A DNA stretch of 39,161 bases from an uncultured Rhodospirillaceae bacterium. Lineage in GTDB: Bacteria; Pseudomonadota; Alphaproteobacteria; CAYNIS01. The notes under the pieces were generated by a model that did not search any database, was not told the DNA's origin, and saw only the letters and a list, made by a program, of their open reading frames with translations. Shown here piece after piece: positions 1 to 39,161 of the stretch (positions within the stretch are counted from its first letter, which is position 1; each line of letters starts with the position of its first letter). Location: positions 1 through 39,161 of the forward strand of contig CAYNIS010000001.1 in assembly GCA_964397055.1 (NCBI GenBank), written 5' to 3'. Position numbers and translations under genes: made by a program.

Positions 1-1
1 G

Positions 2-370
2 CTCCACATGCGGAGACTTGCGCTTGGCTGCGAACGCCTGTTGCTGCCGATGCCGGCAGAGAACCTGCTGGAGCGCGACCTCGAACGGGCGCTCGCGCGA
101 ACGGCAACGAACACGACTTTTTGCACCGCGAAGATCGTGCTGACGGCTGGTACCGGGCAGCGTGGCTACCGGCGTCCGGAAGCACCGGCGCCGACGATCC
201 AGATGGCGGTGTTCGACGGCCAGCCGGCCAGTTCGGTCAGGATCGCCGTTTCTTCCTCACCCGCTGCCGGGCTGGGGCCGCCGCGGCGCGCGCGCATGAC
301 CCGGACCCACCGGCCCTCGCCGAGGATCAGGACCGCCGCGACGACATCCGGTGCGGTTTCCATCTGGTGA
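2..370 (+). pseudogene. Class IV aminotransferase / aminodeoxychorismate-lyase-like fragment; 5' end is off-window and family resemblance is lost after about nt 230
   Basis: The frame reads ...HMRRLALGCERLLLPMP...AKIVLTAGTGQRGYRRPEAPAPTIQMAVFD. This resembles the HxxRL ... RGxGxRGY segment of PabC/IlvE-fold enzymes. The rest of the ORF is AGG-rich, has no catalytic-Lys region, and overlaps the well-coded 3' end of minus gene 166..633. Confidence 0.3.
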
Positions 371-633
371 GCGGCAAAGGCTAGGAACTGATCGCTGGCC
401 TGGGTGACGCTGACCTGCCCGCGGCGCAAGGCGACGGTCGCCGGCCCCAGCCCGCTGGCCGGCGCGAAATGCCGCGAGAGATCCTCGGCCACGACCCCGG
501 AGAGCCGGGTAAGCTCGGCCGATGCCTCGGTCACCAGGACCTCGCTCTCAACCCGGTAGATCCACCAGGAAACGCCACCGCCGGCGGCGGTCAGAAGGCT
601 GAGCAGGAGGATCGTTCTCAAGAACCGCAGCAT
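166..633 (-). CDS. Hypothetical membrane-anchored protein (single N-terminal hydrophobic segment)
   Basis: 155-aa ORF with N-terminus MLRFLRTILLLSLLTAAGGGVSWWIY. Hand-read codons over 199-340 are almost all G/C-ending (ctg, atc, gcg, cgc, ggc). It is co-oriented with 676..1827, 42 nt downstream of it. Confidence 0.55.
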   Translation of the reverse strand: MLRFLRTILLLSLLTAAGGGVSWWIYRVESEVLVTEASAELTRLSGVVAEDLSRHFAPASGLGPATVALRRGQVSVTQASDQFLAFAAHQMETAPDVVAAVLILGEGRWVRVMRARRGGPSPAAGEEETAILTELAGWPSNTAIWIVGAGASGRR

Positions 634-675
634 GCGTGTCGGGTCCCCGGGGGCATGTCCGATCAGCGAAGACTG

Positions 676-1827
676 TCAGTAGAGGAGAAGCTGATCGCCC
701 ATCCGCTCGAACTCCAGGCGCATGTCATCGCCCTGGAACGGGATGATTTCAGGCATCTGCAGCCGGATGACGGCGTCGAACAGCTCGCGGCTGGTGCGGA
801 TCATCTCCACGAGTTCCGTCGAGAGCCTCACCGTTTCCAGCGTGTTCTCCGCGACGGCGAGGTTGCGCCGGGTTTCCGCCAACGCCTCGGCCACCTGATC
901 GCGCTGCTGTTCCAGGTGATTGCGGTAGAGGCCGGCGGTTTCCAAGGTCAGGGTCTGGGTCTCGTAATTCCCCTCCAGCGTGCGCCGGCGGCCCTGATTG
1001 GTCTCATTGCGCATCAGCTCGAGCGTCTCGGTGATGTTGGTCCGGGTGTCCTGGACCAGGGTGTCGAGCCGCACCAGGAGCTCTTCCTCGATATGCTTGA
1101 TGAAGTCCACCTGGGTGCGCTCGGCAATCCGGATCAGGATGACGCTCATGCCGTAGTAGCGCCGGGTCGCCGCGGTGTCGTTCTCGGCCGCCTCCATCAG
1201 CTCGCCGAGCAGGGTCAGCACTTCCCCGATCGAGCTGTAGACGATGGTCATTTCGATGATGTCGTCGCCGACTGCGGAGACCGAGAGCGTGTCCATCTGC
1301 GCTTCGGTCAGCGGTATGCCGGTTTCGACCAGGAGTTTCTGGGCACGCACCCGTGCCGCTGCCGCATCCTCGTCGAGCACGGTTCGGCGGGCCTGGGCCC
1401 GGGTGATCTTGGCATCGATCTGCCCGGCACGGCTGGGCTTGAGCACGCGTTCCTCGCGCAGCCCGCCGATCTCCCGGTCGACCTTGTCGCGTTCCGCCTC
1501 GAGGGCCCGCATGCTGCGCCAGGCGGCGGTCGCCTTCGACACGCCCAGGAGCTCGACCGCCTGATAGATCAGGGTGTCGACATCGTCCTGGTTGTCGGCC
1601 CGGTCCCGCCGGAAGAAGGCACTTTCGGGCAGGTCGCGCCGTTCCTCGGCAAGTGTGTCGAGGGAGTCGAGCTTCTCGAAGATCGCTTCGATATCGGTCT
1701 CTTCGGGCTCGGCCCCGCCGAGAAAGCGCTGCCAGAAACTGTCCTGGGCGGCTGCCGGCGCCGCTACGATTAGGAGGAGGCAGGCAAGACCGGTAAAGAG
1801 GACCTTGCGCATCGTGCCTGCGGCCAT
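676..1827 (-). CDS. Exported coiled-coil protein of unknown function
   Basis: 383-aa ORF with a signal-peptide-like N-terminus (MRKVLFTGLACLLLIVAAPAAAQ|D). The rest is long, charged and heptad-like. Its start lies 2 nt after the stop of the upstream MscS-like gene. Confidence 0.65.
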   Translation of the reverse strand: MAAGTMRKVLFTGLACLLLIVAAPAAAQDSFWQRFLGGAEPEETDIEAIFEKLDSLDTLAEERRDLPESAFFRRDRADNQDDVDTLIYQAVELLGVSKATAAWRSMRALEAERDKVDREIGGLREERVLKPSRAGQIDAKITRAQARRTVLDEDAAAARVRAQKLLVETGIPLTEAQMDTLSVSAVGDDIIEMTIVYSSIGEVLTLLGELMEAAENDTAATRRYYGMSVILIRIAERTQVDFIKHIEEELLVRLDTLVQDTRTNITETLELMRNETNQGRRRTLEGNYETQTLTLETAGLYRNHLEQQRDQVAEALAETRRNLAVAENTLETVRLSTELVEMIRTSRELFDAVIRLQMPEIIPFQGDDMRLEFERMGDQLLLY

Positions 1828-1829
1828 GG

Positions 1830-3488
1830 TCAGCTTCCCTCCGACGCCCTCTGCGGTGCCGCTTCCGTCTGTTCCGCCCTACCTTCATGCACCACCAATT
1901 GTGGCGGCACACGGGTCGGGTCGCTGTCGGCGATCAGGCCTTCCCCACCCGGTGGCGGCAGCTGTGGCCGGTCGGCATCGATGCCGCCCTGGCTTGGCTG
2001 GGAGAAAACCGTCTTCAGGATATCCATGAAGTAGTTGACGAGGCCTTCCTTGTGATCGTGCGGCAGTTCGGAAATGCGCGCGCGGTTGGCCTCGTGCTCC
2101 AGGCGGCGCTCGGCCAGGAGTTCGGCCAGCCGCTCGTAGAGGACCGGGCGTTCCTGCAGCATCGGAGCCAAGTGCTCGCGGCTGAGTTCGAACACCACGA
2201 GTTCGGTTGCCGCGGTCACCGTCGCGCGCCGCGGCTCGCCGGTCAGGAACGACATCTCGCCGAAGATCTCGCCCGGGCGGAAGCGCGCCACCCGGCGGTC
2301 GCCGACCCCCGCCACATGGATGTTCACGTAAGCCAGGCCCTGGGCCACCAGGAACAGGCTCGACCCGGTCGCCCCTTCCTCGACGATCGGTTCGCCGACC
2401 TGGGCGATGCGCATGATCGCCCCGTTGGCGAGGCGCTCGCACTCGTCGTTGGTCAGCGGGGCGAACAGTTCGGACGACCGGATCATCGCCTTGGCGGAGG
2501 CGACGCGGCCGATATCGGCTTCCTGAAGCGGGCCCTTGATGTCCGCGCCCGACGGCTCCAGGCCGGCCATCGCCATGTGGTGCCAGACCCGCTCCGACAA
2601 CTCGTCGCGCAACTGGCCCTCGCGCTGGGGATTCCGGGTCCAGATCGTCACCTGGTAGTTGATCGAGCCCTTGTCGACCTGATGGATGCGGATGCGCGGT
2701 TCCGGCGTGTCGGTTTCGATCTCGCAGTCGAGGGCGGCGGCGCGCAGCAGGAGCTTGGCACGGTTCGGCGGCACCCGGCCGGAGATCGAGAAGGTCAGCT
2801 GAACCGGGAAGAACTGGCCGTCCTGAGCGAGGAAGGTGATCGACAGGTTGGCAAGGGTCGCATTGGGCACCACCAGCGTCATGCCGTCCCGGCTGACCAG
2901 ACGGGTCGCGCGCCAGTAGACCTGATCGACGCGGCCCCAGATCGGCGGCCGGCCCATCAGCCCGTATTGCAGCCAGGTGCCCGGCTTGATGTTGTTTTCG
3001 AGATTGAGGATCGAGCCCGCGAAGAAGTCGCGCAGCGGCGCCTGCAGCACCATGCCGAGGACCACGGCGATGACACCGGATGTCGCGAGAATGCCGGTGA
3101 CCGGAAGCTGGAGCACATCGGACGCGACGAACAGCGCGACCAGCGCGTAGACGAGCATGGCGAGTGCATCGGCGACGATACCGCGCCCGGGCTTGCCGGC
3201 ACTGATCGCCCACAGGTCCGCGATCGCGCGGATGCCGATCCCGATGACCCAGCCGACGGACGCCCACCAGAAGGTGTGAACGCCGATCAGAAGCCGCTGG
3301 TAGAAGGGGACCGTCGGGTCCTGGAGGGCGACGTACCAGTCGACCAGCAGGGTCAGCCCGGTGATCGCCACGAACACCGGGACCGCCATCGTCGCCAGGC
3401 GCTGCAGCGGCGGGTTGATGCGCCTGCCGAGCACGGCGATCGGCACGCTCGCCACGATCAGCACAATCCCGAGGGTCAAGTCATCCAC
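1830..3488 (-). CDS. MscS-family mechanosensitive channel fused to a C-terminal cyclic-nucleotide-binding domain
   Basis: 552 aa. Several N-terminal TM helices are followed by an MscS-like beta domain (GTWLQYG...GRVDQVYWRATRLVSRDGMTLVVPNATL). A cNMP-binding signature follows (FRPGEIFGEMSFLTGEPRRATVTAATELVVFEL). Confidence 0.8.
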   Translation of the reverse strand: MDDLTLGIVLIVASVPIAVLGRRINPPLQRLATMAVPVFVAITGLTLLVDWYVALQDPTVPFYQRLLIGVHTFWWASVGWVIGIGIRAIADLWAISAGKPGRGIVADALAMLVYALVALFVASDVLQLPVTGILATSGVIAVVLGMVLQAPLRDFFAGSILNLENNIKPGTWLQYGLMGRPPIWGRVDQVYWRATRLVSRDGMTLVVPNATLANLSITFLAQDGQFFPVQLTFSISGRVPPNRAKLLLRAAALDCEIETDTPEPRIRIHQVDKGSINYQVTIWTRNPQREGQLRDELSERVWHHMAMAGLEPSGADIKGPLQEADIGRVASAKAMIRSSELFAPLTNDECERLANGAIMRIAQVGEPIVEEGATGSSLFLVAQGLAYVNIHVAGVGDRRVARFRPGEIFGEMSFLTGEPRRATVTAATELVVFELSREHLAPMLQERPVLYERLAELLAERRLEHEANRARISELPHDHKEGLVNYFMDILKTVFSQPSQGGIDADRPQLPPPGGEGLIADSDPTRVPPQLVVHEGRAEQTEAAPQRASEGS

Positions 3489-3634
3489 GACGTCTCACCA
3501 TTTCAGAACGCGGTTCTTAACAACCGGCGTCGCCCCTGTTGTCGTGAGCGCGTATGCTAGCATCGCCCAGCGCAAGAGGGAAACCGGCCCCGCCCGAGGG
3601 GTCCAGTCAGCCGATTCCAGGAGTTCATGGTCCG

Positions 3635-5041
3635 ATGTCGCGTGCCGAGGCAATCGCCCGATCCACCCGCTATTTCGACGACGGCGGCTTCGTCGACGAT
3701 CTTGGCCGCCGTGTCGGCTATCGCACGGAAAGCCAGGAGCAGGGCCGCGACGACCAGATGCACGCCTATCTGACCGACGAGATCGGCCAGCAGCTGAAGC
3801 GCCTGGGCGGCGACTGGCGCCTCCTCGACAATCCGGAACCCGGTCGGCCGCCCTTCCTGATCGGCTGGCGGCACGAGGCCGACGGCATCCCGACCGTGCT
3901 CACCTACGGCCATGGCGACGTTGTGCGCGGCTATGACGACCAGTGGCGCGCCGGGGCCGGTCCGTGGCGGGTCGAAATCGACGGCGAGCGCCTCTACGGC
4001 CGCGGCACCGCGGACAACAAGGGCCAGCACCTGATCAACCTCAGGTCGCTGGAAAGTGTCTTGGAGACGCGCGGCAAGCTCGGCTTCAACCTCAAGGTCC
4101 TGATCGAGATGGGGGAGGAGACCGGCTCGCCGGGCCTCGCCGCCGTCGCCCAGGCCGAACAGGAAGCGCTGGCCGCCGACGTCCTGATCGCGTCCGATGG
4201 GCCGCGACTGGCCGCCGACAAGCCGACCCTGTTCCTCGGCGCCCGGGGCGTCACCGGCTTCGACCTCGTCTGCAACCTGCGTGACGGGGCGCACCATTCC
4301 GGCAACTGGGGCGGGCTGCTGCCCAACCCGGGAATCATTCTCGCCAATGCCATCGCGTCGATCGTCGACGGTCGTGGCGTGATCCAGGTCCCCGGGCTCA
4401 GGCCGCCGCCGGTGCCGGAGACGGTCAAGGCCGCACTCGCCCCGCTGACCGTCGGCGAGGGGGAGGACATGCCGGAGATCGATCCCGACTGGGGCGAGCC
4501 CGGCCTGACCCCGCCGGAAAGGGTGTTCGCTTGGAACAGCTTCGAGGTCCTGGCGTTCAAGACCGGCAACCCGGAACGCCCCGCCAATGCGATCCCGCCG
4601 ACCGCGTCGGCCCGCTGCCAGATCCGCTTTGTGGTCGGTTCCGACTGGGCGAACTTCACGACCCACATCCGCGACCATCTCGACAAGCACGGTTTCCCGA
4701 TGGTCGAGGTCCGCGGCACCGGCGATCCGGTGATGCACGCGACCCGGCTCGACCCCGCCGACCCCTGGGTCCGCTTCGCCGCGGCGTCGATCGTCGACAC
4801 CACCGACAAGGCGCCGGCAATCCTGCCCAACCTCGGCGGGTCGCTGCCCAACGACGTGTTCGCGTCGATCATCGGCATGCCGACGGTGTGGGTCCCGCAT
4901 TCCTACGCCGGCTGCTCCCAGCACGCCCCGGACGAGCACATCCTGATGCCGGTCGCCCGCCAGTCCCTGGAAATCATGACCGGCCTGTTCTGGGATCTCG
5001 GCGAACATGGCTGGCCGCCGGGGGCGACACACGCGCGGTGA
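3635..5041 (+). CDS. M20-family metallopeptidase (ArgE/DapE/dipeptidase-like)
   Basis: Motifs YGHGDVV and GRGTADNKGQ, and an overall length near 470 aa. The start is placed at the ATG at 3635, 11 nt after AGGAG (3619-3623), rather than at the upstream ORF-track start at 3554. Confidence 0.8.
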   Translation: MSRAEAIARSTRYFDDGGFVDDLGRRVGYRTESQEQGRDDQMHAYLTDEIGQQLKRLGGDWRLLDNPEPGRPPFLIGWRHEADGIPTVLTYGHGDVVRGYDDQWRAGAGPWRVEIDGERLYGRGTADNKGQHLINLRSLESVLETRGKLGFNLKVLIEMGEETGSPGLAAVAQAEQEALAADVLIASDGPRLAADKPTLFLGARGVTGFDLVCNLRDGAHHSGNWGGLLPNPGIILANAIASIVDGRGVIQVPGLRPPPVPETVKAALAPLTVGEGEDMPEIDPDWGEPGLTPPERVFAWNSFEVLAFKTGNPERPANAIPPTASARCQIRFVVGSDWANFTTHIRDHLDKHGFPMVEVRGTGDPVMHATRLDPADPWVRFAAASIVDTTDKAPAILPNLGGSLPNDVFASIIGMPTVWVPHSYAGCSQHAPDEHILMPVARQSLEIMTGLFWDLGEHGWPPGATHAR

Positions 5042-5067
5042 CGGAAACCGACGAGAGCCGGTCCGTG

Positions 5068-8000
5068 TCACGCATGAGCGGACGCCGGGTCGCCGTGCGG
5101 GGTGTCGCCATCGGTGAGCGAGGTGAGCTCGAAGTCGTGAAGGATCGCGAACGCGCAGGGCACCAGGATCAGGACCAGGAAGGTCGAGGACGCGATCCCG
5201 AAGGCCAGTGAGGTTACCAGCGGCACCAGGACCTGGGCCTGCAACGATTGTTCGAACATCAGCGGCGCGATCCCGGCGATCGTGGTCAGGGAGGTCAGCA
5301 GCACGGCGCGGAACCGGTCGCGGCTGGCCTGGCGTGCCGCCGCGTCGATCTCCATCCCCTCGCCGGCGCGGATCTTGAGGAAGGTGACGAGCAGGATCGA
5401 GTCGTTGACCACGACGCCGGAGAGAGAGACGAAGCCCAGCATCGACGGCATCGAAAGATCGAGCCCCATGATCAGGTGGCCCCAGATCACGCCGATGAAG
5501 GCGGCGGGGATCGACACCATCACGATGATCGGCTCGACATAGCTGCGGAACTGGAAGCTCAACAGCAGGAAGATGCCGATGATGCCCAGGCCGAAGCCCT
5601 GCACCATGCTGGCAAAGGTCGTTGCCTGCTCGGCCGACTCCCCCTCCAGGCCGAAGCGCACGGCCGGATAGCGGGACTGCAGCTCCGGCAGTGCTATGCG
5701 CGTCACATCGCCCAGGATCTCGTTGGTGTTGGCGATCGCCGTGTCGACGTCGCCGGAGATGGTGACCGCCCGTTCGCCGTCGATGCGGGTCAACTGGGAG
5801 AAGCCGCGTGCGGTCTCGATCGACGCAACGGACGCAAGTGGCACCATCGACCCGTCGGCGAGGCTGATGGTGAAGCGGTCGAGATCGCCCAGGTCCTGAT
5901 CGTCCCCGGACAGCTGGACGTCGATCTCGAAGCTCTCGGTGCCGTCCTGGATTTCGGACGCGGTGTCGCCGAAAAACGCGGCCCGGAGTTGGCGGGCGAC
6001 CTGATTGCCGTCGAGACCGAGAGCGAGTGCCCCGTCCTCGAGACGGACACGGATTTCCTGCTTGCCGGGGCGCAGGTCGTCCCGCAGGTCGACGACGCCG
6101 GCATACCGGCCGAAGGCCGCCAGGAGCTCCGTGGACGCGGCCTTCAGCTCACCCAGGTCGTCGCCGGTCAGGCGGATCTCGATGGCCTGACCGGCGGGGC
6201 CCAGGGCGGGTTCCTTGAACGCCAATGACTGGGCGTCGGAGATGACGCCTGTTTCCGTCCGCCAGAGGTTGAGGACGTCATCGACGCGGGCGTTGCGTTC
6301 CTCCGCGGGCAGAAGATCGACGCTGACGGTCGCCAAGTGGGCACCGCTTTCGCCGGCATCCTGGTTGACGCCGTATTGCACGAATACGTTTTCCACCAAC
6401 CGTCGGCCGCCTGGCTGATCGGGCGTGAAGGCATCGTCGACGCGCTTCAGCGCTTCCGTGATCCGGGTCACCGACGCCTCCGTGCGCTCGAAGGGGGTGC
6501 CCGCCGGCAGTATGATGCGGGCCTGGACGACATCGCCGTCGAGATCGGGAAACGCCTGGAACTTCAGGACCCCGCCGATCACCATGGCGACCGACAAGAG
6601 GAACACCATCACCGTGGCGCCGACGGTCAGATAGCGTTGACCGACGGCCGCATCGACGAAGCGGCCCAGCCGCTCCTCCCGCTGGCGTTCGAACCAGTGT
6701 TCGAAGCGCTGTCGCCAGCTGCCTTCGGCCGGCGCTTCTCCGCCGCCATGGCTCAAATGGTTGGGCAGGATCAGGAAGGCCTCGATCAGGCTGACCGCCA
6801 GGGTGATGATCAGGACCACCGGCACGACCTGGAGGACCCGGCCGATGTCGCCCTCCAGGAACGCCAGCGGGCCGAACACGCAGACCGACGTGGCGAAGGA
6901 GGAGAAGACCCCGGGCAGAACCTCGGTCGTGCCGTCGACCGCAGCCTTCAGCGCAGGTTTTCCGCGTTGCCGATGGGCGCCGATGTTCTCCGTGATGACG
7001 ATCGCGTCGTCCATCATCAGGCCGATCGCGATCAGGAGGCCGACCATCGTCAGCATGTTGATCGAGTAGTCGATCGCCAGAAGGATGAAGAGCGAGCCGA
7101 GGAACGAGGCCGGCAGCCCCATGGTCACCCAGAAGGCATCGCGCAGGGAGAAGAACAGCCAGAGGACGGCGAAGGCGAGCAGCAGCCCCTGCCAGGCGTT
7201 CCGCAACAGCATGGTCAGGCGGTCCTCGACCACCGCCGCCATGTCGTTGGTGAGAGCGAGCCGGATGGAGGACGGCGCCCGCTCCCGCTCTGCCTCCAGG
7301 AACCGGTGCACGCCCGCGCGCACGATCAGGGTGTCCTCGCCATCGGCCTTGTCGACGGTGATCAGGGCCGCCCGCTCGCCGTTGAAGCGGACCCGCTCCT
7401 CCTCGACCTCGAACGTGTCGGTGATCGTTGCGATCTCGCCCAGGCGCAGCGGGGCGCCGGTGGCGCCACCCAGGATCGCGAGATCCTCGTAGGCGGCCAC
7501 ACCCATCCGCTCGCCGGCATAGCGGATCGTGATGTCACGGTCGCCGGTTTCGATCACCCCGCCGGGGATGTCGACATTCTGGCTGGAGACCAGCTGGGCG
7601 ACCCGATCGACGTCCAGCCGGTAGCGGCGCAAGGCCGCGGCATCGAGCGCGATGCGGATCTGACGGTCGGAAAAACCGTTGAGCGTGGCCTGGGAGATCT
7701 CCGGCAGACGCAAGAGGCGGGTGCGGAAGTCCTCGGCATAGACCTTGAGGTCGGTTGCCGGCATCGGCCCGTTGATCGCGATCGAGATGACCTGGCTCAT
7801 CGGCTCCATCGACCGGACCGTCACCTCCTCGACGAGGTCCGGGAAATCCGTGATCGCCTCGACCTCGGTCCTGACCTCCGACGTCGAGGCCTGGAGGTCG
7901 GCGCCGGAGACCAGGTCGATCGTGGTGACCGCAATCCCCTCCCGCGCGATGCAGGTGATCTCGGAAAAGTCGGAGAGGCCGTCGATCGCATCCTCGATCC

Positions 8001-8190
8001 TCGTGCAGATCGCCTCCTCGACCTTTTCCGGGGATGCGCCCGGGTAGACGATGCTCACCTGGACCTTGTCCGTGGAGAATTCCGGGAACGTCGCCCGCTC
8101 CAGGCTCGGTGCCGCCATCAGTCCGATCGCGAAGAAGAACAGGAGCAGGAGGTTGGCTGCCGTCGGATGGCTGGCGAAGTAGCCGATCAT
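5068..8190 (-). CDS. RND-family efflux transporter permease (AcrB/AcrD/AcrF superfamily)
   Basis: 1040 aa with the typical 12-TM / two-large-periplasmic-loop layout. The N-terminus is IGYFASHPTAANLLLLFFFAIGL and it carries the DDAIVITENI motif. The start overlaps the adaptor stop (ATGA at 8187-8190). Confidence 0.9.
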   Translation of the reverse strand: MIGYFASHPTAANLLLLFFFAIGLMAAPSLERATFPEFSTDKVQVSIVYPGASPEKVEEAICTRIEDAIDGLSDFSEITCIAREGIAVTTIDLVSGADLQASTSEVRTEVEAITDFPDLVEEVTVRSMEPMSQVISIAINGPMPATDLKVYAEDFRTRLLRLPEISQATLNGFSDRQIRIALDAAALRRYRLDVDRVAQLVSSQNVDIPGGVIETGDRDITIRYAGERMGVAAYEDLAILGGATGAPLRLGEIATITDTFEVEEERVRFNGERAALITVDKADGEDTLIVRAGVHRFLEAERERAPSSIRLALTNDMAAVVEDRLTMLLRNAWQGLLLAFAVLWLFFSLRDAFWVTMGLPASFLGSLFILLAIDYSINMLTMVGLLIAIGLMMDDAIVITENIGAHRQRGKPALKAAVDGTTEVLPGVFSSFATSVCVFGPLAFLEGDIGRVLQVVPVVLIITLAVSLIEAFLILPNHLSHGGGEAPAEGSWRQRFEHWFERQREERLGRFVDAAVGQRYLTVGATVMVFLLSVAMVIGGVLKFQAFPDLDGDVVQARIILPAGTPFERTEASVTRITEALKRVDDAFTPDQPGGRRLVENVFVQYGVNQDAGESGAHLATVSVDLLPAEERNARVDDVLNLWRTETGVISDAQSLAFKEPALGPAGQAIEIRLTGDDLGELKAASTELLAAFGRYAGVVDLRDDLRPGKQEIRVRLEDGALALGLDGNQVARQLRAAFFGDTASEIQDGTESFEIDVQLSGDDQDLGDLDRFTISLADGSMVPLASVASIETARGFSQLTRIDGERAVTISGDVDTAIANTNEILGDVTRIALPELQSRYPAVRFGLEGESAEQATTFASMVQGFGLGIIGIFLLLSFQFRSYVEPIIVMVSIPAAFIGVIWGHLIMGLDLSMPSMLGFVSLSGVVVNDSILLVTFLKIRAGEGMEIDAAARQASRDRFRAVLLTSLTTIAGIAPLMFEQSLQAQVLVPLVTSLAFGIASSTFLVLILVPCAFAILHDFELTSLTDGDTPHGDPASAHA

Positions 8191-9710
8191 GGCCGTACCC
8201 CGTCGCCGGCCGCCGCGGCCATCGACTGTTCCAGCAGCGTGTCGGTCTCCGGTTCCAGCAACATGCCGTCGATCGCCGGCACCAGGTCGGACACGATCAC
8301 CCGGTTGCCGGCTTCGACGGTTCCCGTGACCACGGCGAAGTCGTCCTGGCTGAGCAGCACGGCGACCTCCCGTCGTTCCAGCCGATCCTCGCCATTTGCC
8401 ACGTAGAGCCAGTCGCGACCGTCCTCGCTGCGGTGGAGCGCGGCCCGCGGGACCACAAGCTGGCCTTCGATCGCGTTGCCGCGGACCTCGACCTCGACGA
8501 ACAGGTTCTTGACCAAAGGCGGGCGCTGGCCGGGTACGACTTGCGTGTAGGGCTCGTCGACCGCCACGACCATGCCGATCGTGCGCGTTTCCGGATCGAC
8601 CTGTTCGGTCACGCGGTCGACGCGCGCGTCCCAGCGGACGACGCGGCCTGATAGTCGGTACTGTATCTCCGCGGAGAGTCCGAGCCGTTCGATCATGCGG
8701 TCAGGGTTGCGGGTGCCCGGCTGGCCCTGGGCCGGGCCGCCATGGGCGCGATTGAGAAGGTCGAGAAACGGCCCGAAGTCCGACGCCGAGAGCTGCGTCG
8801 TCACCTCCGCCACGTCGATGCCGTCGATCTGGCCCAGCTGGTCGCCGATCCGCACATAGCGGCCGACCTCGACCCCGGCGGCGGCGACCCGCCCGTCGAA
8901 GGGGGCGCGGATTTCCGTGCGCTGCCGATCCACGCGGGCCTGTTCCAGGCGGGCCTCGGCCTGTGCGCGGTTGGCGACCAAGACGGCGCGCTGGGCCGGC
9001 AGCAGGCGTGCTTGGTTCTCCAGGTCCTGGACCCGTTGACGCTGCCCCAGCGTTGCGGTTTCCGCGGCGTCGACGGCGACTTCGCTGACCGTTCCCCGGG
9101 ACCGCAAGTCGCGCTGGCGTTCGAGGTCGCTTTCGGAAAGGGCGAGGGCGCGCGCCTCGATCTCGGTCTGCACGGCCAGGTTCTCCTCCTGGACGTCCAG
9201 CTCGTCGAGCTGGGCATCAAGGGCGGTCAGTTCCGCCTCGATCTGGGCAATCGCGAGGTCGTAGTCGGTCGGGTCGATGACCAGCAGGGTCTGGCCTCGC
9301 TCGACCCGGCGGCCGCGTTCGAACAGCGGCTCGCGGTCGACCACCGTGCCGGCGACCTGGGCGACCGCGTCCCAGATCCGCCCCGGCTCGACAAAGCCGT
9401 AGCCGGTGATGCGCGGCGTCACCGTCGTCGGCGCCAGGGTGATCGTCCGCACAGGGGTCGCCTGCTCGACGGCGGGGGCCTTCACCGCCGCCGGCCGGTT
9501 GAGTGCCAGGGCGGCGATCACCGCGATCCCGATCAGGATCGGCGGCAGCGCCAGCCACTTTCTCGGCCGCTTCCCGGGCTCGGCCGATCCGGAGGGCGCC
9601 GCGCCCGGTCCGCCCTGCCGTTCGCTCTCCGCGCCCCCCTGCCCGGTCGTGTGGCGCGCCCCATCGTCCGAGCTTGCCGCGTCCGCCGTGCCCTGGTTCA
9701 TCTGATGCAC
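8187..9710 (-). CDS. Efflux RND periplasmic adaptor (HlyD/MFP family)
   Basis: The TM anchor (WLALPPILIGIAVIAALAL) is followed by lipoyl/coiled-coil hairpin and beta-barrel regions typical of membrane fusion proteins. It is translationally coupled to the RND gene. The exact start (9710 or 9701) is uncertain. Confidence 0.85.
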   Translation of the reverse strand: MHQMNQGTADAASSDDGARHTTGQGGAESERQGGPGAAPSGSAEPGKRPRKWLALPPILIGIAVIAALALNRPAAVKAPAVEQATPVRTITLAPTTVTPRITGYGFVEPGRIWDAVAQVAGTVVDREPLFERGRRVERGQTLLVIDPTDYDLAIAQIEAELTALDAQLDELDVQEENLAVQTEIEARALALSESDLERQRDLRSRGTVSEVAVDAAETATLGQRQRVQDLENQARLLPAQRAVLVANRAQAEARLEQARVDRQRTEIRAPFDGRVAAAGVEVGRYVRIGDQLGQIDGIDVAEVTTQLSASDFGPFLDLLNRAHGGPAQGQPGTRNPDRMIERLGLSAEIQYRLSGRVVRWDARVDRVTEQVDPETRTIGMVVAVDEPYTQVVPGQRPPLVKNLFVEVEVRGNAIEGQLVVPRAALHRSEDGRDWLYVANGEDRLERREVAVLLSQDDFAVVTGTVEAGNRVIVSDLVPAIDGMLLEPETDTLLEQSMAAAAGDGVRP

Positions 9711-9799
9711 CCCTGCCGGTCCCCCGATGGCTTCGTGTCAGAATGGACCAATCGCCCCCGGTCCGTCGCCGGATTAGAGCATCGCGGCGCAAAAGCGAA

Positions 9800-9827
9800 C
9801 GGGCCGTCCGCATCTGCGAACGGCCCG
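9800..9827 (-). terminator. Candidate intrinsic terminator downstream of the Tudor-like gene
   Basis: 8-bp stem cgggccgt (9800-9807) / acggcccg (9820-9827) with a 12-nt loop. On the minus strand it is followed by TTCGCTTTT. Confidence 0.4.
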
Positions 9828-9858
9828 CCGTAGGGCACTTGTCGATTGCAGGGTGTCG

Positions 9859-10275
9859 TCAACGGCGCATGCGCGCGGCCTCGACCCATTCGTCCCACTC
9901 GCTGCCGTAGCCGTCATAGGTGATGAAGCAGCGGCCTTGGTTGTCCGGTCCCTTGAGGACGCGGCCGGCATACCATTCGCCGCGCCACAGGATCTCAATG
10001 CCCCCGCCCGGGCACGCAGCCTTGGACGCGCCGGCGCTGGCCTGGCGCAGTCGGTCGGATGTCACCCATTCGTCCCAACTGGAATCGTAGCCGTCATAGG
10101 TGACATAGCAGCGGCCCTCGCTGTCCGGACCCTTGGTGACCTGGCCGGCATACCAGCTCGACTGCCAGAAGATCTGGGCGGGCCCGAGCGTGCAGGCCGC
10201 AGCCGGCAGGGTCTGTGCCAGGAACACGACGGCGAACACCGCAGTCGCCCGAACGAGAAAGCGGATCAAAGACAT
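9859..10275 (-). CDS. Small exported protein with two tandem Tudor/SH3-like beta-barrel repeats
   Basis: 138 aa starting at the ATG at 10275 (MSLIRFLVRATAVFAVVFLAQTLPAAA). Two repeats follow: IFWQSSWYAGQVTKGPDSEGRCYVTYDGYDSSWDEWVTSDRLR and ILWRGEWYAGRVLKGPDNQGRCFITYDGYGSEWDEWVEAARMR. Only the last 138 codons of track ORF 9859..10992 are used. Confidence 0.7.
   Translation of the reverse strand: MSLIRFLVRATAVFAVVFLAQTLPAAACTLGPAQIFWQSSWYAGQVTKGPDSEGRCYVTYDGYDSSWDEWVTSDRLRQASAGASKAACPGGGIEILWRGEWYAGRVLKGPDNQGRCFITYDGYGSEWDEWVEAARMRR
9884..10175. repeat. Intragenic duplication (two ~112-nt units with a 180-nt period)
   Basis: Units 9884-9995 and 10064-10175 align without gaps. By hand alignment I counted 84 of 112 identical positions. 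Confidence 0.8.
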
Positions 10276-10322
10276 CGGCCGTGGTCTCCTTGCTGCTTGG
10301 TCTTGCGGGGGGAATGGCGAGG

Positions 10323-10895
10323 TCAGGCGTGTTCCAGGCCGCCGACAAGCTTGCGCTTCGGCTTCGAGGGGCCCGGCGGCTGGGTGAAGTCCGGCGGGGC
10401 TTTGCCCTCCGGCCGGCTCTGGACCTCGTGATGGATGACGACCGGGCCGTAGGCCTGGCCATGCTTGTTGCGCGGGCGCGTGACCTCGATGTAGGCGGTC
10501 CCCGGATCCTCGAACTGACGATCCAGATCGCCGTTCTGGGCGATCTCGCGCATGGCGGCCTCGACCTCCGGCATCCGTCCGATCCCGTCGCCCAGGCGGA
10601 CGACGTTTGGCGGCGCCCCGTAGTGGGCCTGGAAGTCGGCGAAGTCGACGTCCCGGGTGACGATGGTCATCGCGTGCTCGGCCGCGTACTGCCAGATCTT
10701 GTCGTCCTTGGCGTTCTGCATGCCCAGATGGGCCACGCTCTTGGCGAGCGGGAACCCGTCTTTGCGCATCCGGTCGACCAGCTTGTAGGAGATATTGGCG
10801 TCGAACAGCAGCGGCACGTCGGTCAGGACCGGTTTCGACGACGCTGCCGGCTGGTTCTGGGCCGCCCGCTTCTTCGCCCCGTGCTTCTTGCTCAC
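10323..10895 (-). CDS. DUF5615-like (Mut7-C/PIN-like) putative toxin with N- and C-terminal extensions
   Basis: The core LLFDANISYKLVDRMRKDGFPLAKSVAHLGMQNAKDDKIWQYAAEHAMTIVTRDVDFADF matches the DUF5615 pattern. There is a 4-nt overlap with the upstream DUF433 gene. Confidence 0.65.
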   Translation of the reverse strand: MSKKHGAKKRAAQNQPAASSKPVLTDVPLLFDANISYKLVDRMRKDGFPLAKSVAHLGMQNAKDDKIWQYAAEHAMTIVTRDVDFADFQAHYGAPPNVVRLGDGIGRMPEVEAAMREIAQNGDLDRQFEDPGTAYIEVTRPRNKHGQAYGPVVIHHEVQSRPEGKAPPDFTQPPGPSKPKRKLVGGLEHA

Positions 10896-11125
10896 GCCGC
10901 AGCCCCCTCATCGGGGCCGCGCTCGACGAAGAGGCGCACGGCGTCCAGATCCTCGACCTCCAGCATCGGGAAGTCGGAGAGGATCTCCTCATCCGTCATG
11001 CCGTCCTCGATCCAGGACCGGATGTCGCCGACGGTGATGCGCAGATCGCGGATGATCGGCTGGCCGGACCGCTTGCCCGTCTCGCGCCGAATCCGGCCCA
11101 GAAGCTCGGTCTCACGATCGCTCAA
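10892..11125 (-). CDS. DUF433-family putative antitoxin
   Basis: 77 aa. GQPIIRDLRITVGDIRSWIEDGMTDEEILSDFPMLEVEDLDAV is the characteristic DUF433 segment. It lies immediately upstream of and overlaps the DUF5615 gene. Confidence 0.7.
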   Translation of the reverse strand: MSDRETELLGRIRRETGKRSGQPIIRDLRITVGDIRSWIEDGMTDEEILSDFPMLEVEDLDAVRLFVERGPDEGAAA

Positions 11126-11181
11126 CGCCAGGCTCCCTCACCGGTCTTCGTGGAGGTGGTGCTTGCGGGCACCCCGGAACC

Positions 11182-11198
11182 GGCGCCACAGTGGCGCC
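11182..11198. promoter_or_regulatory. Perfect 17-bp palindrome upstream of the acyl-CoA dehydrogenase gene (candidate operator)
   Basis: ggcgccac-a-gtggcgcc lies 38 nt upstream of the ATG at 11236, in the divergent intergenic region. Confidence 0.3.
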
Positions 11199-11235
11199 AA
11201 CACCTCAACAAATGATCAACGGGAGGATCAACCGC

Positions 11236-12510
11236 ATGGACTTCAGCCGGCCGGCCCATATCCAGAAGACCCTGGACGAGCTAGACGCCTTCATCGAGGC
11301 GGAGATCAAGCCGCTCGAAAACCAGGACGACAACATCCGCTTCTTCGACCACCGTCGCGAATGGGCACGTACCGATTTCGAGAACGGCGGCGTGCCCCGC
11401 GCCGATTGGGAAGAGCTTCTGCGGGAAATGAAGCGGAGGGCGGACAAGGCGGGCTTCCTGCGCCTTGCCCTGCCGAAGGCGATCGGCGGGCAGGACTGCG
11501 GCCATCTCGCCATGGCGATGATTCGCGAACATCTGGCGATGAAGGGGCTCGGCCTCCATAACGACCTCCAGAACGAAAGCTCGATCGTCGGCAATTTCCC
11601 GGTCGCCCACATGCTGATGGAGTTCGGCACGAAGGAGCAGAAGGAACGCTTCCTGGAGCCGATGATCACCGGCAAGGACCGGCTCGCCTTCGGGTTGACC
11701 GAACCGGATCACGGCTCCGACGCCACGTGGCTCGAGACCACCGCGGTGAAGCAGGGCGGCGACTGGGTGATCAACGGGGCGAAGCGCTGGAACTCGGGCA
11801 TGCACTCGGCGACCGTCGACCTGGTCTTCGCGCGGACCTCCGGCAAGCCGGGCGACGCCGACGGCATCACCTGCTTCGTCGTGCCGACCGACGCCCCGGG
11901 CTTCAAGGTCGAGTTCATGTGGTGGACGTTCAACATGCCGTCCGACCATGCCGAGGTGACCCTGAACAACGTGAAGGTGCCGGGTGACGCGATCCTCGGG
12001 CCGGAAGGGCAGGGCCTCGCCGTCGCCCGCTGCTTCGTCCACGAGAACCGCATCCGCCAGGGCGCTTCGGGGGTCGGGGTCGCCCAGTACTGCATCAACG
12101 AAAGTGTCGACTACGCCCGCCGCCGGGCCCCGTTCGGCAAGCCGCTCGCCCAGAACCAGGCGATCCAGTGGCCGCTGTCGGAAATGCATACGGAGTGCGA
12201 GATGGTCCGCAACCTCGTCTACAAGACCGCGTGGATGATGGACCAGGAGCACTACATGGGGGTATCCGACATGGTCTCCATGTGCAACTACCGGGGCAAC
12301 CGTCTCGCCTGCGATGCGTCGGACCTCGCGATCCAGGTCCATGGCGGCATCGGTTACTCCCGGCACAAGCCGTTCGAGCACATCTACCGCCACCATCGGC
12401 GCTATCGCATCACCGAGGGGTCGGAGGAGATCCAGATCCGCAATGTCGCCGGGCATCTGTTCGGCTTCATCGGCGCCAACCGCCGGCCGATCGACAAGGC
12501 CGCCGAATAG
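11236..12510 (+). CDS. Acyl-CoA dehydrogenase family protein
   Basis: 424 aa with typical ACAD segments (FGLTEPDHGSDA, GAKRWNSG, IHGGIGYS, ITEGSEEIQ). The start is set at the ATG at 11236, 9 nt after GGAGG (11222-11226). Confidence 0.9.
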   Translation: MDFSRPAHIQKTLDELDAFIEAEIKPLENQDDNIRFFDHRREWARTDFENGGVPRADWEELLREMKRRADKAGFLRLALPKAIGGQDCGHLAMAMIREHLAMKGLGLHNDLQNESSIVGNFPVAHMLMEFGTKEQKERFLEPMITGKDRLAFGLTEPDHGSDATWLETTAVKQGGDWVINGAKRWNSGMHSATVDLVFARTSGKPGDADGITCFVVPTDAPGFKVEFMWWTFNMPSDHAEVTLNNVKVPGDAILGPEGQGLAVARCFVHENRIRQGASGVGVAQYCINESVDYARRRAPFGKPLAQNQAIQWPLSEMHTECEMVRNLVYKTAWMMDQEHYMGVSDMVSMCNYRGNRLACDASDLAIQVHGGIGYSRHKPFEHIYRHHRRYRITEGSEEIQIRNVAGHLFGFIGANRRPIDKAAE

Positions 12511-12573
12511 TCGGCCGATCGACAAGGCCGCCGAATAGTCGGCCGATCGACAAGGCCGCCGAACAGTCGGCCG
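12484..12573. repeat. 28-bp tandem repeat, 3.2 copies, spanning the dehydrogenase stop codon
   Basis: The unit cggccgatcgacaaggccgccgaatagt occurs at 12484-12511 and 12512-12539. A third copy at 12540-12567 has one T>C change (gaacag), and a partial copy occupies 12568-12573. Confidence 0.9.
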
Positions 12574-12601
12574 GGCGACCGCAGGGACGAGAGGTTCGGG
12601 C

Positions 12602-12871
12602 ATGCGCGAGATCGCGATCGACGAGGGGGCCCCGGACCTCCCGGCCCTGGTCGCCGAGGTCGAGGGATCGGGCGAGGAGATCGTCCTGACCCGAGCGGGC
12701 CAGCCGGCCGTCCGGCTGGTTCCGGCGGAGCCCTTGTCTGCGGAAGCGGCGCGGCGCGCGCGGATGCGGCGTATCCTCGAGCTCCAGGACAAGCTCGCCG
12801 AGGAGCACCCGGAGTCGACAGTGCCAATCAGTTGGGAGGAACTGAAGGCGGACATGGAGGCAAGCCGTTAG
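12602..12871 (+). CDS. Phd/YefM-type antitoxin
   Basis: 89 aa. The N-terminus MREIAIDEGAPDLPALVAEVEGSGEEIVLTRAGQPAVRLVP fits the Phd/YefM fold pattern. The stop lies 1 nt before the PIN gene start. Confidence 0.7.
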   Translation: MREIAIDEGAPDLPALVAEVEGSGEEIVLTRAGQPAVRLVPAEPLSAEAARRARMRRILELQDKLAEEHPESTVPISWEELKADMEASR

Positions 12872-12872
12872 C

Positions 12873-13283
12873 ATGGCCCATGTGCTGGACGCATCGGCCG
12901 GTGTGGCCCTGATCGCTCCCAGCCAGCGGACAGCCGCGGCTGTTACCTTTGCATCCACGAACCTCGAAGACGTCATCGCTCCGTCGCTCTTCCGATTGGA
13001 AGTGCGGCATGCGTTGCTGCGGCTCGAGCGGCGACAGCCAAGCTTGGCGGGGACCTTTCGAGCCGGTCTGGCAGCAGTCGAGCAGCTCATCTCGTTTCGG
13101 GGCGCGCCGAACGAAAGAGACCTCAACAGGTACTATCACAGGGCTCAAGTCACCGGCCTCAGCGTCTATGATGCGGCCTACCTGGACCTCGCCCTTGTCG
13201 AGGGGGCGTCGTTGGTTTCCCGCGACGCCCGCCTCCTTCGTGCAGCTCTCGCGCACGGGGTTGCCCTCGTCGACCTCAGTTAG
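12873..13283 (+). CDS. vapC: PIN-domain toxin (VapC family)
   Basis: 136 aa with the acidic PIN residues in the expected contexts (VLDASA, YDAAYLDLAL, LVSRDARL). Confidence 0.8.
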   Translation: MAHVLDASAGVALIAPSQRTAAAVTFASTNLEDVIAPSLFRLEVRHALLRLERRQPSLAGTFRAGLAAVEQLISFRGAPNERDLNRYYHRAQVTGLSVYDAAYLDLALVEGASLVSRDARLLRAALAHGVALVDLS

Positions 13284-13570
13284 CCGAGCGGCCCGTAGGT
13301 GACGATGGTCATGTCGGCCCCTTCCTTGCGGATCGGGATCAGCGCCTGATAGGCGTCGGACGTGTACCAGGCGTCGATCGCTTCCAGGCTCGGGAACTGG
13401 AACACCGCCGCCAACTGGTGGTCGACTTCCCCCGACAGGGCCTTGGTGGCCTGGCCGCGGGCGAGTGGCTGGGCGCCATGGGGCGCCATCGTGTCCCCCA
13501 CCTTGCTGATGTATTCCTGCAGCTTCTCGGGATTCTTGACGGTGATGCGCGCGATCATGAAGGCGGTCAT
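13280..13570 (-). CDS. DUF1330-family protein
   Basis: 96 aa from the ATG at 13570 (MTAFMIARITVKNPEKLQEYISKVG...FPSLEAIDAWYTSDAYQ), preceded by GGAGAA. Its stop overlaps the vapC stop. Confidence 0.7.
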   Translation of the reverse strand: MTAFMIARITVKNPEKLQEYISKVGDTMAPHGAQPLARGQATKALSGEVDHQLAAVFQFPSLEAIDAWYTSDAYQALIPIRKEGADMTIVTYGPLG

Positions 13571-13599
13571 CGGCTGTTCTCCTTTCGGTTCGGACGCTT

Positions 13600-13633
13600 G
13601 CCGTGTTGTGTCCATGAATGTACAAAACACGGC
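13600..13633. promoter_or_regulatory. Inverted repeat in the DUF1330/TetR divergent intergenic region (candidate TetR operator)
   Basis: Arms gccgtgtt (13600-13607) and aacacggc (13626-13633) are separated by 18 nt. The spacer contains the tgtaca palindrome. Confidence 0.35.
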
Positions 13634-13674
13634 ACGGGGATTTTGTCCAGACCTGAACATTTAGGGGAGCCGGC

Positions 13675-14268
13675 ATGGGCCGCCCGCCCAAATTCGATCG
13701 GGACCAGGCCGTCGGTCAGGTGATGCAGGCGCTGTGGTCGAACGGCTACGAGGCTTGCTCGGTCAAGGCGGTGTCGGAGAAGCTCGGCATCACCCGGTCG
13801 AGCTACTATCACGCCTTCGGTTGTCGGGAGGCGCTGTTCCGGGAGGCGCTGGACCGCTATCTCGCGATCAGCCCGGACCGGTGCCTTGCCGCTGTACCCG
13901 GGTCGGCTGGCGTGCGTGCGCACCTGACCGCCATGTTCCGGGAGATTTGCCGGATGCGCGCGGCCGATCCGGAGCAGCGTGGCTGCCTCGCCGTCAACAG
14001 CCTCGCGGAGCTGGTCGGCAGCCATCCGGTGCTGGGGCCGGAACTGGAAGCCGCGTTCGGCGCCAACATCGCCCGTATCCGCGGCTTGCTGGCACAAGCC
14101 GCCCGGGACGGGGAGATCCCGGCTGAGGTCGACCTGGATGCCAAGGCATTGGCGGTGAAGAACCTGCTGGTCGGTCTCAACGTGATGTCGAAGCTGGTCC
14201 GCGACGAGGATGCGCTGTGGGCGCTCGCCCGGGAGACGCTTGCCGGCCTCGGCCTTTATGCCGAATAG
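13675..14268 (+). CDS. TetR-family transcriptional regulator
   Basis: N-terminal HTH region AVGQVMQALWSNGYEACSVKAVSEKLGITRSSYYHAFGCREALF, and a length of 197 aa. Confidence 0.85.
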   Translation: MGRPPKFDRDQAVGQVMQALWSNGYEACSVKAVSEKLGITRSSYYHAFGCREALFREALDRYLAISPDRCLAAVPGSAGVRAHLTAMFREICRMRAADPEQRGCLAVNSLAELVGSHPVLGPELEAAFGANIARIRGLLAQAARDGEIPAEVDLDAKALAVKNLLVGLNVMSKLVRDEDALWALARETLAGLGLYAE

Positions 14269-15494
14269 GCGGGTTGCGCGCGGATCAGGCGCGGCGTCCG
14301 GGTGAGGAGGGCCAGGAACACCGCCGCACAGGCGAAGCTGTAGGCGCTGGCGATGCGGAGCTGGGTTTCGATGGCCACGCCCGTATCCAGGCCCCAGCCC
14401 ATCAGCCCGGGGGCGACCCCGGTCGAGAACACCATGACCGCCACCGTCACCGAGCGGATGGCCCCCAGGTGCCGGGTGCCGTAAAGCTCGGCCCACAAGG
14501 CGCCGAGGATCGTCGACATCGCCCCGCCGGTGACCGCCGCCACCGCCATGAAGGCGGGCACGACCCAGGGCTCTCTGCCGTAGGAGAGGAAGAGCAGGGC
14601 AGCCGCCATCGGCAGGAGGTAGGGCGGCAGCAGGCGCCCGGCACCGAAGCGGTCGATCGCCCAGCCGGCGACTAGCGACGTTGCGACGGAGCCCACCGAA
14701 TAGATCGGGAAGCTGGCGGCGATCAGGGCGAGATCCCAGCCGCGCGTTTCCATCAGATGGGCCTGGTGGAAGATGATCCCGGTCAGGATGAAGGGCGGCG
14801 CCATCAGCCCGGGCAACAGGGCATAGAACAGCGGATCGCGCAGCACCTCCCCCCGCGTCCACTGGTGAGCCGCCAGGGCCATTCCCCCACCGTCGTCGCC
14901 TGTGGCCGTGGGAACCCGCTCGACCGAGAGCAGGCGGTAGGCGAGCGGGAGCGACACCAGGCAGAGGAAGCCGGCCACCAGACCCCAGGTTTCCCGCCAG
15001 CCGACCAGCGCCATCAGGGTCACGCCGGTGATCGGGAACAGCGCCTCCCCCGCCGGGAAGCCGAGCGCGGCGATCGCCACCGCCCGGCCGCGTTCGGCAT
15101 CGAACCAGCGGCCCATGGCGGTGAAGGTGAGGTGGGAGCACATGCCCTGGCCGAACATGCGCAGGCCATAGATCGCGACGACCAGCACCACCGCCGACGT
15201 CACCGTCGCCATCAGGACCGCCATCGCGGCGAGGGCGGCGAGCACGAGGGCGGTCAGGAGGTTGAGGCGCACATGGTCGGCGGTCTTGCCCAGCCACACC
15301 AGGCTCGCGGCACTGGCGAGTGTGCCGATCGTGTAGAGCCCGCCGTACTCGCCGTGGCTCAGGTCGAACTCGGCGCGCAGTTCCGCCCCGAACAGGGAGA
15401 TGAAGAAGGTCTGCCCGAAGGAGGACGAGAAGGCGAGCAGGAAGCCCGCCCCGAGCCAGCGCGCGTTCTCCTTCAGGAACCCGAAGCTGAGCAT
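14256..15494 (-). CDS. MFS transporter
   Basis: 412 aa and about 12 predicted hydrophobic helices. It converges on the TetR gene with a 13-nt overlap. Confidence 0.85.
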   Translation of the reverse strand: MLSFGFLKENARWLGAGFLLAFSSSFGQTFFISLFGAELRAEFDLSHGEYGGLYTIGTLASAASLVWLGKTADHVRLNLLTALVLAALAAMAVLMATVTSAVVLVVAIYGLRMFGQGMCSHLTFTAMGRWFDAERGRAVAIAALGFPAGEALFPITGVTLMALVGWRETWGLVAGFLCLVSLPLAYRLLSVERVPTATGDDGGGMALAAHQWTRGEVLRDPLFYALLPGLMAPPFILTGIIFHQAHLMETRGWDLALIAASFPIYSVGSVATSLVAGWAIDRFGAGRLLPPYLLPMAAALLFLSYGREPWVVPAFMAVAAVTGGAMSTILGALWAELYGTRHLGAIRSVTVAVMVFSTGVAPGLMGWGLDTGVAIETQLRIASAYSFACAAVFLALLTRTPRLIRAQPAYSA

Positions 15495-16112
15495 CTAGAA
15501 GTGCATCTCGATGATGGACTTGTTCCGGGCCCGGGCCTCGGCCGTCACCGGGACGACGGCCTTCGGGTCCAGCGGCAGCTTGAGGCCCGGGACTGGCGGA
15601 TAGACGCCGGGCTGGAGGTCCGGGAAGCGCACCGTGCGCCTGTCGCCGACATGAAGGCCGGTCAGTTGCGGGTCCAGGAATTCGTGCACCCTGTCATGGG
15701 CCGGCGAGCGCTTGATCAGGACGAAGTTGGACCAGGAATTGTCGCCGCCGTCGTCCTTCGGCTTGATGTGGTGGACCGAGTAGTCCTGCGGTACCTCGCC
15801 CCGCCGCATCTGGCGGATCTGCTTGTTGGTGAAGCCGTATTGGCGCAAGGCGTCGTGGTTGTCGTAGGCGAGGGCGGAGATCCAGCGGTCGCGCTCGTTC
15901 GGGAAGTGGGTCGCGATCCTCGAATAGCTGTCGCGGTCGCGGCGGGCATAGACGAAGTCCTTGATCGCCACCCCGGGCACATCGCCGGCGAACGCCGCCT
16001 CGTCCGCCGCCGTCGGCATGACGGGCTCGCCCTTGCCGCCGAACGGCAGGTCGGCGGGTGTCCCGTCCTTCTTCTTCTTGTTCTTCTTCCAGACGCGCCG
16101 CTTATGGCCCAT
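15495..16112 (-). CDS. HNH-motif nuclease-like protein with a Lys-rich N-terminus
   Basis: 205 aa from the ATG at 16112 (MGHKRRVWKKNKKKKDG...). The HNH-like core is VHHIKPKDDGGDNSWSNFVLIKRSPAHDRVH. Its stop codon directly abuts the MFS start codon. Confidence 0.65.
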   Translation of the reverse strand: MGHKRRVWKKNKKKKDGTPADLPFGGKGEPVMPTAADEAAFAGDVPGVAIKDFVYARRDRDSYSRIATHFPNERDRWISALAYDNHDALRQYGFTNKQIRQMRRGEVPQDYSVHHIKPKDDGGDNSWSNFVLIKRSPAHDRVHEFLDPQLTGLHVGDRRTVRFPDLQPGVYPPVPGLKLPLDPKAVVPVTAEARARNKSIIEMHF

Positions 16113-16140
16113 GTCGGAGACCTTCCGCAGGGATTCGGTT

Positions 16141-16179
16141 CGACCAAGCCCGCCCGACCAAGCCCGCCCGACCAAGCCC
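16141..16179. repeat. 14-bp tandem repeat, 2.8 copies, just upstream of the HNH gene
   Basis: The unit cgaccaagcccgcc occurs at 16141-16154 and 16155-16168, with a partial copy at 16169-16179. Confidence 0.85.
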
Positions 16180-16300
16180 ATCGGCCTAGAGCATTTTCCA
16201 GCCGGACGGTATCGGCCCGGCGGTTCGCAAAAACGCTCAGATTCAATTGGTTGGCGCGCGTTCCGAACCGCGATGTGGGTCCACATCGCTGGAACATGCG

Positions 16301-17017
16301 CTAGCCGATCACGCCTTCCATCATGGCGCGGAAGCGGGGCAGAAGATGCGCCATCAAATAGGACGCGATCGCCTCGTCGGTCAGGTCGACCTCGACATCG
16401 TTGTCGAGCAGGCGGACACGGATCCCCCTGGCATGGCCGTCAGTACCCGCCTCGGCCGGCTTGATCTCGACCCCCTCGCGCAGCTGCTCGCCGGCGAGCT
16501 CCAGGACCACGCGCGACAGCGGATCCTCGCGCAGTTCCGACGGATTCTGGCGCAGCTCCTCCACCCCCTTGATCGTGCGCGGCAGGTGGATCGCGATCGG
16601 GTGATCGCGCACCACCTCCTCCCGCGCCCGGCCCGCCACTTCCAGGATCAGGCTGCGCAGCACCTCCGGCTCGTGCAACTCGACCTCGATCAGGTCGCGG
16701 ACATGGGTGATGAAGCGGTCGGTCAGCTCCGCCTTCAAGGACAGGATCGCGTCACGCACCGCCAGGCGCAGCGCCTCCTCCGCCGAGCGCTGCTGGCGCT
16801 CCGCGGTAGTGCGCGCGTCGGCGACGATGCGGTCGGCTTCCTCCCGCGCGGCCTGGATCAGGCCGTCGGCCTCACCCCTGGCCTGGGCCAGCAGCTGGTT
16901 CGCCTCCGCCCGCCCGGCGTCGATGCCCTGGGCGCGCAGGCGGTCGATCAGGCCCTGGACGCCGGCCTGGGTCGGCCGGCCGTCCTCCGCCTTGTCGGCA
17001 CTCGCCTCCATCGACAT
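16301..17017 (-). CDS. atpE: V/A-type ATPase subunit E-like stalk protein
   Basis: 238 aa. The N-terminal half is a charged Ala/Arg/Glu-rich helix (GIDAGRAEANQLLAQARGEADGLIQAAREEADRIVADARTTAERQ), followed by a globular C-terminal part. The start overlaps the K-subunit stop (TGATG). Confidence 0.6.
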   Translation of the reverse strand: MSMEASADKAEDGRPTQAGVQGLIDRLRAQGIDAGRAEANQLLAQARGEADGLIQAAREEADRIVADARTTAERQQRSAEEALRLAVRDAILSLKAELTDRFITHVRDLIEVELHEPEVLRSLILEVAGRAREEVVRDHPIAIHLPRTIKGVEELRQNPSELREDPLSRVVLELAGEQLREGVEIKPAEAGTDGHARGIRVRLLDNDVEVDLTDEAIASYLMAHLLPRFRAMMEGVIG

Positions 17018-17475
17018 CAGCCGCCCCCGGCGGCCGGGATGGAGCCGGCGACGACCAGCGCGAAGACGAAGGCGAAGACCGAGAAGCCCTCGACGATCGC
17101 GGCCGGGGCGATCGACAGGCCGAAGATCTCCGGCTTGTTCTTCGACGCGTGGATCGCCGACGCACAGCAGTCGCCCTGCTTCATCGCGCTGACCAGCAAC
17201 GCCAGGCCGGCGAACAGGCCGACCGCGAACAGCGCCGGGCCGTTGGTGACGGTGACCTCCCGCAGCAGCGCGAACATGATCACGATGCCGTAGATGGTCT
17301 GGGACGACGGCATGGCCGAGACCGCGATGTAGCGGCCGTAGCCGCCCTCGGTCTCAAGCATGGCGCCGGCGGCCGCCTGGCCCGCGCGGGCGCAGCCGAT
17401 CGCACTTCCGATGGCTCCCAGCGCCATGGCGCCGTAGATGCCGATCCAGCCTAGGCCGATGATGACGGGTTCCAG
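17017..17475 (-). CDS. atpK: V/A-type ATPase proteolipid subunit K (4-TM type)
   Basis: GAIGSAIGCARAGQAAAGAM ... SSQTIYGIVIMFALL ... KQGDCCASAI ... PAAIVEGFSVFAFVFALV gives two hairpins with one carboxylate (IVEGF). The first ATG (17427) would cut into TM1. AGGAGG (17483-17488) sits 7 nt upstream of an in-frame CTG at 17475, which is used here as a provisional start. Confidence 0.75.
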   Translation of the reverse strand: MEPVIIGLGWIGIYGAMALGAIGSAIGCARAGQAAAGAMLETEGGYGRYIAVSAMPSSQTIYGIVIMFALLREVTVTNGPALFAVGLFAGLALLVSAMKQGDCCASAIHASKNKPEIFGLSIAPAAIVEGFSVFAFVFALVVAGSIPAAGGG

Positions 17476-19277
17476 GGTTCGACCTCCTTCTTCGAAAACG
17501 GTCGGAAGGCGAAACCCTCCTCCCCGACACTCCAGTTGAAGAACTCGATCACGTTGAGCCGAAGCCCATGCACGACACCCGACATGATGGCGAGCGCGAA
17601 GTTGATGGCATGGCCGACGACCAGCGTCAAAAGCGCAATCAGGATGCCGAGGCCGGGCAGGTTCGCCGCCGCCTCCGCCGCCAGATTGTTGAAGGTGATC
17701 GCGAGCGACGCCGAGGCGAGGCCGAGCGCGAACAGGCGCAGGTAGGAGAGGACGTCGCCGAACGCCGCCGACAGGCCGGCCAGCGCCATGACCCCGTCGA
17801 TGGTGCGCCAGACCCAGCCCATCGGTGTCTTCGCCGGGAACGGCCGGGCCGAGGAGAAGACGACGATCAGACCGAAGCCGGCGATCATCAGCGGCCAGCC
17901 GAGGGTTTCGAGGGCGGCGCCCCAGCCGGTCCAGGCGGCGACGATCGCGGCCCCGCCGGCGAGCACCGAGATCCATCCGACCGGGGCCAGCGCCCGCGGG
18001 TGCGGGTAGCGGCGCCAGGCGGTCAGCGCGTTGGCGATCGCAACATGGCTGAGGCCGACGGCAAGCGCGATCGTCATCATCAGATCGAAATTGTTCATGT
18101 CGATGATGGCGAGCCGGCCGAGCAGGCTCTCCGGCGGGGGAGAGATGCCGAAATAGCTGCCGACCAGGACCCCCCAGGCGACCGATGCGACGACGATCGA
18201 CCGCGCCATGGTCGCGACCCGGTGGCCCGCCCGGCTCGACGCCAGCTTGCCCCAGCTCATCGCGACGACCAGGCCGAGGACGGCGGCATAGCCGGCGTCG
18301 GACATGATCATCGCGAAGAACGGCACGAAGGAGAGGTAGAGCGGGACCGAGGGGTCGACCTCCCGGTAGCCGGGCATCGAGTAGAACTTGACGACCTCCT
18401 CGCCGCCGGCGAACACCTCCGGGTTGCGCAGCAGGGTCGGCGGATTGTCGTCGTCCTCTATGTCCTCGATCATGAGGGCGAGGCCGCGGCTGTCGGCGAA
18501 GCGGTGGAGCTCGTCCAGGGCATCCTCCCCGACCCAGCCGCGCACGGCGAACACCTGCCCGTCGTTGTAGGCGTGGTCGGCGGCGGCCCTGCGCTGCTCG
18601 GTATCCTCCACCCTGGCCAGGGTGGCGGCGAGGAGATAGCACCAGCGGGTGAGGCCGAGGCGCCGATCGGCCAGATCCTCGAGCTCGATCACGATGTTCT
18701 CGGCCTCTGCCTCCAGCTCGCCCAGCGGCTGGCTGCCGGTATGGGTGCGGCCGACCGGCATGCCCGTCGGCTCGTCCTCCGCGAGGGCCACCACGTAGAT
18801 GTGCCGGCTATCCTCGGCGACGACCTCCCAGGCGACCTCCTCGATCGGCGGCATCTTGCGCATCTGGTAGCGCGGCACCCGATAGAACCACAGGCGCAGG
18901 CCCCTCAGTTCCTCGACCGGCGGGAAGTAGAAGTAGCCCCAGGGCTTGAGCGCCGCGATCCTGACGTTGAGGAAGTCGAGCTTCTGGGTCAGGTCCTCGA
19001 TCCGGTCCTTCAGGGTCAGCGCCTCGCGCGTCACCGTCGCCGCCTCGAAGAAGCTTGCATCCTTCACCTGGCGGCGGTTGCCACGCGCCTGCAAGAGATA
19101 CTGGAGCGCCTTGTAGGCGTCGGTCTGGGTGCGGCCCGGCAGGTTCTGGGCATCGTCGTCGGCATTGGCGAGGTCGACGAGATGCAGGGAGCCGAGGCGC
19201 TGCAGGTCCTCCAGCACGAACTCGGATTCGGCGGAAACACCGAACAGGGTGGCCTTCTTGAGGTCGATGATCGCCAT
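17451..19277 (-). CDS. atpI: V/A-type ATPase subunit I (a-subunit, stator/proton path)
   Basis: 608 aa with a soluble N-terminal half and a C-terminal polytopic half. It contains the conserved Arg helix DVLSYLRLFALGLAS. Confidence 0.85.
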   Translation of the reverse strand: MAIIDLKKATLFGVSAESEFVLEDLQRLGSLHLVDLANADDDAQNLPGRTQTDAYKALQYLLQARGNRRQVKDASFFEAATVTREALTLKDRIEDLTQKLDFLNVRIAALKPWGYFYFPPVEELRGLRLWFYRVPRYQMRKMPPIEEVAWEVVAEDSRHIYVVALAEDEPTGMPVGRTHTGSQPLGELEAEAENIVIELEDLADRRLGLTRWCYLLAATLARVEDTEQRRAAADHAYNDGQVFAVRGWVGEDALDELHRFADSRGLALMIEDIEDDDNPPTLLRNPEVFAGGEEVVKFYSMPGYREVDPSVPLYLSFVPFFAMIMSDAGYAAVLGLVVAMSWGKLASSRAGHRVATMARSIVVASVAWGVLVGSYFGISPPPESLLGRLAIIDMNNFDLMMTIALAVGLSHVAIANALTAWRRYPHPRALAPVGWISVLAGGAAIVAAWTGWGAALETLGWPLMIAGFGLIVVFSSARPFPAKTPMGWVWRTIDGVMALAGLSAAFGDVLSYLRLFALGLASASLAITFNNLAAEAAANLPGLGILIALLTLVVGHAINFALAIMSGVVHGLRLNVIEFFNWSVGEEGFAFRPFSKKEVEPWNPSSSA

Positions 19278-19291
19278 GTCCGCCCCTCCGC

Positions 19292-19972
19292 CTAGCGCTG
19301 CCAGTCGCCATAGCCGGGCGGCTCGCCCGCGACCCGCGGCGACGCCACGGCGGCTACCGCCTCGGCGCGGGCCTTCTCGTGCCGGGCCTTGGACAGCTTG
19401 GAGCGGACGACGGCCGCCTTCTCCGCATCGGAAAGCGCGATCCGGATGCGGCGGATGTTCTCCTTCGCCTGCGGGATCAGGACCTTGTCGAACAGGTTGA
19501 CGCGCTGCGTCGTCTTCAGGACCGCGACGTCCAGCAGCCGCTTGCGCTCGACCTGCAGGTCCCTCAGCAGGTGCAGGCGGATCACCGCCTCCATGATGTC
19601 GACCAGCTTGTCGACCCAGTGCGGCTTGGCGAACAGGGAATAGGGCAGGCGCGCCAGCCGCACCTCTTCCAGCACGGGAAGGCGCACGCCCAGGTGGTTC
19701 GCCTCCCCGAGCACGACCTCCTCGATGCGGACCAGGCCGGACAGTTCGACCCCGGTATAGGCCAGCATGGGCAGGGTCGCCTCGATCCGGCGTGTCTCCT
19801 CCGCGATCTTCTCGGTCGTATCGTTGAGGGCGCGCTTCTCGGCGTTGGCCTCCGCCATCAGCTGTTCGCGCTTCAGCTCCAGCGACGGAAGGTAGCGCCG
19901 GAACATGGAAAGGCTGCGCTTCTCCCGCGCGAGCCCCGCCTTGTTCAGCGCTACCTTGTTGCCGCCCGCCAT
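19292..19972 (-). CDS. atpD: V/A-type ATPase subunit D (central stalk)
   Basis: 226 aa with LNKAGLAREKRSLSMFRRYLPSLELKREQL and TTQRVNLFDKVLIPQ, characteristic of V-type D subunits. Confidence 0.85.
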   Translation of the reverse strand: MAGGNKVALNKAGLAREKRSLSMFRRYLPSLELKREQLMAEANAEKRALNDTTEKIAEETRRIEATLPMLAYTGVELSGLVRIEEVVLGEANHLGVRLPVLEEVRLARLPYSLFAKPHWVDKLVDIMEAVIRLHLLRDLQVERKRLLDVAVLKTTQRVNLFDKVLIPQAKENIRRIRIALSDAEKAAVVRSKLSKARHEKARAEAVAAVASPRVAGEPPGYGDWQR

Positions 19973-19997
19973 GTCGCCTGCTCCGCCCTGGCGCCGT

Positions 19998-21356
19998 TCA
20001 GGATGCCGCTGTGGCGGCGGGTTCCGCCCCGGCGGTGGCCGTCTTCTTCGGGAAGAAGCGGTCGACCAGCGACTGACGCATCAGAAGCTCCTCCGGCTCG
20101 AAGCACTCGGCCATGGTCGCCCAGGCGAGGTCGAGGGCGGCCTCGAGCGGCATCGAGACATCTATGCGCATGAAGCGTTCCCGGAAAAGTGCGCCGAACT
20201 TCAACAGTTTCTCGTCGAGGGCGGAAAGCTCGAACGCCATGGCCTGCTTCGACTCCGCCTCGCGCGCGCCGGCGTAGAACCGGATCATGGTGTTCATGAC
20301 CTGGCTGTGGTCCTCGCGCGTGACCTTGCCGATGACATGCTGCTTCAGCCGGGAGAGCGACCCGAACGGGTCGATCACGCTGTCGTGCAGATAGAACTGT
20401 CCCTCGGTGATGTAGCCGGTGTTGTCCGGCACCGGGTGGGTGACGTCGTCGCCCGGCATGGTCGTCACCGAGAGGATGGTGATCGACCCCGCCCCCCGGA
20501 AATCGCAGGCCTTTTCATAGCGTTGCGCGAGCTGGGTATAGAGGTCGCCCATGTAGCCGCGGTTGGACGGCACCCGGTCCATGGCGATGCCGATTTCCTT
20601 CATGGCGTCGGCATAGGCGGTCATGTCGGTCATCAGGACCAGGACGCGCTTGCCCTCGTCGACGGCGAAGCGTTCGGCGACCGCAAGGGCGAGGTCGGGG
20701 ACGATCAGGCGTTCGACGATCGGGTCGGAGGCGAGGTTGACGAACATCACCGTGCGGCCGAACACGCCCTCGTCCTCGAAGGTCGTGCGGAAGAAGTGAT
20801 AGTCGTCGAAAATCAGGCCGAGGCCGGCGAAGACCACGACGTCGGCATCCGCCTGGATGCCGATGCGCGACAAGAGTTGGTTGAACGGCTCCCCGGCGAT
20901 CGAGAAGATCGGGATCTTCTGACTTTCGACCAGACTGTTGAACAGGTCGATCATCGGCACCTTGGTGTGGATCATCTTGGACGGCATCACGCGCATCATC
21001 GGGTTGACCGGCGGGCCGTTGAGGTTGACCCGCGGCGCGTGGTCGAGAGCCGGGCCGCCGTCGATCGGCTCGCCTGAACCGCGGAAGATGCGGCCGAGGA
21101 TGTCGGGCGTGTAGACCGCCTGCATCAGCTCGCCGGTGAAGCGCACGGCGGCCCCGGTGGACAGCCCCCGGCCGCCGTCGAACACCTGGAGGGAGACGAC
21201 GTCGCCGTCGATCTGGATGACGCGGGCGAGGCTTTCCTCCCCCTCGATCTTGGTGACGATCGCCAGTTCGCCGAAGGTGACATCCCGGGCGCGCACCCGC
21301 ATGATGTCGCCGACAATGCCGAGAACCTGGGTGTGGTTGACCTTGAGAAGGCTCAT
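19998..21356 (-). CDS. atpB: V/A-type ATPase subunit B (non-catalytic)
   Basis: 452 aa from the ATG at 21356, which is preceded by AGGAGG. The protein has conserved alpha/beta ATPase-fold segments (IPIFSIAGEPFNQL, VLVLMTDMTAYADA, RGYMGDLYTQLAQRYE, ITEGQFYL). Confidence 0.9.
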   Translation of the reverse strand: MSLLKVNHTQVLGIVGDIMRVRARDVTFGELAIVTKIEGEESLARVIQIDGDVVSLQVFDGGRGLSTGAAVRFTGELMQAVYTPDILGRIFRGSGEPIDGGPALDHAPRVNLNGPPVNPMMRVMPSKMIHTKVPMIDLFNSLVESQKIPIFSIAGEPFNQLLSRIGIQADADVVVFAGLGLIFDDYHFFRTTFEDEGVFGRTVMFVNLASDPIVERLIVPDLALAVAERFAVDEGKRVLVLMTDMTAYADAMKEIGIAMDRVPSNRGYMGDLYTQLAQRYEKACDFRGAGSITILSVTTMPGDDVTHPVPDNTGYITEGQFYLHDSVIDPFGSLSRLKQHVIGKVTREDHSQVMNTMIRFYAGAREAESKQAMAFELSALDEKLLKFGALFRERFMRIDVSMPLEAALDLAWATMAECFEPEELLMRQSLVDRFFPKKTATAGAEPAATAAS

Positions 21357-21586
21357 CGGCGGGTCCCCTCCTGAGCAGGGTGGGTCGGCATGGGCTGTGG
21401 CCGGCGGCATCGCTGACGCACCGCAGCATTAGGCGAGCCGGCCCGACTGTGCAAGACGATGGGAGGCTGCCGGTCGGCCCGGGTCCGCCTCACGGCGACA
21501 CGGGATGAGGATTTCGAGCGGCGCCCGGACGGGGTGCCGGATGCCAGGCGCGCCGGGAGAGCGCGCACAACCTTGGGAGGAACAGG

Positions 21587-22447
21587 ATGGGCAAGTTCGA
21601 GAAGATTGCGGTCAAGCCGATCGCCGGGGCCCTGGGGGCGGAGATCGAGGGCGTCGACCTCGCCCGGCCGATGGACAACTCCACCGCCGAGGAGGTCCAT
21701 CGCGCCTTCCTCGACCACGCTGTGATCTTCTTCCGCGACCAGGACCTGACCCCCGACCAGCACAAGGCATTCGGCAGGCAGTTCGGCGAGCTGGTTGCCC
21801 ACCCCTACCTCAAGGCCCTCGACGGCCATCCGGAGATCATCGAGATCGTCAAGGAGGCTGAGGAGGTCGGCAAGTTCAACTTCGGCGGTGTCTGGCATTC
21901 CGACATGACCTACGTCGCCGAACCGCCGCTCGGCTCGGTGCTCTACGCCAAGGACGTCCCGCCCTATGGCGGCGACACCCTGTGGACGTCCATGTACCTC
22001 GCCTACGAGACGCTGTCGGACGGCATGAAGGCCCTGCTCGAGGGGCTGGTCGCGCAGCATACCGGCGGCACCCGCTACGGCGCGGCCGGCCATTTCGCCA
22101 AGGACGGCGACTACAAGTCGATGCAGATCAACAACACCTCGGACGCCGACCACCTGGTCGAGCACCCGCTGGTCCGCACCCATCCGGAGACCCGCCGCAA
22201 GGCGCTTTACGTCAACCCGAACTTCACGGTCGGCATCAAGGGCCTGACCGAGGCGGAGGCGAAGCCGATCCTCCAGTTCCTCTTCGACCACTCGGTCCGG
22301 CCGGAATTCACCTGCCGGTTCCGCTGGACGAAGAACGCCATCGCTTTCTGGGACAATCGCTGCACCCAGCATTTCGCCCTCAACGACTACGACGGCTTCC
22401 GCCGCCACATGCACCGGATCACGGTTGCCGGCGACCGCCCGTTCTGA
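21587..22447 (+). CDS. tauD: TauD/TfdA-family Fe(II)/2-oxoglutarate dioxygenase (taurine dioxygenase-like; substrate not determinable here)
   Basis: 286 aa, collinear with E. coli TauD as I recall it: FGEL..HPY, WHSDMTY (HxD), GGDTLWTS, HPLVRTHP, IAFWDNRCTQH, and the C-terminal MHRITVAGDRPF. GGGAGGA lies upstream of the ATG. Confidence 0.85.
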   Translation: MGKFEKIAVKPIAGALGAEIEGVDLARPMDNSTAEEVHRAFLDHAVIFFRDQDLTPDQHKAFGRQFGELVAHPYLKALDGHPEIIEIVKEAEEVGKFNFGGVWHSDMTYVAEPPLGSVLYAKDVPPYGGDTLWTSMYLAYETLSDGMKALLEGLVAQHTGGTRYGAAGHFAKDGDYKSMQINNTSDADHLVEHPLVRTHPETRRKALYVNPNFTVGIKGLTEAEAKPILQFLFDHSVRPEFTCRFRWTKNAIAFWDNRCTQHFALNDYDGFRRHMHRITVAGDRPF

Positions 22448-22471
22448 TCGGACCGCCGGTTCCGCTCGGAA

Positions 22472-22510
22472 CCTGCCGGGCCCGGGCCTTGCGGCCAGGG
22501 TCCCGGCAGG
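22472..22510. terminator. Hairpin between convergent genes (candidate bidirectional terminator)
   Basis: 9-bp stem cctgccggg (22472-22480) / cccggcagg (22502-22510) with a 21-nt GC-rich loop. There is no clear U-tract. Confidence 0.35.
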
Positions 22511-22522
22511 CCTCCGAACGGT

Positions 22523-22771
22523 TCAGCGCAGGACCGTGCCGAGAAGGATGGCGAAGAACGCCGGGGTCGCGATCAGCGCGAAATAGAAGGGGACAACCGG
22601 CCCAAGCGCGATCGTGCCCAGCAGAAGGGCGACCACCGCGATCAACAGGGATGCGATCAGCATAAGCGTCTTCGGCTCGATTCCCCCCATCTCCTCGTGG
22701 GGATCGGCAACCTCGGCGGGTGTGCCCGCTGCGGTGGTCGGGGTCGCGGGATCGGCGGTGTCGCTGGTCAT
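22523..22771 (-). CDS. Small two-TM membrane protein, unknown function
   Basis: 82 aa. A Pro/Thr/Ala-rich N-terminus is followed by LMLIASLLIAVVALLLGTIAL and FYFALIATPAFFAILLGTVL. Hand-read codons are mostly G/C-ending. The SD is weak. Confidence 0.55.
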   Translation of the reverse strand: MTSDTADPATPTTAAGTPAEVADPHEEMGGIEPKTLMLIASLLIAVVALLLGTIALGPVVPFYFALIATPAFFAILLGTVLR

Positions 22772-22786
22772 GGTCGAAAGTGTCCT

Positions 22787-22795
22787 AAAAAAAAA
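22787..22795. repeat. A9 homopolymer (T9 on the minus strand), 16 nt upstream of the small membrane gene start
   Basis: cctaaaaaaaaagtc; this is the only long homopolymer run I saw in the window. Confidence 0.9.
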
Positions 22796-23027
22796 GTCGG
22801 GTAGTCGGCAGGTCGGGTCCGGGGCGGCGACCGGCCGCCCGCAGGTTTCCGCACCTCGCCACAGCGCTCGTTAAGATTCGGCAAACGATATCCAGGCGAT
22901 TGTCCGTCTTCCGGTTGCGGCCGGACGCGGCCCCTTGCGCGCGGCTCCGGACCGTGATCTCAAGGCCCGGGAGGGTGCTGCCCCCGAACGAGTTGCCGCT
23001 GCCCGCGCTTTTCGCAGGACCGAGACG

Positions 23028-23708
23028 ATGGCCGACAGCAACCGCTACTACATGCTGATTGCGAGCCTGCCGGCGCTGACCCTGTCGTTCGAAGCGCCGC
23101 GCCCGCCGATCAGCCGGCCCCGGCTGGAGGCACGGTTGAACCAGCTGGCGCCGGCGGACCTCGCCGTCATCCAGGAGATGGAGACGTTCCTGCGCTGGGC
23201 CCGCCAGACCGGCGAAAGCAGCGATGCGGCGGTCAACGCCCACTATGCGGCGCTTCTGGCCTCCAGCGCCAACGCCTTCCTGACCGAGATCGTATCCTAT
23301 CGCATGGACATGCGGACCCTGATCGCGGCGTTGCGCCGGCGGGCGCGCGGGCTTGGGCCGCCTGGCCCTGCCGATGGCTGGCGATCCCAATGGGTGCGGG
23401 CGATCCGCCAGAACTGGACCCAGCCGGATTTTCGATTGGCCCCGGTGTTTCCGATCCTGCCCGAGCTCGCCCGCCTGTTGCGCGAGGGCGACAGCGTCGG
23501 CCTCGACCGCGCGATCCTGCGAGCGGTCTGGGATCGTCTTTCGCAGATGGAGCCGCGCGACCCGTTCTCGTTCGAGGCGATCCTGATCTACTTGTGCAAA
23601 TGGGACGTGGTCGACCGCTCGGCCGCCTATGACGGAACGGCGGCGTCCCTTCGCTTCACCCAGCTCGTCGAGGAGGCATTGGAAGGCCATGTCGCACACG
23701 TCGCCTGA
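23028..23708 (+). CDS. DUF2764-like protein (V-ATPase-operon-associated, presumed subunit C substitute)
   Basis: 226 aa from the ATG at 23028. The N-terminus NRYYMLIASLPALTL matches the YYYL(V/I)ASLP(E/A)L opening that I associate with DUF2764 proteins, which sit next to atpA in Bacteroidetes-type V-ATPase operons. The position immediately upstream of atpA fits. Confidence 0.55.
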   Translation: MADSNRYYMLIASLPALTLSFEAPRPPISRPRLEARLNQLAPADLAVIQEMETFLRWARQTGESSDAAVNAHYAALLASSANAFLTEIVSYRMDMRTLIAALRRRARGLGPPGPADGWRSQWVRAIRQNWTQPDFRLAPVFPILPELARLLREGDSVGLDRAILRAVWDRLSQMEPRDPFSFEAILIYLCKWDVVDRSAAYDGTAASLRFTQLVEEALEGHVAHVA

Positions 23709-25551
23709 GGTCGGGCCGGGCAGCGGCCCCGACGGTGGGGTTGTCGCTTCCGCCGCGTCGACACCGTCCCCGGGCCACAACGAGGCCGGGGCGGAGGGTG
23801 TCGACGCCCGCGTGGTGTCGGTGCGCGACAGCCTGATCAAGCTCGAAAGCCTCGGCGGCCCGATCATGAAGAACGAGGTCGCGTACATCGCCGTCGGCGA
23901 GGAGCGGCTGAAGGCCGAGGTCCTGCGCGTCGAGGGGGCTCAGGCCGACGCCCAGGTGTTCGAGGATACGCGCGGCGTCTCGGTCGGCGACACCGTCGAC
24001 CTGACCGGGGAAATGCTGTCGGTGGCACTTGGCCCGGGCCTGCTCGGCCAGGTCTTCGACGGCCTCCAGAACCCGCTCCAGGTGCTCGCCCAGAACCACG
24101 GCTACTTCCTGCCGCGCGGCGTCTATGCGCCGCCGCTCGACCCGGCCCACAAATGGGCGTTCACGCCGGTCGTGCGCGTCGGCGACAGACTGGATGCCGG
24201 CGACGTGATCGGGACGGTCGCGGAAGGGCGCTTCACCCACAAGATCATGGTGCCGTTCGACGAGCCCGGCCCGGTCGAGATCACCTGGGTCCAGGCCGGC
24301 CCGGTGACGATCGAGGAGCCGGTCGCCCGCATCCTGGACAGTCGCGGCCACACGCGCACGCTGACCATGGTCCAGCGCTGGCCGGTGCGCCGGCCGCTGC
24401 CGGATGTGATGACCCGCCGGCGGCTGGCGGAGCGGCAATACCCGTCGAAGCCGCTGACCACGACGATTCGCCTGATCGACACCTTCTTCCCGATCGCCGA
24501 GGGCGGGACCGCCTGCATCCCGGGGCCGTTCGGCGCCGGCAAGACGGTCCTGCAGGGTCTGATCGCGCGCTATTCCTCCGCCGACATCGTCATCGTCGTG
24601 GCCTGCGGGGAACGTGCCGGCGAGGTCGTCGAGACCATCACCGAGTTCCCGCGCCTGGATGACCCGCGCACCGGCGGCACGCTGATGGACCGCACGATCA
24701 TCGTCTGCAACACCTCGGCGATGCCGGTCGCCGCGCGCGAGGCGTCGATCTACACCGGTGTCACCATCGGCGAATACTACCGCCAGATGGGCTACTCGGT
24801 GCTGCTCCTGGCCGACAGCACGTCGCGCTGGGCCCAGGCGATGCGCGAGACCTCCGGCCGCATGGAGGAAATCCCCGGCGAGGAGGCGTTCCCGGCCTAT
24901 CTCGACAGTGCCATCAAGAGCCTCTACGAGCGTGCCGGGGTGCTGAAGACCCGGGAGTCGACCGGCAGTCTCACCCTCATCGGGACGGTCTCGCCGGCCG
25001 GCGGCAATTTCGAGGAACCGGTGACCCAGTCGACGCTGGCGACGGTCAAGGCGTTCCTGGCCCTGTCCTACGACCGCGCCTACAAGCGCTTCTATCCGGC
25101 GATCGACCCCCTGATCTCCTGGTCGCGCTACCTCGAACAGCTCAAGCCGCATTTCGAGGCGGAGGTGGAGGACGGCTGGACCGATCGGGTGAAGCGCCTT
25201 GCCGGGCTCCTGCAGCAGGGTGACACGATCGGCCGCATGATGCAGGTGACGGGCGAGGAGGGCATCAGCCTGGAGGATTTCATCACCCTCCAGCGCGCGA
25301 CCCTGGTCGACATGGCGTTCCTGCAGCAGGACGCCTTCGACGCCGTGGATGCCACCGTGCCGATGGCACGCCAAAGGGAGATGCTGTTGCTGCTCGACGA
25401 GGTCCTGCAGCGCCCGTTGCCCTATGACGACAAGGATGCCGTCCGCGACGCGTTCACCCGTCTCACCAACCTTATGAAGAACCTGAACTATGCCGCCAGC
25501 GGCACCGGCGAGTACCAGGACCTGATCGGTCAGGTGAAGACCGTTTGGTGA
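23689..25551 (+). CDS. atpA: V/A-type ATPase catalytic subunit A
   Basis: Walker A IPGPFGAGKTVLQ, then LLLADSTSRWAQAMRE, and the typical N-terminal barrel LKAEVLRVEGAQADAQVFEDTRGVSVGD. The ATG at 23689 gives a ~38-aa low-complexity N-extension and a 20-nt overlap with the upstream gene. GTG at 23812 or 23815 are alternative starts. Confidence 0.9.
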   Translation: MSHTSPEVGPGSGPDGGVVASAASTPSPGHNEAGAEGVDARVVSVRDSLIKLESLGGPIMKNEVAYIAVGEERLKAEVLRVEGAQADAQVFEDTRGVSVGDTVDLTGEMLSVALGPGLLGQVFDGLQNPLQVLAQNHGYFLPRGVYAPPLDPAHKWAFTPVVRVGDRLDAGDVIGTVAEGRFTHKIMVPFDEPGPVEITWVQAGPVTIEEPVARILDSRGHTRTLTMVQRWPVRRPLPDVMTRRRLAERQYPSKPLTTTIRLIDTFFPIAEGGTACIPGPFGAGKTVLQGLIARYSSADIVIVVACGERAGEVVETITEFPRLDDPRTGGTLMDRTIIVCNTSAMPVAAREASIYTGVTIGEYYRQMGYSVLLLADSTSRWAQAMRETSGRMEEIPGEEAFPAYLDSAIKSLYERAGVLKTRESTGSLTLIGTVSPAGGNFEEPVTQSTLATVKAFLALSYDRAYKRFYPAIDPLISWSRYLEQLKPHFEAEVEDGWTDRVKRLAGLLQQGDTIGRMMQVTGEEGISLEDFITLQRATLVDMAFLQQDAFDAVDATVPMARQREMLLLLDEVLQRPLPYDDKDAVRDAFTRLTNLMKNLNYAASGTGEYQDLIGQVKTVW

Positions 25552-25578
25552 GCCGCCGTCCGCTGCCCGCCGGCCGCG

Positions 25579-26475
25579 CTATTGCGCCGGTTCGGCCAGG
25601 CGCGCCTGCACTTCCGCGCATTCCGGCTGCGACAGCGAGCGGATGCACGGCCGGTCGATGGTGAAGAAGCCGCGACCCTGCGCATTGCGCGTGAAGGAGA
25701 TGCGGCTGACATAGGTCAACAGCGGCTCCGGCGAGGTCGTCAGTTCGATCCAGCGCTGGACCGGCATGTAGCGGGCCGCGATCTCGGTCCGGCTGCGGTC
25801 GGCGACACTCTGGTCGGAGAGATAGAAGACCAGGGTCGCGGCAAAGGCGATGATGCCGGCGGCGGCGAGGCCGATGCCGGCGTTCAGGATGGCCTCTCCC
25901 TTGTCGCGATAGGGGGCCATCGCTGCCCCGGCCACGCACTGGTGCTGGCGCTCGCCGGAGGCCGGCTGCCCCTCCGGCAGGACCACGCTGGAATAGGCCC
26001 CGCCGAAACTGCGCTTCACTTCCATGACCCGGCGCGTCATCGGCACCACGCAGACCACCTGCGGGTCGGCGTCGATCGCCTCCATCGCCGACTTGATGTA
26101 CGACTTGCCGGGGCCGCCCTCGTGCACCTCGAACAGCCAGCCGCCGTCGAACTTGCGGACATGCCACCAGCAGACGTCGTAGTTGGCGAAGCGCTGGTCG
26201 ATGAAGGCTTTGGCGAAGCTGACGGCGTCCTTGCGCTTGGTCGTGCCGTCGAGGAAGTCGATGACCGCGCGGTAGGGCTTCTCCTCGATCCCGCTGACCT
26301 GGTGGATGGCCGCCGCCTGGCGCATCTCGGCCGATGCGAGGACGTCGTGGCCGGTTTCCCCGGCGTCGGCCGCTTCGTCCGCGGTCTCGGCCGCGGCGGT
26401 CTCGAGCGGCACGGGCGGCTTGAAGCCACCTGTCTCGCGGTCGTCTCTGGGGCGTTTCCGCCGGCGCCAGAACAT
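25579..26475 (-). CDS. Bitopic inner-membrane protein (~195-aa cytoplasmic, 1 TM, ~80-aa periplasmic); possible GspL/BfpC-type assembly component
   Basis: 298 aa with a single hydrophobic helix, AILNAGIGLAAAGIIAFAATLVFYL, at about residues 196-219. It is the last gene of the secretin transcription unit. The functional analogy rests on topology and context only. Confidence 0.55.
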   Translation of the reverse strand: MFWRRRKRPRDDRETGGFKPPVPLETAAAETADEAADAGETGHDVLASAEMRQAAAIHQVSGIEEKPYRAVIDFLDGTTKRKDAVSFAKAFIDQRFANYDVCWWHVRKFDGGWLFEVHEGGPGKSYIKSAMEAIDADPQVVCVVPMTRRVMEVKRSFGGAYSSVVLPEGQPASGERQHQCVAGAAMAPYRDKGEAILNAGIGLAAAGIIAFAATLVFYLSDQSVADRSRTEIAARYMPVQRWIELTTSPEPLLTYVSRISFTRNAQGRGFFTIDRPCIRSLSQPECAEVQARLAEPAQ

Positions 26476-26556
26476 GGGCCGTCAGCTTTCCGATCCAACG
26501 GGGACGTCTGATAGGCGATCGTCCGGCATCAGGGCGAAAAGTTCGGTTAACGGCAC

Positions 26557-28278
26557 TTATTCTTCGGTGGTGTCGTCGGACCCGTCGAGGATCCCGGACA
26601 GGACCCGGCCGAAATAGCGGGCGCCCGGTGCCGCCGGTGGCGCTCCGGCCGCCGCCGCCGGACCCGGCTCGACACCAGGACCCCGATCCGACGGGCGGGT
26701 CGGCTGGGTCGGGTTCACCGGTGCCGGGTCCGCCCGCTCCGCGCGCGCGGCCTGCTCTGCGTTGGCCGCGTCGAGCTTGGCGATGCGGACGTCGTCATCC
26801 TCGTCGTCGATCAGCTCATAGACGGTGACCATCGGGCGCAGGATGATGAACAGGGAGGTGCGGCCGACCGACCGGTCCGACGCCCCGATCCGCCACAGTC
26901 CGAACGGCGCATTGCGTCCTTCGGAAATGGTGGTGGTCGACAGCCCGCCCAGGATCACGGTCTCGCCGGCCGGCACGCGGACCAGGTCGGTCAGGTTCTG
27001 GGTCAACGTCGACGGCGGTTCGCCGACGATTTCCGGCAGCGGGTTCTCGCTCTCCAGGGATTCGTTGTCGAGTTCAAGGTCGATGGTGACCAGTTCCGTA
27101 TCGGCATCGAAGCGCGGCGTCAGCGTGATCCTCAGGCTGACCGTGACCTCGTCGAACTCCGTGACGATATCGGTTCCCGAATCCTGACCGCGATCGACGA
27201 TGGTCTCGCGCACGATCGGGAAGGTGCGGCCGGATTCGATCGTCGCCTGTTGCCCGGAGAGCGTGCGCACCTCGATGTTCTGTTCGATGTCGGTCCGGCC
27301 GAACGACGACAGGAACTGGATCGCCCCGGTGACGTTGAGAGCGGCTTCGGTTCCGAAAAGGCCGACCCCGGACCGCAGCAGGTTGGTCAGGATCTGCTGG
27401 CTGTCGAGCTGGGTCAGCGTGCCGTCGCCGGCGCCGGTGATCTGGTTGCCGGTCTGGATGGTCGCGGCGAACTGGTCGAAATCGAACCCGCGCTGGTCGT
27501 TGTCGTCGAGGGTGACGGAGACGAGGGCCACCTGGATCGCGATTTCCGAGAAGTTCTCGCCCACCCGGCGCAGGTAGGGTCGGATGATCTCCTCGTTCTG
27601 GGGTGGGCGCGCGGAATAGTAGACGACCGAGCCGTTGACGCTTTCGACCAGGTCCTCGGCACCGAAACCGGCCAGTTCCTCCGCCACCTCTTTAAGTATT
27701 TCCGGGTTCTGCGGCAGGGTTACGAGGTATCGTTCCTGGGCCGACAGGAACAAGGCATCGGCGTCCCACCAGTAGGCTAGGCCCATCGTCTTGTTGAGCT
27801 TGGTCATGAGACCGCCGAGCGTGCCTTCGAACCGGCGGAACGGCACGGTCTGGTTGCGCAGGGCGAGGTCGTCTTCGGAATCGCCGGACAGGGTGTTGTT
27901 GCGGTCGAAGTGGAAGGCGACCGGAATGCCCTGGTCCTCGAGGATCAGCGTCAATTCGTCGAGGTCGATGCGTGCCGCGGGCAGGCGCAGGATGATTTCC
28001 TGCTCGGCGACGTCCGGCGGCAGTTCGCCGCGCACCCTCTGCACCACGAACAGGTCGGCCGGCAGCGGCACCCGTCGAAGGCCCGCCCGGGTCGAAAACT
28101 GTGCCGCGGTCTGCTCAAGGACGATCTCGGCACGCGGCGGCTCCTGGTCCGGCAGGGGCTCCGCACAGCCCGCCGCGACCAGACACAAGGCGATGCTAGT
28201 TCTGCGTGCAGCCGCCCATGCGCTGGAGAACCCCGCTGAAACGCAAGGCTGCCGCTTCGGGCACGATGAAGGGCTCAT
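26557..28278 (-). CDS. Secretin-family outer-membrane channel, probable lipoprotein
   Basis: The C-terminal region has secretin character (ALNVTGAIQFLSSFGRTDIEQNIEVRTLSGQQATIESG ... VPAGETVILGGLSTTT ... RTSLFIILRPMV). The N-terminus RRTSIALCLVAAGC|AEP is lipobox-like. The start is uncertain: the ATG at 28278 overlaps the upstream gene by 83 nt and the ATG at 28365 overlaps it by 170 nt. Confidence 0.7.
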   Translation of the reverse strand: MSPSSCPKRQPCVSAGFSSAWAAARRTSIALCLVAAGCAEPLPDQEPPRAEIVLEQTAAQFSTRAGLRRVPLPADLFVVQRVRGELPPDVAEQEIILRLPAARIDLDELTLILEDQGIPVAFHFDRNNTLSGDSEDDLALRNQTVPFRRFEGTLGGLMTKLNKTMGLAYWWDADALFLSAQERYLVTLPQNPEILKEVAEELAGFGAEDLVESVNGSVVYYSARPPQNEEIIRPYLRRVGENFSEIAIQVALVSVTLDDNDQRGFDFDQFAATIQTGNQITGAGDGTLTQLDSQQILTNLLRSGVGLFGTEAALNVTGAIQFLSSFGRTDIEQNIEVRTLSGQQATIESGRTFPIVRETIVDRGQDSGTDIVTEFDEVTVSLRITLTPRFDADTELVTIDLELDNESLESENPLPEIVGEPPSTLTQNLTDLVRVPAGETVILGGLSTTTISEGRNAPFGLWRIGASDRSVGRTSLFIILRPMVTVYELIDDEDDDVRIAKLDAANAEQAARAERADPAPVNPTQPTRPSDRGPGVEPGPAAAAGAPPAAPGARYFGRVLSGILDGSDDTTEE

Positions 28279-28750
28279 CAACCTCGGGATCGTAGAAGAG
28301 AACCTTGCCGTCGCCGACGCATCCCCGAAGAGTGGACAGAGAAAGCCGTTCCTCAAGACGCTCACGGCTCAACGCCTCCGCTCGGCTCAAGAGCTGCCCG
28401 CCTTCGGTTTCCAGACGACGAATGAGGTCCTGCTTAGCAGCGTCGACATCCCTGGACCAGGGCTTTTCCCCGGCAAGCCGACGGCGTTCGTCTATGGCGC
28501 GGCGGTCGATTGCTTGACGGACACGGGTCTCCATTTGGCGAATGCGGTTTTCGAGGCCGAGCAGTGCTTCGAGAACGCGGGCGGCGCGCTCCTCCTCTAT
28601 CTGGTCCTCGCTCGGGCCCTGGCTGATCGGCAGGGAAGCCCCCCGGACCGCATGGCCGGCGTCGGTCGTCGCCAGCGCCTGCGAGCCGATGACCGCGGCC
28701 ACGACCAGCGCCGCGACCGCCGCGAGCGACGTCGTTCCCGGCCGCGTCAT
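28196..28750 (-). CDS. Exported coiled-coil/Cys-pair protein, paralog B
   Basis: 184 aa from the ATG at 28750, with an ATGA overlap with the upstream paralog. It has a signal or anchor (SLAAVAALVVAAVIGSQALA), a charged helix, then RGCVGDGKVLF...MGGCTQN. Confidence 0.6.
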   Translation of the reverse strand: MTRPGTTSLAAVAALVVAAVIGSQALATTDAGHAVRGASLPISQGPSEDQIEEERAARVLEALLGLENRIRQMETRVRQAIDRRAIDERRRLAGEKPWSRDVDAAKQDLIRRLETEGGQLLSRAEALSRERLEERLSLSTLRGCVGDGKVLFYDPEVDEPFIVPEAAALRFSGVLQRMGGCTQN

Positions 28751-29394
28751 TGTCCGGTCCCGATGTAGCGGTCCACCGCATCGGCCGCCGCAGGCCGGGC
28801 AGCCGTGGCCTCGGCTTCGGCCGTCCGCCGCCTGCCGTTGCCGTCCTCGCAGCGGCCCAGGCGGCGCACGTCCTCGTTGACGAGGGCGGCTTCGCGGCCG
28901 TCGACGAAGAACACCTCCGACAGGTCGTTGGCGGCTTCCACCGTGAACATCGCCTGACCGTCGACACAGCCCCGGAACACGCCGACCGCGAGCCGCTCTG
29001 CCAGCGCCTCCCGGCGCCGGACCTCGACCGGGGTCAGAACCTCGCCCGTGGCAGAGGACATGCGCTCGATGATCTCGCTCGCGGTCTGGTCGATGTCCCG
29101 CATCCACGGGCGTTCGGAGCGCACGCGCTCGGCTTCCAGGCGCGCCCGTTCGTCGATCGCCGCGCGCAACGTCTCTTCCAGGCGACGCAGCCGTGCATCC
29201 AACTGAATGATCCGCACCAGAACCGGATCGTCCTTCGGGTCGAACGGGCGCGGATCGAACTGGGCATGGGCCGGCAGGCCGCCGAGGAAGGCCGCGGTCA
29301 TGGCGCCGAGAACGAACGCAACGATGGCGATCTTCGCCGTGCCCGAAGCATCGCGGATTCGGTGCGTTGGCAAGAAGGCATCGATCTTGAGCAT
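28747..29394 (-). CDS. Exported coiled-coil/Cys-pair protein, paralog A
   Basis: 215 aa with a signal or anchor (AKIAIVAFVLGAMTAAFLGGLPAHA|Q). By hand, about 40 % of ~83 ungapped positions are identical to paralog B, including EKPW/ERPW, RDxD and RGCV. Confidence 0.6.
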   Translation of the reverse strand: MLKIDAFLPTHRIRDASGTAKIAIVAFVLGAMTAAFLGGLPAHAQFDPRPFDPKDDPVLVRIIQLDARLRRLEETLRAAIDERARLEAERVRSERPWMRDIDQTASEIIERMSSATGEVLTPVEVRRREALAERLAVGVFRGCVDGQAMFTVEAANDLSEVFFVDGREAALVNEDVRRLGRCEDGNGRRRTAEAEATAARPAAADAVDRYIGTGQ

Positions 29395-29645
29395 GGCGAG
29401 CCGGGCCCTTCCGCCCCTGAATTGCGATCGTTGTGAGGTCGGTTCGTGCGACCGGCGTCGGTCGGTCGGATAGGCCCCGCCGGCCGCCGGTGAATTCGGT
29501 TTCCGGCGAGGATCCTACACATCAACCGTTAACGAGAACGGGCATAGACTGTGCCTCGTCTGATTGGGCCGCGGCGATGCTTCAGGTGCACGCCAGCCCG
29601 GGCCGTTGCCGCTGGCGGCGGCCTTGCGAGAAGAGGTCCATCGGC

Positions 29646-30821
29646 ATGCCTGCCTTCATGGTCAGACTGCGCGCGGCCGGCCGGGTGAAAGAGCTCGAGC
29701 TCAACGCCCAGAACCCCGAGGTTGCCAAGCGGATGGCGCGCCGCTTCGGCTCCGTCATCTCGGTGAACAAGAAGGAACGCAAGCACACCGGCGGCGGCCT
29801 TCACCAGTCCGAGCGCTACATCTTCCTGTGGCGGGTCTCGACCATGCTCGCCTCCAAGGTCGGGACGACCGAAGCCCTGCGGCTCATTCGCGACAGTTTC
29901 TCGGGCCGGATCGGTGCCTGTGCCGCGGGTCTCCTGGAGCGTGTCGAGGCCGGGGCCGACCTGCCGACGGCGATTTCCGACGACACCCGCAACTTCCCGG
30001 GTGCGATCGGCATGATCATCAAGGTGGGCGCCCAGACCGGCCAGACCTGGCGGGCCCTGCAGCGCGCGGCGGAGTTCGAGCACAAGCTGCAGGAAGCCAA
30101 GAAGGGGTCGTCGAAGGGTATCGCGACCGCCGTCGCTTCCTTCGTTCTGGCCGCCTGCCTGATGATCTTCTCCTCCTTCTATATCGGGCCGAAGGTCGCT
30201 TCCATGCAGCTTGTCCAGGCCGGCGGCGGAACCCAGGTCCTCGCCATCTTCGACCAGGTGGCGTTCTGGGGCGGCACGGTGATGACCTTGTGCGTGGTCA
30301 TGCTGTTCGGCCTGATGTGGCTCGCCACCGTCGGGCGCCGGCTGATGCCGCTGGCGGCGGACGCGATCATCCTGCGCATCCCGTTCTACAGCGAACTGGT
30401 GCTGGCCCAGGACAACTACGTGAACATGCACCGCATGTCGCTTCTGGTCCGTTCCGGCGTGCGCATGGAAGACGCGCTGAAGACATCCTTCGAATCCTGC
30501 CGTCCCGGGCTGATCAAGGAGGATTTCCGGCGCGCACTCGATGCCATCCGGCTCGGCCGCAAATGGGCGGCGTCCATGCATCTCCTGCACCCGACCGATC
30601 GTGCCGCCCTGATGCTGGCGTCGGACCGCGATCAGATCGCCCAGAACCTCGACAACATCGGCTCCCAGTACGAGAGCATCTATATCGAGCGGGTGGCGAT
30701 GTTCACGCCGATCATGACGGTCGCGGCAGCGTTGTCGATCACGGTCGCGGGCCTGGTCCTGTTCGGCCAGGCGGTGCTGCCGATGCTCGAAGCTTCCGCC
30801 GGTATCCTTGCCCAGAATTGA
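29646..30821 (+). CDS. GspF/PilC-family inner-membrane platform protein
   Basis: 391 aa from the ATG at 29646. Two T2SSF-like repeats (EALRLIRDSFSGRIGACAAGLLERVEAGADLPTAI and MEDALKTSFESCRPGLIKEDFRRALDAIRLGRKWAASM) are each followed by TM segments. The N-terminus MPAFMVRLRAAGRVKELELNAQNPEVAKRMARRFG is PilC-like. Confidence 0.8.
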   Translation: MPAFMVRLRAAGRVKELELNAQNPEVAKRMARRFGSVISVNKKERKHTGGGLHQSERYIFLWRVSTMLASKVGTTEALRLIRDSFSGRIGACAAGLLERVEAGADLPTAISDDTRNFPGAIGMIIKVGAQTGQTWRALQRAAEFEHKLQEAKKGSSKGIATAVASFVLAACLMIFSSFYIGPKVASMQLVQAGGGTQVLAIFDQVAFWGGTVMTLCVVMLFGLMWLATVGRRLMPLAADAIILRIPFYSELVLAQDNYVNMHRMSLLVRSGVRMEDALKTSFESCRPGLIKEDFRRALDAIRLGRKWAASMHLLHPTDRAALMLASDRDQIAQNLDNIGSQYESIYIERVAMFTPIMTVAAALSITVAGLVLFGQAVLPMLEASAGILAQN

Positions 30822-30830
30822 GATGCCGGT

Positions 30831-31080
30831 TAACCAAAAATAAAGCAAACTAAAAAATCTGTAAACTCTGCGTCACAGGCAGCATACACCCTGCTGCATG
30901 CGCGTTTTGCCGTGAAATGTTTGTTACAGCTCGTCATTCCCAGACATTCAATGCCATGCAGATTTCATTCAGTCAGCTGAACCAGGGGCGTTCCCTGGGC
31001 CGATAAAGCACTCATTAAATGTTCGGTCATAAAAGATTCACCGGTTCTTGACAGAGTTTGTCCCCATAATACTGCCGACA
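30831..31080. promoter_or_regulatory. AT-rich non-coding island (about 45 % GC) inside the filament cluster
   Basis: I counted 112 G+C in the 250 nt from 30831 to 31080, while the flanking coding DNA is visibly far more GC-rich. No credible ORF is present. The island lies between the platform gene and the downstream plus-strand unit. Confidence 0.5.
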
Positions 31081-31162
31081 GACAAAGAAGCGGCGGGCAC
31101 GGCAGGCGGCCGACCCCGCACCTGCGCCGTTCGCTTTCGGGGTCCTGGGGCACCCGGTGTCC

Positions 31163-31205
31163 GGGACCGATGCATGGGACCGACGCATGGGACCGACGCA
31201 TGGGA
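31163..31205. repeat. 13-bp tandem repeat, 3.3 copies
   Basis: gggaccgatgcat (31163-31175), gggaccgacgcat (31176-31188), gggaccgacgcat (31189-31201), then ggga. The unit length is not a multiple of 3. The last partial copy supplies the GGGAG upstream of the GTG at 31217. Confidence 0.9.
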
Positions 31206-31216
31206 GCGGTGGCAAC

Positions 31217-31606
31217 GTGGCCTTGCTGGACGTATCGACGATGACCCGCGGCCAGGTGATGGCGATCGGGGGGACCCTGTCCGCGATCGGCGTCGTCCTT
31301 CTGATCGTTGCGATCGTGCTCGCGGTGTCGACCGTCCAGCGGCGGGCCGACGCGCGGGAGATCGCGAGGCTCGAGCTGCGCGCCTGCATGGGCCGCCTGA
31401 CCCAGGACCTGGGCTTTCAGACGCAGCCGCGCCAGGAGACGTCGATCATTGCCCGGAAGGAAGGCTACGGCGACACGGCCCTGCGCCTGGGCGAGGTGTC
31501 GTCGGCGGCGCTGCTCTGCCCGGGGTGGGTGATGACCAGCTTCTGCATGGGCACCGGTTGCAGCTATTCGGACGGGGCCGAACTGGTGCTGGAACAGGTC
31601 AAGTAG
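31217..31606 (+). CDS. Small Cys-containing membrane-anchored protein
   Basis: Good G/C-ending codon usage from 31241 onward. TM segment AIGGTLSAIGVVLLIVAIVLAV, with four Cys in the exported part (RACMG, LLCPG, FCMGTGCS). The start is either the GTG at 31217 (GGGAG 10 nt upstream) or the ATG at 31241. Confidence 0.55.
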   Translation: MALLDVSTMTRGQVMAIGGTLSAIGVVLLIVAIVLAVSTVQRRADAREIARLELRACMGRLTQDLGFQTQPRQETSIIARKEGYGDTALRLGEVSSAALLCPGWVMTSFCMGTGCSYSDGAELVLEQVK

Positions 31607-31674
31607 CGAATTAACCGCGTTTCAACCGGCCTTGATCGAGGCTGGATGCCGAAATCGGCCAACGGAGGTGGATC

Positions 31675-32646
31675 ATGGCCAACCTTATCGTCACGGTGAT
31701 TGCGATCGCCCTTGTCGCCGTCGCATCGTTGATGGGTGCCTATTACGGCGGTGCCGCCTTCCTCCAGGGGGCAGAGCGGGCCAACGCGGCCAGCCTGGTC
31801 GCCCAGGGTCAGCAGATGGCCGGCGCCTGGATCGTCGGGCGCAACCAGTATGTCGGGGCGCCCTGGGCGAACACCGCCAACCTGCGCATGCTGACCACGT
31901 TCACGCTGCTGTCGGACCTGCCGGCACCGCCGGCCGATGCCTCGCGCCGGCCGTTCTACGGTGTCTTCCGGTCGGGCAACCAGCGCCGGTACGCGGTCGC
32001 CGACCTCGGCCCCAACGCCTATGGGGTGTGCCTGCGCGTGGAGACCCAGAATTCCGACTCGCCCCTCTACGGCATGATCGAGAACTTCAACGGCGGCACG
32101 TTCGACTTCACCCAGAACGGGGAGCCGATCGCGGCACTGGAGTTCCTGGAGCAGGACGTCTTCCTCTACGAACGCGGCTACCACATGGACCGGACGGCGG
32201 GCTGGACCGGTGGCACCGGCTTCGGCGGCGGCACCTTCGCCCTCAACTCCCAGGCACCGACACCGGCGCTCTACTCTCCGGGGGCGGACTGCCAGCCGTC
32301 GAAGATCGACATCTCCGGCGGCACCCCGGCCTACGGGGTGGCCCGCTGCGACATCACCCCGCATGACCCGTTCGACGGCCGCTACGGCTGCTTCGCCCTT
32401 TTCTCCGGCAGGCCCGATGCCTACGCGAACGGCTACACGGTCAGCACCGACACCGAACCGATGCTGTTCATCAATGCCGGTGACAACATGACCTTCAACA
32501 CCGGTGCCGCCGCCGCCGGCCAGTTCGTCGACACTGCCGCCAACTGCGGGGCTGCCGTCGATGCGGCCGACGCCAACACCATCTGTGCCGAGGTTCCCGA
32601 CGGAGCCGAGGACATTAGCTTCATCTTCTACTATCAGCTGCAGTAG
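31675..32646 (+). CDS. Pilin-like protein without class III leader (candidate major filament subunit)
   Basis: GGAGG sits 7 nt upstream of the ATG, and an in-frame stop lies 14 codons upstream. The N-terminus MANLIVTVIAIALVAVASLMGAYYGG is pilin-alpha1-like. A C-terminal Cys pair 14 residues apart (NCGAAVDAADANTIC) resembles a pilin D-region. Confidence 0.55.
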   Translation: MANLIVTVIAIALVAVASLMGAYYGGAAFLQGAERANAASLVAQGQQMAGAWIVGRNQYVGAPWANTANLRMLTTFTLLSDLPAPPADASRRPFYGVFRSGNQRRYAVADLGPNAYGVCLRVETQNSDSPLYGMIENFNGGTFDFTQNGEPIAALEFLEQDVFLYERGYHMDRTAGWTGGTGFGGGTFALNSQAPTPALYSPGADCQPSKIDISGGTPAYGVARCDITPHDPFDGRYGCFALFSGRPDAYANGYTVSTDTEPMLFINAGDNMTFNTGAAAAGQFVDTAANCGAAVDAADANTICAEVPDGAEDISFIFYYQLQ

Positions 32647-32698
32647 GCGCGATCGGCGGGGTCGGTTCCACCGGCCCCGGTCGCCCGGGTCGGTTCCG

Positions 32699-32782
32699 AT
32701 GATCCGCTTCACCTTTAGCTTCGCCGCGACGCTGCTGGTCGCGATCGCCGCCTTCCTCGGCGCGCTCGCCGGTGTCGGGTGA
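32699..32782 (+). CDS. Possible 27-aa hydrophobic micropeptide
   Basis: MIRFTFSFAATLLVAIAAFLGALAGVG with G/C-ending codons but only a weak SD. This call is speculative. Confidence 0.25.
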   Translation: MIRFTFSFAATLLVAIAAFLGALAGVG

Positions 32783-32830
32783 CGCGTCGATGCAGGGTGA
32801 CGCGTCGATGCAGGGTGATGGGCCGATGCG
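32777..32830. repeat. 18-bp in-frame tandem repeat (2 perfect copies plus 1 degenerate)
   Basis: gggtgacgcgtcgatgca at 32777-32794 and 32795-32812, then gggtgatgggccgatgcg at 32813-32830. Each copy carries an in-frame ATG (GDASMQ GDASMQ GDGPMR). Confidence 0.85.
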
Positions 32831-33038
32831 CTGGGCGATCCGGGCGCTGGACTGGGCGGCGGCGGCTGGCTGCTTGGTCTGGGCCGCGAGGGTCTGGGAT
32901 CACGGGCTCGGCCCGGGCTCGGGCTGGGTGTGGCTTGCGGCAGGGCTGATCGGCTGTGTCCTCGCCGCGCTTGACGTGTCGCGGAGGGCCGAACGGGCGG
33001 TGTTCCGCGCCCTCCTGGTCAAGCGCCGCCGGACATAG
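32826..33038 (+). CDS. Small two-TM membrane protein
   Basis: MRWAIRALDWAAAAGCLVWAARVW...WVWLAAGLIGCVLAAL...RRAERAVFRALLVKRRRT. The start is ambiguous: GTG at 32772, or ATG at 32790, 32808 or 32826, all created by the 18-bp repeat. Confidence 0.45.
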   Translation: MRWAIRALDWAAAAGCLVWAARVWDHGLGPGSGWVWLAAGLIGCVLAALDVSRRAERAVFRALLVKRRRT

Positions 33039-33070
33039 AACCGCCGGACGTTTAGCCGCCGGACATTGAG
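33026..33070. repeat. 15-bp tandem repeat, 3 copies, spanning the upstream stop codon
   Basis: ccgccggacatagaa (33026-33040), ccgccggacgtttag (33041-33055) and ccgccggacattgag (33056-33070). The repeat ends 12 nt before the ATG at 33083. Confidence 0.85.
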
Positions 33071-33082
33071 GACGAGTTCCCG

Positions 33083-34960
33083 ATGATCGCTGCCGTCATC
33101 TTCGCCGTCGTCGCCATCGGGCTCGCCAGTGCCGCCATGTACACGGTGCTGCAGGTCAACGAGGCCCAGCAGGCGACCGTCTACGGCGCGCGCAACTTCC
33201 AGAACATCGAACTCGCCGCGGCGATGCTGCGCGCCAACCTGCGCAGTGTCAGGTTCGACGGCAATCCCTACCCGCCGGCGGGGGCCCTCGACCCCACCTA
33301 CAACTACACGACGCTGCCGCCCTGGCTCGGCGCGCCGCGCTCCTCCATCGGTGTTCCCTTCCTCTACTGCCCCGTCGGTATCGCCAGCGCCGGGGCGTTT
33401 ACGCTCGGCGGCGACGAAAGTGCGGACACCGTCACCCTGGCCGACGGCTCCACCACCTATGACGTCGCGACCGTCACCGACGGCCGGACCAACGGGCAGG
33501 CGTACGTGACCCAGGCCGACGGCAGCTCGATCCCCGCGCTCTGGGTCGCCGGCGCGCCGGACGTCGTCGCGTTCCTGGTGGCGCCGACCTCGACCTCCAC
33601 CGACGTGCTGAGCTGCGACACGATCGACTGGGCGGCCGACCGCGGCCACTGGGTGCCGCACGTGGCCGATACCGGCGGCATCGTGCGCGCGATCCTGCGG
33701 GACGAGGCGGTCAGCCAGCGCTTCACGTCCGGGGTCGCGACCCCGGTGCTGTTCGCCGCCCCGACCGCGACCGGCGACGGCAGCGGGCGCGACGACACCA
33801 ACCGCATGACGCTCGCCGGTGCGATGAGCCTGTGGGCGGCCCTGCGCCCGCCCCTGATGCGCATCAGCCTGGGTGACGGCAGCTACACCGACGTCGATCT
33901 CGATCTCGCCCACCTGGACGACTCGACGGATGCCGGCTTCGATGACATCCACGACGGCAACGCCACCGGATCGAAGCTGGTCCTCGAAGGGCAGGGGGCC
34001 GCCACCACCCGGTTCACCGGCGGCATGACGGCCGTCGCCGTCCCGGCCGACCTGCATCTGGAGGATGTCGGCTTCACCGCGGCCATGCCGATCCGGGTCA
34101 TGCCCGGGCGCCGCCTCTATGCCAAGGACGTCGATATCGGGCGTCTGGAGGTCGACGGCGGCGAGGCCCGCCTCGCCGGGACCATCGATCTCGATGCTGG
34201 CTCTGTCACCGGTGCCATCAGCGTACTGAACGGCGGCCGGGTGCATTTGGTCACGCCGGAAAGCGGGGTGAACTCGACGGTCACCATCGACAATCCGGCC
34301 GGCGACATCATCCAGGTCGGTTCCGACGGCGAGATGACCCTGCGGGACACGGATATCGAGATCAGGATCACGGGCTTCGCTTTATCGCTGGCCCAGGTCT
34401 CCGGCCGTCTGACGGCGATCGACAGCACCATCACCGCACCGTTGAGCGGGCCCGTCGTCCATGGCCTGCACATGTTGAACGGCAGTCATGTCCGCCTGAC
34501 CAACGTCACCATCGGATCGGTCACCAGCCTGCCCAACTTCGCGGTCGTGGATGACGGGGCGCTCAGCATCTCAGGCACCGGCAGCACGGTCTACGGCACG
34601 ACCTGCTGGTTCACCACCCTGGGTGCCAATCTGTCGCCGACGCTGTTCGCCGCCTCCGAGATCGGGCCGCAACCGGTGTCATCGCAACCCGTGGCACCGG
34701 TACCGGGCGGCAGCGGGCTCACCCCACCAGCCCTGCCGCTGGTCGACAGACTAGACGTGGACAACGGCTTTTTGGGCGGCGACCCGGAAGTCGACGGCGA
34801 TGACAGTGCCAACCCCTACGACAACGTCCATGCGCCGGCCTATCGGACCGCTCTCCAGACCTATGTCGAAGACAGCATTGCCGCAGGCATCGCCGGCGAG
34901 GCCGCCTATCACGCCGTGCGCTTCACGAACCGTTCAGACTGGACGTGCCTTAATCTCTAG
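33083..34960 (+). CDS. Large pilin-like-anchored protein with a C-terminal right-handed beta-helix-like domain (candidate tip adhesin/enzyme)
   Basis: The N-terminus MIAAVIFAVVAIGLASAAMYTVLQ has no room for a leader (an in-frame stop lies 10 codons upstream). The mid-region FAAPTATGDGSGRDDTNRMTLAGAMSLWAAL...ISLGDGSY resembles the N-cap of pectate-lyase-fold proteins. Short strand-turn repeats follow (VTIDNPAGDIIQVGSDGEMTLRDTDIEIRITG...). Confidence 0.6.
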   Translation: MIAAVIFAVVAIGLASAAMYTVLQVNEAQQATVYGARNFQNIELAAAMLRANLRSVRFDGNPYPPAGALDPTYNYTTLPPWLGAPRSSIGVPFLYCPVGIASAGAFTLGGDESADTVTLADGSTTYDVATVTDGRTNGQAYVTQADGSSIPALWVAGAPDVVAFLVAPTSTSTDVLSCDTIDWAADRGHWVPHVADTGGIVRAILRDEAVSQRFTSGVATPVLFAAPTATGDGSGRDDTNRMTLAGAMSLWAALRPPLMRISLGDGSYTDVDLDLAHLDDSTDAGFDDIHDGNATGSKLVLEGQGAATTRFTGGMTAVAVPADLHLEDVGFTAAMPIRVMPGRRLYAKDVDIGRLEVDGGEARLAGTIDLDAGSVTGAISVLNGGRVHLVTPESGVNSTVTIDNPAGDIIQVGSDGEMTLRDTDIEIRITGFALSLAQVSGRLTAIDSTITAPLSGPVVHGLHMLNGSHVRLTNVTIGSVTSLPNFAVVDDGALSISGTGSTVYGTTCWFTTLGANLSPTLFAASEIGPQPVSSQPVAPVPGGSGLTPPALPLVDRLDVDNGFLGGDPEVDGDDSANPYDNVHAPAYRTALQTYVEDSIAAGIAGEAAYHAVRFTNRSDWTCLNL

Positions 34961-34994
34961 CGATTTGGGGTGCGGTTTCCTGGAGTGACGAGGC

Positions 34995-36848
34995 ATGCCC
35001 TCGCAGTTGATCGAAGAAATGAGCCTGGAGGAGGTCTCCCGCGAGATCGACAGCTTCGCCTCTCTCGAGGATCTGTCGAAGCGGCTCTCGGGCGAGCCGA
35101 CGGCGGAGGAGATCGCCCAGGTCGAGGAGGCGGTGAAGCCCAAGGTCGGCCGCATCGGCGACTATCTCGTCTCCCAGGGGCTGGTCGAGCGAGAGGCGGT
35201 CGAGGCCGCGGTGCGCGAATCCAAGGTTTCCGGCGAGCGCATCGGCAACATCCTGGTGCGCAACGGCTTCCTGCGCCACGCCGACCTGATCGACGCGATC
35301 CTCACCATCGCCCCCGACAACATCGCGTTCGAGAAGAACTTCACCGCGCGCATCCCGCGCGACCTCCTGGAACAGTATTCGATCGTCGTCATCGCCGACA
35401 CCAATGACGAGGTCTTCATCGCCACCCTGTCGCCGCAGGAAGCGGTCCACGCGATCGCCAAGCACTACTATCCGAACAAGGAGGTGCGCTTCGTCGGGCT
35501 GTCGCCGGCCGACCTCGCGAGCTTCATGGAATCGATCGGCCGGGAGGGCGAGGACCAGGACGCCGACGATGCCGAGGATGACGCCCTGGTCCTCGACATG
35601 ATCCTGAAACAGGCGCTCCTGATCGGCGCCTCCGACATCCACATCGAACCGCGCTACCGCTCCTACACGGTGTTCTATCGCCACCTCGGCATCCGCAAGA
35701 TCGCCCATGAGGGCTCGCTCGAGCAGTTCGCGATCATTGCCGCCCAGGTCAAGGACCGGGCGCGCATGGACCAGGTCGAAACCCGCATCCCCCAGGACGG
35801 CAGCTTTTCGATGGAATTCCGCAACCGCATCGTCGACATGCGTGTCGCGACCGTGCCGACCGTCAACGGCGAGATCGTCGTCATCCGCATGCTCGACCCC
35901 GACAAGGGCATGAAGACCCTGGTCGAACTCGGCATTTCGGAGGTTGAGGCGTGGCGCGGGGCGACCAACTATCCCTTCGGGCTGTGCCTGATCTGCGGCG
36001 CGACCGGTTCCGGCAAGACCACGACGCTGAATGCCACGGTCCGCGAGATGGACCGCTTCGGCAAGTCGATCCGCACGGTCGAGGACCCGGTCGAATACCG
36101 CATCCCCTATGTCGGCCAGGTGTCGATCAACCCCCTGGTCGGGCTCGACTTCACCATGGCGCTGCGCGCGTTCATGCGCGCCGACCCCGACGTCATCATC
36201 CTGGGGGAGGTGCGTGACACCAACACGGCCGCCCTGATGATGCGTGCCGCGGAAACCGGCCACCTGGTGCTGGCGACCCTGCACACCGGCTCGGTCCGGG
36301 GTGCCATCGGGCGGCTGCGCGGCCTGGAGGTGGCGGAAAGCGACATCCGCCCGCTTCTGCGCGGGGTCCTGGTTCAGCGTCTGGTGCGCACGGTCTGCAC
36401 CGCCTGCCAGGGCCAGGGCTGCCAGGCCTGCATGGACACCGGCTATGCCGGCCGGACCATCGTTTCCGAATGCGTCATGCTGAAGAACGAGCTGGAGGTC
36501 GACCGCGCCATGGCCGGCGAGCGCTGGTGGCCATCCATGGTGACCGACGCCCTGATCAAGATCCGCAAGGGGATCACGACGACCGAGGAGATCTACCGCG
36601 TCTTCCAGGCGGAGATCGAAAACCAGGACGAGGACCTGGACGGCATCGAGGAACTGATCGCCGCGGTCCAGGGCTTTAAGGAAGAGAAGCGCCAGAAGCT
36701 GATGTCCTCCCAGCGCCAGATCAAGCAGGAGATCGCGCGCCAGGAACAGGTGCGCGACGAACAGCGCCGCCTGATCCAGGAGGACCGCTCGCGCATGGTC
36801 AATTCCGACGTGACCATGTACACCGCCGTCCTCGCCAAGAACGGCTAG
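34995..36848 (+). CDS. GspE/PilB-family type IV filament assembly ATPase with an MshEN-like N-domain and a C-terminal charged extension
   Basis: Walker A CGATGSGKTTTLNA, Asp box/Walker B DPDVIILGEVRD, His box GHLVLATLHT, and the Cys cluster CTACQGQGCQAC. The N-terminal segment is RIGDYLVSQGLVEREAVEAAV...RIGNILVRNGFLRHADLIDAI. Confidence 0.9.
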   Translation: MPSQLIEEMSLEEVSREIDSFASLEDLSKRLSGEPTAEEIAQVEEAVKPKVGRIGDYLVSQGLVEREAVEAAVRESKVSGERIGNILVRNGFLRHADLIDAILTIAPDNIAFEKNFTARIPRDLLEQYSIVVIADTNDEVFIATLSPQEAVHAIAKHYYPNKEVRFVGLSPADLASFMESIGREGEDQDADDAEDDALVLDMILKQALLIGASDIHIEPRYRSYTVFYRHLGIRKIAHEGSLEQFAIIAAQVKDRARMDQVETRIPQDGSFSMEFRNRIVDMRVATVPTVNGEIVVIRMLDPDKGMKTLVELGISEVEAWRGATNYPFGLCLICGATGSGKTTTLNATVREMDRFGKSIRTVEDPVEYRIPYVGQVSINPLVGLDFTMALRAFMRADPDVIILGEVRDTNTAALMMRAAETGHLVLATLHTGSVRGAIGRLRGLEVAESDIRPLLRGVLVQRLVRTVCTACQGQGCQACMDTGYAGRTIVSECVMLKNELEVDRAMAGERWWPSMVTDALIKIRKGITTTEEIYRVFQAEIENQDEDLDGIEELIAAVQGFKEEKRQKLMSSQRQIKQEIARQEQVRDEQRRLIQEDRSRMVNSDVTMYTAVLAKNG

Positions 36849-36871
36849 CCTGAGCTGCGGGGAGGCGAGCC

Positions 36872-37462
36872 GTGAGCCAGCTAGTCTTCGCGATGCTCGC
36901 GTTCTGCTTCATGGCCGTGTTGATGGCCGGCGGCGCCTATTACGTCGACCCGCACGCATTGGCGGTCATCGATCTCAAGAACTCGGCAGTGGCGGGCTTC
37001 ACCCAGCTCACCACCGGCTACCGCATGCACGTCATCAACCATCGCCGTCCGATCGATGTCGATGACCTCGCGACCCCCGACCTGATCGAATGGCACCCGC
37101 AGATCCGTTCCTTGACCCCGCTGCCCCGGCGCCCCGGGGATGGCGGGCTCGACTGGTCCTTCGGGCGTCCCGACCTGCGCCCGATCGGCAGCCCGGATGG
37201 CGTCGCCGACGGCGACTACTTCTGCCTTTCCGGGATGGTCGATGAGCACGAGTACCGCGCCCTGGCGCTGGCGGCGATCGGCCACGACCACGACACCGAC
37301 GGTATCGCGGACACCCCGCCCCTGCTGCCGCCCGGCATGACGGTGCTGTCGGACCTGCAGTGCGGCATCTATCAGGATGTCGATCCCGGCGGCGTCGACT
37401 TGACCGGGGCCTGGCCCAAGCAGGTCTATCTGACCGTCTGGGTGGTCAAGAACGGGCCCTGA
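36872..37462 (+). CDS. Pilin-like protein without class III leader (candidate minor subunit)
   Basis: GTG start 6 nt after GGGGAGG, with an in-frame TGA 7 codons upstream. The N-terminus MSQLVFAMLAFCFMAVLMAGGAYYVD shares the M-(A/S)-(N/Q)-L ... AV ... GAYY pattern with the protein at 31675. Confidence 0.55.
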   Translation: MSQLVFAMLAFCFMAVLMAGGAYYVDPHALAVIDLKNSAVAGFTQLTTGYRMHVINHRRPIDVDDLATPDLIEWHPQIRSLTPLPRRPGDGGLDWSFGRPDLRPIGSPDGVADGDYFCLSGMVDEHEYRALALAAIGHDHDTDGIADTPPLLPPGMTVLSDLQCGIYQDVDPGGVDLTGAWPKQVYLTVWVVKNGP

Positions 37463-37475
37463 CGGGTCCCGTCAG
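37459..37475. repeat. 17-bp perfect palindrome containing both convergent stop codons
   Basis: ctgacggg-t-cccgtcag. The TGA at 37460-37462 ends the plus gene, and the TCA at 37472-37474 is the stop of the minus pcm gene. Confidence 0.6.
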
Positions 37476-38233
37476 ATCCGCTGGCCGCCCTGCATGGGCG
37501 TGAAGCTGACCGGCATCAGCGACTGTTCGACAAGGCGCCCGTCGGCCTGTTTTCGAATCAGCGTCAGCACCTGCGCCCCGGGCCGGCCAAGCGGCAGGAC
37601 GAGGCGCCCGCCCGGCTTCAGCTGTCGTTCGAGCGGCGGCGGCACATGGTCGAGCGCCTCCTTGATCAGGATGACGTCGAACGGCCCGGCCTCCGGCCAG
37701 CCGAAATAGCCGTCGCCCTCGCGCAACGCGACCTCGTCATAGCCGAGGTCGGGCAGGAGCCGGCTGGCCACGTCGTGGAGTTCGCCGACCACCTCCATCG
37801 AGTGCACATCGGCCCCGAGTTCCGCCAGGATCGCCGCGTGATAGCCGGTATCGGTGCCCGTCTCGAACACCTTGTCGCCGGGCTCGACCTCCGCCACCTC
37901 GGTCATCAGGGCGGCCAGGAACGGCATCGTCAGGCTCTGGCCGAAGCCGAGCGGCAGCGGCCGGTTCAAATGCGCGAAGGGCTCCAACTGGGGCGGGACG
38001 AATCGCTCACGCGGAACCGTCCGGAACGCCTCCAGCACCCGCGGGCTGATCCGCCGGACGCCGGTGACGCCGGCCGTATCGCTGGCGTCCGCCTGGATTT
38101 CCCGGATCATGCGCTCGACCTCTGGCCGCCCGGGATCGCCGTGCCCCGGGGCCGCCGCGAGACCGACAGCCGCGGCCACGCCGATCGCGAGGGCCGCAAT
38201 CCTTGCGGCGATGCTCCGTTTCGCGCGCGCCAT
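37472..38233 (-). CDS. pcm: Protein-L-isoaspartate O-methyltransferase-like protein with an N-terminal signal peptide
   Basis: 253 aa from the ATG at 38233. Signal-like MARAKRSIAARIAALAIGVAAAVGLAAAPG, then PRERFVP, the SAM motif VFETGTDTGYHAAILAEL, and LKPGGRLVLPLG. Confidence 0.8.
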   Translation of the reverse strand: MARAKRSIAARIAALAIGVAAAVGLAAAPGHGDPGRPEVERMIREIQADASDTAGVTGVRRISPRVLEAFRTVPRERFVPPQLEPFAHLNRPLPLGFGQSLTMPFLAALMTEVAEVEPGDKVFETGTDTGYHAAILAELGADVHSMEVVGELHDVASRLLPDLGYDEVALREGDGYFGWPEAGPFDVILIKEALDHVPPPLERQLKPGGRLVLPLGRPGAQVLTLIRKQADGRLVEQSLMPVSFTPMQGGQRI

Positions 38234-38244
38234 GGCGACCCGCC

Positions 38245-39161
38245 CTAATCCTTGCCGAGAACCCGATCCAGGATAGCCTCGATGCGGGCGAGGTAGAAGC
38301 TGTGGTCGAAAAGACCGGTGAGTTCGCCGGCGTCGAGATGCGCCGTGATCACCGGATCCCGTGCCAGGTGGGCGAGGAAACGGGGGCGCCCCTCGATCTG
38401 TGGTGCGGCACCGGCGTCGATCTCCTGCCACACGGTCATCGCGTGCGACTGCACCAGCCGATACGCCTCTTCCCGCGCAACACCGGCCTGGGTCAGGGCG
38501 AGGAGCACCCGCTGCGACGCCACCAGGCCGCCCAGCCGGTCGAGGTTGCGGCGCATCTGGTCCGGGTAGACCAGAAGCTTGTCGACGACGTCCGCCAGGC
38601 GATTGAGCGCGAAGTCGAGGGCGATCGTGGCATCCGGTCCGATCAGCCGCTCCACCGAGGAGTGGGAGATGTCGCGCTCGTGCCACAGGGTGACGTTTTC
38701 CATCGCCGGCACCACCGCGGCCCGGACCAGGCGGGCGAGCCCCGTCAGGTTCTCGGTCAGGACCGGGTTGCGCTTGTGCGGCATCGCCGACGAGCCCTTC
38801 TGGCCCGGGCTGAAATACTCCTCCGCCTCGCGGACCTCGCTGCGCTGCAGGTGGCGGATCTCGGTCGCCAGGTTCTCGACAGAGCTCGCGACGACGCCGA
38901 GGACGGCGAAGAACTGGGCATGGCGATCGCGCGGGATGACCTGGGTCGACACCGGTTCCGCGGTGAGGCCCATCGCGCGGGCGACATGGGCCTCCACGGC
39001 CGGGTCGATGGTCGCGAAGGTGCCGACCGCGCCGGAGATGGCGCAGGTCGCGACCTCCTCCCGGGCTGCTTCCAGGCGGGCGCGATTGCGTTGGAAGGCG
39101 GCATGATGGCCGGCGAGCTTGAGCCCGAACGTGGTCGGCTCGGCATGGATGCCGTGGCTGC
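38245..39161 (-). CDS. purB: Adenylosuccinate lyase, 3' part (5' end off-window)
   Basis: The fumarate-lyase signature GSSAMPHKRNP is present. The frame stays open to the window edge (...HAEPTTFGLKLAGHHAAFQRNRARLEAAREEVATCAISGAVGTFATIDP...). Confidence 0.9.
   Translation of the reverse strand, partial: SHGIHAEPTTFGLKLAGHHAAFQRNRARLEAAREEVATCAISGAVGTFATIDPAVEAHVARAMGLTAEPVSTQVIPRDRHAQFFAVLGVVASSVENLATEIRHLQRSEVREAEEYFSPGQKGSSAMPHKRNPVLTENLTGLARLVRAAVVPAMENVTLWHERDISHSSVERLIGPDATIALDFALNRLADVVDKLLVYPDQMRRNLDRLGGLVASQRVLLALTQAGVAREEAYRLVQSHAMTVWQEIDAGAAPQIEGRPRFLAHLARDPVITAHLDAGELTGLFDHSFYLARIEAILDRVLGKD

Follow-up and report, generated by a model that had tools for sequence, protein, structure and literature searches.

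In our study, an intact, accessory V/A-type ATPase of the seven-gene DUF2764 type was found in a window of 39,161 nucleotides from an uncultured Rhodospirillaceae bacterium, with its genes divided between two blocks that lie back to back. The genes atpB-D-I-K-E run leftward on the minus strand (21356 to 16301) and DUF2764-atpA rightward on the plus strand (23028 to 25551), and thus the seven genes are not collinear in one operon. Probably, the standard operon of this clade was cut by one local rearrangement into two units. The two divergent groups, separated by a gap with a TauD-like gene and a small gene with two transmembrane helices, had been noticed in a sequence-only reading of the window, and they are real, at the positions given there.

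All seven genes were recovered with intact reading frames by Pfam and NCBIfam profile searches. The leftward unit starts with atpB (19998-21356), which encodes the non-catalytic B subunit and is of PRK02118 type according to its match with NF002555 (678 bits, cut-off 431); GGAGG is located 9 nt 5′ of its ATG at 21356. It is followed by atpD for the central stalk (19292-19972; PF01813, 116.8 bits; NF002565, 186.9 against a cut-off of 189) and atpI for the membrane a-type subunit (17451-19277; PF01496, E = 6.5e-15; NF004429 aligned across residues 3-598). The next gene, atpK (17017-17475), encodes a double-hairpin proteolipid with two PF00137 (ATP-synt_C) repeats (NF007200, 175 against 108), and its apparent start is a CTG codon 7 nt after AGGAGG. 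The last gene, atpE (16301-17017), encodes the peripheral stalk subunit E, and its ATG overlaps the atpK stop codon (TGATG). The profile scores of its product remain under the cut-offs (NF002424, 88.6 against 241 bits; PF01991, 15.8 against 24.2). Despite these scores, comparison with the equivalently placed genes of relatives (34-52% identity over residues 16-237) clearly identifies it as the predicted positional orthologue of E in all of them.

On the plus strand, the DUF2764 subunit gene (23028-23708; PF10962, 36.5 bits, cut-off 24.1) is the first gene, and its product shares 23-43% identity with orthologues at the same position. The catalytic A subunit is encoded by atpA (23689-25551; NF003220, 756 bits, cut-off 470). 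It matches PF16886, PF00006 and PF22919, comprising the V/A-specific barrel-sandwich insert and the P-loop domain, and its top PDB matches are A-subunits of A/V-ATPases (E = 1e-141). The longest open reading frame of atpA begins at 23629; the probable start is the ATG at 23689, which is preceded by GGAGG and results in a 20-nt overlap with the end of DUF2764. Overlaps are also found between atpI and atpK and between atpK and atpE, and Shine-Dalgarno sites precede atpB and atpA. Genes for subunits C (d), F and G are absent from the cluster, where adjacent genes within the blocks overlap or are separated by at most 25 nt and leave no space for them. Profiles and spacing, and for E the gene position, together support the minimal set of E, DUF2764, A, B, D, I and K that had been claimed from the sequence.

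The gap between the blocks amounts to 1.67 kb. It holds a gene for a TauD/TfdA-family Fe(II)/2-oxoglutarate dioxygenase on the plus strand (21587-22447; PF02668, E = 4e-71; NF007104, 290 against a cut-off of 313) and, on the minus strand, an 82-codon ORF with two predicted transmembrane helices (22523-22771). The TauD-family gene is missing from all of the 160 related V-ATPase loci compared here and is a passenger outside the pump. The 82-codon ORF is an orphan, with only a self-match among 5.8 billion proteins and a GC3 of 0.83 compared to 0.91-0.95 in the neighbouring genes, and it is uncertain whether it is a real gene. Between the convergent stop codons of these two reading frames lies a GC-rich hairpin (22462-22521). 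The surrounding segment (22445-22525) folds with -53 kcal/mol (z = -4.5), a value not reached by any of 200 shuffled sequences, and has no U-tract; from its predicted fold, the hairpin likely acts as a two-way transcription stop or as an RNA stabiliser.

The comparison with these 160 loci, which come from more than ten phyla, shows what is unusual here. The relatives follow the order B-D-I-K-E-DUF2764-A with a single coding strand, and in none of the 160 loci is any V-ATPase gene encoded on the other strand. Of 127 informative loci, 124 have an unbroken junction between E and DUF2764, and DUF2764 lies next to A in all 137 informative relatives. The position of E behind K, which the sequence-only reading had taken as an anomaly against a Bacteroidetes-type order, is therefore normal for this clade; that order was the wrong comparator. 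Judged from gene order, the sole anomaly is the flipped orientation of B-D-I-K-E with respect to DUF2764-A, and the break lies at E|DUF2764. The split layout is not standard among the relatives. The claim that it is unusual holds for the divergent arrangement, but split operons as such exist in other lineages: one has its break likewise at E|DUF2764, and in three further loci the operon is interrupted at other places.

The collinear operons (L012-L090 and L104-L183) are found in Planctomycetota, Nitrospirota, Desulfobacterota, Cyanobacteria, Gemmatimonadota and others, and also in Gammaproteobacteria (Chromatiaceae, Methylococcales and Thiodiazotropha). All seven genes are orthologous to those of the window (61-70% identity in A, 63-76% in B and 57-77% in K), and even the nearest relatives reach no more than 70% in A and about 76% in B. 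Intergenic distances inside the blocks agree as well, with DUF2764 and A adjacent or separated by a small gap at most, whereas only the window has back-to-back blocks with two foreign genes between them. The seven-gene DUF2764-type V-type ATPase of Bacteroidota and Chlamydiota, exemplified by the Bacteroides fragilis operon (PMC10790697), has the same components, likewise lacks C, F and G, and is matched by the same models (NF002555, NF007200, NF002565, NF002424 and the DUF2764 Pfam family). Its order is E-DUF2764-A-B-D-I-K, of which B-D-I-K-E-DUF2764-A is a circular permutation; the flipped B-D-I-K-E block distinguishes the window from this type, too. Our results thus correct the gene order that serves as reference for a large and widely transferred clade of bacterial V-ATPases.

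A single flip with one breakpoint at E|DUF2764 would explain the whole layout. In the simplest version, an inversion in this genome severed the operon between E and DUF2764, had its second breakpoint upstream of B and reversed the B-D-I-K-E block, possibly together with the TauD gene and the small ORF. Flipping B-D-I-K-E, with or without these two, restores the order of the relatives exactly. The right-hand breakpoint zone presumably lies in the 256 nt in front of DUF2764 (22772-23027), where an A9 run is located at 22787-22795. On its left side, the rearranged block is bordered by a structured dispersed repeat of about 120 nt (16186-16305) which touches the stop codon of atpE. It produces 82 blastn hits with E ≤ 1e-10 in the metagenome-assembled genome (MAG), of which 54 are almost complete, with 85-94% identity and in both orientations, and is present as a single copy in the window. 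Its RNA fold reaches -64 kcal/mol (z = -4.2) and no Rfam family matched. The region 22772-23027 contains neither remnants of atpE nor a copy of the dispersed repeat, and long inverted repeats are absent from it as well. Since repeats mark neither breakpoint of the proposed inversion, its mechanism and exact extent can only be proposed.

The repeat at the left edge also bears on the question of whether the layout is an assembly artefact, with a contig wrongly joined or flipped and a collinear operon in the true genome. The MAG comprises 700 contigs and is 87% complete, the E end of the block coincides exactly with a repeat of more than 80 genomic copies, a typical site of chimeric joins, and the segment from the small ORF to the DUF2764 junction (22620-23027) is covered only by the MAG assembly. 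However, a bad join at 16186-16305 would alter only the sequence beyond E and not the back-to-back layout of B and DUF2764, and the inverted repeats that an assembler would need to flip the block do not flank it. A second, independent assembly (Logan) yielded a contig of 1399 nt with 100% identity to positions 21221-22619, spanning the start of B, the TauD gene and part of the small ORF and ending before 22620. In addition, the junctions hold well-formed genes with host-like codon usage. An artefact is accordingly improbable in our view.

In separate trees for B-D-I-K-E and DUF2764-A, the same three loci (L021, L084 and L029) are among the five nearest to the window by path, and the end branches of the window are of similar length (0.61 and 0.49), which points to one shared history of the halves. 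Acquisition of the two halves from different donors would fit their opposite strands, the unrelated genes between them and the wide transfer of this family between phyla. Against it stand not only the trees but also the exact complementarity of the pieces at a distance of 1.7 kb and the lack of a second V-ATPase copy and of duplicate or leftover subunit genes elsewhere in the genome, so that we hardly give this explanation any credit. GC content and codon usage had been reported to match the surroundings without signs of an obviously recent import; indeed the seven genes have GC3 values of 0.86-0.95, like flanking and host genes, and the cluster is compositionally ameliorated.

Another explanation is that the split uncoupled the expression of A and B and that the pump is being lost, with genes that drift and are not yet visibly broken. 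The branch of the window is long (0.5 compared to a median of 0.21). The apparent start codon of atpK is CTG where one relative has ATG, and DUF2764 retains only 13 of 15 conserved columns, defined as those conserved to at least 95% across the family. An F-type ATP synthase would also make the pump dispensable. However, seven full-length reading frames persist over 8 kb; each subunit aligns over its full length and no frameshift was found. The other six subunits keep 97-100% of their conserved columns (A 221/224, B 172/174, I 69/69, K 48/49, D 30/31 and E 10/10), and all values, including that of DUF2764, are within the range of collinear relatives. GC3 values of 0.91-0.95 speak for a long residence without decay, other isolated lineages have comparably long branches (G039 0.57, L026 0.59), and a relative whose operon is in three pieces also has intact frames. 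Degradation of one half, named earlier as a possible finding, was thus seen in neither, and ongoing loss is quite unlikely.

Judged by gene orientation, the two groups would form separate transcription units. The unit atpB-D-I-K-E may be driven from the 230-nt divergent region that it has in common with the TauD gene (21357-21586), and DUF2764-atpA from the region 22772-23027; the tight packing and overlaps would keep translational coupling within each unit, and the balance of A and B would now be set by two promoters instead of co-transcription. A sigma-70-like consensus was not found in the 230-nt region, neither region yielded a promoter-like site, and they share no motif (alignment score 22, shuffle mean 22.5). 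Alternatively, the 230-nt region could fire both ways with TauD transcripts reading into DUF2764-atpA, which would leave the halves co-regulated and coupled to TauD. The common strand of TauD, DUF2764 and A, the doubtful reality of the orphan ORF between them and the missing promoter-like site in front of DUF2764 are in favour of such shared control. The very stable hairpin behind the TauD stop codon, the 580-nt gap between TauD and DUF2764 and the coding-like GC pattern of the small ORF argue against it, and we consider it unlikely, though less so than the loss of the pump. With two promoters, a rotary ATPase of fixed A3B3 stoichiometry would tolerate A and B on opposite strands and under separate control.

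The second lineage with a cut at E|DUF2764 is also alphaproteobacterial (G061, G062 and L121; Alphaproteobacteria bacterium GSL.Bin18 and relatives), and its frames are intact. Its pieces are on different contigs with different neighbours, unlike those of the window, and in G062 a further cut between D and I results in three pieces. A common origin of both splits is disfavoured by the AU test (p = 0.028; 0.003 with L061 included), and the tree indicates that the cut in this lineage arose independently. The E|DUF2764 junction would be a place where the operon was broken twice, just 5′ of the DUF2764-atpA pair in both lineages. The AlphaFold model of DUF2764 is all-helical (pLDDT 88.7), and a fold comparison with PDB chains, among them subunit C/d, gave no match. 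Because of the constant adjacency in 137 of 137 relatives, the 20-nt overlap, the two cuts upstream of the pair and a model without a solved fold, we tentatively suggest that DUF2764 and A might be an obligate, co-translated pair, in which DUF2764 would be a structurally new partner, either an assembly factor or a stator or collar element in place of C, F or G. If this is true, which we regard as possible but not probable, the DUF2764-atpA unit of the window is a natural minimal module and no accident.

The break-up of operons is well known for F-type ATPases, with separate Fo and F1 loci in many Alphaproteobacteria and atp1 and atp2 in cyanobacteria. There, a rotary ATPase of fixed stoichiometry is likewise produced from more than one transcription unit; however, these belong to another enzyme family and are old splits conserved in whole lineages, whereas that of the window is found so far in a single genome. 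The present case is no new kind of system but a fairly ordinary operon break-up. When MAGs are annotated, a second piece should therefore be searched for before an "incomplete" V-ATPase cluster is called degraded.

A check for an F-type ATPase, proposed together with the first description of the locus, was positive: genes for F1 alpha and beta are located elsewhere in the genome, and the V-type pump is accessory because the genome also has this ATP synthase. The proteolipid carries a motif that resembles a Na+ site. In its alignment with Enterococcus hirae NtpK (2BL2), the Na+-site positions L61/T64/Q65/Y68/Q110/E139 (residue list from PMC9006882) are occupied by M/S/Q/Y/Q/E. Four of the six (Q65, Y68, Q110 and E139) are identical and serine for T64 is conservative; the methionine at L61 is shared with H+-coupled forms and Halomonas elongata (PMC9006882). 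Most likely, the enzyme would work as an ATP-driven export pump for Na+ (or H+) beside the F-type ATP synthase. The ntp V-ATPase of E. hirae is also a rotary V-type enzyme which coexists with an F-type ATP synthase, and its NtpK ring is built from a double hairpin with one carboxylate, as in the K subunit described here. In contrast to the enzyme of the window, it has C, F and G, no DUF2764 and another gene order. As a minor observation, a CTG start codon is odd for atpK, which encodes the most abundant subunit.

The seven genes of the V/A-ATPase form two divergent units, one running leftward with atpB (19998-21356), atpD (19292-19972), atpI (17451-19277), atpK (17017-17475) and atpE (16301-17017) on the minus strand, and one running rightward with the DUF2764 gene (23028-23708) and atpA (23689-25551; longest ORF from 23629) on the plus strand. 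Between them lie a gene for a TauD-family dioxygenase (21587-22447, plus strand) and an 82-codon ORF for two hydrophobic helices (22523-22771, minus strand). Pfam and NCBIfam identified all of these except the 82-codon ORF and confirmed the coordinates and gene content of the sequence-only reading. The NCBI model scores of B, K and A exceed the cut-offs and that of D lies 2 bits under; E and I are recognized only below their cut-offs, but they match, over their full length, the genes that relatives carry at these positions. The V-ATPase genes are spaced too closely for additional subunit genes to fit between them. No Rfam family was found in the window, an entire 39-kb contig of a metagenome-assembled genome (MAG) of 700 contigs, 87% complete, with about 68% G+C. 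Homologues of the 82-codon ORF are absent among 5.8 billion proteins, and exact-protein look-ups of this ORF, E and DUF2764 returned no other contig. Just upstream of the start of the small ORF lies an A9 run (22787-22795), the only long homopolymer noticed in this GC-rich stretch.

The comparison with related loci shows which part of this layout is unusual. An A-subunit scan with one genome per species gave 80 loci with A 61-70% identical, from Planctomycetota, Nitrospirota, several orders of Gammaproteobacteria, Desulfobacterota, Myxococcota, Cyanobacteria, Gemmatimonadota, Chlamydiota and a few Alphaproteobacteria. A metagenome scan added 80 more, and tblastn placed all seven window proteins on the 160 loci. 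Wherever the flanking sequence suffices, the genes follow the order B-D-I-K-E-DUF2764-A on a single strand, an arrangement shared by over 100 loci of ten or more phyla, and none of the 160 has any V-ATPase gene facing the other way. Among informative loci, the junctions were joined and broken, respectively, in 99 and 1 (B|D), 104 and 0 (D|I), 113 and 0 (I|K), 116 and 1 (K|E), 124 and 3 (E|DUF2764) and 137 and 0 (DUF2764|A) cases. The position of E behind K, at first taken for an anomaly, is thus the norm of the clade, and the Bacteroidota/Chlamydiota order E-DUF2764-A-B-D-I-K, on which the sequence-only reading had relied, is a circular permutation of it. Neither the B-D-I-K-E-DUF2764-A order nor the split was found described in searchable papers, and the permuted operon appears to be undescribed there. 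The window departs from the norm in a single respect, the reversed orientation of B-D-I-K-E with respect to DUF2764-A. The enzyme is a member of the known seven-gene DUF2764-type family and falls within this clade, but lacks one defining feature, collinearity. The split into back-to-back halves was borne out as far as it could be checked, and in this form it is unique among 161 loci. Neither the genome-contig scan nor the two metagenome scans yielded a relative more than 70% identical in A, and none of the genomes compared shares its genus, family or order with the window.

A misassembly would explain the layout without any rearrangement. Directly after the atpE stop lies a dispersed repeat of about 120 nt (16186-16305) with 82 blastn matches at E<=1e-10 in the 4-Mb MAG, and a wrong join is possible at such an element of more than 80 copies; an error there, however, would alter only the sequence beyond E. 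A Logan contig (run SRR7048221) is identical to window positions 21221-22619 and so connects the start of B with TauD and with the end of the small ORF. This support stops about 400 nt short of DUF2764, and the remaining stretch holds no repeat that could mislead an assembler. We regard misassembly as improbable. The repeat copies occur in both orientations, at times in tandem, at 85-94% identity, and 54 of the 82 matches are nearly complete. The element is predicted to fold strongly (-64 kcal/mol, z = -4.2) and matches no Rfam family. The first 36 codons (16286-16179) of a 263-codon 'HNH' ORF consist of this repeat, so that the gene probably starts further in. Three tandem paralogues of this HNH-motif protein, 42-53% identical, were noticed on the 4.4-kb contig C335 of the same MAG. 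Paralogues of HNH and TauD on contig C255 were considered as a trace of an earlier gene neighbourhood and rejected as a coincidence, since architecture and gene order differ.

The two halves share one history. In separate trees of B-D-I-K-E and DUF2764-A, the loci L021, L084 and L029 are among the five nearest rows to the window by path in both, the end branches of the window are similar (0.61 and 0.49, respectively), and neither a duplicate nor a remnant of any V-ATPase subunit gene occurs elsewhere in the genome. Columns at least 95% conserved in 68 relatives are kept at 221 of 224 positions in A, 172 of 174 in B, 69 of 69 in I, 48 of 49 in K, 30 of 31 in D, 10 of 10 in E and 13 of 15 in DUF2764, which is inside the spread of collinear operons. 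GC3 of the V-ATPase genes is 0.86-0.95, the same as in the flanking genes, as the sequence-only reading had held for composition. This is in keeping with long residence, and nothing in it points to decay.

Turning E through B around would place all seven genes on one strand in clade order, with TauD and the small ORF remaining between E and DUF2764; turning E through the small ORF would restore the intact seven-gene order and leave TauD divergent upstream of B. Because either flip restores the gene order of the clade, a single inversion with one breakpoint in the short E-DUF2764 spacer would be the most economical history. A repeat-mediated inversion was rejected, as the breakpoints carry no inverted repeat better than chance. 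The dispersed repeat behind atpE occurs only once in the window, and no atpE remnant precedes DUF2764.

The split is one of several independent break-ups of the V-ATPase operon. It resembles the split atp operons of F-type enzymes, which have long been known. In the MAG GSL.Bin18 (Alphaproteobacteria; G061), B-D-I-K-E lies on one contig and DUF2764-A on another, behind unrelated genes of the same strand. Its sister G062 has three pieces, B-D (L099 8725-10676), I-K-E (L187 2688-5657) and DUF2764-A (L014 9298-11779), with all frames open; the metagenome contig L121 has 91% DNA identity to a G062 piece. The bin label of G062, Mycobacteriaceae, is doubtful, since its V-ATPase is sister to that of an alphaproteobacterial MAG. 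A Planctomycetaceae MAG carries E-DUF2764-A, with none of B, D, I and K in the upstream 8.5 kb; a fragment of B lies on a different contig, and the genome of this MAG yielded no I gene. In a Dapis cyanobacterium, A lies apart from B-D-I-K-E-DUF2764, and in Thiorhodococcus B lies on the same contig more than 5 kb upstream of D, outside the extracted locus. In the complete genome G039, which belongs to the class of the window, the frame of atpB (L100 6364-7791) was reported with one internal TAA stop within an otherwise collinear and intact operon.

A split inherited in common with G061 and G062 is disfavoured. In the A+B tree, a long branch (0.5) leads to the window from an unresolved fork of a 42-row clade, and G061 and G062 are sisters beside a collinear Azospirillaceae operon. 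A clade of the three genomes costs 59 log-likelihood units (AU p = 0.028), and p is 0.003 once the Azospirillaceae row L061 joins them. The E|DUF2764 cut of the window is therefore probably independent of theirs.

The two units would be expressed from 21357-21586, which also serves the TauD gene, and from 22772-23027. A scan detected no consensus sigma-70 promoter in either region, and a shared operator was rejected because no match was better than shuffles. TauD and the small ORF converge, and the 75 nt between their stops hold a very stable GC-rich hairpin (22462-22521; -53 kcal/mol, z = -4.5, no U-tract), which counts weakly against read-through from TauD into DUF2764-A. Judged from the sequence, the genes inside each unit are likely to stay coupled, because I and K overlap by 25 nt, K and E by TGATG and DUF2764 and A by 20 nt, and GGAGG sites precede B and A. 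At the start position of the atpK orthologues (17473-17488, minus strand) ATG, GTG and TTG are absent. The apparent start, where G061 has ATG, is a CTG in frame at 17475; it follows AGGAGG by 7 nt and gives a 25-nt overlap with the end of atpI. For the most abundant subunit, such a start is unusual.

A profile of 30 DUF2764 orthologues had no match among PDB sequences at E<=10. The AlphaFold model is confident (pLDDT 88.7, pTM 0.81, ten helices), and Foldseek found nothing better than E = 0.9 for it, subunits C/d included. With no match in either search, DUF2764 as a divergent subunit C/d was rejected. The adjacency of DUF2764 and A in 137 of 137 informative loci, together with the modelled structure, hints that DUF2764 serves A as a dedicated partner and has an undescribed fold.

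The check for an F-type ATPase proposed earlier was positive: F1 alpha and beta genes lie on other contigs of the genome, so the V-type enzyme is accessory; the remaining PF00006 matches are FliI and Rho. Just 2 of 60 relatives at class level have a V-ATPase of this type, and the tree of the family crosses phylum boundaries. Both findings fit horizontal spread, and the tree suggests that the whole operon has been transferred frequently. In the alignment with the E. hirae NtpK ring (Na+-site residues from PMC9006882), positions T64, Q65, Y68, Q110 and E139 are occupied in the proteolipid by S, Q, Y, Q and E, respectively, and L61 by M. Owing to this match, we favour an ATP-driven Na+ export pump as the putative role of the enzyme.

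Follow-up and report, generated by a model that had tools for sequence, protein, structure and literature searches.

The gene cluster at positions 25579–37462 of the window (the whole stretch of DNA analysed, 39,161 nucleotides) is, in the reading that we consider on balance probable, a complete member of a type IV filament (T4F) branch that is distinct and so far neither classified nor annotated, with subunits that need no processing. It comprises 11 intact genes (G1 to G11), among them those for an ATPase, a platform protein, a probable lipoprotein secretin and three pilin-like proteins, together with four proteins that have no database match. The ATPase, platform and secretin are homologous to known components, the pilin-like proteins start without a leader, and the same gene set is conserved elsewhere, as part of a family whose known relatives number about 100 or more. 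No published description of it was found in the literature searched.

Gene organisation and core components

The preliminary description of this DNA had reported about a dozen co-localised genes. All those that it named are present at the coordinates given, and the open reading frames are supported by GC3 (0.82–0.91). The minus-strand unit begins with G4 (28747..29394) and continues through G3 (28196..28750), the secretin gene G2 (26557..28278) and G1 (25579..26475). The start of G3 overlaps the stop of G4 (ATGA). The G2 frame is open to 28365, and its probable start is the ATG at 28278, from which a usable signal peptide is read. A divergent intergenic region (29395..29645, 67% GC), presumed to hold promoters, separates this unit from the plus-strand platform gene G5 (29646..30821, 391 aa). 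The frame of G5 is open from 29433, and its start was placed at about 29646 by comparison with about 100 homologues.

Next comes an AT-rich non-coding gap (30822..31156, 47–52% GC), described earlier as 45% GC and found to have 47% over 30822–31100, against 67.5% for the whole window. It is presumably a promoter or regulatory region, and an Rfam search of it gave no family, even at E ≤ 1. It precedes the plus-strand unit, which consists of G6 (31157..31606, likely start ATG 31187), G7 (31675..32646), G8 (32772..33038), G9 (33083..34960), the ATPase gene G10 (34995..36848) and G11 (36872..37462), and which has the small membrane proteins, the three pilin-like N-termini and the ATPase previously ascribed to it. 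A 13-nt tandem repeat of 3.3 copies lies at 31163–31205, near the start of G6. The neighbours are of housekeeping type, as had been noted: a gene for V/A-type ATPase subunit A on one side (23629–25551), and on the other PCMT (within the ORF 37472–38686, of which the part 37472–38200 was scanned) and purB (38245–39159). The GC content of the cluster (66.8%) equals that of the window, and the cluster is therefore no recent insertion.

G10 matches Pfam T2SSE (1.1e-86) and MshEN (3e-5). It carries the Walker A motif GATGSGKTT and a tetracysteine motif, and its catalytic motifs are intact. At the N-terminus there is a tandem MshEN c-di-GMP-binding motif (residues 53–76 and 82–105, spacing 29 aa); the score against the NCBIfam c-di-GMP motif NF053729 is 45.7 bits, which exceeds the cut-off of 38. 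The PDB matches are GspE (243 bits), PilB (225), PilT (91) and BfpD (81), and the curated NCBIfam scores are 295 bits for PilB (cut-off 676) and 291 for GspE (cut-off 630). Judged by its sequence, G10 is a hexameric-type extension ATPase of the GspE/PilB/MshE branch.

G5, the divergent polytopic protein of the GspF/PilC family, matches Pfam T2SSF (1e-18) in two stretches and scores 58 bits against NCBIfam GspF (cut-off 424). Its homologues (n = 99) are all about 390 aa long, and 97 of them are below 60% identity (33–57%). G2 matches Pfam Secretin (PF00263, 7.9e-16) and, in the PDB, GspD (2e-6); its best NCBIfam match is MshL, at 61 bits (cut-off 250). It has the lipobox LVAAGC, with the signal peptide ending after LVAAG, and lipoboxes are present in nearly all G2 homologues of other loci. 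G2 is thus probably an outer-membrane secretin and a lipoprotein, as had been suggested. The trio of ATPase, platform and secretin, previously taken as the mark of a type IV filament machine, is real and intact. None of the window proteins reaches the curated family cut-offs for GspE, PilB, GspF, GspD, MshL or PilQ, in agreement with the earlier statement that the locus matches no known architecture, and no assignment to a defined T4F class was obtained.

The proteins outside the trio matched no family in Pfam or NCBIfam. G1 (298 aa) is bitopic, with a single transmembrane segment near residues 196–222. A cytoplasmic domain (about 140 aa) is conserved, with the pattern GG..E.HEGG.G..Y, and there are also a small periplasmic domain and a Pro-rich tail. 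G1 has no sequence match in Pfam or the PDB. In 12 loci a homologue (E 3e-40 to 5e-8) adjoins the secretin, always as its neighbour, and topology and position together suggest a role in docking or aligning the ATPase, like that of GspL, BfpC or PilM-PilN. The exported periplasmic proteins G3 and G4 are indeed paralogues (32–36% identity, E about 1e-17), each with a signal peptide, a coiled coil and a C-terminal Cys pair. Other loci have a single-copy homologue upstream of the secretin, and the alignment shows an NPF motif and CxNG..F...C. G4, for which a Pfam search gave no match, may link the inner-membrane platform to the secretin, in the manner of PilP or GspC. The small bitopic membrane protein G6, also without a match in Pfam, is kept as the first gene ahead of the pilins, with homologues in loci L001, L002, L003, L008 and L016; it would be an assembly-platform component like PilN, PilO or GspM. 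G8 is a small two-TM membrane protein. Its position between pilin genes is conserved (the positional homologues are of 133 aa in L003 and 80 aa in L001), and its Pfam matches are all below the gathering cut-off.

Leaderless pilin-like subunits

Pfam and NCBIfam scans of the window ORFs, covering the 39-kb contig, found no Peptidase_A24, no second PilT-type ATPase, and no PilMNOP or GspCLM, all of which had earlier been reported missing. Peptidase_A24 was likewise not found among the multi-TM ORFs of 13 related loci. The prepilin peptidase gene is missing from MSHA loci too (PMC6668835), and a peptidase-free locus is therefore not in itself unusual. The unusual trait is the leaderless subunit.

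The class III signal is absent from all three pilin-like proteins of the window, as claimed in the preliminary description. G7 (323 aa) has the N-terminus MANLIVTVIAIALVAVASLMGAYYGG. The sequence GGAGG lies 7 nt upstream of its start, and no in-frame start codon was found further upstream. Over 12 loci, 36 of the 37 pilin-like genes have no upstream in-frame ATG, GTG or TTG, and a Shine-Dalgarno motif is present at 31 of them. The G7 family has 130 relatives with the almost invariant N-terminus MANLIITVIAIALVAVAxLMGAYYGG; MANLI is the start of 118 of the 120 listed. The first 26 residues are almost invariant over 116 sequences, while the remainder averages far lower identity. Invariant positions run from M1, N3, L4 and T7 to Y23, Y24, G25 and G26, and two cysteines are conserved. 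Leader, Gly at −1 and Glu5 are all missing.

For the G7 homologue P0113, AlphaFold (AF2) predicts a helix (residues 2–58) and a head with a four-stranded sheet (pLDDT 86.9, pTM 0.82). For G7 itself the helix (3–58) and core strands are predicted with confidence and the insertions with low confidence, giving a pilin core with two large loop insertions. The best Foldseek match in the PDB is the type IV pilin PilA1, with E 0.18, which is below significance. The profile of the pilin family gave only three non-spurious PDB matches, all to GspG and in register on alpha1-C, again below significance (HMM E 0.6–2). G7 is the candidate major subunit, and several relatives have numerous major-pilin paralogues, arranged in tandem or scattered: Erythrobacter aureus has a tandem array of 5, and one MAG has at least 7.

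G11 (196 aa, VSQLVFAMLAFCFMAVLMAGGAYY...) is a leaderless minor pilin-like subunit. From residue 1 onwards, its family (A7) shows homology to that of the major pilin (hhalign probability 95.3%, E 2.4e-8), and G11 lies directly 3' of the ATPase in most loci, the Pseudomonas megaplasmid loci L018 and L019 excepted. G9 (625 aa) has a hydrophobic, leaderless N-terminus and four invariant cysteines, with homologues of 475–973 aa in L003 and L004 (two copies each), L015–L018 and pMPPla107. It has no match in Pfam or the PDB, and hhalign against the pilin family is not significant, so that it is called pilin-like for its N-terminal architecture only. It is a core component of the family, perhaps a tip or initiator subunit like GspK, TcpB or CofB.

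Conservation and proposed assembly

The cluster had been described as an orphan. This does not hold: secretin, G1 and platform genes occur together in at least 11 independent loci, in Alpha-, Beta- and Gammaproteobacteria. Carriers of the gene set include MAGs of Rhodospirillales and of other Alphaproteobacteria, as well as Mesorhizobium, Sphingomonas and Pararhizobium. A PLSDB search located the family on 19 plasmids that range in size from 240 kb to 1.46 Mb, pMPPla107 and the Methylorubrum extorquens AM1 megaplasmid among them. Six of the 11 loci (L001, L003, L005, L015–L017) have the ATPase and leaderless pilin-like genes next to secretin, G1 and platform, as do both Pseudomonas megaplasmid copies (L018, L019). 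For the other loci, the pilin/ATPase unit either lies apart from these genes or is not on the contig; L006, L009, L010 and L011 are cases in which the two units are unlinked. The conserved order is G6, pilins, G8, large pilin, ATPase, minor pilin, and the retained set has a cross-lineage identity of 25–72%. L008 has a V-ATPase neighbourhood like that of the window, and in L003 rpmB occupies the position between the secretin unit and the platform gene. L005 is clearly pseudogenised, with secretin, ATPase, G1 and one pilin each split.

We hypothesise that G7 (probably the major subunit), the small G11 and the large G9 are the filament subunits, all translated without a leader. They would enter the inner membrane through the N-terminal hydrophobic helix and hence be mature from the start; as they are leaderless, a prepilin peptidase would have no leader to remove, and the window encodes none. 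G10, the sole ATPase, would act via the platform G5 to pull the subunits from the membrane and polymerise them, with the tip of the filament probably primed by G9, possibly with G11. G1, G6 and G8 would form the inner-membrane assembly scaffold, which G3 and G4 would bridge to the lipoprotein secretin G2, the putative exit of the filament from the cell. The product is most likely an adhesive surface pilus; adhesion is one among several possible outputs. Because the ATPase here keeps an intact MshE-type c-di-GMP receptor module, c-di-GMP is most likely the signal that turns extension on in the window organism. Plasmid-borne relatives have a degenerate MshEN motif, and such control is therefore not a family-wide trait. 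As a counterpoint to the proposal, the subunits have no positively charged leader that could set their N-in/C-out topology. In addition, the salt bridge thought to drive subunit docking needs Glu5 (PMC10191384), which is lacking here.

Alternative explanations and known systems

It is rather unlikely that the locus encodes a machine like the T2SS, in which a leaderless pilin-like endopilus, short and periplasmic, would push folded exoproteins through the secretin. There are real likenesses. The ATPase scores almost equally against GspE and PilB, with GspE at the top of its PDB list; GspF is the best NCBIfam match of the platform; the sole PDB profile matches of the pilin family are to GspG; a secretin is present; there is a single ATPase and no retraction ATPase; and the large Glu5-less subunit is reminiscent of GspK. 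However, every score is far below the equivalog cut-offs, and neither GspC, GspL, GspM and GspO nor the N_methyl-bearing pseudopilins GspG to GspK were detected in the window. MshL is the best match of the secretin, which is lipidated and short; its resemblance to GspD is confined to the C-terminal Secretin domain and falls far short of the cut-off. Obvious exoprotein genes are absent from the cluster by Pfam. The many major-pilin paralogues also argue against a T2SS, being typical of exposed pili and not of pseudopili.

The locus shares with the type IVb systems (TCP, BFP, CFA/III and the IncI R64 thin pilus) a compact layout of some 11 genes, a secretin of the lipoprotein type, a single ATPase with PilT absent, a bitopic inner-membrane partner (cf. 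BfpC, TcpR), one very large minor subunit (cf. TcpB, CofB), and relatives on large plasmids, some beside Dot/Icm-like transfer genes as in R64. We nevertheless regard it as unlikely that this is a conjugation-associated thin pilus of the IncI/R64 kind, stabilising mating pairs for Dot/Icm-like (MPF_I) transfer, of which the window copy would be a domesticated or stranded one. The idea draws on the 19 large plasmids, on the MPF_I typing of pMPPla107 and the AM1 megaplasmid, on L004/L012 and L014, where the platform gene is directly followed by DotD, TraI (DotC-like), DotB-like and IcmT-like genes in the order of R64 traH-K, and on the conserved RecQ-like helicase and exonuclease genes that adjoin plasmid-type loci. 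Yet T4SS, relaxase and integrase genes are all absent from the 39-kb window, the composition of the cluster is that of the host, the Rhodospirillales MAG copies lie among housekeeping genes (with rpmB inside one), and the carrier plasmids are mostly typed as non-mobilizable. Leaders are longest in type IVb pilins, whose operons also include a peptidase of their own, whereas the window has neither. With 81 bits for BfpD and 243 for GspE, the ATPase stands far from the type IVb enzyme, and searches with the models for the R64 PilN secretin family and for type IVb platforms gave no match.

That the subunits are processed after all, by an unrecognised protease, signal peptidase I or a distant prepilin peptidase encoded elsewhere, in an ordinary T4F with an unusual signal, is very unlikely. 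The window is one 39-kb contig of the genome, MSHA loci also depend on a peptidase encoded elsewhere (PMC6668835), and at position 2 the G7 subfamily has Ala, with which, as with one other residue, known leaders terminate (PMC10191384). However, a hydrophilic leader is wholly absent, position 2 in other subfamilies is S, F, L, T, I, Q or M, and the near-invariant 26-residue N-terminus has the pattern of a retained structural helix and not of a discarded signal peptide. Nor is there an A-x-A site or a positively charged n-region for signal peptidase I. A decaying, non-working T4F remnant, which the missing canonical partners and the four split genes of L005 might suggest, is extremely unlikely, as all 11 window genes are full-length with high GC3, the catalytic motifs are intact, and the complete set is shared by distant lineages.

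The preferred reading, a distinct T4F branch with leaderless subunits, can finally be set against the MSHA system. Each has one extension ATPase from the GspE/PilB/MshE branch, whose N-terminus bears the tandem MshEN motif for c-di-GMP binding, and in each the locus lacks a prepilin peptidase (PMC6668835). MshL is the best curated match of the window secretin, and colinear relatives have the ATPase and platform genes downstream of the secretin gene. In contrast, the match to MshL reaches 61 bits where the cut-off is 250, and homologues of MshI, J, K, M and N were undetected in the window. MSHA pilins have a class III signal, Glu5 and a peptidase elsewhere, whereas the window subunits are leaderless, and G1, G3/G4, G6, G8 and G9 are specific to the family of the window.

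Gene layout and core machinery

The cluster consists of 11 intact genes (G1 to G11) at 25579-37462, as judged from third-position GC and translation, which is where the preliminary description had placed it. The minus unit contains, in order of transcription, G4 (28747-29394), G3 (28196-28750), the secretin gene G2 (26557-28278/28365) and G1 (25579-26475). A divergent region of 251 bp separates it from the platform gene G5 on the plus strand, which has its true start at 29646. On the 3' side of G5 there is a low-GC gap (30822-31100, 47% GC), followed by the plus unit, with the genes in the order G6, G7, G8, G9, the ATPase gene G10 and G11. No riboswitch, for c-di-GMP or any other ligand, was matched in this AT-rich gap using Rfam, even at E<=1. 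The cluster has a GC content of 66.8%, the same as the window (the entire NCBI contig, 39,161 bp, about 67% GC), and is therefore resident in this lineage rather than a recent insertion.

The cluster is bordered by the gene for V/A-type ATPase subunit A and, at its other end, by PCMT and purB. The V/A-type ATPase genes (17017-25551) are arranged as two divergent blocks. The minus-strand block consists of K (17017-17460), I (17451-19277), D (19292-19972) and B (19998-21410), the plus-strand block of DUF2764 (22935-23708) and A (23629-25551), and a TauD dioxygenase gene (21587-22447) separates them. This interrupts the usual A-B-D order at the start of the filament cluster. The 5' side of this region carries a DUF433/DUF5615 pair, a Phd/YefM-type antitoxin gene and an HNH endonuclease gene (10323-11125, 12602-12871 and 15495-16286). 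All are small genes of accessory or mobile type, and nothing evident connects them with the cluster.

Short tandem repeats occur at three places in the plus unit, near the 5' ends of its genes: a 13-nt unit (x3.3) where G6 begins (31163-31205), an 18-nt unit (x2.9) in the 5' end of G8 (32777-32829) and a 15-nt unit (x2.7) at the G8/G9 junction (33026-33066). Every 13-nt copy contains an ATG, so that G6 has three ATGs in three different frames, and this array could be a putative slipped-strand switch. Between G7 and G8 there is also an ORF of 27 codons (32699-32782), reading MIRFTFSFAATLLVAIAAFLGALAGVG and then a stop. Its product resembles the N-terminal helix of a leaderless pilin and ends there; the ORF may be what remains of a lost pilin gene, or may have arisen by chance.

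The presence of an ATPase, a platform protein and a secretin, as previously claimed, is confirmed by Pfam matches of G10 to T2SSE (1.1e-86), of G5 to T2SSF (1e-18, in two stretches) and of G2 to Secretin (7.9e-16). Two of the features expected of the T4F superfamily (PMC6668835, PMC10191384) are therefore present, G10 being an extension ATPase of the GspE/PilB family and G5 a polytopic GspF/PilC platform. G5 aligns with NCBIfam GspF over residues 82-444 (1.3e-15), and G10 matches GspE (5e-71) and PilB (1.5e-65) in the PDB. The trio nevertheless belongs to no named class, again as had been proposed, since all NCBIfam scores are far under the equivalog cut-offs: PilB 295 bits (cut-off 676), GspE 291 (630), GspF 58 (424), MshL 61 (250.2), GspD 36 (351), PilQ 29 (284) and the TadA-family model 35 (373).

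Against solved structures, G10 scores 243 bits with GspE, about 225 with PilB/PilF, 91 with PilT and 81 with the type IVb ATPase BfpD. It is therefore assigned to the GspE/PilB/MshE branch and not to the type IVb or Tad branches, a placement made by HMM scores and not by a tree. The Walker A, His box and tetracysteine motifs are all visible in its sequence. The N-terminus contains an MshE-type c-di-GMP motif (NF053729, 45.7 bits against a cut-off of 38; Pfam MshEN, 3.3e-5), which occurs twice with a spacing of 29 residues, as RIGDYLVSQGLV at residue 53 and as RIGNILVRNGFL at residue 82. Plasmid-type relatives have ATPases in which this motif is degenerate.

Leaderless pilin-like subunits

Translation of the three pilin-like proteins, G7, G9 and G11, begins directly at a hydrophobic helix. 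G7 starts MANLIVTVIAIALVAVASLMGAYYGG, with GGAGG 7 nt upstream, and has no in-frame start between this position and the upstream stop. A total of 130 relatives of G7 were found, and the N-terminus is MANLI in 118 of the 120 listed. In an alignment of 116 sequences of this family, M1, N3, L4, T7, I11, L13, A15, M20, A22, Y23, Y24, G25 and G26 are invariant and two cysteines are conserved, with an overall column identity of only 19%. This is the classic pattern of pilins, in which the N-terminal helix is frozen, the head varies and a disulfide is present.

The same kind of start is found in related loci. Among 37 pilin-like genes from 12 loci (major-type, large, and the minor gene that follows the ATPase), 36 have no alternative upstream in-frame ATG, GTG or TTG, and 31 have a Shine-Dalgarno motif. 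The N-termini follow the pattern M-x-(N/Q/H/S/T)-(L/V/I)-(I/L/V) and continue with about 20 hydrophobic residues, and lack charged residues, a Gly at -1 and Glu5. They therefore have no class III signal peptide, which in the T4F superfamily is a hydrophilic leader ending in Gly or Ala, followed by the hydrophobic alpha1N and often Glu5. Pfam N_methyl, T2SSG and Pilin gave no match to any of the 116 members of the G7 family.

The hydrophobic alpha1 and the lollipop fold are present in the predicted structures of the G7 family. A typical G7-family member is predicted (pLDDT 86.9, pTM 0.82) to have a helix at residues 2-58 and then a four-stranded sheet. The model of G7 itself has an equally confident core, together with two low-confidence loop insertions. 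A Foldseek search of the PDB with the pilin model gave no significant match, the best being the type IV pilin PilA1 (E 0.18, probability 0.51), a weak match that would be consistent with a pilin identity. Profile searches of the PDB with the G7 family gave only three meaningful matches, all to GspG and in register on alpha1-C, at E 0.6-2. The direct likeness of this family to known pilins is thus weak but specific, and lies below the significance thresholds.

By hhalign, the homology between the G11 and G7 families begins at residue 1 (95.3%, E 2.4e-8). The G9 family is conserved from end to end and has four invariant cysteines. Its N-terminus has no significant hhalign match to the pilin family, and G9 has no sequence match in Pfam or the PDB; it is pilin-like by architecture and position alone. 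An alphaproteobacterial MAG (locus tags PKW15_*) contains at least seven MANLI-type pilin genes (P0123, P0132, P0158, P0183, P0208, P0217 and P0218), with locus-tag numbers far apart and reported on contigs of different lengths, and five lie in tandem on the Erythrobacter aureus plasmid. The subunit set is large and varied, with a fixed N-terminus.

Pfam and NCBIfam scans of the window ORFs found no Peptidase_A24. Nor was one found within 10 kb of the platform gene in 13 related loci, where all ORFs of at least 120 aa with at least three predicted TM segments were scanned; the matches were to ordinary transporters, a rhomboid, BacA and V-ATPase subunits. The prepilin peptidase of the T4F superfamily is therefore absent from the window and from the multi-TM ORFs scanned in these 13 loci. 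The preliminary description had reported that the subunit candidates lack a class III signal and that there is no peptidase, second ATPase, PilMNOP or GspCLM; the first point is borne out by the lack of both leader and Glu5, and the others by the scans of the window. MSHA loci also have no prepilin peptidase and borrow one (PMC6668835), so that its absence from the locus is unremarkable on its own. The notable feature is that there is no leader to remove.

Related loci and accessory proteins

A word-based homologue search with the secretin found 3 proteins, two of them relatives, on the E. aureus plasmid and a TARA contig. Such sparse matches suggest an orphan cluster, as it had been described. 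This reading was rejected, because the platform search and BLAST of the related loci show that the gene set recurs, and the sparse matches reflect a limit of sensitivity. The platform search gave 99 clusters, of which 97 are at 33-57% identity, all of about 390 aa, most of them from alphaproteobacterial and Rhodospirillaceae MAGs. With the ATPase as query, an exhaustive HMMER search gave about 70 clusters (50% identity) at 260-534 bits, full length and above the generic GspE/PilB level. Genomes were scanned with a 31-sequence subset of the platform relatives, the 96-sequence alignment being too divergent.

Two layouts are found. Type A occurs on Rhodospirillales chromosomes, including the window, and has the coiled-coil protein, secretin and G1 on one strand and the platform gene divergent, continuing with G6, pilin, G8, large pilin(s), ATPase and minor pilin, as in L003. 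In that locus rpmB lies between the two units, and housekeeping genes are at the flanks. L008 shares a V-ATPase neighbourhood with the window, the V-ATPase genes again adjoining G1. The pilin/ATPase unit is unlinked in L006 and L009-L011, in agreement with the AT-rich break in the window cluster. Type B is colinear: coiled-coil protein, secretin, G1, G6, pilins, G8, pilin, ATPase, minor pilin, platform. It is carried by E. aureus, Mesorhizobium sp. SP-1A, Sphingomonas sp. 3-13AW, Pararhizobium sp. BT-229 and a Pseudomonas fluorescens megaplasmid.

Nineteen plasmids in PLSDB carry the platform gene; their sizes run from 240 kb to 1.46 Mb, and most are typed as non-mobilizable. They come from Variovorax, Bosea, Pseudomonas (including pMPPla107), Vibrio, M. 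extorquens AM1, Rhizobium, Azospirillum, Thioalkalivibrio, Sphingosinicella and Erythrobacter. All the cluster genes of pMPPla107 are annotated as "hypothetical protein", including the secretin, with the exception of the ATPase and platform, which reveals a gap in current annotation.

Some neighbouring genes are conserved beside plasmid-type clusters: a RecQ-like helicase gene in Mesorhizobium, Pararhizobium, L005 (a 1.16-Mb contig of GCA_036704275.1) and the Pseudomonas megaplasmids, and an RNase T-like exonuclease gene in L005, Mesorhizobium and Pararhizobium. In the L005 cluster (3528-12567), which is pseudogenised and adjoins an IS605-family transposase, the genes for the secretin, the ATPase, G1 and one pilin are each broken into two ORFs. 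A HerA/DUF87-type ATPase gene lies divergently beside the cluster on the E. aureus plasmid (7017-9258), where it has a partner of about 267 aa, and on the TARA contig (97-1419). In two alphaproteobacterial MAGs (L004, the same as L012, 7912-15389; L014, 32-4528), the ATPase, minor pilin and platform genes are followed by Dot/Icm-like genes. Directly 3' of the platform gene are DotD, T4SS_TraI (DotC-like), a DotB-like ATPase, IcmT_2 and a TcpQ-domain gene, which is the R64 traH-I-J-K order, and there is no secretin or G1 within 10 kb. These loci may be hybrids with a type IVB secretion outer-membrane core.

Apart from the core trio, none of the proteins (G1, G3, G4, G6 to G9 and G11) has a Pfam or NCBIfam match above curated cut-offs; there are sub-threshold matches only, for G4, G6 and G8 in Pfam and a single one for G1 in NCBIfam. 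The accessory proteins G1, G3, G4, G6 and G8 have no sequence-detectable relative in Pfam or the PDB, and we infer their roles. G1, which is always 3' of the secretin, has in its 12 homologues a conserved cytoplasmic domain, one TM segment and a small periplasmic domain. By analogy with GspL, BfpC or PilM-PilN, it may dock the ATPase. The G3/G4 family has a signal peptide, an NPF motif, a coiled coil and a Cys-pair domain. One copy is found upstream of every secretin in the related loci, and the window has two in tandem. G6 and G8 are small membrane proteins of conserved position.

Proposed function and comparison with known classes

The best-supported reading of these observations is a T4F machine that would polymerise its subunits without a maturation step. 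The filament would be primed by the large G9, possibly together with G11, its assembly would be powered by the one ATPase acting via the platform, and it would exit via the lipoprotein secretin. By analogy with what is established for MshE, the intact MshEN module of this clade would point to activation by c-di-GMP and to attachment to surfaces, as in MSHA pili.

We regard the system as a candidate new class of type IV filament. We hypothesise, as a proposal whose chances we consider evenly balanced, that it is a seventh bacterial class, whose subunits are made mature, with no class III leader, Glu5, N-methylation or prepilin peptidase, and which has been spread by megaplasmids across Proteobacteria and fixed in uncultured Rhodospirillales chromosomes. 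If so, the assembly of type IV filaments does not intrinsically depend on leader processing, and the class has been missed by every census using pilin or peptidase profiles; a census that needs a pilin profile match (PMC6668835) would leave out these loci. The class III signal peptide defines type IV pilins, and according to reviews a dedicated peptidase has to cut prepilins prior to polymerisation, their membrane topology being set by the charged leader (PMC10191384; PMC6668835; 10.64898/2026.04.22.720090). An incomplete literature search found no description of leaderless or peptidase-independent pilins, or of such a system on megaplasmids. The combination of a normal ATPase, platform and secretin with leaderless subunits lacking Glu5 is a natural experiment on the real purpose of the leader, N-methyl group and Glu5, on how pilins are oriented in the membrane and on how they are extracted from it. 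The megaplasmids occur in cultivable, tractable hosts (Pseudomonas with pMPPla107, M. extorquens AM1, Variovorax, Vibrio), so that the hypothesis is directly testable.

A review recognises six bacterial T4F classes, namely T4aP, T4bP, T2SS, Com, MSHA and Tad, with subunits defined by a class III signal whose leader is removed before assembly (PMC10191384). The window system has its ATPase, platform and secretin in common with this superfamily but departs from it in its subunits and peptidase, and falls outside every class tested. Its likeness to T2SS lies in the sequence scores, which would suit a role in T2SS-like secretion; this is unlikely. GspD, GspE and GspF are below equivalog level, and there are no matches to GspC, L, M or G to K among the window proteins. 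A role associated with conjugation is quite improbable. In its favour, PLSDB occurrence is restricted to very large plasmids, pMPPla107 and the AM1 megaplasmid are typed MPF_I, and DotD/DotC/DotB/IcmT-like genes follow the platform gene in L004 and L014; against it, no such genes lie within the window. A link to the mitochondrial T2SS-derived system, which also has no GspO, was considered and rejected, since its GspG retains a processing site and Glu+5 (PMC8134430).

The remaining classes differ in other ways. For T4aP, the PilB and PilQ scores are below equivalog level, and PilM, N, O, P and a second secretion ATPase are missing from the window. Tad (type IVc) is characterised by TadA, TadB/TadC, RcpA, Flp pilin and TadV; in the window the TadA-family score is below its cut-off, the platform is of the two-domain GspF type, and Flp and TadV are missing. 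With MSHA, the system shares the MshE-type ATPase and its MshEN c-di-GMP domain with tandem motifs. MSHA is further characterised by the secretin MshL, MshG, the accessory proteins MshI/J/K/M/N and the class III-signal pilins MshA to MshD; here the MshL score is under the cut-off, the accessory proteins have no match and the pilins are leaderless. Type IVb pili have a long-leader pilin, an in-operon peptidase and an ATPase of the BfpD/TcpT/PilQ(R64) clade, none of which is found here, G10 being closer to GspE than to BfpD. The two systems are nevertheless alike in having a lipoprotein secretin, a single ATPase, a large minor subunit and carriage on plasmids.

Follow-up and report, generated by a model that had tools for sequence, protein, structure and literature searches.

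Leaderless pilin-like proteins encoded beside type IV filament machinery in an uncultured alphaproteobacterium

The segment between 25.6 and 37.5 kb of a 39,161-nucleotide stretch of DNA from an uncultured alphaproteobacterium, which we analyzed over its whole length and refer to as the window, probably encodes a variant of type IV filaments (T4F) whose subunits are born mature and lack Glu5, together with a complete machine of the T4F superfamily. To the broader proposal we give about an even chance, namely that uncultured Alphaproteobacteria harbor a T4F lineage wholly devoid of class III leaders and prepilin peptidase, in which all three subunit classes are born mature, insert into the membrane by an uncharged helix and polymerize without Glu5, with Asn3 and Thr7 substituting for it. 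A class III signal peptide is what defines type IV pilins, and prepilin peptidase ranks as one of the four universal components of T4F machines, be they pili, type II secretion systems, competence pseudopili or archaella (Berry and Pelicic 2015, PMC4471445). Our search of the literature on leaderless or peptidase-independent pilins returned nothing relevant. The three candidate subunits, named c1, c2 and c3 after the order of ORFs 31675, 33083 and 36872, are listed in Table 1 with the neighboring genes.

Table 1. Coordinates of the candidate subunits, machine genes and start-site elements in the window.
Feature	Position	Strand	Evidence or remarks
Conserved 298-aa protein	25579..26475	-	Adjoins the secretin gene here as in L007 and L015; no known relatives
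Outer-membrane secretin	26557..28365	-	PF00263, 7.9e-16; best NCBIfam match MshL, below cut-off
Second small exported protein (MTRPGTTSLAAVAALVV...)	28196..28750	-	Paralog of the 28747..29394 product
Small exported protein with C-terminal Cys pair	28747..29394	-	5' of the secretin gene; equivalent in L015
GspF/PilC-like polytopic platform protein, two T2SSF domains	29646..30821	+	PF00482, 1e-18, two stretches; GspF model, 1.3e-15
Single-pass membrane protein, periplasmic Cys-rich motif CPGW..FCMG.GC	31241..31606	+	No known relatives
In-frame TGA stop	31633..31635	+	13 sense codons 5' of the ORF 31675 start; limits any N-terminal extension
Shine-Dalgarno GGAGGT	31664..31669	+	5 nt 5' of the ATG at 31675
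c1, leaderless pilin-like protein, 323 aa, probable major subunit	31675..32646	+	Homologs, profile, predicted fold, start sites
Small membrane protein, ~70 aa	32826..33038	+	Between c1 and c2; position kept in L002 and L015
c2, large leaderless protein, 625 aa (MIAAVIFAVVAIGLASAAMY...)	33083..34960	+	Start site, synteny, relatives
Assembly ATPase, GspE/PilB/MshE class	34995..36848	+	T2SSE, 1.1e-86; GspE structure 4pht, 5e-71
c3, third leaderless class, 196 aa, GTG start (MSQLVFAMLAFCFMAVLMAGGAYY...)	36872..37462	+	Start site, L015 homolog

Of the parts by which type IV filament machinery is recognized, the window encodes an ATPase of the GspE/PilB family, a GspF/PilC platform protein and a secretin. 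The c1 gene sits between the GspF-like and GspE-like genes and near that of the secretin, in an order conserved in related loci (L002/L003, L007, L009, L015 and L024), and L007 and L015 have secretin orthologs at the corresponding place. Residues 53-102 of the ATPase display a tandem MshEN-type motif for binding c-di-GMP (NF053729, 45.7 bits, cut-off 38; PF05157 MshEN, 24.2, cut-off 23.1), and judging by this motif the enzyme probably responds to c-di-GMP. The secretin is a probable lipoprotein with the lipobox LVAAG/C, and its likely start is at 28278. The ORF of the platform protein is open from 29433, its start at 29646 being taken from the L015 ortholog, and that of the small membrane protein encoded between c1 and c2 is open from 32772. 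As for the other conserved genes, the one for the single-pass membrane protein always lies directly upstream of a pilin-like gene, and the 298-aa protein spans the membrane once, between a cytoplasmic domain bearing the motifs EVHEGG and VPM.RR and a short tail in the periplasm. Two of these conserved accessory families (A3 and A4) showed no relatives among PDB sequences. Pfam and NCBIfam models recognized no homologs of PilM/N/O/P or GspC/L/M in the window, which leaves our understanding of the machine partial, and a domain scan of the cluster revealed no PilT-type retraction ATPase.

The first-pass annotation had taken c1, c2 and c3 for candidate filament subunits and had suggested looking in predicted structures for the lollipop fold of pilins, a long α1 packed on a β-sheet. 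For c1, the prediction gives a long α1 followed by a four-stranded sheet. The AlphaFold model of P0009, a member of the c1 family, has a pLDDT of 90.5 and a pTM of 0.84 and consists of a 57-residue helix (residues 2-58) followed by four strands, and the first 130 residues of the c1 model (mean pLDDT of 80-96 per 10-residue block) present the same order of elements. For both models, the best Foldseek match is the type IV pilin PilA1 (6t8s), although it is a weak one (E ~0.08, TM 0.47-0.55). When the c1 family was used for a profile search of PDB sequences, GspG pseudopilins alone rose above noise, again weakly (hmmsearch E 0.6-2). Aligning the family with GspG in hhalign gave P = 1.4e-4 over 59 columns (hhalign probability 53%), which counts as supporting evidence only; a PulG segment of the query matched the PDB alignment. 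PilA1 and GspG are thus weak matches, and they are the sole coherent ones that structure and profile comparisons gave for the c1 family. Sequence models were silent: no Pfam or NCBIfam model covers the family, neither c1 nor c2 nor c3 matched any of their families at E<=0.1, and among 116 c1-family members the Pfam scan returned no pilin-family match at E<=1, only scattered noise. In particular, the curated pilin models (Pfam N_methyl/T2SSG/Pilin and TIGR02532) recognize none of the three proteins.

These matches bear on what the machine does. The proteins might be pseudopilins, still leaderless, that serve a machine akin to type II secretion, in which a short periplasmic piston pushes cargo through the secretin and no surface pilus is made. 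Such a role would suit the restriction of c1 sequence-profile matches to GspG, the identity of the ATPase's best solved-structure match (GspE) and a cluster with no PilT-type retraction ATPase. We nevertheless consider it unlikely, because GspC, GspL and GspM went unrecognized, because the closest relative of the secretin is MshL and the ATPase possesses an MshEN domain, as in pilus systems, and because hypervariable paralogs numbering up to at least 12 per genome, alongside a large adhesin-like c2, are more typical of surface filaments. The finding of leaderless subunits is indifferent to this choice, which affects the output of the machine alone.

Returning to the reading that we favor, a filament variant with c1 as its pilin-like subunit, we turn to the conservation pattern of the c1 family. 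An exhaustive profile search delineated this family as 1861 representatives at E<=1e-3, of which 825 are weaker matches with E between 1e-10 and 1e-3. The complete chromosome OZ251979.1 (1.93 Mb) has at least three genes of the family. Residues 1-26 of c1 (31675-31752) form a near-invariant hydrophobic helix, MANLIVTVIAIALVAVASLMGAYYGG, and the family consensus over the same residues, MANLIITVIAIALVAVA.LMGAYYGG, is almost invariant. The match begins at residue 1 of the protein in 147 of the 150 best family matches of the profile search, and M[A/S]NL[I/V]... stands at residue 1 in 118 of 120 c1 homologs among the matches listed. M1, N3, L4, T7, I11, L13, A15, M20, A22, Y23, G25 and G26 are invariant throughout the family, Asn3 and Thr7 being the only polar residues of the helix, and residues 2-22 of c1 are uncharged and hydrophobic. 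A hydrophobic tract of ~21 residues corresponding to α1N is therefore the most conserved part of these proteins, as it is in type IV pilins. Over the first 78 nt of the c1-family genes, third-codon identity is just 0.42-0.46, which shows that selection acts on the peptide and not on the DNA. We rejected gene conversion between paralogs as the source of the invariant N terminus, third-codon identity being ~0.45 both within and between genomes. The C termini are hypervariable, and paralogs, found both in tandem and dispersed, reach 12 or more per genome. Family members also display a conserved cysteine pair, of which one residue never varies and the other occurs in 90% or more of them (C119/C239 in c1, where the two border a lineage-specific insertion, and C131/C171 in P0009). 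This pair would correspond to the C-terminal disulfide-bonded loop that is common, albeit not universal, in type IV pilins, the bond itself being predicted. Together, the predicted fold, the invariant helix with its variable C terminus, the two cysteines, and the GspF-like and GspE-like neighbors with a secretin nearby bear out the proposal that c1 is pilin-like.

Many proteins, of course, place a periplasmic domain behind an N-terminal transmembrane helix, every link to pilins is statistically weak, and c2 and c3 have no such link. The proteins could accordingly be ordinary signal-anchor proteins of the inner membrane facing the periplasm, which might help the machine as accessory or alignment parts or be envelope proteins unrelated to it, and which never polymerize. 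We hold this to be quite unlikely. Anchors are normally poorly conserved, whereas here 26 residues are near-invariant across more than 1000 sequence clusters, an invariance that persists although synonymous sites are saturated and ectodomains hypervariable. The tandem and dispersed multi-copy paralogs also argue against it, and the cysteine pair fits pilins, as do the predicted fold and the location between platform and ATPase genes. Still less credible, at only a few chances in a hundred, is that the proteins are soluble ones of the periplasm or secreted ones, with the hydrophobic N termini acting as Sec (class I) signal peptides that are cleaved off. The small residues that follow them (VAVA/S, MGA/Y) could in principle be signal peptidase I sites, but a positively charged n-region is absent, the hydrophobic run exceeds 20 residues and belongs to a single predicted helix extending to residue 58 with pLDDT >90, and the segment including Met-Ala-Asn is the most conserved of the family, whereas signal peptides rank with the least conserved parts of proteins.

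That these proteins start directly with the hydrophobic helix follows from their start sites. Our inspection of these sites confirmed that in all three ORFs the helix begins right from residue 1, and the N-terminal residues read as the first-pass annotation had given them. In-frame stops lie 13, 9 and 6 sense codons upstream of the c1, c2 and c3 starts, respectively, no ATG, GTG or TTG occurs between stop and start in any of them, and each start is preceded by a Shine-Dalgarno sequence, with spacings of 5, ~10 and ~7 nt. For c2, these elements are an ATG start, a GAGGA and a TAG stop; for c3, they are a GTG start (translated as Met), a GGGAGG and a TGA stop. Third-position GC of 0.85-0.98 backs all three reading frames. 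There is hence neither the hydrophilic leader of ~6-26 residues, ending in Gly(-1) and cleaved by a peptidase, that is typical of type IV pilins, nor Lys or Arg ahead of the helix, nor Glu at mature position 5 in c1, c2 or c3; indeed, none of them contains an acidic residue within residues 1-26. The pattern extends beyond the window. In 23 of 27 distinct c1 relatives from other genomes, no alternative start is available between the in-frame stop and the Met, and in 12 of them the stop is at most five codons (0-5) away; relatives of c2 are leaderless in eight cases out of eight, and in the c3-type gene of L015 the stop directly adjoins the start. Mis-called start codons concealing canonical prepilins with an upstream class III leader are effectively excluded: gene callers do err on starts in high-GC DNA, and a CTG, the sole near-cognate codon between the TGA and the ATG of c1, lies 11 codons 5' of 31675, but the peptide encoded from it (LDAEIGQRRWI) lacks a terminal Gly, strong Shine-Dalgarno sequences precede the called starts, and the upstream stops found throughout the family, with the equally leaderless c2-type and c3-type genes, rule out longer precursors.

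The two further leaderless classes, c2 and c3, are conserved in related clusters as well. The N-terminal module of c2, of ~200 aa, contains an invariant Y-C-P motif (C96) and a second cysteine, C178, and is followed by a long, β-rich and repetitive C terminus; c2 is a candidate modular minor pilin or tip adhesin. Along its whole length, c3 has a homolog in the gene that comes directly after the ATPase gene in L015 (17453-17956), with E = 8e-12. Word-seeded searches with c2 and c3 retrieved near-identical copies only, and their relatives were located solely via synteny in the related loci that we fetched. Neither protein is detected by the HMM of the c1 family, the hhalign comparison of c2 with c1 aligned 13 hydrophobic residues and nothing more, c2 and its family profile found no meaningful relatives among PDB sequences, and neither c2 nor c3 shows detectable homology to known pilins. 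The earlier suggestion that these two ORFs are pilin-like as well thus holds for the leaderless hydrophobic N terminus, the conserved position in the cluster and the cysteines, which together suggest a pilin nature, and finds no counterpart in homology to the c1 family.

The locus had also been described as devoid of a peptidase gene, and this assessment extends to the whole 39-kb window, among whose real genes we found no Peptidase_A24 domain. Likewise, a tblastn search of 26 related loci (~370 kb) with PilD as the query detected no A24 peptidase, a result that is supporting evidence only; a weak match in L026 fell inside a NuoM-like gene and was rejected. The absence covers this contig and those related loci, ~370 kb in all for the latter. 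Other regions of the genome could encode a prepilin peptidase or a different processing enzyme, but it would have no leader to remove.

How might such a filament be assembled? The machine would comprise the lipoprotein secretin, the GspF-like platform, the GspE/MshE-like ATPase, four conserved proteins of unknown family and the leaderless subunits, with c1 as the major pilin-like subunit, c2 probably as a large modular minor subunit or tip adhesin, and c3 probably as a small minor subunit. Translation would begin at the hydrophobic α1N helix itself, which SRP and Sec/YidC would insert as an anchor with its N terminus in and its C terminus out; the helix, being uncharged and without a positive N-terminal flank, offers no evident topology determinant. 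The globular domain would then fold and acquire its disulfide in the periplasm, and a subunit without a leader would need no cleavage by prepilin peptidase. The ATPase and platform would pull subunits from the membrane and stack them by way of their invariant N-terminal helices, and the filament would exit via the secretin. The contact between Glu5 and the N-terminal amine would have to be replaced, a role for which Asn3 and Thr7, both invariant and spaced by one turn of the helix, are the candidates. The many hypervariable paralogs may provide alternative surfaces.

Should this scenario prove true, T4F assembly would not mechanistically require that the leader be cleaved, the subunit N-methylated or the Glu5 salt bridge formed. 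Leader and peptidase have so far been treated as universal, defining features of T4F, so a leaderless family would challenge the definition. It would also amount to a built-in experiment of nature on the purpose of the leader, its cleavage, N-methylation and Glu5, and would probe how a helix is oriented in the membrane without a charged flank and how small the machine can be. There is, in addition, a blind spot in annotation, since rules of the PilFind or N_methyl type and all curated models miss such proteins, which are all labeled hypothetical, and similar systems in metagenomes may be systematically overlooked. The conserved cluster is compact, at ~12 kb, and small enough for heterologous reconstitution.

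Comparison with known systems brings out both what is shared and what is not. With type IV pilins and pseudopilins such as PilA, PilE, GspG and MshA, the c1 family shares an N-terminal helix of ~25 residues as its most conserved part ahead of a variable globular domain, a predicted long α1 with a four-stranded sheet, a cysteine pair, several paralogs per genome, and a neighborhood of GspE/PilB ATPase, GspF/PilC platform and secretin genes. The profile similarity to GspG is weak but specific, mapping to α1C and the αβ-loop region. In contrast to type IV pilins, c1 has no hydrophilic leader, Gly(-1) site or Glu5, featuring invariant Asn3 and Thr7 instead; no prepilin peptidase gene lies near it, and no pilin model recognizes c1, c2 or c3. 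The MSHA pilus, with its MshE ATPase, MshL secretin and MshG platform, has in common with this system the tandem MshEN motif of an MshE-type ATPase, which here scores above the domain cut-off of NCBIfam, MshL as the best secretin match, and the lack of a retraction ATPase. However, scores are far under the equivalog cut-offs (61 against 250 for MshL, 295 against 676 for PilB and 291 against 630 for GspE), and no MshI, J, K, M, N, pilin or other Msh family was found in the window with Pfam and NCBIfam models, four unrelated conserved proteins being present instead. Moreover, the pilins of MSHA are made with canonical leaders, possess Glu5 and require a peptidase of the PilD type. As for type II secretion, neither GspC/L/M nor leader-bearing GspG-K were recognized, and the equivalog scores for GspE and GspF are far below cut-offs.

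A machine with no identifiable prepilin peptidase is known from mitochondria, where the reduced miT2SS consists of GspD/E/F/G-type components and GspO cannot be identified (Horvathova et al. 2021, PMC8134430). Its GspG retains Glu+5 along with the polar anchor and the features of a processing site, and processing is thought to be carried out by another protease (PMC8134430). In c1, there is nothing to process. We dropped the idea of a link to the mitochondrial T2SS, whose GspG keeps its anchor and Glu+5. A parallel in operation is offered by the major coat protein of phage Pf3, a filament subunit made without a signal or leader peptide, which inserts into the inner membrane on its own hydrophobic helix before being extruded through a secretin by an ATPase-driven process. 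The Pf3 coat protein is ~44 aa long, N-out/C-in and YidC-dependent, and has no globular domain; the likeness lies in system operation only and is an analogy, protein and assembly machine being unrelated. Finally, archaeal pilins and archaellins retain a class III leader, which is cleaved by PibD/FlaK-type peptidases, and their machines have FlaI/FlaJ-type components and no secretins. Yet they often lack Glu5 (PMC4471445), and filaments of this superfamily can therefore assemble without it.

The ~67% GC content of the window makes raw ORF lists noisy; frames were chosen by third-codon-position GC, which at 0.85-0.98 marks those of c1, c2 and c3, the three candidate leaderless filament subunits. 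As the first-pass annotation had claimed, all three ORFs start directly with the hydrophobic helix, leaving no room for a leader, and each is preceded by a Shine-Dalgarno sequence. In none of the three does an ATG, GTG or TTG lie between the upstream in-frame stop and the start codon. The N-termini (MANLIVTVIAIALVAVASLMGAYY in c1, MIAAVIFAVVAIGLASAAMY in c2 and MSQLVFAMLAFCFMAVLMAGGAYY in c3) are as first noted, with no basic residue ahead of the helix, no Gly(-1) site and no Glu5. Between c1 and the gene for a small membrane protein lies a 27-codon ORF (MIRFTFSFAATLLVAIAAFLGALAGVG, 32699-32782), purely hydrophobic from its start and with elevated third-position GC in its frame, which has no counterpart at the same place in L015, a related locus of another genome, and may be spurious.

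Features of the putative filament cluster and of the adjoining V/A-type ATPase genes
Feature	Position	Strand	Product	Details
c1	31675-32646		323 aa	ATG; GGAGGT 5 nt upstream; in-frame TGA at 31633, 13 sense codons upstream
c2	33083-34960		625 aa	ATG; GAGGA ~10 nt upstream; in-frame TAG 9 sense codons upstream
c3	36872-37462		196 aa	GTG; GGGAGG ~7 nt upstream; in-frame TGA 6 sense codons upstream
GspE/PilB-class assembly ATPase	34995-36848			T2SSE 1e-86; GspE structure 4pht 5e-71
GspF-like platform protein	29433/29646-30821			two T2SSF domains
Secretin	26557-28365	minus		MshL best match, far below cut-off; lipobox LVAAG↓C
Membrane protein	25579-26475	minus	298 aa
Small exported proteins	28196-29394	minus		two paralogs
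Single-pass protein	31241-31606			CPGW..FCMG.GC motif
Membrane protein	32826-33038		~70 aa
V/A-type ATPase E/B-like subunit	16301-17017	minus
V/A-type ATPase subunit I	17451-19277	minus
V/A-type ATPase subunit D	19292-19972	minus
V/A-type ATPase subunit B	19998-21410	minus
TauD dioxygenase	21587-22447			between the two V/A-type ATPase blocks
DUF2764 protein	22935-23708	plus
V/A-type ATPase subunit A	23629-25551	plus

Judged by sequence, c1 is a member of a large, previously undescribed family. In a word-seeded search, 130 homologues were returned, nearly all of them 177-230 aa long; each is named hypothetical, and no Pfam domain is present in any. In 118 of the 120 homologues listed, M[A/S]NL[I/V]ITVI(A/S)IALVA(V/I)A(A/S)LMGAYYGG runs from residue 1, with rapid divergence beyond; M1, N3, L4, T7, I11, L13, A15, M20, A22, Y23, G25 and G26 are invariant in the family alignment, and two cysteines are conserved. 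When 1.84 billion representatives were searched exhaustively with an HMM, 1861 proteins matched at E<=1e-3 (1036 at E<=1e-10), and the alignment begins at the protein's own first residue in 147 of the best 150 matches. The distance to the closest in-frame stop upstream was measured in 27 distinct family genes, taken from the window and 25 other loci: it ranges from 0 to 78 codons (<=41 in all but one, <=5 in 12), and 23 genes have no ATG, GTG or TTG between stop and Met. The leaderless start is thus a property of the family rather than an annotation accident. Over the first 78 nucleotides, third-codon identity is only 42-46%, within and between genomes alike, while the encoded peptide is almost invariant, which implies strong purifying selection on the amino acids, including Met-Ala-Asn. 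The same figures rule out both gene conversion and a nucleic-acid element as the source of the N-terminal conservation. This pattern, opposite to that of cleavable signal peptides or simple membrane anchors, is the hallmark of the pilin α1N helix.

Within the GTDB species representatives, only about ten MAGs carry the family, and nearly all of these bear the label uncultured Alphaproteobacteria or Rhodospirillales; there are at least 12 copies in the fragmented MAG UBA11073 and at least three in a closed 1.93 Mb chromosome. The UBA11073 genes (Rhodospirillaceae; loci L006, L008, L010, L012 and L016-L022) have identical N-termini and unrelated C-terminal domains, a paralog expansion that recalls antigenic or functional variation. 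On the closed chromosome (OZ251979.1), orphan leaderless copies are dispersed (L001/L014 10001-10585; L026 10001-10702), one within a flagellar export cluster, with flgB/flgC/fliE/fliQ/fliR/flhB on one side and fliP on the other, and another amid the housekeeping genes dnaX, ybaB, xth, mrp and thiE. On a 1.79 Mb MAG contig, an orphan family gene is followed after ~600 nt by the gene for a short T2SSE-family ATPase (L013 11168-12112; 314 aa; Pfam T2SSE 1e-21), which may be a retraction-type ATPase or a second motor; the window has no equivalent. Some members, P0066 and P0072 (~390 aa) and P0213 (375 aa), are about double the usual length with an unchanged N-terminus, which suggests modular versions with an additional C-terminal domain; c1, for comparison, has an insertion of ~120 residues between the conserved cysteines. 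A 24.7 kb contig with the label Abditibacterium sp., from a non-proteobacterial phylum, carries one family gene (L023 796-936), which could reflect mis-binning or horizontal transfer.

The high-confidence AlphaFold2 model of a typical member, P0009, computed from the family alignment (mean pLDDT 90.5, pTM 0.84), exhibits a long helix (residues 2-58), a short helix (69-74), two strands (97-100 and 106-114), a further helix (126-139) and two more strands (169-174 and 192-198). The c1 model displays the same elements, with a mean pLDDT of 80-96 per 10-residue block over residues 1-130 and two low-confidence insertions between the conserved cysteines. For both models, the top Foldseek match in the PDB is the Clostridioides difficile type IV pilin PilA1 (6t8s), a weak match (probability 0.66-0.93, E 0.07-0.15, target-normalised TM 0.46-0.55) beyond which nothing coherent was found. 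A family profile run against all PDB sequences gave four matches, the best three being GspG pseudopilins at a weak E of 0.6-2, aligned in register over α1C and the loop (profile 30-88 to GspG 25-95). With hhalign, four GspG sequences gave P = 1.4e-4 and a probability of 53% over 59 columns, these queries being approximate sequences whose PulG segment is consistent with the PDB-profile alignment. Individually weak and mutually independent, these signals point to the same fold family. As to the pilin lollipop fold raised in the first-pass annotation, the predicted topology of a long helix and four strands fits, and the structural matches to pilins are weak. No family member matches a curated pilin model in Pfam or NCBIfam.

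Pfam and NCBIfam scans indicate that three core components of a type IV filament machine, an assembly ATPase, a platform protein and a secretin, surround c1-c3. The ATPase contains a tandem MshEN c-di-GMP motif scoring over the curated cut-off. For the 298-aa, small exported, CPGW-motif and ~70-aa proteins, no known family or sequence relative was found in Pfam, NCBIfam or PDB sequences. In related loci, the order is a 299-aa protein, a lipoprotein secretin and a small exported protein on the minus strand, then GspF, a Cys-motif transmembrane protein, one to three c1-family genes, a small transmembrane protein, one or two c2-like genes, in some loci a divergent MSNLIVSVIAIALVAA gene, and the ATPase, which is 69-72% identical to that of the window. 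In L015 (MAG GWF2_58_20), a ribosomal protein L28 gene (rpmB, 7653-7946) sits inside the cluster, between the secretin-side genes and gspF.

From their sequences, c2 and c3 represent two further leaderless classes. The eight c2-like genes all start with M(I/V)(S/T/A)(L/V/I/A)(V/M)(I/L)(Y/F)..(I/V)AI(G/A/S)LA..A.Y, with an in-frame stop 0-25 codons upstream and no alternative start; an N-terminal module of ~200 aa, in which a Y-C-P motif and another Cys are invariant, precedes a long beta-rich region of repetitive sequence. A full-length c3 homologue (E = 8e-12) lies directly after the ATPase in L015; it starts MAHLIVTLLAIALAAFVMASGVWY and directly adjoins the stop codon of the ATPase gene. None was found in the other clusters compared. 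The shared N-terminal pattern proposed for the subunits extends to all three classes: M-x-x-(L/V)-(I/V)-(I/V/L)-(T/Y/F)-x-(I/L/V)-(I/A)-I..., then G-x-Y/W-Y. Because no homology among c1, c2 and c3 is detectable beyond this pattern, and no PDB relatives of c2 were found, we only infer, at about even chances, that c2 and c3 are minor subunits. Where the window has c3, a GNAT acetyltransferase gene follows the ATPase in L009 (15497-15916, directly adjacent) and L002 (17066-17509, with two other genes intervening); that this enzyme modifies subunit N-termini is pure speculation.

A domain scan of the remaining real genes of the contig detected no Peptidase_A24, the prepilin peptidase domain, and none was found in ~370 kb of related loci, which extends the earlier remark that the locus lacks a peptidase gene. 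These remaining genes comprise a V/A-type ATPase operon, an RND efflux pump, an MFS transporter, TauD, an M20 peptidase, acyl-CoA dehydrogenase, toxin-antitoxin-like genes, PIMT and adenylosuccinate lyase. The V/A-type ATPase set of this alphaproteobacterial contig (16301-25551) is split into two divergent blocks; in L007, as in the window, the DUF2764 and V-ATPase A-subunit genes adjoin the filament cluster. DUF5615 and PIN-domain (toxin-antitoxin-like) genes and an HNH-motif protein beside the V-ATPase block (10323-10895, 12873-13283 and 15495-16286) are signs of mobile or defence-type genes. The protein-L-isoaspartate O-methyltransferase ORF (37472-38686) is open for 404 codons with a PCMT match in the last ~240 only; its Arg/Pro/Gly-rich N-terminal stretch is probably untranslated, since a signal-like segment begins near residue 163.

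The starts are leaderless, the helix is invariant, the predicted fold is pilin-like and has a pair of cysteines, ATPase, platform and secretin genes lie close by, and neither the contig nor ~370 kb of related loci yielded an A24 gene. The model that we consider most likely is the following. The helix would be inserted N-in, C-out via SRP and Sec/YidC, the ectodomain would be oxidised in the periplasm, and a peptidase step would be unnecessary. A c-di-GMP-responsive ATPase and the platform would then pull out the subunits and polymerise them via their invariant helices, and the filament would leave through the secretin. Given the residues that methionine aminopeptidase generally accepts, c1 (Ala2) and c3 (Ser2) would lose Met1, whereas c2 (Ile2) would probably retain it. 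The invariant Asn3 and Thr7 could make up for the missing Glu5, which could also be needless if the N-terminus is uncharged; archaeal pilins show that the type IV filament superfamily can do without Glu5 (PMC4471445). It is possible that the machine serves secretion; the abundance of hypervariable paralogs and the large size of the c2 proteins make a surface pilus or adhesin more likely than a periplasmic pseudopilus.

In known systems, a class III signal peptide is a shared, distinctive feature of all subunits, and processing by a dedicated prepilin peptidase is part of the conserved core (Berry and Pelicic, PMC4471445). The case for leaderless type IV filament subunits as a variant is entirely computational; we found no paper describing leaderless pilins, although our literature coverage is incomplete and an earlier description is possible. 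The machine in the window is nearest to the MSH and T2SS branch, yet falls under every equivalog cut-off and has no recognised MSH/T2SS accessory genes. The mitochondrial T2SS is also without GspO, but keeps processing-site features and Glu+5. The leaderless proteins share with type IV pilins a hydrophobic helix, a pair of cysteines and their genomic setting, and differ from them in having no leader, Gly(-1), Glu5 or matches to curated models; they are therefore pilin-like in their predicted working, yet outside the pilin family as currently defined.
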